From assembly GCA_039096225.1 (NCBI GenBank), contig JBBPEB010000013.1, forward strand, positions 992,001-1,056,000: DNA of 64,000 nucleotides. The letters run 5' to 3'. The first letter of the stretch is position 1. Every line of letters starts with the position of its first letter. Below are positions 1-64,000 of the stretch, in pieces. The notes beneath the pieces were generated by a model that was not told the origin of the DNA, made no database searches, and saw nothing but the letters and a program-made list of their open reading frames with translations. The stretch comes from Blastocystis sp. Blastoise (taxonomy: Eukaryota > Protista > Bigyra: Opalinata). Both the position numbers and the translations under genes were made by a program.

Positions 1-841
1 TCTTATATGACGCCATCAAACGCTTCTCCTTCAATTATTTCTGTATGACTGGAAGGTATGCTATATTATTATATTATATTATTATTATATTATTATTATT
101 ATATTTAGATCTCACCCAGGAGGTCCTATGTTCATTAGTACGGTTAACAAGGGTACAAACAGCTGTGGATTCGGTAGAGAATTCGCAGAAAGTGTTCTTG
201 GACCTTTTATTATGATTAAAGAGCTTCTCCCTCTTATTCAGGCAGCTGATCTCCCTGGACGAATTGTCTGGAGTGTCTCCTCCTTCCTCAATCCTAACTC
301 CTTTGATTGGCATGATCCTCAACATCTCAATGGTAATGAAGCGTTCTTCAGTAATAACTACATTATTCACCTTCTTCAGCCCATGCTGAATCGAGAACTC
401 AGCAAGAGTCAAGTTCAATCTTACGAAGGATCACCTGGTCTTGTTCTCAGTAGTTTCTCTCCTGAAAATGTAGTTAAATTCTCTTCTTTATTCTATATTC
501 TATCTTATTTTGTTCCTATTATTCGTGTGTCTCCCTATTACGCTTCGCGTTGTCTTCTTCATCTCGGCACACATCGTCGTGAATATGAAAAACTGCAACT
601 CAATAAACTTTACTATATGACCAATTACTTTGGACTCAAAGAATGCACATATGTCGAAGAACCGAACTTTGCGGACTCAGCTGTCATGTACAATTGGTTG
701 GAAGATATATATAATCGTTTACGTCAGAGTAATAGTCTATTAGAAGGACGTGTGGATGCAGCTATCAACATTTCACATGAAAACAGTATGAATACTCTCC
801 ATCGAAGACATAGCTTAGGAACCTATCGACGCGCCAACTAA
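1..841 (+). CDS. 3-keto-steroid reductase (HSD17B7/ERG27)-like SDR, 5'-truncated by window edge, catalytic motif degenerate
   Basis: GT-AG intron 56-108. FAESVLGPFIMIKELLPLI..GRIVWSVSS..FDWHDPQHLNGNEAFFSNNY..LNREL..SPG parallels HSD17B7 (FETNVFGHFILIRELEPLL..LIWTSS..FSLEDFQHSKGKEPYSSSKY..LNRNF..CPG), recalled from memory. Confidence 0.65.
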
Positions 842-1591
842 ATACGCGGGAAAGAAATTCCAAAGTATAATGAAATGTTCTTTTAATGTGATTGAATTAT
901 ATTATGTAACATTTCCTTTTTTACTCTTGGTAGAATTATCTTCTTATGCTATGTTTTCAGTAATATCTGTTTATATTTATGATATGTTTCATAATCTCTC
1001 TATTACTATTGTTGTATATGTATATATATATATATATATGTCAAATGTATGTATGTTGTTAATATGTTTAGCCTTCCTCTTTTTATATTGCTTGTCTATT
1101 TATACTTATAATTCATTATGATATCATCAAGTAAAGTATTTACATTCTTCCACTCTTTCGCATTACTGTTCTATACTTATATCTTCTACTACTCTAGGCA
1201 CTGAGATTTTTCATTTTTCTCAGGAAGAATCAAGTTTTATTATTGTTTATACATATCTTTATCTATGCATTTCGTAATTTGATGTTTTATTTTTTATTTT
1301 TTTATTTTTCTTAATGGTTATAAAAAAGTTTTATTTATAAATAAGTTTTTATAAATTATTTATAAATAATACTCTATATTATTAGTTTTTTGTTCTTTTC
1401 TTATTTATTTAACAATAAACATGTTTTAAAATATTTTCTTTTTTAAATTTGTTTTTTAATAGCAAATATATACATATGAAAGTAATATGAATCATAATAA
1501 TAATTAAAATTAATTATTTAAAGAAAAAAATGATTAAAAAACATGAAATAATAAAAAAAAAGAAAAAAATAATAATTTTTTAAAAGAAGAA

Positions 1592-9703
<8,112 letters not shown>

Positions 9704-10234
9704 GAATCCTTTATTTTGTTAATTATAATATACAATGTTTTATTCAAAAAAAAAAAATCTTCTTTTTTTAAAAATCAGACTTTTTCAAACACTTTCGGCT
9801 TTTCCGTTTTTCCACTTTCTCCCTTAAGAAAAAAAAATGCCGTTTTATTTTCTTATATTATTATAAGGAAACATCTTTATATTTTATATATTAATACATA
9901 AATAAATTCATTCAAAACTAATTTCATCTATTCATTTATTTTTCAAAGACTTCTCAATGAATCTGGTTTAAAAATAATTTATTGTTAACCTATATTAACC
10001 AAATAATGAATCTCATTTTCTTAATAATATGATATTCTCATATAAATTATTCCATCATTATCTTTGTAATTAGTTTTTTTAATCTTTTTTAATAATATTA
10101 TATTTATATATTAAATCTTAATATTTGTTATGTTAATTTAGATCTATCCTAACCAATTTTTATCATTTTTTTACACATTTCATTTATAGTACTCATATAT
10201 TATTATGTTATTATATCTTATTCTATCCATAATA

Positions 10235-10316
<82 letters not shown>

Positions 10317-10439
10317 TTAATCTTAAACTTTATGACATGAATCATTTATCACATAAAATAATAATGATTTGTTTCCTAATTATCAATTATATACACAATT
10401 TTTGTTTTCCTTCAATAATTCATCGTTTCCAAATCTGAT

Positions 10440-13400
10440 ATAGGATATATTATTTAATAAATATCTAATAATCTAAGCAAAAAAATTCTTCTTTGTACTC
10501 CATTGACAATTTCAAAGCAAGCATCTTCATAACTAAATAATTATTATTCTCCATTTTACTATCCTATAAAAGTTTATTTATACTTCTTATTTTCATTGCT
10601 GCAATCATAATATTTACTTAATAAAACAAAAATATTTTGTTGAAAATAACAAATATTAGAATGACACATTTTTAGCAATTCTTTATATTCTTATACATAT
10701 TTAAGTTGCAATATAAACAATAAATTAGTGACTACAACGATATTAACATAATAGTTTGATGCCATGAAAGGTGATGTGACATTTTAATATATTATTACCA
10801 TTCATAATAATAAAAATATATAATCAATACATGATAGAATATTAGTTTTATAATTATTTTTGACACAAAAAAAACATCAAACATACTTCTAATCATTATA
10901 GCTCTCTTGTTTCTTATATTCTAAAAGAGCAACAATTTTCGTTATGCTGAGTAGTTCCACTCGTACACATCATTCGCCTTTTACTAATGATTTCCGGGAG
11001 TTCTATTCAATAAAGCTAATTCAATATATTTTGGCATCTGGTTTTGCAGATGATTATTAATTTAAAAACATACAGAAAGAAAAAATGTTATCAAAGATGA
11101 AGATTTTTATTTTTTTTATTCAAAATAACATTCATAATGTTTAATCTGGCTAATGATTTATTTAGAGATGAAGAATGTGGCTATTAAAGTTAATAAGTAA
11201 AAAAATTATTCATTCTTTAATAACAACATTGAAAAGAAAAGAAATTGTCTTCGTTAATATATTTAAACATAATATATGGGAAGAACATATAATATAGTTC
11301 GCTTTGGGATTGAAATTTCGTTATATTGATCCATTATATTTTTAGATTGATAACCAAACAGATTGGAAGAACATAAAAATAACGATAATTAAACTATTGA
11401 ACTATTTATACAAAAAAATACAGCTCAAATTCATATTCTTCGAAGAATGATATCAAAAAAATGATTAAAACGGTATGATCAACAGAAAAAGTCTTTAAAT
11501 AAGATTACAGGTCATTCACACATATAGAATATCATTTTTACCAATTCATAATTTCTTTGTTATAAACAATTAACAATCATATCAATTTAACAAATCATCT
11601 AATACAGTGAATAAGAAATTATTGAGAAATGAAATATATATATGGCAAAAGTTTTTCAATGATAATTGTATTATAATTTGGTAAAATCGTTTATTCAATA
11701 ATTCATTAATGGTGTTGACAATCCAATACTTTTTTCATATATATTATTCTAGAATACGTTTATTACATAAATATGTATATTCAACAACAATTATATATAA
11801 TAGAATAAAATACTATTTAACTTGACTTAAGAAAACGTAAAGTTATATTCATAAAAAACATAATAGGAATGTTAATGTTCAAGATAATTTGTATATCTGA
11901 GAATGGACTGTATTATTGTTTGTCGATTTGTTCATTGATATAAAAAGTTCAAAAATAATATCTTTAATATATATCCATATTGATTGCTCATGTTCTACAT
12001 ATATATATAATTATATAAAATAAAAGAATGTTACACTCAAAAAACTCAAATAATACTAGTCAAGTAGACTCTTAGGTAACCAAAAATCTTTTTTATAGAA
12101 GATTAAAAACAGGAATAAATAAAACTAAAGTATAATTAAAAATAAATTTGTATTAAGAAAAGTATCAAAAAATGTTTTAATATACAATAATAATAATTAA
12201 AAGTAAAGTATATGTATATATATCAATAAAGACAGGAGAATTATTTATATCTTATATATTAATATATATATATATATATATATAATATCTGTAATGAAAG
12301 AACAATAATAATATGCATCGTATTCCACGAAATATATTGCACTATCAGAATCTAATGTTAGATATAGCCAATTTTCATTTAATGAATAATAATATCTTTT
12401 CTACTTTAAAAAGTTCTTACTGAAGCAAATGCTATTTGAAGCTATATAGATATGAGTATAAGAGAATTCATCAATAACTTCAATAGTTATAATTTTTCAT
12501 TTGATTCATCTTTCTCTATTCTTCTGTTTTTTTCCAGCCTCCATTTCTTGTATTTATGGTTGTATTCATCATCATAAGGACTTATATATACATTTCCTTT
12601 ATTATATAATGTTTTGCTATATATATATTATTATTATTATCATTATAAATAAGCAATATATCAATAGTATTCATATATGTTATTTGAAACATTGAATATC
12701 AGGAAAAGCTTTGGTAAATCAGGAAGAAAGAATCAATTTTATTTCATCTAAATAATTATTTAATTAAGGAAATGAAAAAATTGTTAAATTCTTGTTTATT
12801 ATTAGAAATAAAAAACACAATTCCAATCATCTACTCTGAAAAACCATGTAAATTGAGTATTTATCAGATTTTCCATAATCTATATTCTCACATGATAGTG
12901 ATCGAACACTATGTGGTTATCTTCTGAGAGACATTTTCTTAGCCAAACAATCATTCTCATCCTGGAATACAAAGGAAACGTATTCTATAATTATTCTTTT
13001 TTATTATTAAACTATGTTTTATTTATTTCTTCGTCATTATTCTGTATACTCATGTTGTAATGACAAATGGTTTCTATATGATATTTCACCACAGAATATA
13101 ATATATACATACAATCCTTTTTATAATATTTTTATCAAACGAAACAGTAAACTGACATTTGAAACAAATGAAATTTTTAAACACTTTTAAAATACTAATA
13201 ACATATTTCCCAATTTTAAAACTACTCTGATAGTTTTTTTATGAACTTTATTTTGATTTTTAATATATACCACATGATCCTTCATCTACTTTTAAGATCT
13301 AATTTATCACATATATTTTAGTCTTTTTGTTATACAACAAACTACAAAAATTTGTTCAAAACAATCAAGAAACACCTAAATAAAATTTTAAATTGTTGAA

Positions 13401-13640
13401 TAAAAGAAAATGTTTATGTATTCATACTATAAAATGTTTTATAATTGTAACAAATCAAGTCGTAATAGTTTTGAAACTTTTCTATTCTTTTGGTCATAGA
13501 TTGCATATTATATTTTACTCATGTATAAATACATATATTCATCGATATACTTTAGAAAACCAAAATATAGTTCTTGATGACTTTCTATTACTTGTATAAA
13601 ACATACAAAAAAAAGCAACTCAATATGAAAAAATCGATTT
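10440..13640 (-). pseudogene. Degraded coding remnants of unassigned gene(s)
   Basis: Short exon-like, GC-richer patches on the minus strand (e.g. KRYYYSLNENWLYLTLDSDSAIYFVEYDAY near 12320-12405) broken by stops; no intact model. Confidence 0.3.
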
Positions 13641-13662
13641 ATATAAGGTATAGAGCGGTTCA

Positions 13663-13760
13663 CAAGTTGCGACAAAAGTTGCGACAAGTTGCGACAAAAG
13701 TTGCGACAAAGTTGCGACAAGTTGCGACAAAGTTGCGACAAGTTGCGACAAGTTGCGACA
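13663..13760. repeat. Subterminal (A)AGTTGCGACA(A) array at the left end of the hAT element (related units at 16455-16640)
   Basis: About 9 tandem 10-12 bp units with no spacers; typical of hAT transposase-binding arrays. Confidence 0.9.
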
Positions 13761-13858
13761 CATTTTAAACATTATTTTTATAAACAAAACAAATTTTTAA
13801 TAAAGAAAACATAAATAAAGCATATAAAATATAAATTATGAATTAATTAAGAAAAATA

Positions 13859-15940
13859 TTAATCAAGATTGATCTCTGAAACATTACTAAAAGTGGATAA
13901 ATTATCAAAAGAAATTGATAAAATATCATCAAGAGAATCAGATAAAACACTATTTGAATTGAAATTAGAATTAAATTCGTCATTTTCATTTTCATTTGAT
14001 AATATTTCATTATCATCTATGATTGTCATTGAAGAATCATCAATTGTAGTATCTATTTCATCTTCAATAATCATTGAATCATTTTGAATTGAAATAGTAT
14101 CTATTTGTGGATTCATATAGAAAAATAAATCTCTAAACAAATTATCATCAGAATAACCAAATTTCTTCTTTGTAAATAAAATATTCATAAAAGAGAAAGA
14201 TCTTTCTACACTAACAGTAGTAGAAGGTAATTGAAGAATGAAAGGAATTATTTTAGAAATAGAAGGAATTTGTTTAAGAAGAGGAAAATAGAATTTTATC
14301 ATTTGTTCTTTACTTACCATATTTTGAGGAAAACATTCATTTTATTTCTTTTCAATATCTATAAAATCTTTCATTTTTGAAACACATAATAAATAATCTT
14401 TCTTTTCTATATTTGTAAATTCAGATGAAGTGAAAGAAGGAAAAGAAGAAGACATCAAGAAAGGATTAAAATATTTTACTTCATTATAAAATATCATTTG
14501 TTTCTTATTCATTGTTTTGATTTCTTTCAATTTTAATAATGTATTCGTAAAACCTATATAATATATAATAATGAATGAATAATAAAAATTAATAAATATA
14601 CTTTTCTTATATTCTTGAATAAATGAAGAATGAACATTTGATAAATTATTTTCTTCACATATTTCATTCACTATCATAATTATATTATCTTTTGAATTCT
14701 TCAATTCTTCTTCAATTTCATCTATCAAACTAGAAACATTACAACATTGAAAATTATCATTGGATAATAATTTTAATATTTCTTCAAACATTATTCCACT
14801 CTTCAAAAGAATTGACATTTCGATTTGTAAAGAAGAAGATAATTGATTATTTTGAAGAATATTCAATATTTCTTTATCTTTTTCACTTAACATATCCAAT
14901 GTTTCTAAATATTCATAGAATGATTTCAAATATTTAAAATGTTTCAAAATATATCTTAATGATTTATACCAAGATATCCATCGTGTTTCGACATAAGAAA
15001 AGAAAGAAGAAGAAGGAATATTATTTATCTTTAAAAAGGATAACCATAAATCATTTTTCTTTCTAAAGAAACGAAATGATGAATTAATGAGATTAATAAA
15101 TGATTTAGTATTAATAAAACCATCTTTTAGTTTCTCAGCTACTAGATTAATCATATGCATAAAACATCCACAATAAATTCCATCACTAAAAATCGATTCA
15201 TAATTATTACCAGCATTTCGCATAGTATTACAGTTATCTGTGTGAAACGATTTAAATTGTTTTCTTTTAATGTTCCATTCTTCTAATGTATCTTGAATGA
15301 TAGAAAGAAAATTATTTGATTTTTGATTTTCCATTCTTTTCAAGTTTATTAAGTAGAAAGGTTCATTCAAATTGAAAGAATTCAATCTTCTTACGATTAT
15401 TGATAAATAATTAGAACCAGCATCTGAGGTAGAAGAATCACATAGAACAGCAATAGGACATTTTTCTAAACTCATTTTTACATATTGAAGACGTTCATCA
15501 TATAATTGAGGTATAATTCGTTTTTGAATAGTATTATAACAAGATATATTATTATTATTATTCATTTCAAATATATTTTTCAATTTCATTCTAAATTGAG
15601 GTTTCTTGAATTTATTAATAGGAATACATTCTTCTAAGAATAATTCTATTAATTTTTCAAATCTTATATAATTCACATTAGATTCAATAATTCTATTTTT
15701 AATATTAGTTTTCTTTACAGAAGATACAGTAGAAGACTTTTCTTTCATGAATGAATTCATATTAGAGATATGCATATCAGTATTGAGATGTTTATTAATA
15801 GAAGATAATCTTTTATGATCTACAATACAATTACAATAGATACAACGAAGATTATTATTCTTTGATATGAAACATTTCTTTTCTTCTTCATTCATACTGG
15901 ATGATAATTTTATTTTTGTTAAACGACTTATTGGATTCAT
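13859..15940 (-). pseudogene. hAT transposase with CGGBP1-like N-terminal zinc finger; one in-frame TAA
   Basis: C2H2 LRCIYCNCIVDHKRLSSINKHLNTDMH; DDE core VLCDSSTSD, HTDNCNTM, CFMH, ETRWISW, LPSTTVSVERSFS. ORFs 14342-15940 and 13859-14320 share a frame, separated by TAA 14342-14344. Probable 48-nt GT-AG intron 14554-14601. Confidence 0.88.
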
Positions 15941-17749
15941 TTTGTAGATTCTCGTTCTAACATTCTCACTTTTCTTAGTAGATGAAGACTTCTTCTTTTC
16001 TTTTCACTTTATGAGCATTAGATTGTTTCATTGTTTTTTTAACCATATCTAAAGATAATTAAGAATGTTGAATACATATATATACTTCTTTTGATTCTTA
16101 GAATGATATTTTATTGATAGAAATGAGTATTAAAGAAGACTTTATGAATAGATGAATGAATCTATATTGAAAGAACGATTTATATAGAAATATAAATTAA
16201 TGAAAATGAGATGATTTCTTTCAATTATTTATACATTTTAAAATGACTGAAAATTAATAATGTCCCGTGAATATTTCATTTTTTTGACTGTAAAAAAAAT
16301 ATTCATGATTTTTTGAAAAGTATTTTTAATGTTTTTCTTTGTTTGAATTAAGTATTTAAATAATTCTTGATGTTTATTATATTCACCACTATGAATTTCA
16401 TAAATTATCATATTTTATATAAATGTAAAATAGGTCTATATATGTTTAAATGAAAAGTTGTGACAAAGTTGTGACAAATTGCGACACTGAATTCTTTTTT
16501 TTAAACAAGTCTTAATTAGTTGCCAAATTAATAAAATAATCACGGGACTCTCGATATACTCGGGGTAAAAAAAGTTGCGACAAATTGCGACAAGTTGCGA
16601 CAAGTTGTGAAATTTGTCGCAACTCGATTTGTCGCAACTTTTGAACCGCTCTAATAAGGTATCACTTTACTTGAAAAAACATCATTCTTCATAAAATCTA
16701 CAGCATATTCATGACTTATTAGCATTATTTTGGAATTTTTTGTTATATCTAAAATAAAAAGACTACCAAAATTTTAACAACATTTTGTTTATCTTCATAT
16801 CATTCCTATGATACATAATAGTAACCTGATAATTTATTCAATCATTTTTTGAAATATAAAACGCTTTGCTAAAAGCAGAAATTGAATACATAAACAAAAA
16901 TATCATAATATTCATTTCTGTGTACTGAAAAAAAATACTATATTTAAGAAATTTCATTTTCTAACACTATTCTTCTTCTTTTTTTAAGTTTTTTTTTGTG
17001 ATTAAGTGAATTTCATCATACAATAGAAAAATTTAAAAAAATATGAAATTCTGTGAATTTCATATAATTGTTTTCTATTTCTTAATAATCGAAATTGGTT
17101 TGAACAATTTTTAAAATTAAGATTTGTTAATAAAAAACGGTTTCTATATATCTCATCAAATAAATTAATGAAAATAAGTCTATTTTAAAAGTATTTTGTA
17201 AAAAAGAAATGGAAACTATATGTTATTATTATTTTTTTTTTATTAATTTATCAACATGATGTGTTTCTCTTGTTCAGATGAATTTTGTTATTTGAATGAT
17301 AACATTTTTTATAATTTAACTAATATCGTGTTGTAACACATTTTTTTTTTAATAAAGATTGTTTTCTCAATTTTTTGGGTAACTTAATTTACTCGTAGTT
17401 TGTTTATAGTGAATTATTGAAAATATTTAAACTCTAGGAAGGTAGACTCTATTATTATGGGACGTAATTTTCCATATATAGTTATTTGACTGTTTATAAA
17501 TAAAATAGGTGCTGATATTGTTATTTTTAACTGAAAAGCGGATGATAAATTTAGAAATCAGTAATAGAAATATACTTTATCAAAATAACGCAATACCTTT
17601 ATTTTATGTGATTTGTATTTATATTAATTATTATACGTAGAAACTTATGATAAACTCTTTGATAATTTAAGATTTCTATTCTAAAAACGTTGTAGGATTT
17701 TTTAAAACAATTATTACTTATGTATTCTATCTTCTTAATTATGTATAAA

Positions 17750-18931
17750 TAGAGCAGTTCAAAAGTTGTGACAACTCGAGTTGCGACAATTTTCACAATT
17801 TTGTCGCAACTTTTTTAACCAATGAATATATCGAGAGTACCGCGATTATTTTATTAATTTGGCAACTAAAAAAGACTTGTTTAAACAAAGAATTCAGTGT
17901 CGCAATTTGTCACAACTTTGTCGCAACTTTTCATTTAAACATTTATTTAATTAATATTTTATATAATAGAATATTTCATTATAAGAATTAAGTAGTGATG
18001 AATATATATACCAAATTTCATTTTATAAAAATGAAAAGATCATATGAAATGAATTAAAGAAAGAATTCAAAATATTTTGAATAATTTTTTTCCAGTCAAA
18101 AATTTGATTTATTTACGGGATAAAACCATTTTTGACTCATTTTTGAAATTCATTTTTTTTAATGACAATTCAAATGAATTTCATTTTTATTTTCTATTAA
18201 TTATTTAATTATATTCAATTAAAATTATTATGTTTATCATGCATAGTATTTAATAATGTGAATGATTTCATTAATACATTGATTTTAAGCCATTTTGAAC
18301 TGAATTTATTTTTATCAGCTCGTCTTGTCATCTAATTAAGAATAATATATTTATAATTGATTCTTAATTATCATATAGATACATATTTACATCATAATAA
18401 TTCATTATATCATGTTTAATGAAGAATGTTAAAAATTGAATTTTGATGAAATGAAATTATTTGAATATATATGTTATCAATAGCTCATTATTAGCTCATT
18501 ATGAAGAAATGAATCATTTTAAAATATTTTTATACTTAATGAGTTCATTTTGTCTTCAATGAAGCTTTTATGACATTCAATTTTTCACTTTTTATATTTA
18601 ATAACATTATTTTGATAATATAAAAATAATATAATATTTTAAAAATCGTTAAAAGAATAAAAGAATGATTAAAATAAGTATATTTATCTAATGAATTTTT
18701 CTTATGAATTTCAAAAATTTCATTTTTTTAGTGTTTAAAACGCTTATTAAGGTTATTAAACTTATTATTAATTTATTTAAAAATTATTTATGTAATCATC
18801 ATGAAAATATCTTTATAATTATATGTTTAAATATATTATATAATAAATATATGACTTACAAATGAGATATAAAAAGTGTCACAACTGTCTTAACTTGTCT
18901 TAACTTTTGTCGCAACTTTTGAACCGCTCTA
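17750..18931 (+). mobile_element. Non-autonomous derivative of the same hAT family, opposite orientation to the 3-kb element
   Basis: Starts TAGAGCAGTTCAAAAGTTGTGACAA, with ~200-400 bp similar to the rc of 16260-16653; ends TTGTCGCAACTTTTGAACCGCTCTA; no coding capacity; flanks TGTATAAA/TCTATGAC are not a TSD. Confidence 0.85.
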
Positions 18932-19342
18932 TCTATGACATTCAATTTTTCACTTTTTATATTTAATAGCACTATTCTTATAATATAAAAATAATATAAT
19001 ATTTTAAAAATCGTTAAAAGATTGTTAAAATGATTAAAATAACGATATTTATAGAATAAATTTGACTTTAAAAATTCAATTTTTAGTGTTTAAAACGCTT
19101 ATTAAGAGTATTAAACTCATTTTTAATTTATTTAAAAATTATTTATGTAATCATCATGTAAATCTCTCTATAATTATATATATAAATTTATAAAATAATA
19201 AATATATGGCTTACAAATGAGATATAAAAAGTGTCACAACTTTGTCGCAACTTGTCACAACTTTGTCGCAACTTGTCGCAACTTTTTCGCAACTTTTGTC
19301 GCAACTTGTCGCAACTTTTGTCGCAACTTTTGAACCGCTCTA
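18932..19342 (+). mobile_element. Second, diverged right end of the non-autonomous hAT element
   Basis: Similar to 18567-18931; has a larger TTGTCGCAAC array (19230-19330) and a TIR ending at 19342. Confidence 0.85.
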
Positions 19343-20531
19343 AATATGATAAGAAAAGAGCGAAAAGACAATTTTTTTTCCTATTCTTAAACAAATATCA
19401 TATATTTATTTTAACTCTTTATTTCTTCAATTACCTTCTACTACTGTTAATGTTGAAAGATCTTTCATTTAAAAATTTTTTATATAAAAAGAATTTTTTA
19501 ATAACGAAATTTTATTTAGACAATTATCGTTTTGTAGAAATCACGAAATAGTTTCTATATCAATTTAAAAATAATTCGATTAGTGCTGAAGATGAATACA
19601 AAAACAATTGATGATTTATCTAACAACTACTGTAAATGGTGATGAATAAATATCGAATATGAAACTAGTATGTATAAGTCATTTTTCATTATTATTAATG
19701 AGTTTTAAAATTGAAATAATTTTTTCATTATTGTCCCAATTTTTTCCTTAAGAACTTAAGAACGTCTGTATTTTTTATGTGATTTTTTCACGATATTTAA
19801 AAAGCTTTTTATTGCAATTTTTAAACCATTAGTAGTGATTTTAAGATTAATCTTGATTTATTGTATTTAATATTCAATTAGTATTTTGTTTTGTATGTTT
19901 TTTATATGTTATATTTTAGTAATGTACATTTTGATTTTAAGAATAATATGAAAGGACTTATCGAATGTTGTCATAAATAATAAAAAATATCTAAAAAAAA
20001 TACAGAAAACAAAATATATAAATTGTACATAACTGGTTGCCCATCTTTTTGACAATCACAATTAATTCTTAAAACAAACACATCATAAAAAAACAATAAT
20101 TTTCTTTTTTACAACTTATAATCTACATTAACAAGTAAAGTTAAAAAACTTAAATCTATTTTTGTCTAAAAATTGATTACAATTGTTTTATATTGATTAT
20201 TCATTCCAATAGTCCATTTTTCTTGGTTCAATATTCATCATAAATATTAAGTTTCACATTTGCTTTTTTGCATTTATTTGGTCGTTAGCGTTTTGTTCTC
20301 ACTAATTTTTTAGTAAGTTTTATGGCAATCTTTGCAAATATCACAAAATGTTAGAATCTTTTGTATATGACAGCTCTATCAAATGATTAGAGGTGCTATT
20401 TTTATAAAAATCATCTCGTTTTGTTAGTTCATAAACATTATCTATGTTTTTTTTTTCAACAAAAAAAAAAAACATTTAAGCAAATAGAACAATAAATATG
20501 TTTTTTATGTAGTATAAGTGATGTTTAAAAC

Positions 20532-20746
20532 TAGAGCGGTTCAAAAGTTGCGACAAAAGTTGCGACAAAAGTTGTGACAAAGTTGTGACAAATTACAACA
20601 CTCAATTCATTTTTAAACACATATTATTTAATAGTCAATTTAATAAAATAATCGCGATACTCTCGATATATTTATTGGTTAAAAAAATTGTGACAAATTG
20701 TGAAAATTGTCGCAACTCGAATTGTCGCAACTTTTGAACTGCTCTA
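20532..20746. mobile_element. 215-bp MITE of the same hAT family
   Basis: TIRs TAGAGCGGTTCAAAAGTTGCGACAA / TTGTCGCAACTTTTGAACTGCTCTA; perfect 8-bp TSD TTTAAAAC (20524-20531, 20747-20754). Confidence 0.95.
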
Positions 20747-20875
20747 TTTAAAACAAAACAAGATTTACAATTATTAAAATTAATAAGATTCAAAATATAA
20801 AAGAAATAACTAGAGATACAAAATAAAATTATAAGAACAAATTCTAATTAGTGGTGGTTAATAATTAGAGTTTAT

Positions 20876-21375
20876 TTATAGTTTTTTTTGAGTAGAAAAC
20901 ATATCCATTACATCGTTTTTAAGTGGATCCGAAATTATTTGTCCAGTGGTGGTGTTAAACATTGGATGATAATTTTTATTCAAACGCGAAGATCTAGATC
21001 TTTGAGTCCAATTAAATGCTTTAAAGTTAATATTTACGTTGCTATTTGTATTTGTATCATTATTATTATTTGTACTTGAATTATTGTTATTTGTATTTAT
21101 ACCATTATTATTGTTATTTGAATTATTGCTATGTGTATTTGAATTATTGTTATTTGTATTTATATCATTATTATTTGTATTTATATTACTATTATTGATA
21201 TTATTCATTCTCATTGCATCAGCATTTGTGGTGAAAAACTGATTAATATTTATATTTGAAGAATTCTGTATAAAACTCGAAAGAGTTGAGTTTATTGAAT
21301 TTGTATTCATATCCATATTATTATTAGTATTATTATTATTATCAGTTTCCATATCTATATCGATTTCATTTTCCA

Positions 21376-21471
<96 letters not shown>

Positions 21472-21672
21472 CAGTTTCCATATCCATATCCATTTCATTT
21501 TCCATATTATCATTATTATTATTATCAGTATCCATATCCATATCCATTTCATTTTCCATATTATCATTATTATTATCAGTATCCATATCCATTTCAATTT
21601 CCATATTATTATTATTATTATTATCATTATTATTATTATCAGTATCCATATCCATATCCATTTCATTTTCCA

Positions 21673-21751
<79 letters not shown>

Positions 21752-23790
21752 ACTATTATTTAAATTATTAATATAATTAATATCATTATAATTATTACTA
21801 TTATTATAATTATAAATATTTAAAATATCATTATAAGCATTATTATTTTCTAGATATGTCCTTTGACTACTAATATCAGTGGTGTGTTTTTTATTAGTTT
21901 TGGACAATCTTAATAGAGAAGATCTTGGCTGCTTTTTATGAGTATATTGTGAAGTCTCATCAAATAAAGAAGATTTCTTTATTGGGTTCATCTGTTTATT
22001 GCATGATGTAGAAGAGGTGGTGGGTCTCATTGTACATCTAGCAAAAGAAACAGATGAAGAAGAAGGAGAAGTTCGAAGAATAGGAGCAGAAAAAGAAGAG
22101 AATTCAGGTACGGGAGAAGGATTTTGAAGAATAGGAGCAGAAAAAGAAGGGAATTCAGGTACAGAAAAAGAAGAGAATTCAGGTACAGGAGAAGGATTTT
22201 GAAGAATAGAAGCAGAAAAAGAAGGGAATTCAGGTACAGGAGAAGGATTTTGAAGAATAGGATCAGAAGAAGGGAATTCAGGTACAGGAGAAGAAGGGAA
22301 TTCAGGTACAGGAGAAGGATTTTGAAGAATAGGAGCAGAAAAAGAAGAAGGGAATTCAGGTACAGGAGAAGGATTTTGAAGAATAGGATCAGAAGAAGAA
22401 GAAGGGAATTCAGGTACAGGAGAAGGATTTTGAATAGGATCAGAAGAAGAAGAAGGGACTTCAGGTACAGGAGAAGAAGGAAATTCAGGTACAGGAGAAG
22501 GAGTTTGAAGAAGAGGATCAGAAGAAGAAGAAGGGAATTCAGGTACAGGAGAAGGATTTTGAAGAATAGGATCAGAAGAAGAAGAATGGACTTCAGGTAC
22601 AGGAGAAGGATTTTGAATAGGATCAGAAGAAGAAGAAGGGACTTCAGGTACAGGAGAAGAAGGGAATTCAGGTACAGGAGAAGGATTTTGAAGAATAGGA
22701 TCAGAAGAAGAAGAAGGGAATTCAGGTACAGGAGAAGGATTTTGAATAGGATCAGAAGAAGAAGGAGGGACTTCAGGTACAGGAGAAGAAGGGACTTCAG
22801 GTACAAGAGAAGTATTTTGTGTGATATTTTTTGAATTTCTGTTGTCTGACTGTTTACTTTTTTTTGAAACATTGCTAACGGTATCAGTGCATAAAGTTTC
22901 ATCGTATTCTAAGTCAATAATTTTTTTCTTTTTGCGAGCGAGCTGTATCTATATATATATATATTATTGTTTATAGAATATAATTATTAATATAATTATA
23001 TATATAAATATAAATATATATATATACATAATAACAATTTTCTTTGAAAACGTAATTTCGTTGGAGATCGCATTCAGGGCCAAGTTTCCTTTTTCTAAAA
23101 AAAAAAAAAATAGGTTTATTATTAGTATTCATTCATATATGTAATATAATAAAAGAGAAATTAAAATAGAAATAATTAAGAAAAATAAATAATTAAATTA
23201 TAAATTAAAAATAAATACAAATTTTCTTTTTGTTTGATCTCAGAGTTTTTTTCAACATCATCAATGAGGGTATTCAACAAGGAATGTATTATTAGCTGAT
23301 CATGAATAGACTTATTAATTTCATAATGTGTTCCTATATAAGTATAAAATAATTATGATTATTTATAAATATAATAACATAAATATAAATATAGTAATAC
23401 TATTATTTTTGACAGATTTGTGACGGGAGACAGTTTTTTGAAAAGCATTTTGTTTTTGTAAAGATTTTTGTTTTTGATTTTGAAGATTATCTTTTTGAAG
23501 GGTAGTAGCACTATCCATGGAGCCAATTTTAGATTTGGTGCTAAGGTCATTAGGTCCTCTTTGAAGTGAATGAGGATCCATTGTGTTTACACCATCTATA
23601 GATAAATAGATATATAGTATATATAATATAAATAAAAGATATCATGTATATTCGAAAGGAGAGAATCTTCCTGAATACGACTTTCGGAGATTCTGCCCAT
23701 TTCAGACATAATGTGCTTACCTTTCATTGTATTAGTGGGAGCATCATTACTAGAAGCAGCATTTGTGCTTTTGTTTAAAAAATCTGACAT
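20876..23790 (-). CDS. Hypothetical low-complexity protein, 5 exons, with Pro/Ser tandem repeat and Asn-rich C-terminal half
   Basis: Exons join in frame; the last exon 22948-20876 runs IQLARKKKK..(PSPVPEFPSSSSDPILQN)n..MRPTTSS and is in frame with ORF 20876-22030 (22903-22030=873). First donor uncertain. Confidence 0.7.
21300..21750. repeat. Coding (ATT)n and MENEMDMDMDTD-N(n) repeats
   Basis: Visible in both DNA and the ORF translation. Confidence 0.9.
22075..22812. repeat. Coding minisatellite, modular 21-54 bp units around TTCAGGTACAGGAGAAGG
   Basis: About 20 copies of the core; encodes SPVPEFP/SSSSDPILQNP on the minus strand. Confidence 0.95.
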
Positions 23791-25446
23791 ACTAATTAGA
23801 AAAGAAACAAGAAAAACGCAATTAAAAAAAATCTAAATATTTTTTTAAGAATGAAAATGATGACAATTCATTGTTTTTAAGCAAGCGGTTCGTTCCTTTT
23901 TTTATTAAGAAAAATGTATTGATTTTTTCTCTTTTTGAAAAAGGACCACTTTTATTTGGTCGACAAAGGTTCTCGTTATTATTGGATAATTTTTAACCTT
24001 CCAATCAAATGGACAAGATTAGTATTTATTCTCTATGTTTTCATGATTCTATTGATATACAGAAATCCACTCATTTTTCAAGGTCTCATTTTCATCCTTT
24101 TTTTGAGTCTTTTAAAAAACGACTTTTTTAGACTCTTTGACAACATATACACATTATAAAACAATTAAAACAGCTGTACCTAAGGGTATGTTGTTATCTT
24201 TGAAACAATAAATCAAATAATTCTTGTAGAGTACATTTAATTAGTATAAATGATAGTATTAAAAAACTAATGACACAAAACGACATACGACATTAAATAG
24301 ACAAATTCAACTTCTGAATCGAAGCATATAAAACGAATTCACATTGAAAAGACAGTTATATAGTGAATTAATAGTTGTTTTAAATATAATTAAAGTAATA
24401 AAATGCATGTATAGCATAGGAATGATATATAGAAATGGATGAATGCCTTAACTAACGTTTATCATCATTTTGTTTGTGTTGATCCTAACTCTAATTAGTA
24501 AAAATGTAAAGATTTGAGTGTATGTGTTTATTTAATATTGTATTGAGTTGTGATTGTGTATTTACTTTTGATAAAATGGTTATTTAGTAAACAGATATCT
24601 TGTGAGAATCGGTCTTATAGAACTCATAATAATGAAGAACAGCCTCTCTGAACGATATACATTAATAATTTATGTAATATATAAAAAAGAATGACCATCT
24701 TATGCTAAAAAATAATATGAGAAAAGAAAAAGAGGGGTTTTATTTTTTTTATATTTTAATATTTTCATGGTTACAGATGTTCTCTAATGTATGAACATGC
24801 ATTACAAAGTATATGGATTGATTCCTCACGTTTATACTGTTGTTGAACCACAATAAAATTATAAATGATCCCGAATCTTAATACTAATTTTCTTATAATC
24901 AACAGAATGCTATGCTTATCTAAGTCTAAAGCATTTATATGTATAAATCTGAGTTATTTTTGTATAAATACTTTTTTATAGGTCTACCAAGGAAATCATT
25001 GATTGCGTTGAGAAGAAACAAATGCAAATACAGTTGAAATGAATAGGATAGATACATAGTAGAGATACATGAGTGTTCTACTATTCGTTCTTTTAATTCT
25101 AATATGGACTCTTAAGAATAATTCCTGAATCTGTTTGAAAAAGGTAGTTTTTATGTGTAATATAATATATCTTGTGTATATATATGCATTATTGAATATA
25201 TATAATATATATATAGTAATATAAAGCTAATTTATTAATGACAAAAACTATTTCTTTTCTTCTTTATGTTTATGTTTTAAATATTTCTTCGTTTAGCTAA
25301 TGTCATGAAGTTGTTTTGATCCCTTTCTATCAATTCTTTAATCTTAATAGTCATAATGATGAAACATCTATTGAAATTCCTTAAAGTATAATTTAAATAA
25401 TAAAAAATGTATAAAGTGATTATTATATAAATATTTTTTTTTCAGA

Positions 25447-26442
25447 ATATTAGTTCGTTAGAAAGCCTTTTACATTTGATAATTAATGAGAGAAGTACTT
25501 TCTTAATAATTACTGACATGCATATGTTATCTTCATATTCAAAAAAAAGTATTTGAGAAACTTTCTGGAAAGCTATCTATATGAATTGAGTACTCAGCCT
25601 GGAAATAAAGTTCAAGATGGATTATATTATTACTTGGACTCTATGAATCAGTATATTTATTTGGTATTCTCTTCAATAAAAGGTGAACAGTTGTTGATGA
25701 CAGATATTTCTTTGAAAGATGAAAAAGTTGTTTGTGAAGCATTTGATTTTTGTGGAATTCCTGTTTCCTTACAAGTTAAGAATCATTTCAAGCATTTATG
25801 TGATTTAGAGAGAAATAAACTTGAAGATCATGGTGCTGTTGTTCGTTTAGCAGATTCTGTGAATAATCTCAAATCATCTTTATCATTACTTGAAGAGAAT
25901 AATAAGTCAATAAAAAGTTCTATTTCATCGTTAGAAGATCATCTAAAGCTTGTTTCAAGTAGTTTAGGTGAAATAGATACTACATTGGATTTATTGAAAG
26001 GAAAGATTTCTTATATAGAATATGAGTCTCTTCTTACAGAGAAAGAGTCTTTAACTAGTTCTAAGAAGTGTGAAATATGGAAACAATTGAGTGATGATCC
26101 TATTTTCCATTCAAATAAGATCCTCTATTTATTTCAACCTGATTCTACTATACTAACATATATGGATAGAGTTTTCTTCTTTATGCTCTTTAAAGATTGT
26201 TGTCAATGGCAATTATTATATCGGTATATTATTACTATTCATTCTCTCTCTACTATTATTATTATATACTAGAATGAGTGATCATGAAGGTAGTGTGAAA
26301 TGTTTCAAGGAGAAATGTTGGGAGAAGGAGAGTTTAGTATTTGTGAAGGCATTAGATGATGATAATAATATCGTTACCTTTGGAGGATATACAGCTACAG
26401 GATGGGGTAAGAACCTTATTGACAGAGATAATCCTCCTAGAC
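25447..26442 (+). pseudogene. BTB-like / coiled-coil / TLDc-domain gene, TLDc truncated
   Basis: After intron 26223-26272: WQLLYRMSDHEGSVKCFKEKCWEKESLVFVKAL..TFGGYTATGW, the first half of TLDc. The second half is absent, replaced by the TFIIIC duplicate. Apparent frameshift at A8 25541-25548. Confidence 0.7.
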
Positions 26443-26599
26443 GTATATATCTATTTATTCTATTATTAATAGTGTTATAATAATATATATTATGTGTTTT
26501 CTTGTTTTATATATTTTTATTTTATTTGTTATACTATAAATAATAGAATATATATATATATATATATTATACTATTATTTTATTATTTTCTACAACATT

Positions 26600-29330
26600 T
26601 AATATTTATTATTATAATATCATAGTTTTATTCTAATACTCGTCTTCATGCTATTCCCGTTGTTTTAACGAACAAACAATTTCAATATCGACCATTACGA
26701 ACGGTATAGATTTATTATTCTGATTATATATCTATATATTAATAAATATAGTTACATATTGGATGGAGTTCATTATCTGAATCTGTATCTCTATCTATTG
26801 AACAATGTAAAACATTATTCCTCTTACTATTTCGTCATCCTAAAGGATTAGCATCTACTCTATTTACTCTTAATATTAATTTACTCTGTATATAAAGATA
26901 ATATTTATCTATTTTATTTAATATATATATATATAGCTCCATTATATGATTATATATTCCCTGAATATTTACATCCTGCGTCTCTTCCTACACCTTATCC
27001 AGCTATATACCCACTTATCTATACAATCCTAACTATATTCTTCTTACATCAAGAATCATGTTATACAAATATAAAGAAAGAATTATTTTCTATTTTAACT
27101 AATGTATATAATAATTAGATTATATTATAATATATGATATTAATAATTATATAGTGTTTTAAAGAAGAAGATATACAAAATGTATTTTATAAATATATAT
27201 GTGAACATGCAATTTTTGGAGAAGGAAAACCAGTTTATTATTCTTACTATTTACAAAATGTATTTATTAATGTTTTCTTGATAATTAAAATTGAATATAT
27301 TAATAATATATAGAAGAATGATACACTTCCTATATATCCGCTTTCTTTATCTCAATACCTTGCTATTGGTAGTAAATCAAAAGAAATTTATATTCAAAAT
27401 AAAGTATTTTATTTTATATGTAATAAATATATTAATATATATTAATATATATTAATATATATATAAATATATATATATAGAATTTCCCATATTATTCTAT
27501 AAACAATCGTATATCTCAATTAGAAACAGATTTAGCTTCTTATATTCATTCAATAGCCAGTGGAGAATATCGAATTCTATATAAAGATCCATTATCATTA
27601 TTAAAGATTAATAATATAAGTTTATCAAATGATATAAATATTCAATCTAATGATAATAATATAATAGCAGATACATCAATAATAGAAACTATGAATATGA
27701 ATAATATTGAGAGAGATGAGAATATAGATACTGATATAGATATAGACACAGATACCGATATAGATATAGATATAGATACCGATATAGATATAGATAAAGA
27801 ATTATTTACTATATCAAATTCAAAAGAAGATGAAGATGAAGAAGAAGAAGAAGAAGAAGAAGAAGAAGAGAAAGTAGAGAATAAGCGATGTAATCGATAT
27901 ATAGATAATAGTAAAGATATTTATGTAGTACGAAATATGAGTCAATTCTTAGAAAATGAAGGAAATAGTCGACAATTATGTATATATAAAGAAGAGAAAG
28001 ATATATATAAAAATAAAAATGAATATTGGTGTATATTAGATCCTATTCATTATGTATATATATATATATATAATTGATTTAAAAAAATAATATATTATTT
28101 TATAGAATAAGCCAGATATTGATGAAGATATTACATTATATAATTATATTGATCAATATAAATTATATATATGTATAAATAATATTATAGACTCTAGTGG
28201 TATGGATGGTATTAAGATATCTGATATATATGACAGCGTATCTGCATATATAGAACATCATTCGATTTCTCCTTATATTCCACAAGATATAGTATCTTTC
28301 CATCGAGCTATCTCCACAGCTATATTAGATCTAGAAAATCAATCCCAAATTTATAAAGTGAATGATTATAAGTGTCATAAATATATATCTAAGAATTATT
28401 TGAAATATTATATTCTTCCTGATTTAACTTCATTCTCAGTTTCAACAGATTCAGTTTCTTCTCTTTCTCCTCAAACATCTGAATCTACAAAAGATATAAT
28501 ATCTGAAAAAGAAATGAATAAGACACCAATCTTCTTACATACTCATTTTATACACTTAAAGAAAGGAGAAGAACAATATGGACAATATAATTCTTATACT
28601 CAAATATTATATGTTATTATTAACTCTCCTGGAATTACTATTGTAATTATTTATTTTTTTTTATTTATTATTTATTATTTTATTTATTTATTTATTAATT
28701 ATTAATTATTAATTGTTTCATTCATTATTATATTTATTATTATATTTATTATTAATAATTTTATTATGAATAAATTAATATTTTATATAATATATATATA
28801 TATTTTCAATAGACAAAATTACATTCAATTTTTCCAACTTATCTTCCTATTGAATTATTTGATATATGTTTACATCTAAGAGATCAAGAACTGATTGGAA
28901 TCAAACAATTCTATGTATATTATATTTATTATTATATTTATTATTTATAGAAATCTTCAAAAGCATCTCTATTTTCTTCTCCTTCTATTCTAATTAAAGA
29001 TACTATTCTTTCTGATTTTATTAATAAGTATACTTATATTTATTATTCTATATCATATTTATATATATAGAAGTCCTGATACAATTGAAAATACAGAATA
29101 TTGTTTCTATCCATCAAATAATACTTTCGATCAACTATCTACATATATATTCAATCATAAAGAATATATCGATGGAATCAATATTAACTCTAAATAATTC
29201 TTCTTTTAAAAAATTATTATTTTTTTCTTTTTTTTTATTATTTCATGTTTTTTAATCATTTTTTTCTTTAAATAATTAATTTTAATTATTATTATGATTC
29301 ATATTACTTTCATATGTATATATTTGCTAT
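26600..29330 (+). pseudogene. Inverted partial duplicate of the TFIIIC gene 3' half, lacking two introns
   Basis: Starts inside an intron, first exon at 26626, stop 29195-29197, ends about 133 nt into the 3' flank. Precise exon-exon joins at 28199/28200 and 28365/28366; two synonymous SNPs noticed (26658, 26703). Confidence 0.92.
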
Positions 29331-30133
29331 ATAATTATAGTGATTTAATAAAAACAATGATTGACTTATAACTGTTACATGTATATTAAACTTGATTCTC
29401 AACAAAACACAAAATATGCATTTAAGATATCTTTATAATTCTTAATACAAGTGAATAATATATATATATATAGTATAGAAATACATATAACACAAGAAAC
29501 TATAAAGAGAAGGAAGGATGACACAAATAAATAGACAAAAAAATGTTTGCGAGATGATATTCCATACAAAACACAAATAAAATAAGAAGAAAAAATAAGA
29601 TGTGGAGAGTATATAAAGAAAATATAAATAATAAAAAGGAAAGATAAATAAAAATTAAAAAAGAGAGAAAGAGAAATGAATTAGAGAATATAATATAAAA
29701 TTAGTAGAATAGATTCAAAAGGAAAATTAAAAAAAAAAATTATTGAATAAAAGAAACTAAAAATAAAAAAGTCAAGTGAATAATGATTTATAAAAGTATA
29801 AAAAAAAAATAAGAAGATAAAGAAGGTATAAATATGAGTATATATAAATATGAAATATGTGTTCAAATTTAGTAAATAAAAAAAAAATCAAATAGATAGA
29901 AGAGAAAAAATATCATATAGTAATATATATATTTACAAATAATGTGAATAGAGAAGAGGAGCTAAAAGAAAAGAACAAAAAAAAAAAGAAAGAATAATAA
30001 TATATAAAAGGAAAAAAAGTTCAAATAGAATAGTATTTATAGCAGTATATAAAAATAGTATATATAATAGTATATATAATAGTGTAAAATAGAGAAGCTA
30101 GAAGATCTTTATATATATATATAATAATTCGAT

Positions 30134-30408
30134 TTAGAATACTCTAACCTTGATAATAGGATTAACAAAAGTAACATTATCTATATATATATATATAAGT
30201 ATATATATATGTATATACCAAAATAGGATCTTGTGTTAATAGTCTTCCAATTGAGTTTATTTTCTGTTTGTAGCGTATTATATTTATTGACACAGAGGCC
30301 ATTCGTGACAGCAACTGAAGTGACTGTAGAATTGAGAAGCGGATTCATACCGTGAATGGTACTTACTATATATATATATATAGAAGGAGAAAATACATAA
30401 ATAAAAAA

Positions 30409-30453
<45 letters not shown>

Positions 30454-31626
30454 CCCGTAGTAGAGACATCAATAACTTGAATATTCTTATAAAAGCAATA
30501 CGATGTTAATAGACGTTCAACGTACGGTTCTCCGTACGCGATGGGACACAATTCCGATAAATCAGCATTTTTAGAGAAGATGAAGAAATCCTATATATAT
30601 ATATATATATATATACAATAGAAGATAAAAGGAAAATAGAAAATAAATATATAAGCATATATAAATACAAAAGTGAATGAATTATCTTCATTGTCCTCCG
30701 TACAAAGATTGGATACATGAAGATCGTAATCGAATTGTGTTATATAATTCATTTGAATTTGATTGGTTGGTACTAAATGACGATGTCCAACTAACATATT
30801 CTTTCTAAGTATTCTTTCTTTGGACATAGAATTCTTAATAGTAAGAAGAGTATGTATAAGAGTAGAAGATTGAAAAGTCTCTGGAGATAATATACCATAA
30901 TATACAGAAGACCATTTAGACTTCATATCTTCTAAGAGAGATGTTACTAAAGGATAACCAAGGGAATTCGTCCTTTAATATAAATATATTATATATAATG
31001 AATACAATAATAATAATATATATATATATACTTAAAATGATTAACAACTGTAAATTGTTTGAATTCCGGTTTAAAGAAAGCTCCTTCAATCTTCGTATAG
31101 ATAACTATCTTAATATTATATTGTTGCTGAATATAACTGATAGAAGCATAAACTTTAGTTCGAATCTGATTCACCAACGCATCCTGTTTATTTATAAATA
31201 ATATTTATATTTAAATAAGAAAAAACATATATATATACATTGTTTTTCATAACTGGAATTCCATATACTAGAAAATAATCACTCTTGTCAACATCTAATT
31301 GTAAATATATAATAAAATAATAACAAAAATAATAAAAATACCTTGAAGATGTCTTAAATTGTTTAAAGACTCAGTTGTATTCTTTCTCATAATATCGTTG
31401 ATGCTCATCATATCACCTGAATCTTCAGATTTATCTATATCTATATATTAAAGATAAATGATGTAGAAAATGATTTCTATTGTAGTCTGATAAGGAATAT
31501 AACTTATTTCTTGTGATCCAAGAAACAAGCATATATTACACATAAAAAATATATACTGATTGCATTAGTTATTGGACTACACAACATGAAGATTATTAGT
31601 GATAGAATGCATAATCTTCTTTTCAT
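30134..31626 (-). CDS. Signal-anchored glycosyltransferase-like protein (divergent GT-A-type family), multi-exon
   Basis: Hydrophobic N-terminus MKRRLCILSLIIFMLCSPITNA; motifs TNSLGYPLVTSLL..YYG..MLVGHR..DFFIFSK..IDVSTTVSTIH; all joins GT-AG and in frame. Function is inferred. Confidence 0.55.
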
Positions 31627-32085
31627 ACTCATATTAAAGTAGAGAGAAGTATTCATTAGAATCTATAACTCTTATATGAATATATAGGTAATAATTTGAA
31701 TAAAGTAATGAAAAACACTTAACTCGTTTAAAAATTTTCTGTCGAAATCAAACCTTCTTTATCGAACTGAATTTCAAAAATATTTTTTTTGGGGTTCACT
31801 GAGTTCCTGTCGGTACTTTAGGGAATAATTTTTTCCAGATTCTTTATGAATGAACTTGTTAGTTGCAGAGTTGTGTATAATTTTATATTGTGATATGCAT
31901 TCATAAGTATATGATCATGAGTTGTGAAATAGAAATGAGTATTAATAAATTATTTTTTTAGAAATTACAAAGAAATTCTGCTTTATTAAATGAATATATA
32001 TAACAAAGCTATCATCAGAAGGATAAGGAATTTGAATAAACGTCAAGTCATAGATAAATTTAAAAGAATATGTTTTTGTCAGTTG

Positions 32086-32533
32086 TTATTGATTATAGGT
32101 TCTCCTATGAGATGAATTAGAGTGATATTTTTTATATTTATACTTGATTTGATTTGATTTTGGAGGACACATCTATAGAAGAGCATATAAATATGATAAT
32201 AATAATAATAATAGAGATATATAAAAGAATTGTTGATTCATATACTTCTTTGCATCGAACGCATGTGCATTCTAAATGATCCGACTAGATATATATATAA
32301 TAGTAAAGGATAAATAAATGAATAAATGAATTGAAATACAAAAGAGATAGGATAAGAGAAAGGGTATTTGAGTGAATAATAGCGATTATTTTGAGAGAAT
32401 AAGTCATTAGATTCCTGTAGTGTGTTATTAAACATAGAAACACAAGGAAGAGATTGAATTAGAGTGCAGAGGGAATGCATATAGTTATACATATAAGAAG
32501 AAGTACAACATATGGTAATACTATAGAAAATAA

Positions 32534-32567
<34 letters not shown>

Positions 32568-33443
32568 TTGTTTCATGTTATGAATAATAGCAGGGATGTC
32601 TTGTTGATGTGTATTAATATAGGACATAGTGTCTATTATACTCTCATTTATCTATATGAATATATATAGGGATATTAAAGGTATATAAAAATATATAAAA
32701 GTACATATATATATACATACTAATGGTATATAATGAATATAGGGTTTGAGTAGAGGTGTTATCCATGTATGAACTTCTGGAGACTATATATATATATATA
32801 GTATTGATACTAGATAGTAATATATAGAGTATAAATAGTATATATATAGTTATAATAGGAGAATAGAGAATAGGTTATACCATGATGAGGAGTGTATTCG
32901 TGATGGCATATAAAGAGAGATAACAGGAAGAAGGTGGACCAGGAAGCACTCTAGAAGAAGACACATAGATAAAGAGATAGATAAAGAGATTATATATATA
33001 TATATATACAAGGCGTATTTACATTGAGAGAGAGTCTTACTAAAAGAATATATAGAGAATATATATATAGCAGAAAATATATATATATATAATGAATAAT
33101 ATACATGATATTTGGATAGTCCCCTTTTCTATAAAATAATATATATAGTAATATTTAATAGGAACAAGTATATATATATACTTGTTTTTCAATAAGGGAA
33201 TAGACACTTTTTCATCAAGTAAATAATACTGAAATTTATATGTTTTTGGATTATCAGGATTTGATGTAACTTCGAATGCGTCAATTCCATCAGTATATTT
33301 CATATCAAGAGAACTATATAAATAATAATAATAATAATAATATATTTATATATAGAATAAATCATACAGTTCTTCTTTCATTGTTAATAAATCTTGGTAT
33401 ATAGTTTTAATTCCACTATTATCTATAGAAGTAATTATAAGAG

Positions 33444-33513
<70 letters not shown>

Positions 33514-34436
33514 GATAGATCTCCTCTCCAAAAGAGACAATTGGATCGTTGATCGAAGGAGTGTGCGTCACTATCTTGTGATACACGTATAGCCTCATAG
33601 ACCGAAGAGAGAAATAGAGATCGTGCTAGAGATGGTGTGATAAGATAGTAATAATAATAATAATAAACATAACAAACATAATAAACATAATAAACATAAT
33701 AGTATATACATGGCATGAAGGATGGTTGGAAGGTCAGTATATAGTCCATATACAGAGGGAGAGGGAGATCTGTGAAAGGAGAGGATGTGTAAGATCCAAG
33801 AATAGGGAGATATACACTATATATATATAGAGTATATGAAGAAAATTGAAAGATATATATAAGAATAAAATGAGAAAGAGATTTAAAAATAAAGAATTAC
33901 AGAAAAGGATCTATAAAGAAATAACGTTTATATATATATACGAGAATGATGGTTGTTTCTGGAAGGAGGGAAGAGAGCATTCCGATTGTAGAGTAGTGTT
34001 ATATATTAATGGGAATTGGAAGGAATTGAGAATCAGAGAGATCGAGAGGGAAATCTAGTCATAATAATAAGTATATATATTATAATGAATATTATTATTA
34101 TTATTCATATACATTATGATTGAGTAAATAATTATAAAAACCTTCAAATAGATTCTCATAATAACAATAGTCAATGTATCCATCAAACTATATATATATA
34201 TATGATAAAGTGACTGTTTATCAAATGAATAATGAACAGGAAATAGAAAAAACAAAGAGACATAGAAAAACGAAACATAATATACATAAAGAAATAAATA
34301 TATATATGTATATATACTTGATAAGATTCATGCATATAGATATAATTCCCGTTATAAACCCACTTGTCAGCTGGAAGTATGGAATAAATACATTGCAAAG
34401 GAGCCTATTAATGTATATAGAAGAGAAGATGAATAA

Positions 34437-34516
<80 letters not shown>

Positions 34517-35066
34517 TATCAAATTTCCTTTTATAAGAAGTGTATAATTGAATATTATTAAATTTAAGTTGTTCTCCCCAATTATTAGAAAAATCGCTGT
34601 TCGAGAATGGTTGATAATACATGCCTTTCTTGTTACTTGTGTTTATTGAAACAATCACACCTTTTTTATATGTATCATAGACATAAGATACACTCTATAA
34701 ATATAATATTTTTGTAAAAAGGAGTATACATTCAGAAAAGAATCACAAAAAGCACCACTTTCTTGGAGTCTCACATCACTACTTAGTTGAGTAGATAAAT
34801 CTAAATATATATATCGATAATTCTTTTAAAAAATATACATTTGAATTGTGTTTCCAACAATGGTTTTAAATCAGAGTCGACAAAAGATAAGTAATCAGGT
34901 ACAGAGAGTGATTGTCTATTCGTTTCCTTAGAGGAAAGAATGAAATCACAATAACTATTGACTAATTTATTCCAATCATTCTTAATATTATCGTTTACTT
35001 GCAATTCTCGTGGTTCCCTATATTCGTATATTTAAAATAAAGATATATATTGTAACATAGATACAT
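32086..35066 (-). CDS. Protein with C-terminal CAP10/GT90 (Rumi/KDELC-like) domain, divergent, many exons
   Basis: Spliced FDQRSNCLFWRG, LSQCKYALVLPG, WITPLLKPYIHYIPL..IIDTMSYINTH match GT90 motifs (W..K...FWRG; CKYKYL..G; L.PWVHY.PV). 5' end uncertain. Confidence 0.6.
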
Positions 35067-35905
35067 TTTTAGAGTAACTTAAAATGTTGATGTGAAATGT
35101 TTTTCCCGTAAAAAAATGCAAATTATACTTCTCAATTCTCATTTATTTATGATTATAAATAAAATGAATTATTATCTCATATTTCCATGTATATTGTTAC
35201 CATATCTTTGTGTCGACTAGTATAGTTGTGATAGAAAAGGATTAATTCATTTAGAAAGACTCCATGTTCTTGTAACACTTCAGTAGGAAATGTTCGATAT
35301 TTCACTTTTAGAGTTTTTATAGATATTTATAAAGATGAATATATAGAACGAACAACATATCCTAGTGATATAAGTCTAAAAAAAGAGAATTCTTCTATTT
35401 TTCATGCTTAAATGAAGCAAAATCAAGTATTTATCATACTTATTTATCTTGTCTTTAAAATCTTTGTCATTATATATGTTATTTATAAGGTATCTCAGAT
35501 AGACGAGACTGAACAAAATAAGAAGACTATTTCATATTCATTTACGAATTTGTTGTTTTTTAAGATTTCTTTTCTAAGTTCGTTTCATCTAGAATACCAT
35601 TTCAAACACTTTTAACAACCTTATATAAATAACATATTTAAACTAACCAATTATGACAAAAAAATACTAAACTTTTATGTCTTCTTAATTCTAAACACTT
35701 TGCATTTTATTGATGTATATAAAGTCTTTAAAAAGCTAGTATTTAAAGAAAATGATCAAAAAAGAGTCACTGAAAAATTTAAGAAAATCATGGTTTTCAA
35801 GATATCTTCAAATAGGGACTTGAAGTCCGTCATTAACTAAGATGGTTTTCATTTTTCTTTTTAGTCATTATTTATTTAAAAATTCATTTTAGATAAGAAT
35901 ACATT

Positions 35906-38015
35906 ATGAATAATAATAATTACGAGATTGCGTATGAAAATGCGGTTAGATATTTGTCTGATTTTACACTCAACCAAGTATAGAATCAATGTGTGATGTT
36001 TAATATATACGTATATAGAGATACCATCTAGTTGAACAGCTCAATGCTGCAATGCTAACAAATCTGATAAGAGTTGCCCAAGTATTTCAAGGTATATTAT
36101 CTAATACAATTACATTTCTATTTTTTATATCAAGATAACATCAACAATGATATGATACATATGTTCTTTGATATGTACATTCAAGGATATGACCCTGATG
36201 CAGTCAGCATAGAAATGATAATGTCTAAAAGCTCATATCCTGACACAGCTCCTTCTATTCGATTAATGCCACATGGTATTTTTTATGATTATTCTATGTT
36301 ATTTATCAAGTTCAAATTATTATTATTTAGCATCATACTTACTGAATCTTCAATATTATTGGATTAATTCTATTGGCGTTTTAGGAGAGTCTATTATGGA
36401 AACATTTAATCCTGTATATATATATATATATATCCTAGCATATTATAAAAACAAAAATTCTTATAGAATTTAAACATTTCGCAAATCCAAGGATTTATTG
36501 AAGATCTTATAAAGAAGTTCAATCTTTATTTGTATATATATCATTATATATATATACGTCTTACTAGTTGTTAACTATTTCCCAATATATTTAGAAAAGG
36601 TATATACTTATAACTCTTTTTTTTGCAGTAGTATTTATATACATGTAATATATATAGTAAATCTTCTTAATGGTGATTATTTTACCCCCAGAATCGTGGA
36701 TCCACTTAATTATGGTCCAGATAATGAACATAATCCTAACTTTCTGGGAAATGGAAAGTATGGCACTTGCTTTAAATCGTATGCATATATAGAGTAATGT
36801 ATACTAAATAATAATGTAATTATAATATAACCATGTTATGCTTTGTTATTACTATAGTAATTATAACAATAATCCTGTTTGTATAAAACAAATTAAAAAG
36901 GATAAGGGTGATTCACGAAAGTATATAAGTCGTGAAGTGGAAGCAATGACATTATTAAATAGAGGAAATAATAAAGGAATTCTTCAGGTATATATATTAC
37001 TATGTTATATATAACTATATATATATATAGTTATACGGAATAATTGAACATAAAGACAACATCCTGCTAGTTACACAATTAGCACCAAATGGAAATCTTG
37101 ATAAATATATGAAGAATACCACAAAGTATATATATATATATTCACATATTCATATCTTTGTATATAGAGATGTACGAAAAGATACAACATTATTCTGTGA
37201 TATATTTAAACAAATTGCCAGTGCTGTAGCTTTTATTCATGAAAACCATGTTTATCATAGAGATATTAAAGTATTATATATATATATATTATATATATAA
37301 CTTTATGATTGTTATTATAGCCTGATAATATTCTTATGGATGAAAATGATAATCCTGTTTTGGGAGATTTTGGATTGTCACGTGTTGTAAATGAAACAGT
37401 TGCTCCTAATGATATTACTCATTGCGGTACATACCCCTTGTATATAAATATATATTTTATTATTTTTATATTCTTCTTTCTTCAATATATTTTTAATTAT
37501 TATTGTTTGTTAGTATTCTTTGCATTCTTATGTGTATTATATATATAGTGCTGCTCCAGAATTGTTTATTGACCATAATGTTATTACCGATAAATGTGAT
37601 ATATACTCATTAGGTTTAGTTGGCTATTATATTATGACTAAATGTGATTTAGCAAAAAAATTATTTGGTGATGAGGCAAAAGTATATAGATCTATATAAT
37701 AATGTTATCATTGTTTATTATATATATATATATATAGTGTAGAACTAATAAAACAAATCCATCTTATGAAGTTCAAATAAATAGTTTTCTGAATCCAAGT
37801 ATTCATCTGATTCTATATATTATCGAACTATATTAATATATTATTATTCTTAATTCTATTTATGATACTTATATTATATATCTATATCTATAGTATTATA
37901 TAACTTATTCCAGAAATGTTTATCTTTTAATCCTGAAGAAAGACCTTCTGCGGCTGAAGTTGTTAAAGAATTAGACGAATATAATGGACCTCTATATAAA
38001 AATTCTATTGACTAA
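35906..38015 (+). CDS. Ser/Thr protein kinase with an N-terminal extension (possible RWD/UBC-like fold)
   Basis: LGNGKYG, VCIK, REVE, HRDIKPDNIL, DFG, GT..FAAPE, DIYSLG and RPSA all present after splicing. Confidence 0.92.
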
Positions 38016-38896
38016 AGGATAAGAAGATATTACTTTTATTCATTGGGAGAGGTCATTGTTTACTTTTATATATATATATTTCTACTGTTTCTTATTCCTG
38101 ATTTCTTTTCTTTTTTTGGTTTTTAATTTCTTATTATATCATATGTTTTCTTTTATTATCAACTCATTAAAGTACAGTCATATAATTTTTTTTTATTCTT
38201 TTTATTATAACAAAATATTTCATTTTTTTTTTCTTTTTTGAAATGTCTTTTGTTTTTATGGCAGAATCTTTCCAAATAATAAATTATATTTTGTGCTAAT
38301 ATGGGCTGAATACTAATTTACTATTATTTAAGCAAAAACAAAAAAAAATAGAAGAATAATACAATTATTCACCAGTTTATGACATTTTATAAAGGATCTT
38401 TTGATAGATAAAAAATGAATAATATATATTCAAAAATAAAATAGGTGCCTAGTTTACCATTTATATGTCAACTTTGTAATAATATTTTATTTAAAATAAC
38501 TTCATTAAAGATTATTACAAGAATTTGAATAAATTTGACAACAAAAAAAGAGTAATGATTAAAAAGATATATGCTTACACAATAAAATGATGTAATTTCT
38601 GAGTCAGAAATATAAATAGAATTGAAACGAAACTATACTTATTGAGCTAGTGATCGTCTACATTTTTATAAAAGGATACCCTCTCTTTATAAACACATAT
38701 AGAAGATTACAGAAAATAAAATGAGAATAATATGAGTATAATATAATGAATTGAAAGAGAGTATTCATTCATAAGAAAAATTTTCCTGAAAAGTCTGAAA
38801 ATGATATTAAACCAAATCAAGACCATCTTAAAAAATGTAGATAGATATTATTTTCTTGTTGACATTGTTTCTCTTGTTGTTAAATTATTTTTTATT

Positions 38897-39702
38897 ATGG
38901 ATACGTTAAGTTTTCAATCTGATCTAGCTGATGCTTATGACTTAGTTTTATCTAAATCTAAGCAAGGAAAGGCTACATGTAAGGATTTGCTTGCTTTTTA
39001 TGAAGCAAGAGCTTATGCTGAAGAGACATTTGTAGCTGCTTTGAAGAAGATTCCTACGGAGTCTCTTTTTGGTGAGACGAATGAGCAAAGTTCATTTAGA
39101 AGTGCTTGGGATGCTGTTAGAAATAGTATTAATGTTCAAATACGTGAGCATGAACGATATGCTAAGACTCTTCGTGATGATATCATTCCTACTATGGAGA
39201 ATTTATTAACTGATCTTCGTGTAACTAAGAAACAAATGGAAGTAAATGAAAAGAAAGCTCAAAAGTATGTATATTAGAAAAGTTATAATAGTCATTATAT
39301 ATATGTACATTTTATTATTTATGAATCATAATTATATATGTATATATAGAGAATGGAAGAAAGCAGAAACAGCTGCTTCTAAGGCTCGTGCTAAGCATAC
39401 AACTACAAATCAGAAGGTTTCATCCGTGTTAACTGCTGCTGAATCGAGACAAGCTCAAGGACTTCCTGTTGATGATAAAGTATATATATATTTTTTTTAT
39501 TTGTTAATATGTATATTTATTTGTATTTATGATGTTTATTTGTTAATATGTATATTTATTTGTGAATATATTTATTTTTATAATTTTATATTTGTTAATA
39601 TATTTATTTTTATAATTTTATATTTGTTAATATATTTATTTTTATAATTTTATATTTGTTAATATATTTATTTTTATAATTTTATATTTGTAAATAACTA
39701 AA

Positions 39703-39788
<86 letters not shown>

Positions 39789-40057
39789 TTCGTGAAGATA
39801 TAAGTGCTGCTTCTGAAGAGATTTCTTCATCAAGAGAAGAGTTAGAGAGAGCAGAGAGAGATGAAAGTATAGTTCATCAATTATATCAAGATACTCTATC
39901 TAATGTGTTAAATACTTTTGAAGATAATGAGATCAAAAGACTTAATGTATTGAGAAAATGTATTTTAGATGATGCTCTTGCTAGAAAAGAAGCTTATATG
40001 GTATATATCATTCTATAATAATAGTTTTATTATATTTTATAATATTTTATAATAGCT

Positions 40058-40090
<33 letters not shown>

Positions 40091-40343
40091 ATTTACAACT
40101 TAGTGATACAGCTTTGAAGACTGCATGTATTGTAGAACCTAAATGTGATTTAGGAGAATTGATTTTATCTCTTAAATCACAATTGATGCAACGAGAACCT
40201 AAAGTTAATACTGAAGAAACAGGTAATTCTATATATATATATATATATATTAATTCTATTTCCTATCTTTCTATATATACTATTACTTTTCTCTAGCAGA
40301 AGCTTTTGGTTTCTCTCTTGATCCAACAGATCCATTTAATTAA
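38897..40343 (+). CDS. F-BAR (FCH) domain protein, 5 exons
   Basis: YDLVLSKSKQGKATCKDLLAFYEARAYAEETF..SSFRSAWDAV..EHERYA is the FCH signature, followed by coiled coil. Confidence 0.85.
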
Positions 40344-41077
40344 TAGATATATCCTTATAATGTACTATTTTCCTTTCTTAGTACATTTTCCCTCCTATTT
40401 TCTATCCTTATGTCTTCAATTTGTTAGCATTATATCTTATATTATAAAATTTTATTATATATATTATTAATAGAGTAGATTCATTTATTTATATTTCTAA
40501 ATATTGTTTGGCTTATTTATTTATCGGAAAACTTATATATAAACTATATTTTATAACATTTTTAAAAACCTTGAAAAGAATAACACTATATATATTAAAT
40601 GAAACTTTTGTTTATTCTGGCATCTCTTTATTTTATTAATTTATCTACACATAAAAATGAAATTAAGGCTTATGTACATTTTCTTTTCTTTGTATATATA
40701 TAAGAATCACCTTAAATTCATAAACCATATAAATTTGTTTTAGATGTGTTGTGAATATATATAAAGTATACCAATCAACAAGAAATATCTTATGGAATGC
40801 CAATAAATATATACTTATATAACATTATTCAATATAAACAATGTACTATGAAGTGTTAACACAAGAATAACTGCTTATAAAAGAATATAGAGTGTCTCTA
40901 GTACTCTGAAAACAAACTGAAAATATTTGTGTGAAAGAAATTAAATTTATTCGAGTTCTACGAATAAAACCACGGTTTATCGTCTTCTTTCAGGCAATAG
41001 ATGAGTTTTATTAATAAGAATTAGAAATATAGATATTGTTTTTAAATTATATAAATCTTTCATTCATTTATAGAAGA

Positions 41078-42421
41078 ATGTCTAGCTTAACGTTACATAT
41101 AAGTAAAGTACCTGGAAATGTAACCACAACTATTACTGCTGAGTTGTCTGATGATGTCTCAGTTATTCGTGGTATTCTTGCAAATAATCAAAATGTAGAA
41201 CCAAGTCAAATTGTTATTATTTGTAATGGTGTTAACTTAAAGGATGGATATACTGTAAAAGATTATGATCTTGGAATAAAATCGAATTTGCGTTATGTTG
41301 TTAGGACAGGTCCTAAGCCAAAACCTGAAGCTCCTGGTAATAAGATCAATTTATCCTTCTTTCTTTATGAAGGTCATAATTACAATTTAACAGTTCCTTT
41401 ACATATTTATTGGGGTGAAGTAAAGAAGATGCTAGAAGTATTTATAAAATGATTATTTTATCAAAATAGAATGAATTATATAAAATTATTTTTTTATTCA
41501 TAGGAAAAGACTAAGATGCCTGCAAGTGAACTTCGTTTAATTCATGCTCAAGCAGAATTAATGGATGATGTTCGTGTTATTGAATCTAATGTCATGGATG
41601 CTTCTAAAATTTTCTGTGTCTTAAAACCTGTATGTTTTTCTTTTTTTGTTTTTTTTTTTATTTAATTTTTTTTTGTTTAATTTTATTTAATTTTTTTTTG
41701 TTTAATTTTATTTAACTTTTTTTATTAATTAATATAGTTAACTAAAAATTAATGTTATCAATATATTATATACATATATCGCTTATTTTTTTTAAAGTGT
41801 TATGAGATATTATATATCATTATAATTATCTATAGAATACTTCTTCTCATTTAGATAAGGTTATTGATGAGAATTCTTTAAAGTGTACCTGCAGATATTG
41901 TGAAACTCAAGGTGCTAAATTAGCTGTTCGTCCTTTCTGTTCTTCTTGCAAAGGTGAATGTGTTCTTTATGATGCTCCTGGCCTAGTTATTGGTACCACA
42001 AAATGGAGAGACTTACTTTCCTTACGAGGGGTCTGTATTAACGAAGGATGCAAAAACTTTAATAACTCTCAAAATGTATGTATATTCTACATATTTTTTT
42101 ATTATATATGTTTTATATTATATATATATATATATATATGTTTTATATTATAAATATTTATATATTATATATTTTTTATTATATATAATATCATTTTATA
42201 GTTATCCTTTGGTATTATGTGTGAAGATTGCCCTACTGCTATTCATGTATTAAGAAAGGTATTTTCTATACATTATATGATATATATATATATTTAAAAC
42301 TATTATTTTATTTTCTATATAGAGACTTGCTACTATTGAAGCAGGATCTACAGAAGATACTTTATTAAAATCCTTAAATGATTTATATAGTTATGCTCAT
42401 TTGAATGGTGCTTTAGAATAA
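41078..42421 (+). CDS. Ubl-Ubl-RING0 protein: two ubiquitin-like domains plus a parkin RING0-like zinc finger
   Basis: Exons 41078-41437, 41504-41629, 41836-42075, 42202-42258, 42323-42421, all phase 0 GT-AG; Ubl motifs and CxxC/CxxC/Cx4C/CxxC pattern. Confidence 0.8.
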
Positions 42422-43084
42422 AATATCTCTTTTTTTTATTCTTTTCATCAATTTCCTTCTTTTTATCAATAATTATTCACTTTTTTTTTGCTTCTATTTA
42501 TATATATAATTCTATACAATTCATTTCATTTACTTATAGTTCTACTCTTGTTTTCTATGATTCTTACAGTTCATAATTATGCTTTGTTCATTTTTTAAAC
42601 TTAAGCTTGTTTTCATATATATATATTGAATCATTTCCATGGATAATCATTTCAATACACTAACATTTATACATAGAAAATATTCATTTATATAAATATA
42701 ATAAAAAAAAACATGATTAATAGGAATAATCACTCCATTGATACTATATTATATTAGAATTATAATTTTTAAAAGATAATGAAACAAGTTCATATGATTA
42801 TTCTAATTTATGTTCTTGTAATTCGTTATCACAAAATAAAAGAAAGAATTCATTCAATATTCTGAATATATGAAAACTGTCTGAAAACCAAAGAATGAAC
42901 TGAATTTATTCGATTCTTATTTTTCAATAATCATGATAATCTACGAGAAAAGTACTTGATTTTGATATTTTGCATTGATTCTTTTCTTACAATATTTTAG
43001 AATTTTTGTAGGTTGATTTTCTTAGAAAACACCAGTATTCAGTATTTTATTAAAAAGTTTATAATATAATATTAATAATACAAA

Positions 43085-44099
43085 ATGGCTATTCGTATAT
43101 ATTATAAACATGCCGTATCTATATGTATATAGGTGTTCAATATGAAGGAAGTAACGATATTGGTGTTTTTTCGAAATTAACCAATTCTTATTGTCTTGTC
43201 TGTCAAGCTGGAAGTGAAAACTTCTATGGTGCTTTTGAAGCTGAACTTGCTGACCATATACCTGTTGTACATACATCTATCGCTGGTTGTAAATTTGTTG
43301 GTCGTGTTGTTGCTGGTATTCTTTTCATTATATTCATCTCTATATGACTATTTATTAATATAGGTAACAAAAATGGTTTATTAGTACCTAATTCTACAAC
43401 AGGTATTTTATTAAAAGTTCTCATTTTATGAACAATATATATATATATAGATAATGAGTTACGTCATCTTAGAAATGCTTTACCAGATAATGTAGTTGTT
43501 CAAAGAATTGATGAAAGACTGTCTTCATTAGGTAATTTAATTGCTTGTAATGATCATGTCGCTTTATTACATACTGATCTTGATAAAGTATTTTTTTTAA
43601 ATATAATAGATTATTCATTTTTTTTTATATATATATTTTATTCAATGAAATTAATAAATTATTCATTATAATATAAATATATAATTTCATAAAATACTAA
43701 TAATTTGATTAATGTATATAAAATATACTATAAGAAACTGAAGAAATTATTAGTGATGTTTTAGGTGTTGAATGTTTCAGACAATCTGTTGCAGGAAATG
43801 CTTTAGTTGGTAGTTATTGTGTCTTTACTAATCAAGGAGGTCTTGTCCATCCTAATACTTCTGTTGCTGAAAAAGAAGAATTAGCTTCTTTATTACAAGT
43901 TCCTCTTGTTCCTGGTACTGTCAATAGAGGTAGTGATGTTATTGGAGCTGGTCTCGTTGCTAATGATTGGACTGCTTTCTGTGGTTTTGATACTACTGCT
44001 ACTGAAATCTCCGTTATCTCTGAAATCTTTAAATTGAATGATAGTAATACTAATATGTTAGAATCTGTTAAATCTTATTTATTTGAAGCTAATGCTTAA
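43085..44099 (+). CDS. EIF6: Eukaryotic translation initiation factor 6
   Basis: [71 protein letters not shown]; four introns, the fourth non-canonical. Confidence 0.98.
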
Positions 44100-44864
44100 T
44101 TTTGATTCATTTCTATGCTATTCAGTAATATATGTTCATTTTATTTTCATTTCTTTATGTGTTTTCAATTAACCTCTACTGTATGTTATATTATTATTTG
44201 TTTGTTTTTGTTTTACAGAATATATATACCTTTTTAAAGAAATTATATATTTTCTTTAATATTCTTATTCGTTTAAAATAATAATAAATAATTGACGTAT
44301 ATATGGACCCTCAAATGACTTTTAAAATTACACTATTATTTGAATAGTTTTTATGATAAAAACATCGCTATTTCTAATTCACATCACGTTCGTTTTTAAT
44401 TTGAATGATATTTTTGAAATACTTATTCTTCTCAATATCTAACAAATATTTTATATAACTTTTAAATACAAAAATATATGAATTATGGAATTCATTCGAA
44501 TCAATTTATGCAACAAAAAATAACTAAATATATATAAATGATAAACTAAAGAAACTATTAGTTTTTTAAATAGAATTTATATATTAGACGAGCTGTTCCT
44601 ATAATGTACAGAAGAGCAATCATAAAAATGGAAATATATAATCTTAGTTATTAAATAAATGAAAATGAATAGAATAATTGTAAAATGAAAAAAAGTCAAT
44701 ATATATATAGAGACAGATGAAGACACAAAAAAATGAATCCAATAAGTAGTAGCTGATCAATAAGAAATGTAGTTGGTCGAGTTTGATGCAGTCTGATTTA
44801 AGGTAAACGATTGCAAAACACTGGCTCCTGGAAATTGTCTGGTTGGTTTTTATTGCAATTTTAA

Positions 44865-44978
44865 GACCAATGAAGCCAATCAATAAAAAGTTTTTCTAAC
44901 CCCTATGGTTCCTTCATTATTTTTTCTTATATAAATTCTGCAATTTTTATCGAAGAAAAACAAACGAAATGATTGGCT
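44865..44978. promoter_or_regulatory. Cluster of three consensus CCAAT (NF-Y) boxes upstream of NF-YA
   Basis: GACCAATGA 44865-44873, AGCCAATCA 44874-44882, TGATTGGCT 44970-44978; all fit RRCCAATSR. Confidence 0.6.
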
Positions 44979-45216
44979 AATTTTCAGACTTTTTTTGATT
45001 GTAAGTGTCGTTTTTAACTTTTGAAATATGAAGAGTTTTATGTAGAATACTTGTCTTTTTACGTTTTTCTGGCTCAATTAAATCATACATTTACCATACT
45101 GAGGATTTTTTTGTGAACCACTTTACCACATCATCATTATCCAACCCGCTTTAAAGTGCTCTTTCAAATTACCCATTAGAATAACATTTTCATTTTGTTG
45201 TTTACTGTAGTATAAC

Positions 45217-46268
45217 ATGGAAGCGAAGGACTACTCCAATAATGCTTTTCGTATATACTAAGAAATATATATATAACTGAATCGTTAAATTAATTTCTAA
45301 TGTTTTTTACATCTAGAAGATCTTCGATCTGCTGATCAGTTCCATATAGATCCAAGAAATATGATGAATGATTCACATTCTATGACAGGACATAATCATA
45401 TGGATCCTTATAATCAAAGATATTATCCTATGTCACAAGGTACTATGAACCCTATGTCTCAAGGACGTATGCCACAACAAAATTATATTGTACCCTCAAT
45501 GGTATATTTATATAAAATAAAATAAAATTTTAAATATTTATTTTTGCCCGGTCATTTTTTTTTATTTATTTTTTTTTTTAATTTAATTTTTCATTTAATT
45601 TATAATGTAATTTATATTATTTATATAGCCATTAACTTCAGCTCCATTACTTCAATTATATCCAAGAGTACCTTTACCATCACAAATGATGGAAGAAGAA
45701 CCTATTTATGTAAATGCCAAACAATATCAACGTATTATCAAAAGAAGACAAGCTCGTTCCAAATATGCAACTGAACATGATAAATCAGATAAACGAAAGG
45801 AACCTTATATGCATAAATCACGTCACGAACATGCAAAACGAAGAGCTCGTGGTCCTGGTAATTTTTACATATTTTAAACATTTTTTTATGGGAATTTAGG
45901 TGGGAGATTCTTAAGTAAAAAGGAAATCAAAGAGAAAGAAAAGGTATGATTTATTTAAATAATAGTATTCAATTATAAATACGAAAAAGTTAGTATATTT
46001 TATATATTGATATTCTTTATAGAATGGTGAGTTAGCATTTGATACTTCTCTTGATACTGATGAAAAGGACGATAAGAAGCAAATGTCTGGAACTGATGAT
46101 ATGTCGAATACTAATTCTGTTAGTGAAAATAGTGAAACAGGACTTAGTAATGCTATTAATTCACCTAATAATGGAACAAATACATCACAAAATAATAATA
46201 CGTTTCAATTTTTTAATACTCAAAATGTTGTTAATAAACCTGATCAATCTGCTGAAATAGATGTATAA
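45217..46268 (+). CDS. NFYA: Nuclear transcription factor Y subunit A (CBF-B/HAP2)
   Basis: EEPIYVNAKQYQRIIKRRQAR..PYMHKSRHEHAKRRARGPGGRFL; four GT-AG introns. Confidence 0.96.
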
Positions 46269-46648
46269 TAGAATATTCTGTAGCTTATCTTCTTCTTTTT
46301 TTTAATTTATTATAGCTCTTATTGGAGGTTCTTGTATATTAATAATTTGTGTATATAACTTTTGCAAACTTCTTATTCCTTGTTTTTATTTCTTTTTTTC
46401 TTGTTCTTCGATGTTATTATTTCTATGTTTATTTTTTTTTTTGGAATTCTTTTTAAAAATATTCAACTAGATTATTTTCATTATTATGATTTATAATAGT
46501 CACTGTTAGTATATTTATAGTTTTTTTCTTTTGTAATAAATTTGTGTTTGTTTCTTTTTATATATAAATAAGACTTTTTAAAACAATACTTTATAATTTT
46601 AAAAATGACAACTAGTAAAAAAAAATAATCAAATATTAATTTTGTGTT

Positions 46649-47044
46649 TTACTTTCTTGCTTCTAAAATAATTTCTTCTATACCTAATCCTTCTAATTCA
46701 TGTTTATGTTTATTCCATTCAATATAGTAACCACATTTCGTATTTTCACTCTTTGATTCTTTTATCTAGAACAATATTTATAATAATAAATAAATATGAT
46801 TAAAATAATAATAAAAATAATAATAAAAATGATAATAATATTATAATAATTTAAATAGATCTATAGTATCATTCTTATAACATACATATTTCTTTAATGT
46901 TTCTTGTATAGCAGGACTAAATACTCCAACACCTCCAATATAAGATCCTACAAGAGGATAATATATATTTTCTATAAATATAAAATATATATATATATTA
47001 TAAATAGAAATTTTTCGTTATTATTATATTCTACACTTGTAATA

Positions 47045-47084
<40 letters not shown>

Positions 47085-47764
47085 ATAGAAATTTTTCGTT
47101 ATTATTATATTCTACACTTGTAATATATATATATATATATATACTATTTGCTAAACAGATAGCCAAGTTTTTAGGTTTAAATTCACAAGTTAATGATTTT
47201 GCATATGTTAATGTATCAGAACCAATCGTATGAAATACAATAGGTCTATCTTCACTCTATATAAAAATATAAATTACATAGCACATAATACATATATATG
47301 TAGTCTAATATTACAATAAATATAAATATGAAAATCATGTATATAATAAAAGAATAATAAGAATATAATAGAAGACTAAAATTAACCATTATTTACCTTT
47401 GCAAAGAAAAAATCATTACCACGCTTACAAACATATGGATAATCAGTATTGATTTTCATATTATTTCTTCTTAAAAACGTAAAGAAAGTATCACAAAAAT
47501 CTGTATTATTTATTTTATCACTTATTCCAAGCTTTGTATCATAAATCTCTGAAACTTTGCCCTAGAAAGCATAATAGCGGCAATTATTTCTTTGTAACTT
47601 ACATATTTATCAATAGAAACAAAGTAGTTTCCTTTTTGGGCATTTTCAATAAAGAAATCTGGGTTCGAAACTGTTTCAATAGATCTTCCTAATATCTTTA
47701 TTGATATAGGAGATCCTTTCATTAGTTTGACAGATAAACGCGATAAAGTTGTAATAGAATTCAT
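46649..47764 (-). CDS. UPF0598 (C8orf82-like) protein with probable organellar presequence
   Basis: Spliced NYFVSIDKYG..DFCDTFFTFLRRN..YPYVCKRGNDFFFAKSEDRPIVF..IYYP..GGVGVF matches the C8orf82 pattern (YFYYVDHQG..FF.RL..FPF...G.E.NF..EDRPVVF..LYHP..GGVGL). Confidence 0.75.
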
Positions 47765-47924
47765 TGCAATAAACGATTAAAATAGAATAAAAAGAAAAAG
47801 AAGAAAACCAAAACGTTATTTTTCAGATCTACTCAATTCTTAACTGAAAATAATTTATTCAATGTTTGACGACTCATTTTATAAAAATTAAAAGAGTAGA
47901 TTTTGTCGTGGTTATTCATAAAGA

Positions 47925-50743
47925 ATGAGCGATATCACTGTATTTAATACTTACTCATATATATATATAATATTTAGTTGCCAGTAAGTGATATTATTTC
48001 AAAACAACTCTATATGATCTGTCAATTGTTGTTAACTCAATCTGAAGTTTCGGATACTGTTGAATTATTAGATATTGCAATCATCTTACCAGATTTCTTA
48101 AGGCGAATAAAAAAATATTCATCAAATGTATTGTTTTATTTCCAAAATAAAAGAATATATTATTATTAAGTATCAATATTTTTATTATAGAAATGTAACA
48201 GTTGTCAGAAACTATGTAATTCTTGCAAATATAAAATATATTCAGATAATTTTTCTTGATTCTTCCTTGTGTACGAAATGTAAGAAAGAGTTTAGGTATA
48301 TTTGTCATTTTAATGATAGTCAATATCCTATTTGTAATAGTCCAATGTTTATTATTGGTGAATTGAATCGTTTTTCTCCTTATCCTTGTCTTCTTCTTTG
48401 GAAATACCTTTTTCGTTTCTTAGAACAAAAAGTATTTTATAATTAATATTAAGTAGTTGTTGATATTGAATGTTATCCTTGGATATATGTTATTTATCTA
48501 CTATAGGCATCTAGTAACGGTGGTTCTATTCGTTTTATTCGTCGTGTTATAAAGAATGATTACAGTCATCGAGAATGGGGTATCTACACATTAGTTCAAT
48601 ATTATCTGAAACGAGTAAGTATAATGTTAATATTTTTAATATTCATTAATTTTATATTTGTATTAATCTATTTGAATAATTCGAATTTTGATTAAATGAA
48701 TTTTTGTGTTATGTTAATATTATTATGTTTATTATTATTATTATTATGTTTATTATTATTATTATTATGTTTATTATTATGTTTATCAATATTATTATAT
48801 ATAGAACGATATAGTTGTTGCTATTGATTCTTTAAATCAGCATTTATTTAGTCGTGGACATTCACATCAATTCTTTTTATATTTAAAAGTATATAAGAAT
48901 TTCTATATTATACTTTATTTCTTCTTTATATATATATATAATTATATCTTAGTGATCAATTTCATTATATATATATATATCTTAGTAATCAATTTCATCA
49001 TTTTTGTTTTTTGTATGTTTTATTCTATTATATATAGGGATTATTATCTTTGACTCTCTCTCAATCGGTTCATGATAAGTATATTGTTTATATATATATA
49101 TTATGTGTTAAATAGTCGAAAGTCTATCTATTTTGCGGATGTATGTCGTAGTTTTTATGCTCAGCCCTTAACCCTTGATGATGCTTGTTCTTATGATTCT
49201 CTACCTCCTTCTCTTTATCTTCATCCTCTATTACTTACTTCCTTTATATATACTCTCTATATCGATGTATCTATCATTCAATTATACTATTCCATATACA
49301 TCTTTATATCTATTCCTTTGTCTTTAAAATAAAATCAATTTATTTCTTTTTGTCTTATAAATCTCATATTTTAAATATTTATAGTTTCTATCTATAATAT
49401 TTATTAATATATCTTTAGAATCCTCAAATCGCTCTTAAAGTTCTGTCTCTATTGATCTCTAAAAAAGACAATTATATACCTGGATTTCCTAATGAATTAT
49501 CCATTTCAGAAGATACGTATACTAAGGAAACACTCATTCAACTCTATTTCTCTATCTATATCAAAGATAAAGAACAAATCTCTAGCTATATTTATGATAT
49601 CATTCATGTATATTCATTTATGATATATTCATTTTTATATCATTATTATTTTTTTTATATTTAATTATTTTTATATTTAATTGTTATTTATTTATTATTT
49701 TTATATTTTATTATTATATATTTAATTATTATTATATTTTATTATTATATATTTAATTATCATATATTTAATTATTATATATTTAATTATTATATTTAAT
49801 TATTATATTTAATTATTATATTTAATTATTATATTTAATTATTATATTTAATTATTATATATTTAATTATTATATACTTAACTATTGACAGTATATTTGT
49901 ATATTACTTCTATCAATTCTGTATACCTATCATTATATATAATATAAAGTGTTTCTGTCATCATAATCCTTTATCCCCACGGGGGTATGCTATTCTCTTA
50001 GCGGAAGTCGATTCAGATCTTCGAGGTAAACAACTTGTTCATATCTTGTCATATCTTTGTGACCGATTCGAATATTTCATGGATCAAGTATATATATATA
50101 TATATATAGATATATATATATATATATTCTATTTATATATCTATAACTTTATTGTATACTAATAATATTATATTAAAGGGATTTGATAATGAAATCCTTC
50201 CTCCTTTAATTCATGTACTTCAATTACTTTTAACAGAACCAAATGGAGAACAATGTATATAATAATAATAATAATATACTTATATTTTTAAATCTTTTAT
50301 TATTATTATTATTATTCCTAACATCTTTTTACAAGCTTCATATTTATATATATATAATTTATTTATATTGTGTACTTTATATTCTATATTATACTTTTAA
50401 TACTTTATTTATTATACTATACTCAATTATATTATATGATTCTAGTTATTCATGAAGAATTCAAAAGACATCAGTGGTGGGGATATTATCTCTATACAGT
50501 ATATTTATCTATATATATATATTCATGTATATTCTTCTTCTTATTTCTTAGGATTATTATCCTTCTACATCTCTCTATAAACAATGTGCTTTATATTTAT
50601 CAAAATATATATCTCCATCATATTATTCAACTCTACACTTCAAAGAAGGACAGGAACAACAGGAAATTATTCTGTGGAAACAATCATTAAAAGAAGACAA
50701 CGATCTATTTCTTTGGGATTATAAATATTATCATGCTTTCTAA
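47925..50743 (+). CDS. Hypothetical multi-exon helical protein, possibly TAF1A/Rrn11-like
   Basis: About 13 GT-AG-bounded exons; N-terminal CxxC pairs; C-terminal IHEEFKRHQWWGYY resembles TAF1A VQEEWNSRKNWWP. The gene is well supported, the identity weakly. Confidence 0.5.
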
Positions 50744-51461
50744 ATAACAAAAATTATTTTTTTTTTTATTTTATATATTATTACAGCTTTTCAAATTTTT
50801 TTTCTCATTTTTATCTTTTCTATTTTTTTTATAATCATTATAATATAGATTTTTTCATCATTTGATTTTTCTTTTCTTTCTTTTCTATTTTCTTCTTCTT
50901 CTATTCATCATCAAAGTTACACAATTTCATTCTTTAAATAAATTTTCTTATTTTTATTTTTATTGATTATCACTATCATTGTTATTATTATATTTTTTTA
51001 CCATAAATTATTTTACTTTCCTTTTTGTTTATTACTATAGTTAATCATTAAATATTTATTTTTATTTCAATTCTATCCTAATTTTTGAGATAGTTTATAA
51101 ATGTTATGTCAAACCATGTCTTATATGTCATTCTACACAATTTGCGTATTTTTATAATATCAGAAACGAAAAAAGAATACAATAATCTACTTCACACTTT
51201 TGAATTAACGATTTTATTATTAAGACATTTTAGTAATCTATTATTATTCATCTTTAAAGCATCTAAGCATTTAAATAATTTTATTTCGATCAATAAAATG
51301 AAACAAAACAATTTAACTTTTCCCCACAATTATAAGACATTTTTTGTTATTTCTTTTTCATTCAATTGTAGGAGTCATTTTAATATAGATTTGATTGTTT
51401 TAACAATCCTCTATATATCCCTTGTTAACAGCCATATATATTATTTAAAAGACACAACAAA

Positions 51462-52753
51462 ATGTTAAGAATTCATTCATGCGTACCCATGATTCAATTG
51501 ATGAACATGAGAATAGCTATGAGAGCCTTCGCTTCTGCTGCAAAAACAACTGAAGTGGTTAACCCTAATTTAGTAAGTCCTTTTGATGCTATAAAGAAAA
51601 TAAAAGAAAAAGCTACAGCTAAGTTTGATGAATCGATTGATATTGCCATGAATCTCAATGTGAATCCAACAAAACAGAATCAAAATATTCGTGGTGTTAT
51701 TATGTTACCTAATGCTGTTCGTGCTCGTCCTAAAATAGCTGTTTTTACTAGCGAGGATCGTGTCAAAGAAGCATTAGATGCTGGTATATATTAATTAAAT
51801 AAATATATTAATTTATTATTTTTAAATTTACATATATATATACTATTTAATATTATTGTTGCTTTAGGTGCTACTATGGCTGGTTTGAATGATATTATTC
51901 AACAAGTTAAAGATGGTAAAATTGATTTCGATATCGCTGTCGCTACTCCCGATGTTATGTCTAAACTAGGACCTATTGCTAAAGTATATATATTATATTA
52001 TTATTATTATATTTATTATATTTATTATATTTATTATATTTATTATATTTATTCTATTTATTATATTTATTATATTTATAATATATATTATATTTATTAT
52101 ATTTATTATATTTATTATATTTATTATATTTATTATATTTATTATATATATTATATTTATAATATATATTATATATATTATATTTATTATATTTATTATA
52201 TTTATTATATATATTATATTTATTATATTTATAGATATTAGGACCTCGTAAGTTGATGCCTAACGCTAAGGTTGGTACTATATCTACAGATATTAAGGCT
52301 ACAATTGCTGTATGGTTTATAGTTATTCTATATAGATTAATATTATTATTATTATTATCTATTTCTATACTATTATAGGATTGTTTAAAAGGACGTGTAG
52401 AAATTAAAGTTGATAAATGCGGTACTGTTCATGCTTGCTTTGCTAAAGTATTATATATCTTCTATATATCATTCATTCATATATTGGTTTCTATTCAATA
52501 TTTATTATTATAGAGAAGTTTTACAGAAGACCAAATTATTGAAAATCTTAAAACATTTTTAGTATGTTATTTATCTATAATATATTATCATATTCACAAT
52601 TATTTATAGATTAAAGTATATTCGTTTAAACCTGAAACTGTAAAGAAATATGTCGATTCTGTATATATATCTGCCACTATGGGTCCTTCCTTTGAATTAG
52701 ATCTCAAATATATTAATCCATCTTCAAAAACATTCTTTAAACAAATCAATTAA
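51462..52753 (+). CDS. MRPL1: Organellar (mitochondrial/MRO) ribosomal protein uL1
   Basis: Arg-rich presequence; AKFDESIDI, NIRGVIMLP, ILGPRKLMPNAKVGT, ISATMGP; five GT-AG introns. Confidence 0.93.
51995..52230. repeat. (TTTATTATA)n 9-bp intronic minisatellite
   Basis: Directly visible in uL1 intron 2. Confidence 0.9.
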
Positions 52754-52954
52754 TTTATTTTTATTTATATTATTTTCATAATGTTATTTGTATTTTCATA
52801 TTGTTCGCTATTATTCAATACTCTTCCATTAATACTACAAACGCAAAACTTTTGTTTTTAAATACAAAGTTACACAAACAAAACAATAAAAGAAAGACCT
52901 GACAAAGTTTAAAGAAAGATTATTCTATTCATAGAATAAAGACGCGAAATTTGT

Positions 52955-53233
52955 TTAATTATTATTCTTAACAAGGTAAATGCCCCAAACAAGACAATAG
53001 ACCCAAGAAGCAAAGATGAAAATACCGGATAAGAATGGTAAGAAAGTTCCACAAATACCAGCAACAATATCAAGAACTAATTGCCAAAGAGCCATCCAAC
53101 CGAAATCACTATTCTTTTCCATACACCAGGCAATTAAAGTACCAAGAATAGGGAAAAAGATATTAACAATAAGAGCAACAAGAGAAGAACTCTTTTGACA
53201 CTTAGGGATTCTCCAGAACATTTCCATACCCAT
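52955..53233 (-). CDS. Small membrane protein, Spec3/Stum-like, intronless
   Basis: LIVNIFFPILGTLIA..LWQLV..SWVYCLVWG resembles the Spec3 pattern LNI..PG.GT...QL...GWIWSI.WG. Confidence 0.6.
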   Translation of the reverse strand: MGMEMFWRIPKCQKSSSLVALIVNIFFPILGTLIAWCMEKNSDFGWMALWQLVLDIVAGICGTFLPFLSGIFIFASWVYCLVWGIYLVKNNN

Positions 53234-54733
53234 TTTCTTTATTAATTTAGTAACAAATGTAAAACAACTATAATAAATAAAAATGACAAAAATTTAAACT
53301 AAAAGATTCAAAATATAAATAGGTCCTCAATTATTGTTGAGATATGTACCTAATTTCTGGTGTTTTTTACTGATGAATTCGTTTCATTAAAACTCCTTTT
53401 TATTTATATGAAATATTCAACTTTTTCTCCTTAATTAACTAATACTATTACGGGAGGTTTCAAGACCATTTAAGAATAAGAGTTGTTTAATAACCTTATT
53501 GGTACATATTTTTTAGTATTTTTCTACAGAATATGTTCAGTTATCTATTTATCCATCTAATTCATCATAAATTGTTGATTCCTTAGAATGACGCAACCAG
53601 TGTTTTTGATGATTCCCCTTTTCATTCTTCGAATAGAAGCTCCTTCTAAAGAACAATTAGTAAAACTCTTAAGAAACTCAAGATAATTGGTTATATTACT
53701 TTGTTTTAATAAAACTAGAATAAACAATAACGACGAATGTATTGACTCTATTCACAAGTTTTATTCTATCTTTTTTATATATTACGAACTCTTTAAAGAG
53801 TCTTTAGATTTTAAACATAATTCCTAATATAGAAGATGACATTTGTAAACGGTAATATATGCTCATGAAAAAATATGGTATTTTTAAATCGATTAGCGGC
53901 ATTCATTTTGATTATTGATTAATTTTTATGTATCTTGGGTTGAAACTTTACTTCATAGAAAATTTTATAGAAATAGATGAATATAAAAATGCCTCTCTTT
54001 GTTAATATTTATATTTTTCTTTTTAAGAATGTTTATATCTTCGTATTCCAGTAATTTGAATGTCAAATAAATTATTCAGCTATGTGTATATTGTTATAGA
54101 ATACCAACGATGATTGTTTATGTATTAATCTAAGTTATTGATCATAAAGAAATGTTTTCACTATGGTACAGTATATCCTAATTCAAATATATCCTCTATT
54201 TTATATCAAAAATAAAAACAAAGAACATAATCAAGATTTCATCTTTTCATCTTTATATTAAAATAGTGGATATTGATTTTCTATTGTGATATATACTATA
54301 TATTGTTTATAAATATCTAGAATAATGTGAGAAGCAATATGTTTTGTAAAAAAAACGCATATTTGTTTTAAAATATTTCTTAAATACCTACATTCACATT
54401 AATTCCCAAAAAATAAAATAAAATTGATTTAATATATATATTTTTTGAAGAATTGTATCTAAAAAACAAAGTCGAAAATTTTAATAAAAAAAATTAACTA
54501 TAAATGATAGTAGTTTTTTTATAAAAGAAAAAAAAATATTTATAGAATTCAACAATATTAACAAAACAATTGTATTTAAAACAAATGAAACGTTTAGAAA
54601 TAAAAATTATTAAAAATGATATAAGAAATAAAGCAAAGCATATTCTATTTTATGAAGACATAAAATAGAATAATTTTTATTACTTTAAAAAGGATTATAT
54701 ATAATGAAAATAAATAAGTATAAATATAAATAT

Positions 54734-57700
54734 TTAAACTCTAACTTTCTTATTATTTTCACTTCCCTTCTTAATACTACTATGTTCTTTCAGTTTATTA
54801 CTACCAGCTTTTCTTGAAGATTTTTTGGTTCTAAAGACAATGCAAGCAACAATGAATACAACAGCAAAAGCAGCAAGAATAGCTAAGATAACAATAACAG
54901 TAATAACAACAGCACCAAGAGAAGTAGATTTGACGACACTAGGAGTTTGAACTAAAACAACTTCAGTTGTATCAGGGAAAATATTTTTATTTAAAGCTTT
55001 TAAGTTATTAGCAATAGTAAGAGCATTAGCATTAAGAGATAAAGCAGTTGTATCAGCACTACCATTATCAGAAGTTACTCTTAAATAACATTGAGCAGCA
55101 GAAACACTTCCTGAAGAAGCATCAGTATATAAGAAAGTTTCAACATTTGAAGAAGAAATACCTAATAAAGTAGATAATACAGTCTTAAGAACAATATCAC
55201 CACCATTATTCATACCTTCTAAAGTAACAGCATTAATCTTAATAATAGTATCAATATAAGCTTTTCCACCAGGAGGACTATTAGCTTTACAATTAGTCAT
55301 ATCAACAGCATTCCAAGAAGGAGTAATAAGAGCATCAGAACAATGTCTACTTTGAAGACCAAAATAATCACTAGGACAATTAGCAGTAACTGTAGTACCA
55401 CTTTGAGCAGTAGGGAAACTACCTTCAGGGAAACAATAAGTAATATGACAAGAGAAGAATTTAATTTCAGATAATTGAGTACGAGAAGCACCACCTTGAG
55501 TAGCAGTAATTTCTAATTTAAAAGTATTATAAGCTTTAGTAGATGAAGTTAACCACCATTCTCTCATTTGTTTACGTTCACTCCAAATAGATAATTGATT
55601 TACTTCTAATAAAGTATCCCAAGTAATCTTATCATTACTACCCTTTAAAGTAAATATACGAGGATCACGTTCAGAATAATCATTACCAGAATATAATTGT
55701 ATCTTATTAATAAAATCTCTTCTATCAAAATTAAATTCTAATTGAGCATAAGCAGGTAAACCATCTTCTAACCATTTAGTATCTGTAGAATCATCAAAAG
55801 CATAATCAACAGATTCAAAAGGCATATTATAAGAACCACTATTTGTAAGTGAATATCCATTAATTCTATTAATACAAGTACCTTGTAAAAGAGTAGCATA
55901 TAAATCAAAATCAAAACTTGTAGTAGAAACATCCTTTCTATGAATTTCAACACAAATATAATTAACACCATTCTTTAATTGATGAGAACCAGCAGAAGTA
56001 CGTCTATATATATAAGCATCATATTTAGCAGTAGCAAGAGTACCAGCATTTACATCACCACTAGCCATATTCATTCTATAAATTTCTTGTCCATTAACAT
56101 ATACAATACAACCTTCAACAAAATATAAAGAAATATCAATAAGAGGATATTTAGTAATATCATCAATAGAGAATGATTGTCTTAAATAAATAGCATTAGA
56201 TACAAAGTTAGGATAAGAACCTTTCTTACCAGTAGACCAACTTCCATCATTAAAATCAGTAGAAGTCCAACCGTTAATAAAAGCAGTACTTACTTTCCAA
56301 GTACTTTCTTTATGTATACTACTTTCAACATTAATAGTAACACTATAAGGAGAAGTCTCAACAACAGGAGCAGTCCATTTTCCTAATAAATTACCATTTT
56401 CTTCATATAAAGCTACATAACTATTAGGAGCCCAACCATCATTATATTGATCAAAAAGATTTAATTCAAAGTTACCATAACTAAGACAAATAGCATAGAA
56501 TCTCTTTTCTTTATCATTTCTAGTACTACCAGTAAATATAGTTTCACCATTTTGAGTAATAGTAAATGTTTCTTGAACATTACCAATATCAGCAACTCTT
56601 TCTATTTTAATTAAAGTCTTACTATCACCACAAGAAATAACATTAACAGAAAAAGAAGCAGGAGAAGAAATACCTCCAGGACCAGTAACAGTAACTTGAT
56701 AATTAAATGTACCATAAGCAGGCCAATAACCATCAATTTGACCTTTATATACATTGAAAACAGCAGTTGAAGGAAGAGCAGGACTAAAAGTAGCTGTCTT
56801 ATAACCTCCAGTAATAGTGAATTTTATAGGATCTACATCTTGTAATCTGTAAGCAGTTCTCGTAGTAGTAGGTCCAGTAATAGTAGGCATACCAAAAGTA
56901 GTTGTAAATATATTTTCATAAACAGCAGGAGAAGCAGTAGAACCACCAGCAACAGTCTTTGTTAAAACAACAGTTAAATCATCTCTATAAAAAGCATAAG
57001 AACAACCTTCAGTAGAAGTACATTCAAAAATATGAGTTAATGTAGCACTAGGATTAAAACAATGTCTATATTCACCAATACTACCAGATTGAGAAGTACC
57101 TACAGTAGCACCTTCTTTGATTTTTATATTACCTGTACCTTTAAGAATTTGAGTATACCAATATCTATCATTATTACAACCATTTACTTTAAGAGTAACA
57201 GTAGTAGTTGCACAACCACCTTGATTACAAGCTTTAAGAGTAAACATAGTAGCTACATTAAGAGCTTCTTGAGGAGTACCTTTAAACCAACCAGAATAAC
57301 TTTCAATATAAATACCACGAGGAGGTTCAGGAGTACAACTCCAAGTATCAATACGACCATTATAATAAGGTCTAAATTCGAAATAAACACCTATAGTAGG
57401 TTCAAAAACAGAAGGAATATCAGCATTATTATATTTATATGTGAAACCATTAGGAGCTTCAAGATAATCGACTTGTAATTCAAAACTGCCTTTATAAGAT
57501 CCATTCATTATAGTATAAGTTTTATAAGCAGTGTCAGCAGTAGCTGTACCAAGAATAGCACCACTAGAAGCATCAAGACTAAGACCAGCAGGAAGAGCAG
57601 GAGAAGAAGGATCTAATGAATAACTACCAGAGGCTGTAGCACCTAACCAAACAGGAGTATTACTAATAATAGGCATACCTCTAAAAGCAATATATTTCTT

Positions 57701-59788
57701 ATTCTTATAAGAAAGAGATGTAGTAGGAACATGGAACCAATTCGTAGTAGGAATAACTTCATAAACATTATTATTAGGTCTCTTCCAACTTATAATAATA
57801 CCATTACCATAAGCTTGTTCGAAATATTTTACCATAACTGGATAATAACCAACTTTAGAAATAGCAACTTGTTTAATAGCAACATCTTCAATACCACCAA
57901 TTCTCCATTGTTCAAGAATAGCTTCATCATTAAAATAGAGACGGAAACCATCATCAGCTTGACCAGCAAATTCCCAAACACCAATTTCATCAAAATAAAT
58001 ATAACCTTCAAAAGTAGCATAAACACGTTGCCACATATCAGAACTAAGACCAGTAGATAAAACACCATCTCCATTAGTATCAGGATAATAAATATTACCT
58101 TCTACACGACGTACACGTAAATCAGTAATAAAATCACTGAAATCTTTATAACTACTAAGATCACCATTATCTTGAATCTTATACCAGGAAGCAATAAGAC
58201 CAGCAGCAGGTTGACTAACTATATTTATAGTAATAGTAGCTTCACAAGAACCCATTTGACCACTCATAGTAACAGTATAAGTACCAGAAATAGGACTAGC
58301 AGTAGCACCTGAAATATTACCCTTTTCATCAATAGTAAGACCAACAGGAAGAGAAGGAGACACAGTGAATGATTGAGCAAGACCACTAGAGAAAACAGGA
58401 CGAGCTACCATAATATTATTACCAGCAATACCAGTAATAGGTTCATATTTTAAGAAAGTAGGAGCACGACCACCAATTCTAGTATTAGATTCAGATAATA
58501 ATTGATAAGAAATAGATAAAGCATCAGATTTGAACCAAACATGAAGTTTAGCACCAAGATTAATATCAAAGTAAGTAATAAAGATTAAATGTTTACCAGC
58601 AGTTAATTGAATATTATTTTCAACAGTACCACCACCACAACCTCTAGTTTGAACAGCTACAGTATTAAAATCATCAATATAAACAGAAGCACCATCATCA
58701 GATTCTACTTTAAAAGTATATTCACCAGTAGATGCAATAACAATATAACCAGTATAATAAGCACCCCAGAAATCACGGAAACGATCATCAAGTCCAGGAA
58801 TAACATGACCACCAGTAGAACTACTCCATTCATCACTGAAATCAATAGATGTATGACGAAGAGATACTTTAGCATCATTAGAATTATAGAATAATCTGCT
58901 TGGATGATTACACATTTGCATAGTAGTATAATAGAATCCAGTTAAGCCACCAAGGGTCATAGTACTTTGATCAACAACTTCAAAAGAGAATGTAGTTGAA
59001 ACAGAACCAAGAGTATTTTGAGCAGTAACAGTATAAGTAGTAGCAACCTTAACAGCACTAGGAGTACCAGAAATAACACCAGTAGCAGGATCAATACTCA
59101 TTCCAGCAGGTAAAGCAGGAGAGATTGAGTAAAGAGAGAAATAAGAATCACTTCTAGGATAATAAGATTCCATAAGAAGACCAGAATAAGCTTTAGCAGT
59201 CTTAAAACCATAAGAAAGATAAGTAGCTTTAGCAGAAACTAGAAGAAGATATATATATAATAATAAGAATAATGTATAAGAAGATATATATAAAATAATA
59301 AGAATATCTTATAAGAATATATATATAAAATAATAAGAATAATGTATAAAAGATATATATATAAAATAATAAGAATAATGTATAAAAGATATATATATAA
59401 TAATAAGAATAATTTATAAGCAGCTTATAAATGAGAAAATAATGAAATAAACACAAAGAAAAGAAAACAATACAAGAGTCTAAAACTAAATCAAATAAAT
59501 ACCAGCAATAGACATCTTGACAGTAACACCTTCAAATCGGATATAACTAGTAATTAAATATTCTTTAGGGTATTGACCTTTAACAGGAGTACCAGAAATT
59601 ACACCATTAACAATAGAGAGACCTTCAGGGAGTGTTGGTTTTGCAAAGAGGACACCACCATCTCCACCAGTACAAGTGACAGTAGGCATAGCAGTACCAG
59701 CAGTTAAGATTAATTCCGATTGACTACAAACGATATCAGCAGCACTTGTTAAAAGTGCAAGAACAGCAATGACAAAGAAAAATTTCAT
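54734..59788 (-). CDS. Type I membrane surface protein: signal peptide, He_PIG repeats, two PA14 domains, galactose-binding and F5/8C-like domains, TM, basic tail
   Basis: MKFFFVIAVLALLTSA; one intron 59239-59502; LPAGMSIDPATGVISGTP-type repeats; SDDG/ADDG PA14 motifs; AFDDSTDTKW..RDPRIFTLKGSND..W; TM AVVITVIVILAILAAFAVVFIVACIVF. Confidence 0.9.
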
Positions 59789-60895
59789 TTTCTCACTTAA
59801 ATTTAAAGTAACCAAATAGAAAATAAAATATGTGAAAAGATCTATTTGAAAATGAAACTGACTGTTCCGAAAAGAGGAAGACCGAGTTCTCCAAAAAAAC
59901 AAAAACACATCTTTAAAGTCAAAAGGGAGATATAATTGGACAGAATAAAAACAGGAACGCATATGTTAGTCACGAAATGACTCAATTGACATTTACCCTG
60001 TAATAGACGGCATTATTCTTGGGAATATCTTTAGTGGCAGGATATCTGAGAAAAGAGACTGTATTCATCGATTCCCCTAAGAATATTGAAAAATAATCGA
60101 GATAAAAAGGTGATTATAACTTCAATCATAACGATTATTCTATGGAGATTTTGGGATACAAATGACACACAAGTCAGTTCTTGACCAATCATATCGCTCG
60201 TAAATGAAGCACAAAACACAATGGCTTGGAATGAGATTGAGATTCAATTGAGATTATTAATGTCTGAGGATTATCCAATAAAAATGAGATCCAAAAACAC
60301 CTCAATACTCAGTGAAGATTAGATTCTGGAATTCTTGGATTGTTTTCTATCTATTCGAATAACGTTTTACTTTTGATCTGAATAATTGATATCTATTGAT
60401 GTTTCCGTTTTTGTTGATACATCTTTTTCGTCTTTAAAGAGAATTAAAAGAGTGTTTTTTTATGTGAACGATCTACTTTTGGGTTGTTCCCTATAGATTC
60501 TATTGTCTATAGCTATTCAGAGAATATGTAATAATCATATAAATGAAATGTTTTATTGAAAAAAAGAATAACAAAATTGAATTCAAATTTTCAGCAATAT
60601 ATTGTTCATTTTAATAAGTTATTTTTAATGTTGCATTATCATAATTCTCTAAATAATAAAAAAAAAAATAAATGATATTCATTATTTTTATACGAAATAC
60701 ATCTTTGATTTCAAAATATGAGGGATCAACACGATATTTCTATGTTGAATTTTATTATAACATCATGATAGAATAATGAGAACTAAACTAGATACAAGAA
60801 AGAACTAAATTGAAAGAAAAAAACTAGATAGTCATATAGAAAAGATAGAGAGAGATAATTTACAATAAATAAATAATATATAAAATAATATAATT

Positions 60896-63800
60896 TTAGA
60901 TCACTTGTCCTTCTGCATACATATTCACAATATCGTCCTATAAGATAATAAATTATTAAATATAATATAATATAAATATATATATATAAGAATAAAATAT
61001 GTCTATGATCATGATAAATAATAAATAACTATATACATGATATTTATCGGTAGTTACAGTACGTTTAAGTTTGAGGGATGGAGTAAGAATATTATTCTCA
61101 GGGGTCCAACCAACAGGTTCTAGCAATACATTTCGAATACGTTCAAATCCAAATAACTATAAGAAGAGATAATAATAATAAAACTATTATTATTGTATAT
61201 ATTATTTATATTATATATATTATTATGTTATATTATTGATTTTTCTTTTTTTACTAAACATAAACATAAATATATATATACTCCATTATCAACAGCTGTT
61301 TGATTAATGACTTTAAGTACTTCATTTCGAACACGTTTATCTTTGCATATAGTTTCAAAGGAAGTAGCAGGATCGATATCCTTCAAAGCATCAGTTTTAG
61401 AAATTAAATTAAATAATTGATGTTTATTAGGAACAACTACACCTACAATATATGATTGATAACTATCGCCGTACACAAAGATCTGTTCCACCAAACTATT
61501 TAATAAGTATATCTATATATATGTAAATTATGAATATTTAGTAGATTTATATATATATATATATATTGGATTATAAGTATATATAAAATACATTTTCAAT
61601 TTTTTCAACAGCAATATATTCACCTTGTGCTAATTTGAATATATTTTTAATTCTATCAATTAATTGAATACTATGATTATCTTTACGAATATAGCCTATA
61701 TCTCCAGTATGGAACCATCCATCTTCATCTATAGATTGTTTGGTTAACTCTGGTTCTTTATAATAACCTTTAAATAAACCAGGACCACGAAGAAGAACTT
61801 CACCACGTCCCTCAATAGATATAGGATCTTTGGATCCGTCAGCACGTGAACTCACATGTTCTGTATCTGTCCAATTATAATTTTTCTCAGGGACATTACT
61901 TAACTATCAATAAAGAATATAATATAATAGTAGAGGATATTAATGAATGAATTATTATAAGAAGAGAAAGAAATAGATAATATATATTTATATATATATA
62001 TACTTTAAGTTCAAGACAAGTTACAGGAGCACCACAATTACCAACAGTAAGTACATCTAAAGCAGAAGAACAACAAGTACCTACATTTTATAATTATTAT
62101 ATATGTATATATAAGAAGAATAAATATGTATGTATATATAAGAAGAATATATATATATATATACCTCCACCAGTTTCAGTCATACCATATCCATTCATCA
62201 TAGGAGCACTATATATATATATATATATATATTATTATATATATTATTATTATATATATTATTATATATATTATTATTATTATTATTATATATAGAATAC
62301 CTGAATACACATTTAAAGAAAGTAGATATATCATCAGCAAGAGGTGCAGATCCATTAAGGAACCATCGAATCCTATCGAAACCGACTTTGGATGCAATCG
62401 ACTTAAAGAGAATACGGTCATAAAGGGAATGAGTACACTGATTCCAACGTAAATTATGGATCTATATTATAACATATTATATAATTAAGTTAAATATAAT
62501 AAATATAAAGTTAATATAATATAATATAATATAATATAAATAAAACTAATAAAATAAAATAAATTAAAATAATATAAAATATAAAATAAAATACAAAATA
62601 AATATAAAATTAAATTAAAATAAAATAAAATACAATAAATATAAATATACAATAAATATACTTTAGTATTAAGTGCATGAAGGAAAAGCCATTGTTTCCA
62701 AGAAGCTTGACTGGATACATTTTGATTTAATATATTATAGATACGATTGAATAGACGAGGAACAGAGATGAAGACAGTAGGGTGAAGACATCTTAAATCA
62801 TCTACTATATTCTTTACATTACCCTATATAGTATAATAATAATAATAAAGATCAGAAATAATAATTTCTATAATATATAGATATATACACTGAAATATCC
62901 AATACAAGCACCATTATAAAGTGCGTTAGCCTCAACGAATCGTTCGAACACGTGAGCTAACGGCAAATATCCCATAACAACATCATTAGGATGAAGACCA
63001 ATCTCATAATGAGTAGCAATAGCTATAGTTAAAGCAAGCATATTCCCGTGGGAAAGAATAACACCTTTAGGAGTGGAGGTAGTTCCAGAAGTAAAGCAAA
63101 TAGTACATATATCATCATATCCACATTCATTTGGAGCCACAGTAAATGTACTACCCTATATATATATTATATATTATATATATTATATACTATACTATAT
63201 ATTATATTATATTATATATATTATATACTATACTATATATTATATTATATTATATATACAAGTTTGATAAGATCATGTATAAAATAGATATTTAATCCTT
63301 GTTCTTTTGATTCTTTCTTTAATTCTTCATCAATATCATCAAACTATATATATATTTATTATTTATTATCCTATAATATATATATATATATACATAGATA
63401 ATATTCTTCAAAGCTTCACATCCACCTTGTTTCTTAATTCCAAGAATATTCTTAATTTCATTGCTACCACTAGCAAATACGGTTACTAAATTTGTTGTTT
63501 TGAAAATATAACTATATATAAGAATTGTTATTTTAGAAATATATAAGTAGAATAATAATTCTTTATTAATAATAGTATATTTAAATAATTATAAAAATAA
63601 TTCTTTATTAATAATAGTATATTCAAATAATTATAATTTTTTATTAATAATAGTATATTCAAATAATTATAATTCTTTATTAATAATAGTATATTCAAAT
63701 AATTATAATAATATAAGCTGAAGATTCAGGACCAAGTGAATCATATAAAGTGACAACTGCTGCGTCACAGTAATAGCACGCGTATTCCGCGAGTACCCAT

Positions 63801-64000
63801 TCATATCGAGTACGTGAATATATACCAACCATACGAGCCTATATAAACAATATAAATATATATATATATTTAAAAAATAAATAACATAACAATAAATATA
63901 AATAAAAAATAGTAAACAAAAATAAATAATAACAATAAAACAAACAAAAATAAATAACAATAAATATAACATAATATAAATAAAAAGAATACATGTTCAC
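60896..64000 (-). CDS. Long-chain acyl-CoA synthetase (ACSL/LACS), 5' part beyond the window
   Basis: ICFTSGTTSTPKGV, YLPLAHVFER, GYGMTE, GWFHTGDIG, IDRIKNIFKLAQGEY, LTPSLKLKR; stop 60896-60898. Confidence 0.96.
63555..63710. repeat. About 4 tandem ~37-bp units inside the non-canonical ACSL intron
   Basis: Repeats of TTCTTTATTAATAATAGTATATTCAAATAATTATAA. Confidence 0.85.

Follow-up and report, generated by a model that had tools for sequence, protein, structure and literature searches.

How can two adjacent introns disappear to the base from one copy of a gene segment that keeps the introns on either side of them? The question is raised by positions 26600..29330 (+) of the window, the 64,000-nucleotide stretch of the Blastocystis sp. 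Blastoise genome analysed here, where a young duplicate of the 3' third of a TFIIIC subunit 1 gene lies. Blastocystis sp. Rus-B/Blastoise is a tortoise-gut protist with a published genome of 33.3 Mb and 23.1% GC (PMC10690189), and the assembly that we searched comprises 33.34 Mb in 34 contigs with about 23% GC. The mechanism of spliceosomal intron loss is a long-standing question, with retrotransposon cDNA, RNA-templated repair and end joining as the candidates, and it is still open because the events are rare and old. Across dozens of apparent losses between copies that differ by just 0.1–5%, tract ends, donor SNPs and splice-site context are still readable, and in a culturable organism the models become testable.

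The focal copy and its source gene

The focal copy aligns to source positions 4335..1459 (-) in three ungapped blocks, separated by gaps of 58 and 88 nt. The first gap is exactly the GT..AG intron at 2735-2678, leaving an exon-exon junction at 28199..28200 (+), and the second is exactly the GT..AG intron at 2511-2424, leaving a junction at 28365..28366 (+). The former intron is also missing from the copy on C23, while the latter is present in the source and in the copies on C23, C19 and C7. They are introns 7 and 8 of the span, adjacent to each other. The preliminary description had reported the absence of precisely these two introns, no other net indel, two synonymous SNPs and neither poly(A) nor target-site duplication (TSD), and the alignment agrees with it throughout: the lengths balance (2877-146=2731), the only mismatches in 2731 nt are A>C at source 4277 (Pro/Pro) and A>G at 4232 (Thr/Thr), and no poly(A) run or TSD was detected at either end of the copy. 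Its count of ten retained introns stands for nine complete introns; what was taken for a tenth is intron 4393-4310, which lies upstream and contributes just its terminal 26 nt. The intron-less state described is that of the assembled sequence.

In our local gene model, the source span holds 11 complete introns and a frame of 663 codons that is open to the stop at 1594-1592. Both missing introns have lengths of 3n+1, and the frame remains single and open once both are removed; their ends are thus real splice sites. A random deletion of 30–110 nt in the span would match a true intron with a chance of about 1e-4. The splice sites of the 58-nt intron are spanned by a 5-nt direct repeat, the only one among the 11 introns, and such a repeat is absent from the 88-nt intron. 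The losses in the focal copy are internal, with the three 3'-most introns retained, and the copy ends 133 nt past the stop codon, immediately ahead of a short A-run in the source.

The source gene (1592..9703, -) was modelled with about 36 introns and a product of about 2000 aa, a length that is approximate because the model was read through an (ATT)n run of about 800 nt at 6222-7031, probably an expanded intron. Every intron found in any copy is present in this gene, and its part at 4336-6200 is single-copy. Upstream exons were scanned one by one against profiles, and separate exons matched WH_GTF3C1_N (E=0.0018) and B-block_TFIIIC (E=0.0051), both below the curated cut-offs. Given that the N-terminal winged helix is followed by the B-block match in the correct order, the profile evidence identifies the gene as TFIIIC subunit 1 (GTF3C1/Tfc3-like).

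Origin of the duplicate and of its sibling copies

The two flanks of the focal copy belong to different duplicated blocks. To the left lies the 5' part of a TLDc-domain gene (25000..26442, +, start approximate) in a block also found on C33 and C2, and to the right lies a block also found on C5. At the left junction (26600..26616, +), 17 nt are common to the TLDc-gene intron, in its C33 version, and source intron 4393-4310, an identity expected by chance about 2e-4 times per junction pair. The TLDc gene is fused to the duplicate via the resulting hybrid intron, and the fusion is out of frame because a phase-1 donor meets a phase-0 acceptor, with a stop within a few codons in the fusion transcript. 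An in-frame TLDc-TFIIIC fusion was considered and ruled out using the donor of the annotated paralogue, which gives an out-of-frame join. The focal copy is therefore probably dead cargo, and its intron loss probably neutral. The right junction (29331..29420, +) is a switch to the C5-homologous block across about 25 poorly matched nt. Where the C5 right-flank homology begins, C5:825774-825720 holds a 55-nt, 85%-identical relic of the last exon of the source, which suggests an older duplication of the same TFIIIC 3' end. No empty site, with both flanks joined and the copy missing, was found in the genome assembly.

The most plausible reading is that the copy was duplicated as DNA, by template switch, and lost introns later; an inserted semi-processed cDNA fits it less well. 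As the anatomy of the locus shows, the first step would have been DNA duplication by template switch at AT-rich intronic microhomology, which would have joined the TLDc gene to the 3' third of TFIIIC subunit 1 with all 11 introns initially in place. It resembles the gap-filling template-switch duplications of Pack-TIR elements in its intronic microhomology at the breakpoint, nearby source and chimeric transcript (PMC8277862), but differs in that no transposon ends directly bound the focal copy and that introns were lost afterwards. Carriage by a Helitron was rejected, Helitron-like ends being seen only as an insertion inside an intron of the C7 copy, and uncollapsed alleles were rejected because the copies sit in different contexts on five contigs. 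Elsewhere in the window, 13651-20750 is occupied by a transposon that has arrays of subterminal repeats and a frame of 553 aa (14345-16003); it lies at the left end of the C33-shared block and may have mobilised that block.

Three further copies of source 4329..~2050 are found on C23, C19 and C7 in a common cassette, both ends of which fall inside introns. The C7 copy keeps all eight shared introns, one of them containing a 3-kb Helitron-like insertion; the C23 copy lacks only the 58-nt intron; and the C19 copy lacks three other, mutually adjacent introns (48, 49 and 51 nt). No intron differences were detected in the remainder of the C19/C23 cassette. Of the five copies, the majority carry any given variable intron, and so does the sister of the copy without it, so the variable introns are losses after duplication. 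By this parsimony, the second step would have been intron loss that occurred separately in different copies. At site 2640, the focal copy carries the source allele and the C23 copy the allele of its own clade, and the 58-nt intron would most simply have been lost twice, once in each. Given its 5-nt splice-site repeat, the single loss in C23 may have arisen by end joining. SNP patterns at window positions 4277, 4319 and 3647 and their equivalents fit no single tree of the five copies, which points to ectopic conversion between them, to hidden heterozygosity or to cross-talk during polishing.

Several insertions and a second chimera accompany these copies. The Helitron-like element at C7:78229-81267 is about 3 kb long and non-coding, with 5' TT, 3' CTTG and a subterminal hairpin, and is inserted between A and T with no TSD; others lie at C7:71407-77396 and C23:48000-50477. 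Three copies occur within 10 kb on C7, one of them inside an intron that is missing from the focal copy. At C23:56929-57434, a MITE-like insertion of 505 nt is bounded by long terminal inverted repeats and flanked by TA; the C19 paralogue does not have it. Another chimeric gene, of independent origin (C23:66000-68560, C19:672950-675631 and C7:83150-85790) joins an exon of another gene, out of frame, to source intron 4393-4310 at an (ATT)n run. This intron has hence served as a breakpoint twice.

Intron loss in neighbouring duplicates

Intron loss in young duplicates appears, from the sequences compared, to be a genome-wide pattern and not an oddity of a single locus. In a survey of other young duplicates, using neighbouring blocks chosen as flanks of the focal copy and not for their introns, we found 15 further precise intron differences in these blocks and their paralogues, some of them reciprocal, at 2–10% divergence. 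In the TLDc gene, a 49-nt intron (26224-26272) is precisely absent from the C2 paralogue; a protein search with the C2 frame across the lost intron matched only the NCBI-annotated Blastoise paralogue on C33. A neighbouring gene of about 1000 aa, here called gene X (30098..35304, -), has a C5 paralogue at 1.7% nucleotide divergence (pS 0.024) that is without six introns, at 34838, 34729 and 34514 (adjacent), 33709, 32565 and 30218. In return, the window copy is without two introns that C5 keeps, of 38 nt each, at about 33261 and about 30801. A protein-kinase gene (35930..38015, +) has paralogues on C5 and C15: intron 36276-36330 is missing in the former, and 6 of 12 introns, in runs of four and then two, are missing in the latter. 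The block shared by the window and C33 shows no intron differences. Removal is exact to the splice sites in the copies compared, apart from the last intron-less junction of the C15 kinase paralogue, which has diverged and is 3 nt shorter. The C5 block comprises intergenic DNA and two divergently oriented genes with losses in both directions, and one retro-insertion is excluded for it because the losses are reciprocal across a two-gene block.

In all, 21 introns are missing, counted over four genes that lie within a single stretch of 37 kb and over the paralogues of these genes. Adjacent pairs of lost introns number nine against 4.5 expected (P=0.004; P=0.012 when the focal copy is omitted and P=0.06 in the non-focal genes alone). 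The lost introns are shorter than the others (median 46 vs 61 nt, P=0.0006), and most, including all lost source and gene X introns checked except the 58-nt one, have a splice-site repeat of 0–1 nt.

The 15 differences, divided by the summed product of introns and divergence (about 2.6), give about six losses per intron per substitution per site, which is to be read as an order of magnitude only, with denominators estimated for loss-free blocks and total divergence understating dS. In Cryptococcus, intron loss was put at 5.2e-3 x dS, with 49 changes among 33,473 introns (PMC2395259), so the rate in Blastoise is apparently about 1000 times higher. Such a rate is hard to reconcile with the roughly six introns per kb of coding sequence that the genome still carries; a recent burst, confinement to duplicates and compensating gain are candidate ways out. 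Housekeeping genes gave a mixed control. Both RPL3 genes have only a 5' intron left, and eIF6 and an acyl-CoA synthetase gene have introns. By open-frame length only, genes of EF-1A and EF-2 size (C25:890354, C8:1731802 and C8:298521) lie in single long open frames, unlike other translation GTPases, which are split into exons.

Reverse transcription and its alternatives

The cause of the missing introns is in our view recombination with reverse-transcribed spliced RNA, most likely R2-type cDNA, to which we assign a probability of roughly 60%. Both adjacent introns would have been removed from the focal copy in one event. In it, the copy would have recombined, along 166 to 537 nt of mRNA sequence, with a cDNA of spliced RNA that stemmed either from the fusion transcript or from the source gene, identical in sequence. 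Of the two routes offered in the preliminary description, this corresponds to cDNA conversion after DNA duplication, which is favoured by the 17-nt junction, the lack of an empty site, the intron patterns of the siblings and the reciprocal losses in the neighbouring blocks. Points against it are the very high implied rate, the internal position of the losses in the focal copy, and the P=0.06 for adjacency when non-focal genes are taken by themselves.

Elements encoding reverse transcriptase (RT) were looked for and found. A profile search of the genome for RVT_1 gave 20 matches above the cut-off; the open frames that hold them are about 760–2800 aa long, and ten of the matches have identical scores. 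One element examined has an intact YADD motif, a zinc knuckle and the RH..PD motifs of a restriction-like endonuclease (RLE) in one ORF, and among solved proteins it is matched best by an R2 protein (E=5e-38). Six copies of the R2/RLE-type element are 96–99% identical, and by this measure its age matches that of the duplicates. R2/RLE-type retrotransposons of more than 2600 aa occur at C23:70074-77999 and on C10, C13, C14 and C29; several stand in head-to-tail arrays at a spacing of about 8.6 kb, and one is 4 kb from the C23 copy. In the last and weakest step of the proposed mechanism, these young elements would have made the cDNA, which presumes that an R2-type RT copies host mRNA. As a tentative extension, for which we would offer slightly less than even odds, the whole Blastoise genome may be going through a burst in which introns are lost precisely on RNA templates, several times faster than point substitutions arise and about three orders of magnitude above Cryptococcus, in step with a burst of R2-type retrotransposons.

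The preliminary description named polishing with RNA-seq reads as a serious rival, and it deserves that place: spliced reads used in short-read polishing could have removed certain introns from certain copies. The tools behind this nanopore assembly were Flye, racon, Polypolish with Illumina DNA and one POLCA 'short-read' round, and the wording of these methods is ambiguous. Under BWA-MEM default scoring, 18 of the 20 lost introns are short enough for gap-bridging, and such an artefact would also predict the shortness of the lost introns. Multi-intron tracts below about 420 nt (the Illumina fragment size), the RPL3, EF-1A-sized and EF-2-sized genes nearly or wholly free of introns in their open frames, and the extremeness of the rate point the same way. 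Yet around both introns the copy has the same sequence as the source, so that reads would be shared equally between them, and the change is confined to the copy. Two introns nearer the poly(A) end, of 36 and 43 nt and thus easier to bridge, persist in both copies, while the harder one of 88 nt has gone. Of 16 introns in the 5' part of the source that is unique, 11 are easily bridgeable and still there, as are three in the acyl-CoA synthetase gene. Moreover, Polypolish used DNA reads, and the published annotation relies on abundant introns with RNA support, which the assembly has kept. Weakened by these points, the artefact is unlikely, if far from negligible. Were it real, a public assembly would contain corrupted gene structures, which is relevant to its users.

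Another unlikely explanation, rated like the artefact, is that a host polymerase (Pol zeta-like) repairs double-strand breaks with the spliced transcript itself as template, so that cDNA from a retrotransposon is not involved; introns rich in (TA)n and (ATT)n may break often. In human cells, such repair yields precise, consecutive and internal whole-intron deletions without 3' bias (PMC12065846). It would account for the short internal tracts, and the own-clade allele of the C23 copy, 37 nt from the junction, fits a template in cis. Precise and sometimes consecutive deletions in a transcribed locus are common to both systems, but the human events are rare, somatic and retrotransposon-independent (PMC12065846), and those in Blastoise are apparently frequent and fixed in the assembly. 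Rarity in the systems that demonstrate it counts against this repair, and abundant young RTs offer the more standard route. Sequence alone cannot separate this repair from cDNA recombination.

A single insertion of cDNA from a partly spliced pre-mRNA, the other route in the preliminary description, is very improbable. Like semi-processed retrocopies, the focal copy is 5'-truncated and has kept some introns and lost others, RTs are present, and its end ahead of the A-run of the source is a possible 3' end. In contrast to them, it has no poly(A), TSD or empty site, its left junction is an intron-intron microhomology, 9 of its 11 introns are kept, it has a sibling with all introns, and the siblings and neighbouring multi-gene blocks, with their reciprocal differences, show loss after DNA duplication. 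The label 'semi-processed' is accordingly wrong for a copy that arose as DNA and whose introns went later. We give equally little credit to DNA-only deletion, by microhomology-mediated end joining at splice sites or by narrow DNA conversion between copies. The one intron lost twice (window and C23) is the 58-nt intron with the 5-nt repeat, and the conflicting SNP patterns point to exchange among copies, but a repeat of just 0–1 nt was seen at the splice sites of the 88-nt intron and of nearly every other lost intron that was checked, and three or four adjacent precise losses would be unexpected; only the single loss in C23 could be explained in this way. Least credible of all is intron gain by Introner-like insertion in the intron-bearing copies: the eight differences in gene X and most of those in the kinase gene are unpolarised, but the five-copy matrix and the TLDc trio polarise change as loss, and the variable introns are no more alike than the constant ones and form no sequence family.

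Recombination with reverse-transcribed RNA is a known process, the RT model of mRNA-mediated intron loss (PMC3652778); Blastoise differs in how young the copies are and in how fast introns are apparently lost. As in that model, removal is precise, adjacent introns are lost together and a retroelement RT is available (PMC3652778), but here the differences are between copies within one genome, at 0.07–10% divergence. The internal tract of the focal copy has a parallel in Cryptococcus, where internal loss is the rule (PMC2395259). In rice segmental duplicates, 49 losses were reported in 35 gene pairs, from 3,101 collinear pairs, with loss far exceeding gain in duplicated genes, as in Blastoise, and no 3' preference (PMC1779517); in contrast, the 21 missing introns in Blastoise come from just four genes in one 37-kb neighbourhood and their paralogues. 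Our literature search did not find a paper on intron loss among Blastocystis duplicates. If the reading is true, Blastoise would offer, in culture, the chance to count and polarise intron losses and perhaps to watch them happen, with a bearing on the streamlining of Blastocystis genomes, and confirmation in raw DNA reads would mean intron loss caught in the act. At 54737-59308 (-), the window also holds an intron-free frame of 1524 aa for a large protein of surface type, whereas the rest of that region is dense in introns.

Follow-up and report, generated by a model that had tools for sequence, protein, structure and literature searches.

A Small Stramenopile Family of Ubl Proteins with a Predicted RING0-Like Domain and No RBR Ligase Module, Present in Two Copies in Blastocystis

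The Gene and Its Surroundings

The window, a stretch of 64,000 nucleotides from Blastocystis sp. Blastoise with a G+C content of 23%, is located on contig 16 of the 33.3-Mb assembly and carries, at 41078–42421 of the forward strand, a gene of five exons with GT-AG introns throughout, all of them in phase 0, and the stop codon TAA (Table 1). An earlier note on this DNA had placed a gene here that becomes readable only after splicing, and this proved correct: the translation of each exon is identical to the corresponding segment of P0001, the 293-residue hypothetical protein WA158_003952 of the same organism in the NCBI database, which was recovered in the search with exon 3. Because of this identity the public annotation agrees with the five-exon reading. 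The full-length sequence used in the analyses is that of the database record, the exons themselves having been searched singly.

Splicing and stop of the gene are backed indirectly, namely by the canonical splice sites, by continuous homologs, and by words from a polyA metatranscriptome. The homologs in question come from intron-poor and transcript-like contigs and read through the positions of the splice junctions uninterrupted; in the polyA metatranscriptome run, 0.55 of the sampled words were found for a stretch that is 49% exon. Within intron 3, the places at 42137–42192 are AT/TA-rich and of low complexity. The next gene downstream begins ≈ 700 bp past the stop codon, and the translation of its first open reading frame reads like translation initiation factor eIF6.

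Table 1. Coordinates of the five-exon gene (positions in the window) and of other loci of the Blastocystis genome discussed in the text.
Feature	Position	Strand	Residues	Remarks
Exon 1	41078..41437	+	1–120	Translation identical to P0001 1–120; Ubl1 (≈ residues 4–76, Ser69), 11-residue Pro/Lys linker, first half of Ubl2; donor GTATTT
Intron 1	41438..41503	+		GT-AG, phase 0; splits Ubl2
Exon 2	41504..41629	+	121–162	Second half of Ubl2 with Ile44 equivalent and Ser154; exon residues 1–42 on PF00240 profile positions 30–71
Intron 2	41630..41835	+		GT-AG, phase 0
Exon 3	41836..42075	+	163–242	Most of the putative RING0-like zinc domain; C181, C184, C197, C200, C229, C234 (six of the eight Cys ligands), R194, W219
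Intron 3	42076..42201	+		GT-AG, phase 0; AT/TA-rich
Exon 4	42202..42258	+	243–261	Identical to P0001 243–261; hydrophobic strand, C249 and C252
Intron 4	42259..42322	+		GT-AG, phase 0
Exon 5	42323..42421	+	262–293, TAA	C-terminal strand, helix (model 107–119), aromatic Tyr-Ala-His motif
Next gene downstream	≈ 43123 (43123–43347 onward)	+
Paralog P0006 (L002)	G000:C4:1656535-1659642	−	298 aa	Ubl-Ubl-RING0-like-tail plan
RBR open frame L004	C1:382408-385554
RBR open frame L005	C10:41831-44977
Intron-rich RBR gene (L008/L025)	G000:C33:294000-302000	−

The Two Ubiquitin-Like Domains

The N-terminal part of the protein comprises two ubiquitin-like domains (Ubl1 and Ubl2). With exon 1 alone, PF00240 matches residues 12–76 at 27.7 bits, compared with a cut-off of 25.4, and a second match covers residues 99–162, spanning intron 1; over the whole protein the two stretches reach 55.1 bits, which passes the cut-off of the family. 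Neither Ubl carries a C-terminal Gly-Gly, and for that reason both have to be regarded, as judged from their sequence, as non-conjugatable.

Among the sequences of the PDB, Ubl1 is closest to ubiquitin itself; the matches of Ubl2 are weak and include UBL4A. A particular affinity of the Ubls to parkin was considered and rejected, ubiquitin being nearest and the parkin Ubl appearing at E 0.38 among many other matches; a parkin-specific signal is absent from these domains. By the coordinates of the Pfam profile, Ser69 and Ser154 fall on the column of ubiquitin Ser65, and the serine reported earlier for this position in both Ubls is thereby located. Among the 18 family members that carry this column in Ubl2, 14 have Ser or Thr there, and the Cafeteria group has Gly or Asp. 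A serine at this place is frequent in Ubls and proves little. The predicted complex of Ubl1 with the segment Ubl2-RING0-tail received a score of 0.00, which counts neither for nor against an interaction.

The Cysteine Domain and the C-Terminal Region

The Ubls are followed by a domain with eight cysteine residues, seven of which (C181, C184, C197, C200, C229, C234, C249) are invariant across 20 homologs, with C252 nearly so. The residues R194 and W219 are likewise nearly invariant, and Gly188, Glu203, and Leu222 belong to the invariant or nearly invariant positions of the family, too. Since the eight cysteines together with R194 and W219 are kept across the 20 homologs, this is a conserved domain and not a chance arrangement. 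The eight putative ligands form four pairs, C181/C184, C197/C200, C229/C234, and C249/C252, with a spacing nearly identical to that in parkin RING0. The parkin ligands, which include Cys150, Cys166, Cys169, Cys196, Cys201, Cys212, and His215, are matched by the offsets of the alignment, with C181 on Cys150, C197/C200 on Cys166/Cys169, C229/C234 on Cys196/Cys201, and C249/C252 on Cys212/His215. These offsets agree with the structural alignment described below (model 8–99 on parkin 142–226), the last ligand being Cys in the gene of the window and His in parkin. The spacing within the last pair is 2 residues in both parkin and the gene of the window, in contrast to 8–11 residues in most members of the family.

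Apart from the ligands, Trp219 occupies the position of parkin Trp183, and Arg194, at −3 from the third cysteine, that of Arg163. The earlier statement that all eight Zn-ligand positions, the Trp, and the equivalent of R163 align with parkin RING0 is thus in accord with the spacing. In parkin, this unit, the UPD (residues 142–227), coordinates zinc by loops 1 and 4 and by loops 2 and 3; a pocket of Phe146, Pro180, Trp183, Phe208, and Phe210 accommodates Phe463 of the RING2 tail, and Lys161, Arg163, and Lys211 hold a sulphate ion (PMC3730226). Counted from the ligands, the family is hydrophobic at the position of Phe146, and hydrophobic or aromatic at those of Phe208 and Phe210. When the phosphate pocket is mapped in the same manner, by spacing to the ligands, the Arg is kept in at least 90% of the members, and the positions at −5 and immediately before the seventh cysteine are mostly non-basic. 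The equivalents of K161 and K211 are hence not kept, as had been noticed before.

The protein ends 41 residues past C252, and its homologs finish at the same conserved C-terminal motif. Pfam gave no IBR or RING match in the protein, no Cys-rich open reading frame lies between the stop codon and the next gene at ≈ 43123, and the nearest IBR match on the contig is ≈ 336 kb distant. A parkin-type RING1-IBR-RING2 with its catalytic cysteine, the lack of which the earlier note had pointed out, was accordingly not found behind the cysteine domain. As a whole, the earlier observation is confirmed.

The Family and Its Distribution

When exon 3 was compared exhaustively by HMMER with 1.84 billion representative proteins, 20 of them matched with E ≤ 0.001, corresponding to a family of ≈ 20 representative clusters in this collection. 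Word-indexed homolog searches contributed no more than one diatom homolog and one mispredicted fragment, and left the taxonomy no wider. The named members are the Blastocystis paralog P0006, P0028 of Cafeteria roenbergensis/burkhardae (334 aa), and P0039 of the diatom Stephanopyxis turris (365 aa); the remaining ones originate from metagenome or transcriptome contigs. It is a small stramenopile family, the full-length members of which share a plan of one or two Ubls, the eight-Cys domain, a strand, a helix, and an aromatic Tyr-Ala-His motif near the C-terminus. In members with two Ubls, the first Ubl is tethered by a variable linker of low complexity. No family member contains an RBR (RING1-IBR-RING2) module, the chain ending soon after the C-terminal motif, and among the hits there was no stramenopile protein that joins the Cys domain to an RBR. 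The link to MRO quality control that the earlier note had drawn is not upheld: the family has members in a diatom and in Cafeteria, which is aerobic, so that nothing marks it as an adaptation to MROs.

According to a profile search of the genome, the family consists of two genes only in Blastocystis. The paralog P0006 has three intron positions in common with the gene of the window, including intron 1 in Ubl2; an additional intron interrupts its zinc domain, and intron 4, the last one, is absent. At the position of the conserved Trp, P0006 has a Phe.

In two strains of Cafeteria roenbergensis, the proteins P0027 and P0030 (467 aa) are annotated as a fusion in which the Ubl-Ubl-RING0-like gene is joined to a Wbp11/ELF5-like gene upstream of it. 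A third Cafeteria strain has two separate genes instead, P0029 and P0028, which code for 159 and 334 residues. The 467-residue fusion is probably an artefact of the gene models.

Sequence Searches

The Pfam model of parkin RING0, PF17976, had been proposed earlier as a means to verify the assignment, and it did not recognize the family: it has no match with E ≤ 10 on exon 3, and none with E ≤ 1 on any of the 20 members (curated cut-off 25 bits). None was obtained in the six frames of the genome either, which is weak evidence, as the same search was also silent in all control genomes. Outside the ligands, the identity to parkin is low. Along these lines, neither phmmer with exon 3 nor the family profile reached parkin among the sequences of the PDB; the zinc knuckles of DnaJ/Mas5 and of anti-TRAP, which came up in these searches, were dismissed as chance matches. 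Pfam gave a single recurrent signal, namely weak matches to a HypA-type zinc ribbon in 11 of the 20 members, in addition to other generic ribbon families. A language-model feature search in the ESM Atlas yielded no usable match. Since sequence profiles do not link the family to parkin, the proposed homology rests on predicted structure.

Predicted Structure of the Cysteine Domain

Two AlphaFold2 models were obtained, model 1 for residues 166–293 of P0001 (20-sequence alignment; pLDDT 88.4, pTM 0.81), and model 2 for residues 234–365 of the diatom protein P0039 (pLDDT 87.9); both derive from essentially one shallow alignment of 20–21 sequences, and parkin structures were part of the AlphaFold2 training. 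In the Foldseek search of model 1 against the PDB, ranks 1–15 are all taken by parkin, with a best E of 0.016 and a probability of 1.0. VIA-align superimposes residues 8–99 of the model on parkin 142–226 with Z 5.5–6.4 and an rmsd of 2.5–2.8 Å over ≈ 81 residues, at an identity of 16–22%; on the aligner's own scale, Z ≈ 6 is middling. In a scan of 48,161 representative chains, independent of Foldseek, the top five are again all parkin (Z 5.8–4.0), followed by the next fold at Z 3.1, and no more than 16 chains attain Z 2. In the ESM Atlas, a search by shape put two parkin clusters first, with TM 0.61 and 0.59 over 101–103 residues, the next one having 0.43; in the 103-residue alignment, the C-terminal strand and helix align past RING0 into parkin. 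For model 2, the wide scan gave parkin as the top five (Z 5.6–3.8; next fold Z 2.3), and all Foldseek matches listed, down to rank 27, are parkin. The C-terminal helix (residues 107–119 of model 1, with pLDDT 88–95 there) is modelled beside the zinc domain, with high confidence in both models.

The comparison with parkin by AlphaFold and Foldseek, suggested in the earlier note, therefore ends with parkin first in every search for the two models, and the elongated two-zinc fold of parkin 142–227 is found in both predictions. The superposition implies that zinc would be coordinated as in parkin, by loops 1 and 4 and by loops 2 and 3. The Atlas itself contains a single-sequence ESMFold model of the protein; this model is of poor quality (pTM 0.33) and has generic zinc ribbons as neighbours.

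It could be argued that the resemblance is due to convergence, an independent double zinc ribbon or hairpin having come to look like RING0 in what would be a generic Ubl-plus-zinc-finger adaptor with no link to parkin. Such an origin would explain why parkin is unreached by sequence profiles and why 11 of the 20 members show weak matches to the HypA-type and other ribbons; the generic zinc ribbons around the ESMFold model point in the same direction, and Z ≈ 6 is not decisive. However, parkin is the sole outstanding fold in four structure searches with two models, ≈ 81 of the ≈ 85 RING0 residues being aligned, and the four ligand pairs follow each other in the same order and with the same spacing, with Trp and Arg at the positions of Trp183 and Arg163. 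The order of the domains, with the Ubl at the N-terminus, is also that of parkin. Taken together, these data make convergence rather unlikely. A RING0-like fold of the Cys domain is likely on the strength of the models, and for common descent with parkin the probability is somewhat lower.

The architecture proposed in the earlier note, Ubl-Ubl-RING0-like without RBR, is consistent with the Pfam matches of the Ubls and with a predicted fold that corresponds to parkin RING0. In essence, predicted structure supports the core interpretation of a Ubl-Ubl-RING0-like protein that lacks a ligase part, but sequence statistics do not; the earlier interpretation as a whole is partly supported.

Comparison with Parkin and Other Ubiquitin-System Proteins

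The authors who described the UPD found nothing like its structure in the PDB and nothing like its sequence in the human genome (PMC3730226). Parkin has been described as an animal-specific subfamily of the RBR ligases (PMC2904391), in contrast to the Ubl-RING0-like family, which belongs to stramenopiles, and literature searches brought up no description of a RING0-like domain outside parkin. On the basis of the models, RING0 is probably not exclusive to the animal protein. Both proteins carry a Ubl N-terminal to a RING0-type domain, but in the Blastocystis protein the Ubl is duplicated, and a C-terminal helix and an aromatic motif, both peculiar to the family, stand in place of RING1-IBR-RING2 with the catalytic cysteine. 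Furthermore, PF17976, the profile of the parkin domain, is blind to the family.

Shuttle factors of the Rad23/Dsk2 type and UBL4A likewise combine a non-conjugatable N-terminal Ubl with a separate binding module in the absence of any enzymatic domain. They differ from the Blastocystis protein, in which known partner domains such as UBA or STI1 are missing, and whose binding module would be a RING0-type zinc domain instead; a role as a shuttle is suggested by analogy only. The RBR E3 ligases encoded in the same genome are likewise zinc proteins rich in Cys that belong to the ubiquitin system, and they are possible partners. Unlike these, the protein of the window has no IBR or RING2 match, and the family profile matches none of them.

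RBR Ligases of the Genome and the Relation to Parkin

A search of the genome for RBR ligases devoid of Ubl and RING0, as envisaged earlier, identified at least eight loci with an IBR match, none of which has a Ubl or a RING0 of the family type. Among them are four compact single-exon genes and three long open reading frames; contig 15 carries a further gene, which is Ariadne-like, and contig 33 an RBR gene rich in introns.

The four single-exon genes (L006, L007, L010, and L011 on contigs C4, C34, C13, and C31, respectively) code for ≈ 380 residues each. By Pfam, L006 has the arrangement RING1-IBR-coiled coil-RING2 with a C-terminal ZZ finger; L007 and L010 match IBR only and L011 has no Pfam match, all three being closely similar to L006. 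To judge from their sequences, the four seem to stem from a single RBR type that expanded within this lineage. Of the three long open frames, L004 and L005 are identical over the 751 residues read, which means either a very recent segmental duplication or one locus assembled twice. The gene on contig 33 has introns with long runs of poly-TAT and poly-CTT style, and its exons 1 and 2 add Cys knuckles in front of RING1. When it was examined exon by exon for likeness to parkin, IBR alone was significant, and the match of the RING2 exon to parkin has E 0.77. Its N-terminal Cys exon was rejected as a RING0-like domain of the family type (hhalign probability 0.9%).

It is conceivable that parkin exists here in two components, the Ubl-Ubl-RING0 protein acting in trans on a separate RBR by docking on its RING2 or releasing it, with the gene on contig 33 as a candidate; control might be exerted by phosphorylation of the serines equivalent to Ser65. 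The genome with its IBR loci that carry neither Ubl nor family-type RING0 would offer possible partners, and among the PDB matches listed for the RING2 exon of the contig 33 gene, parkin is the only RBR ligase, at the non-significant E just mentioned. The predominance of Ser or Thr in the Ser65 column of Ubl2 (14 of 18 members) would also suit this arrangement. It is countered by the Pfam model of parkin RING1, which remains sub-threshold in the genome (best E 0.07) and finds nothing in the contig 33 gene, by the other exons of that gene, which match IBR only or nothing, and by the comparison of the family profile with its N-terminal Cys exon. Moreover, the equivalents of Lys161 and Lys211 are missing, and in the stramenopile Ectocarpus PINK1 is listed as not identified (PMC3097184). 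A two-component parkin is therefore quite improbable. The link to PINK1 presumed in the earlier note suffers from the same shortcoming, two of the three residues of the phosphate pocket not being kept.

Alternatively, the protein may be a relic: an ancestral stramenopile Ubl-RING0-RBR protein would have lost its RBR and duplicated its Ubl, taking on a new or reduced role. The domain order is indeed that of the N-terminal half of parkin, and the strand and helix that align beyond RING0 in the 103-residue match look as if they were the remnant of a RING1 contact. Against such a history stand the description of parkin as animal-specific (PMC2904391) and the lack, among the hits, of any stramenopile protein with Cys domain and RBR; the direction of evolution is not readable from the present data. 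A relic of a full parkin thus seems very improbable. The opposite course of events, in which a free-standing stramenopile Ubl-RING0 predates parkin, parkin arose by its fusion with an RBR, and the module still works in trans in Blastocystis with a parkin-like RBR ligase devoid of a Ubl, as a parkin system of two genes outside animals, is likewise a long shot.

Proposed Function and Significance

On balance, we lean towards a non-catalytic adaptor or regulator of the ubiquitin system, built on a RING0-like docking platform, and probably a distant homolog of the Ubl-RING0 half of parkin. By analogy with parkin, the RING0-like domain would serve as a platform for protein docking. That this platform is kept can be inferred from the most conserved residues other than the ligands, which lie at the positions of Trp183 and Arg163. 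The conserved aromatic segment at the C-terminus most likely packs on the platform in cis. The Ubls would recruit readers of ubiquitin-like folds, for example proteasome receptors or E3s, and may also dock back onto the platform of their own protein as tethered ligands. An adaptor or regulatory role, in place of ligase activity, would follow from this.

RING0, or UPD, has so far been treated as the private domain of parkin. If the assignment is true, the regulatory platform formed by RING0 can exist and function alone, with the ligase absent, and the family would provide a natural minimal system for what RING0 binds. The origin of the N-terminal half of parkin would then become a question in its own right, and Blastocystis gains an unannotated component of its ubiquitin system, in two copies.
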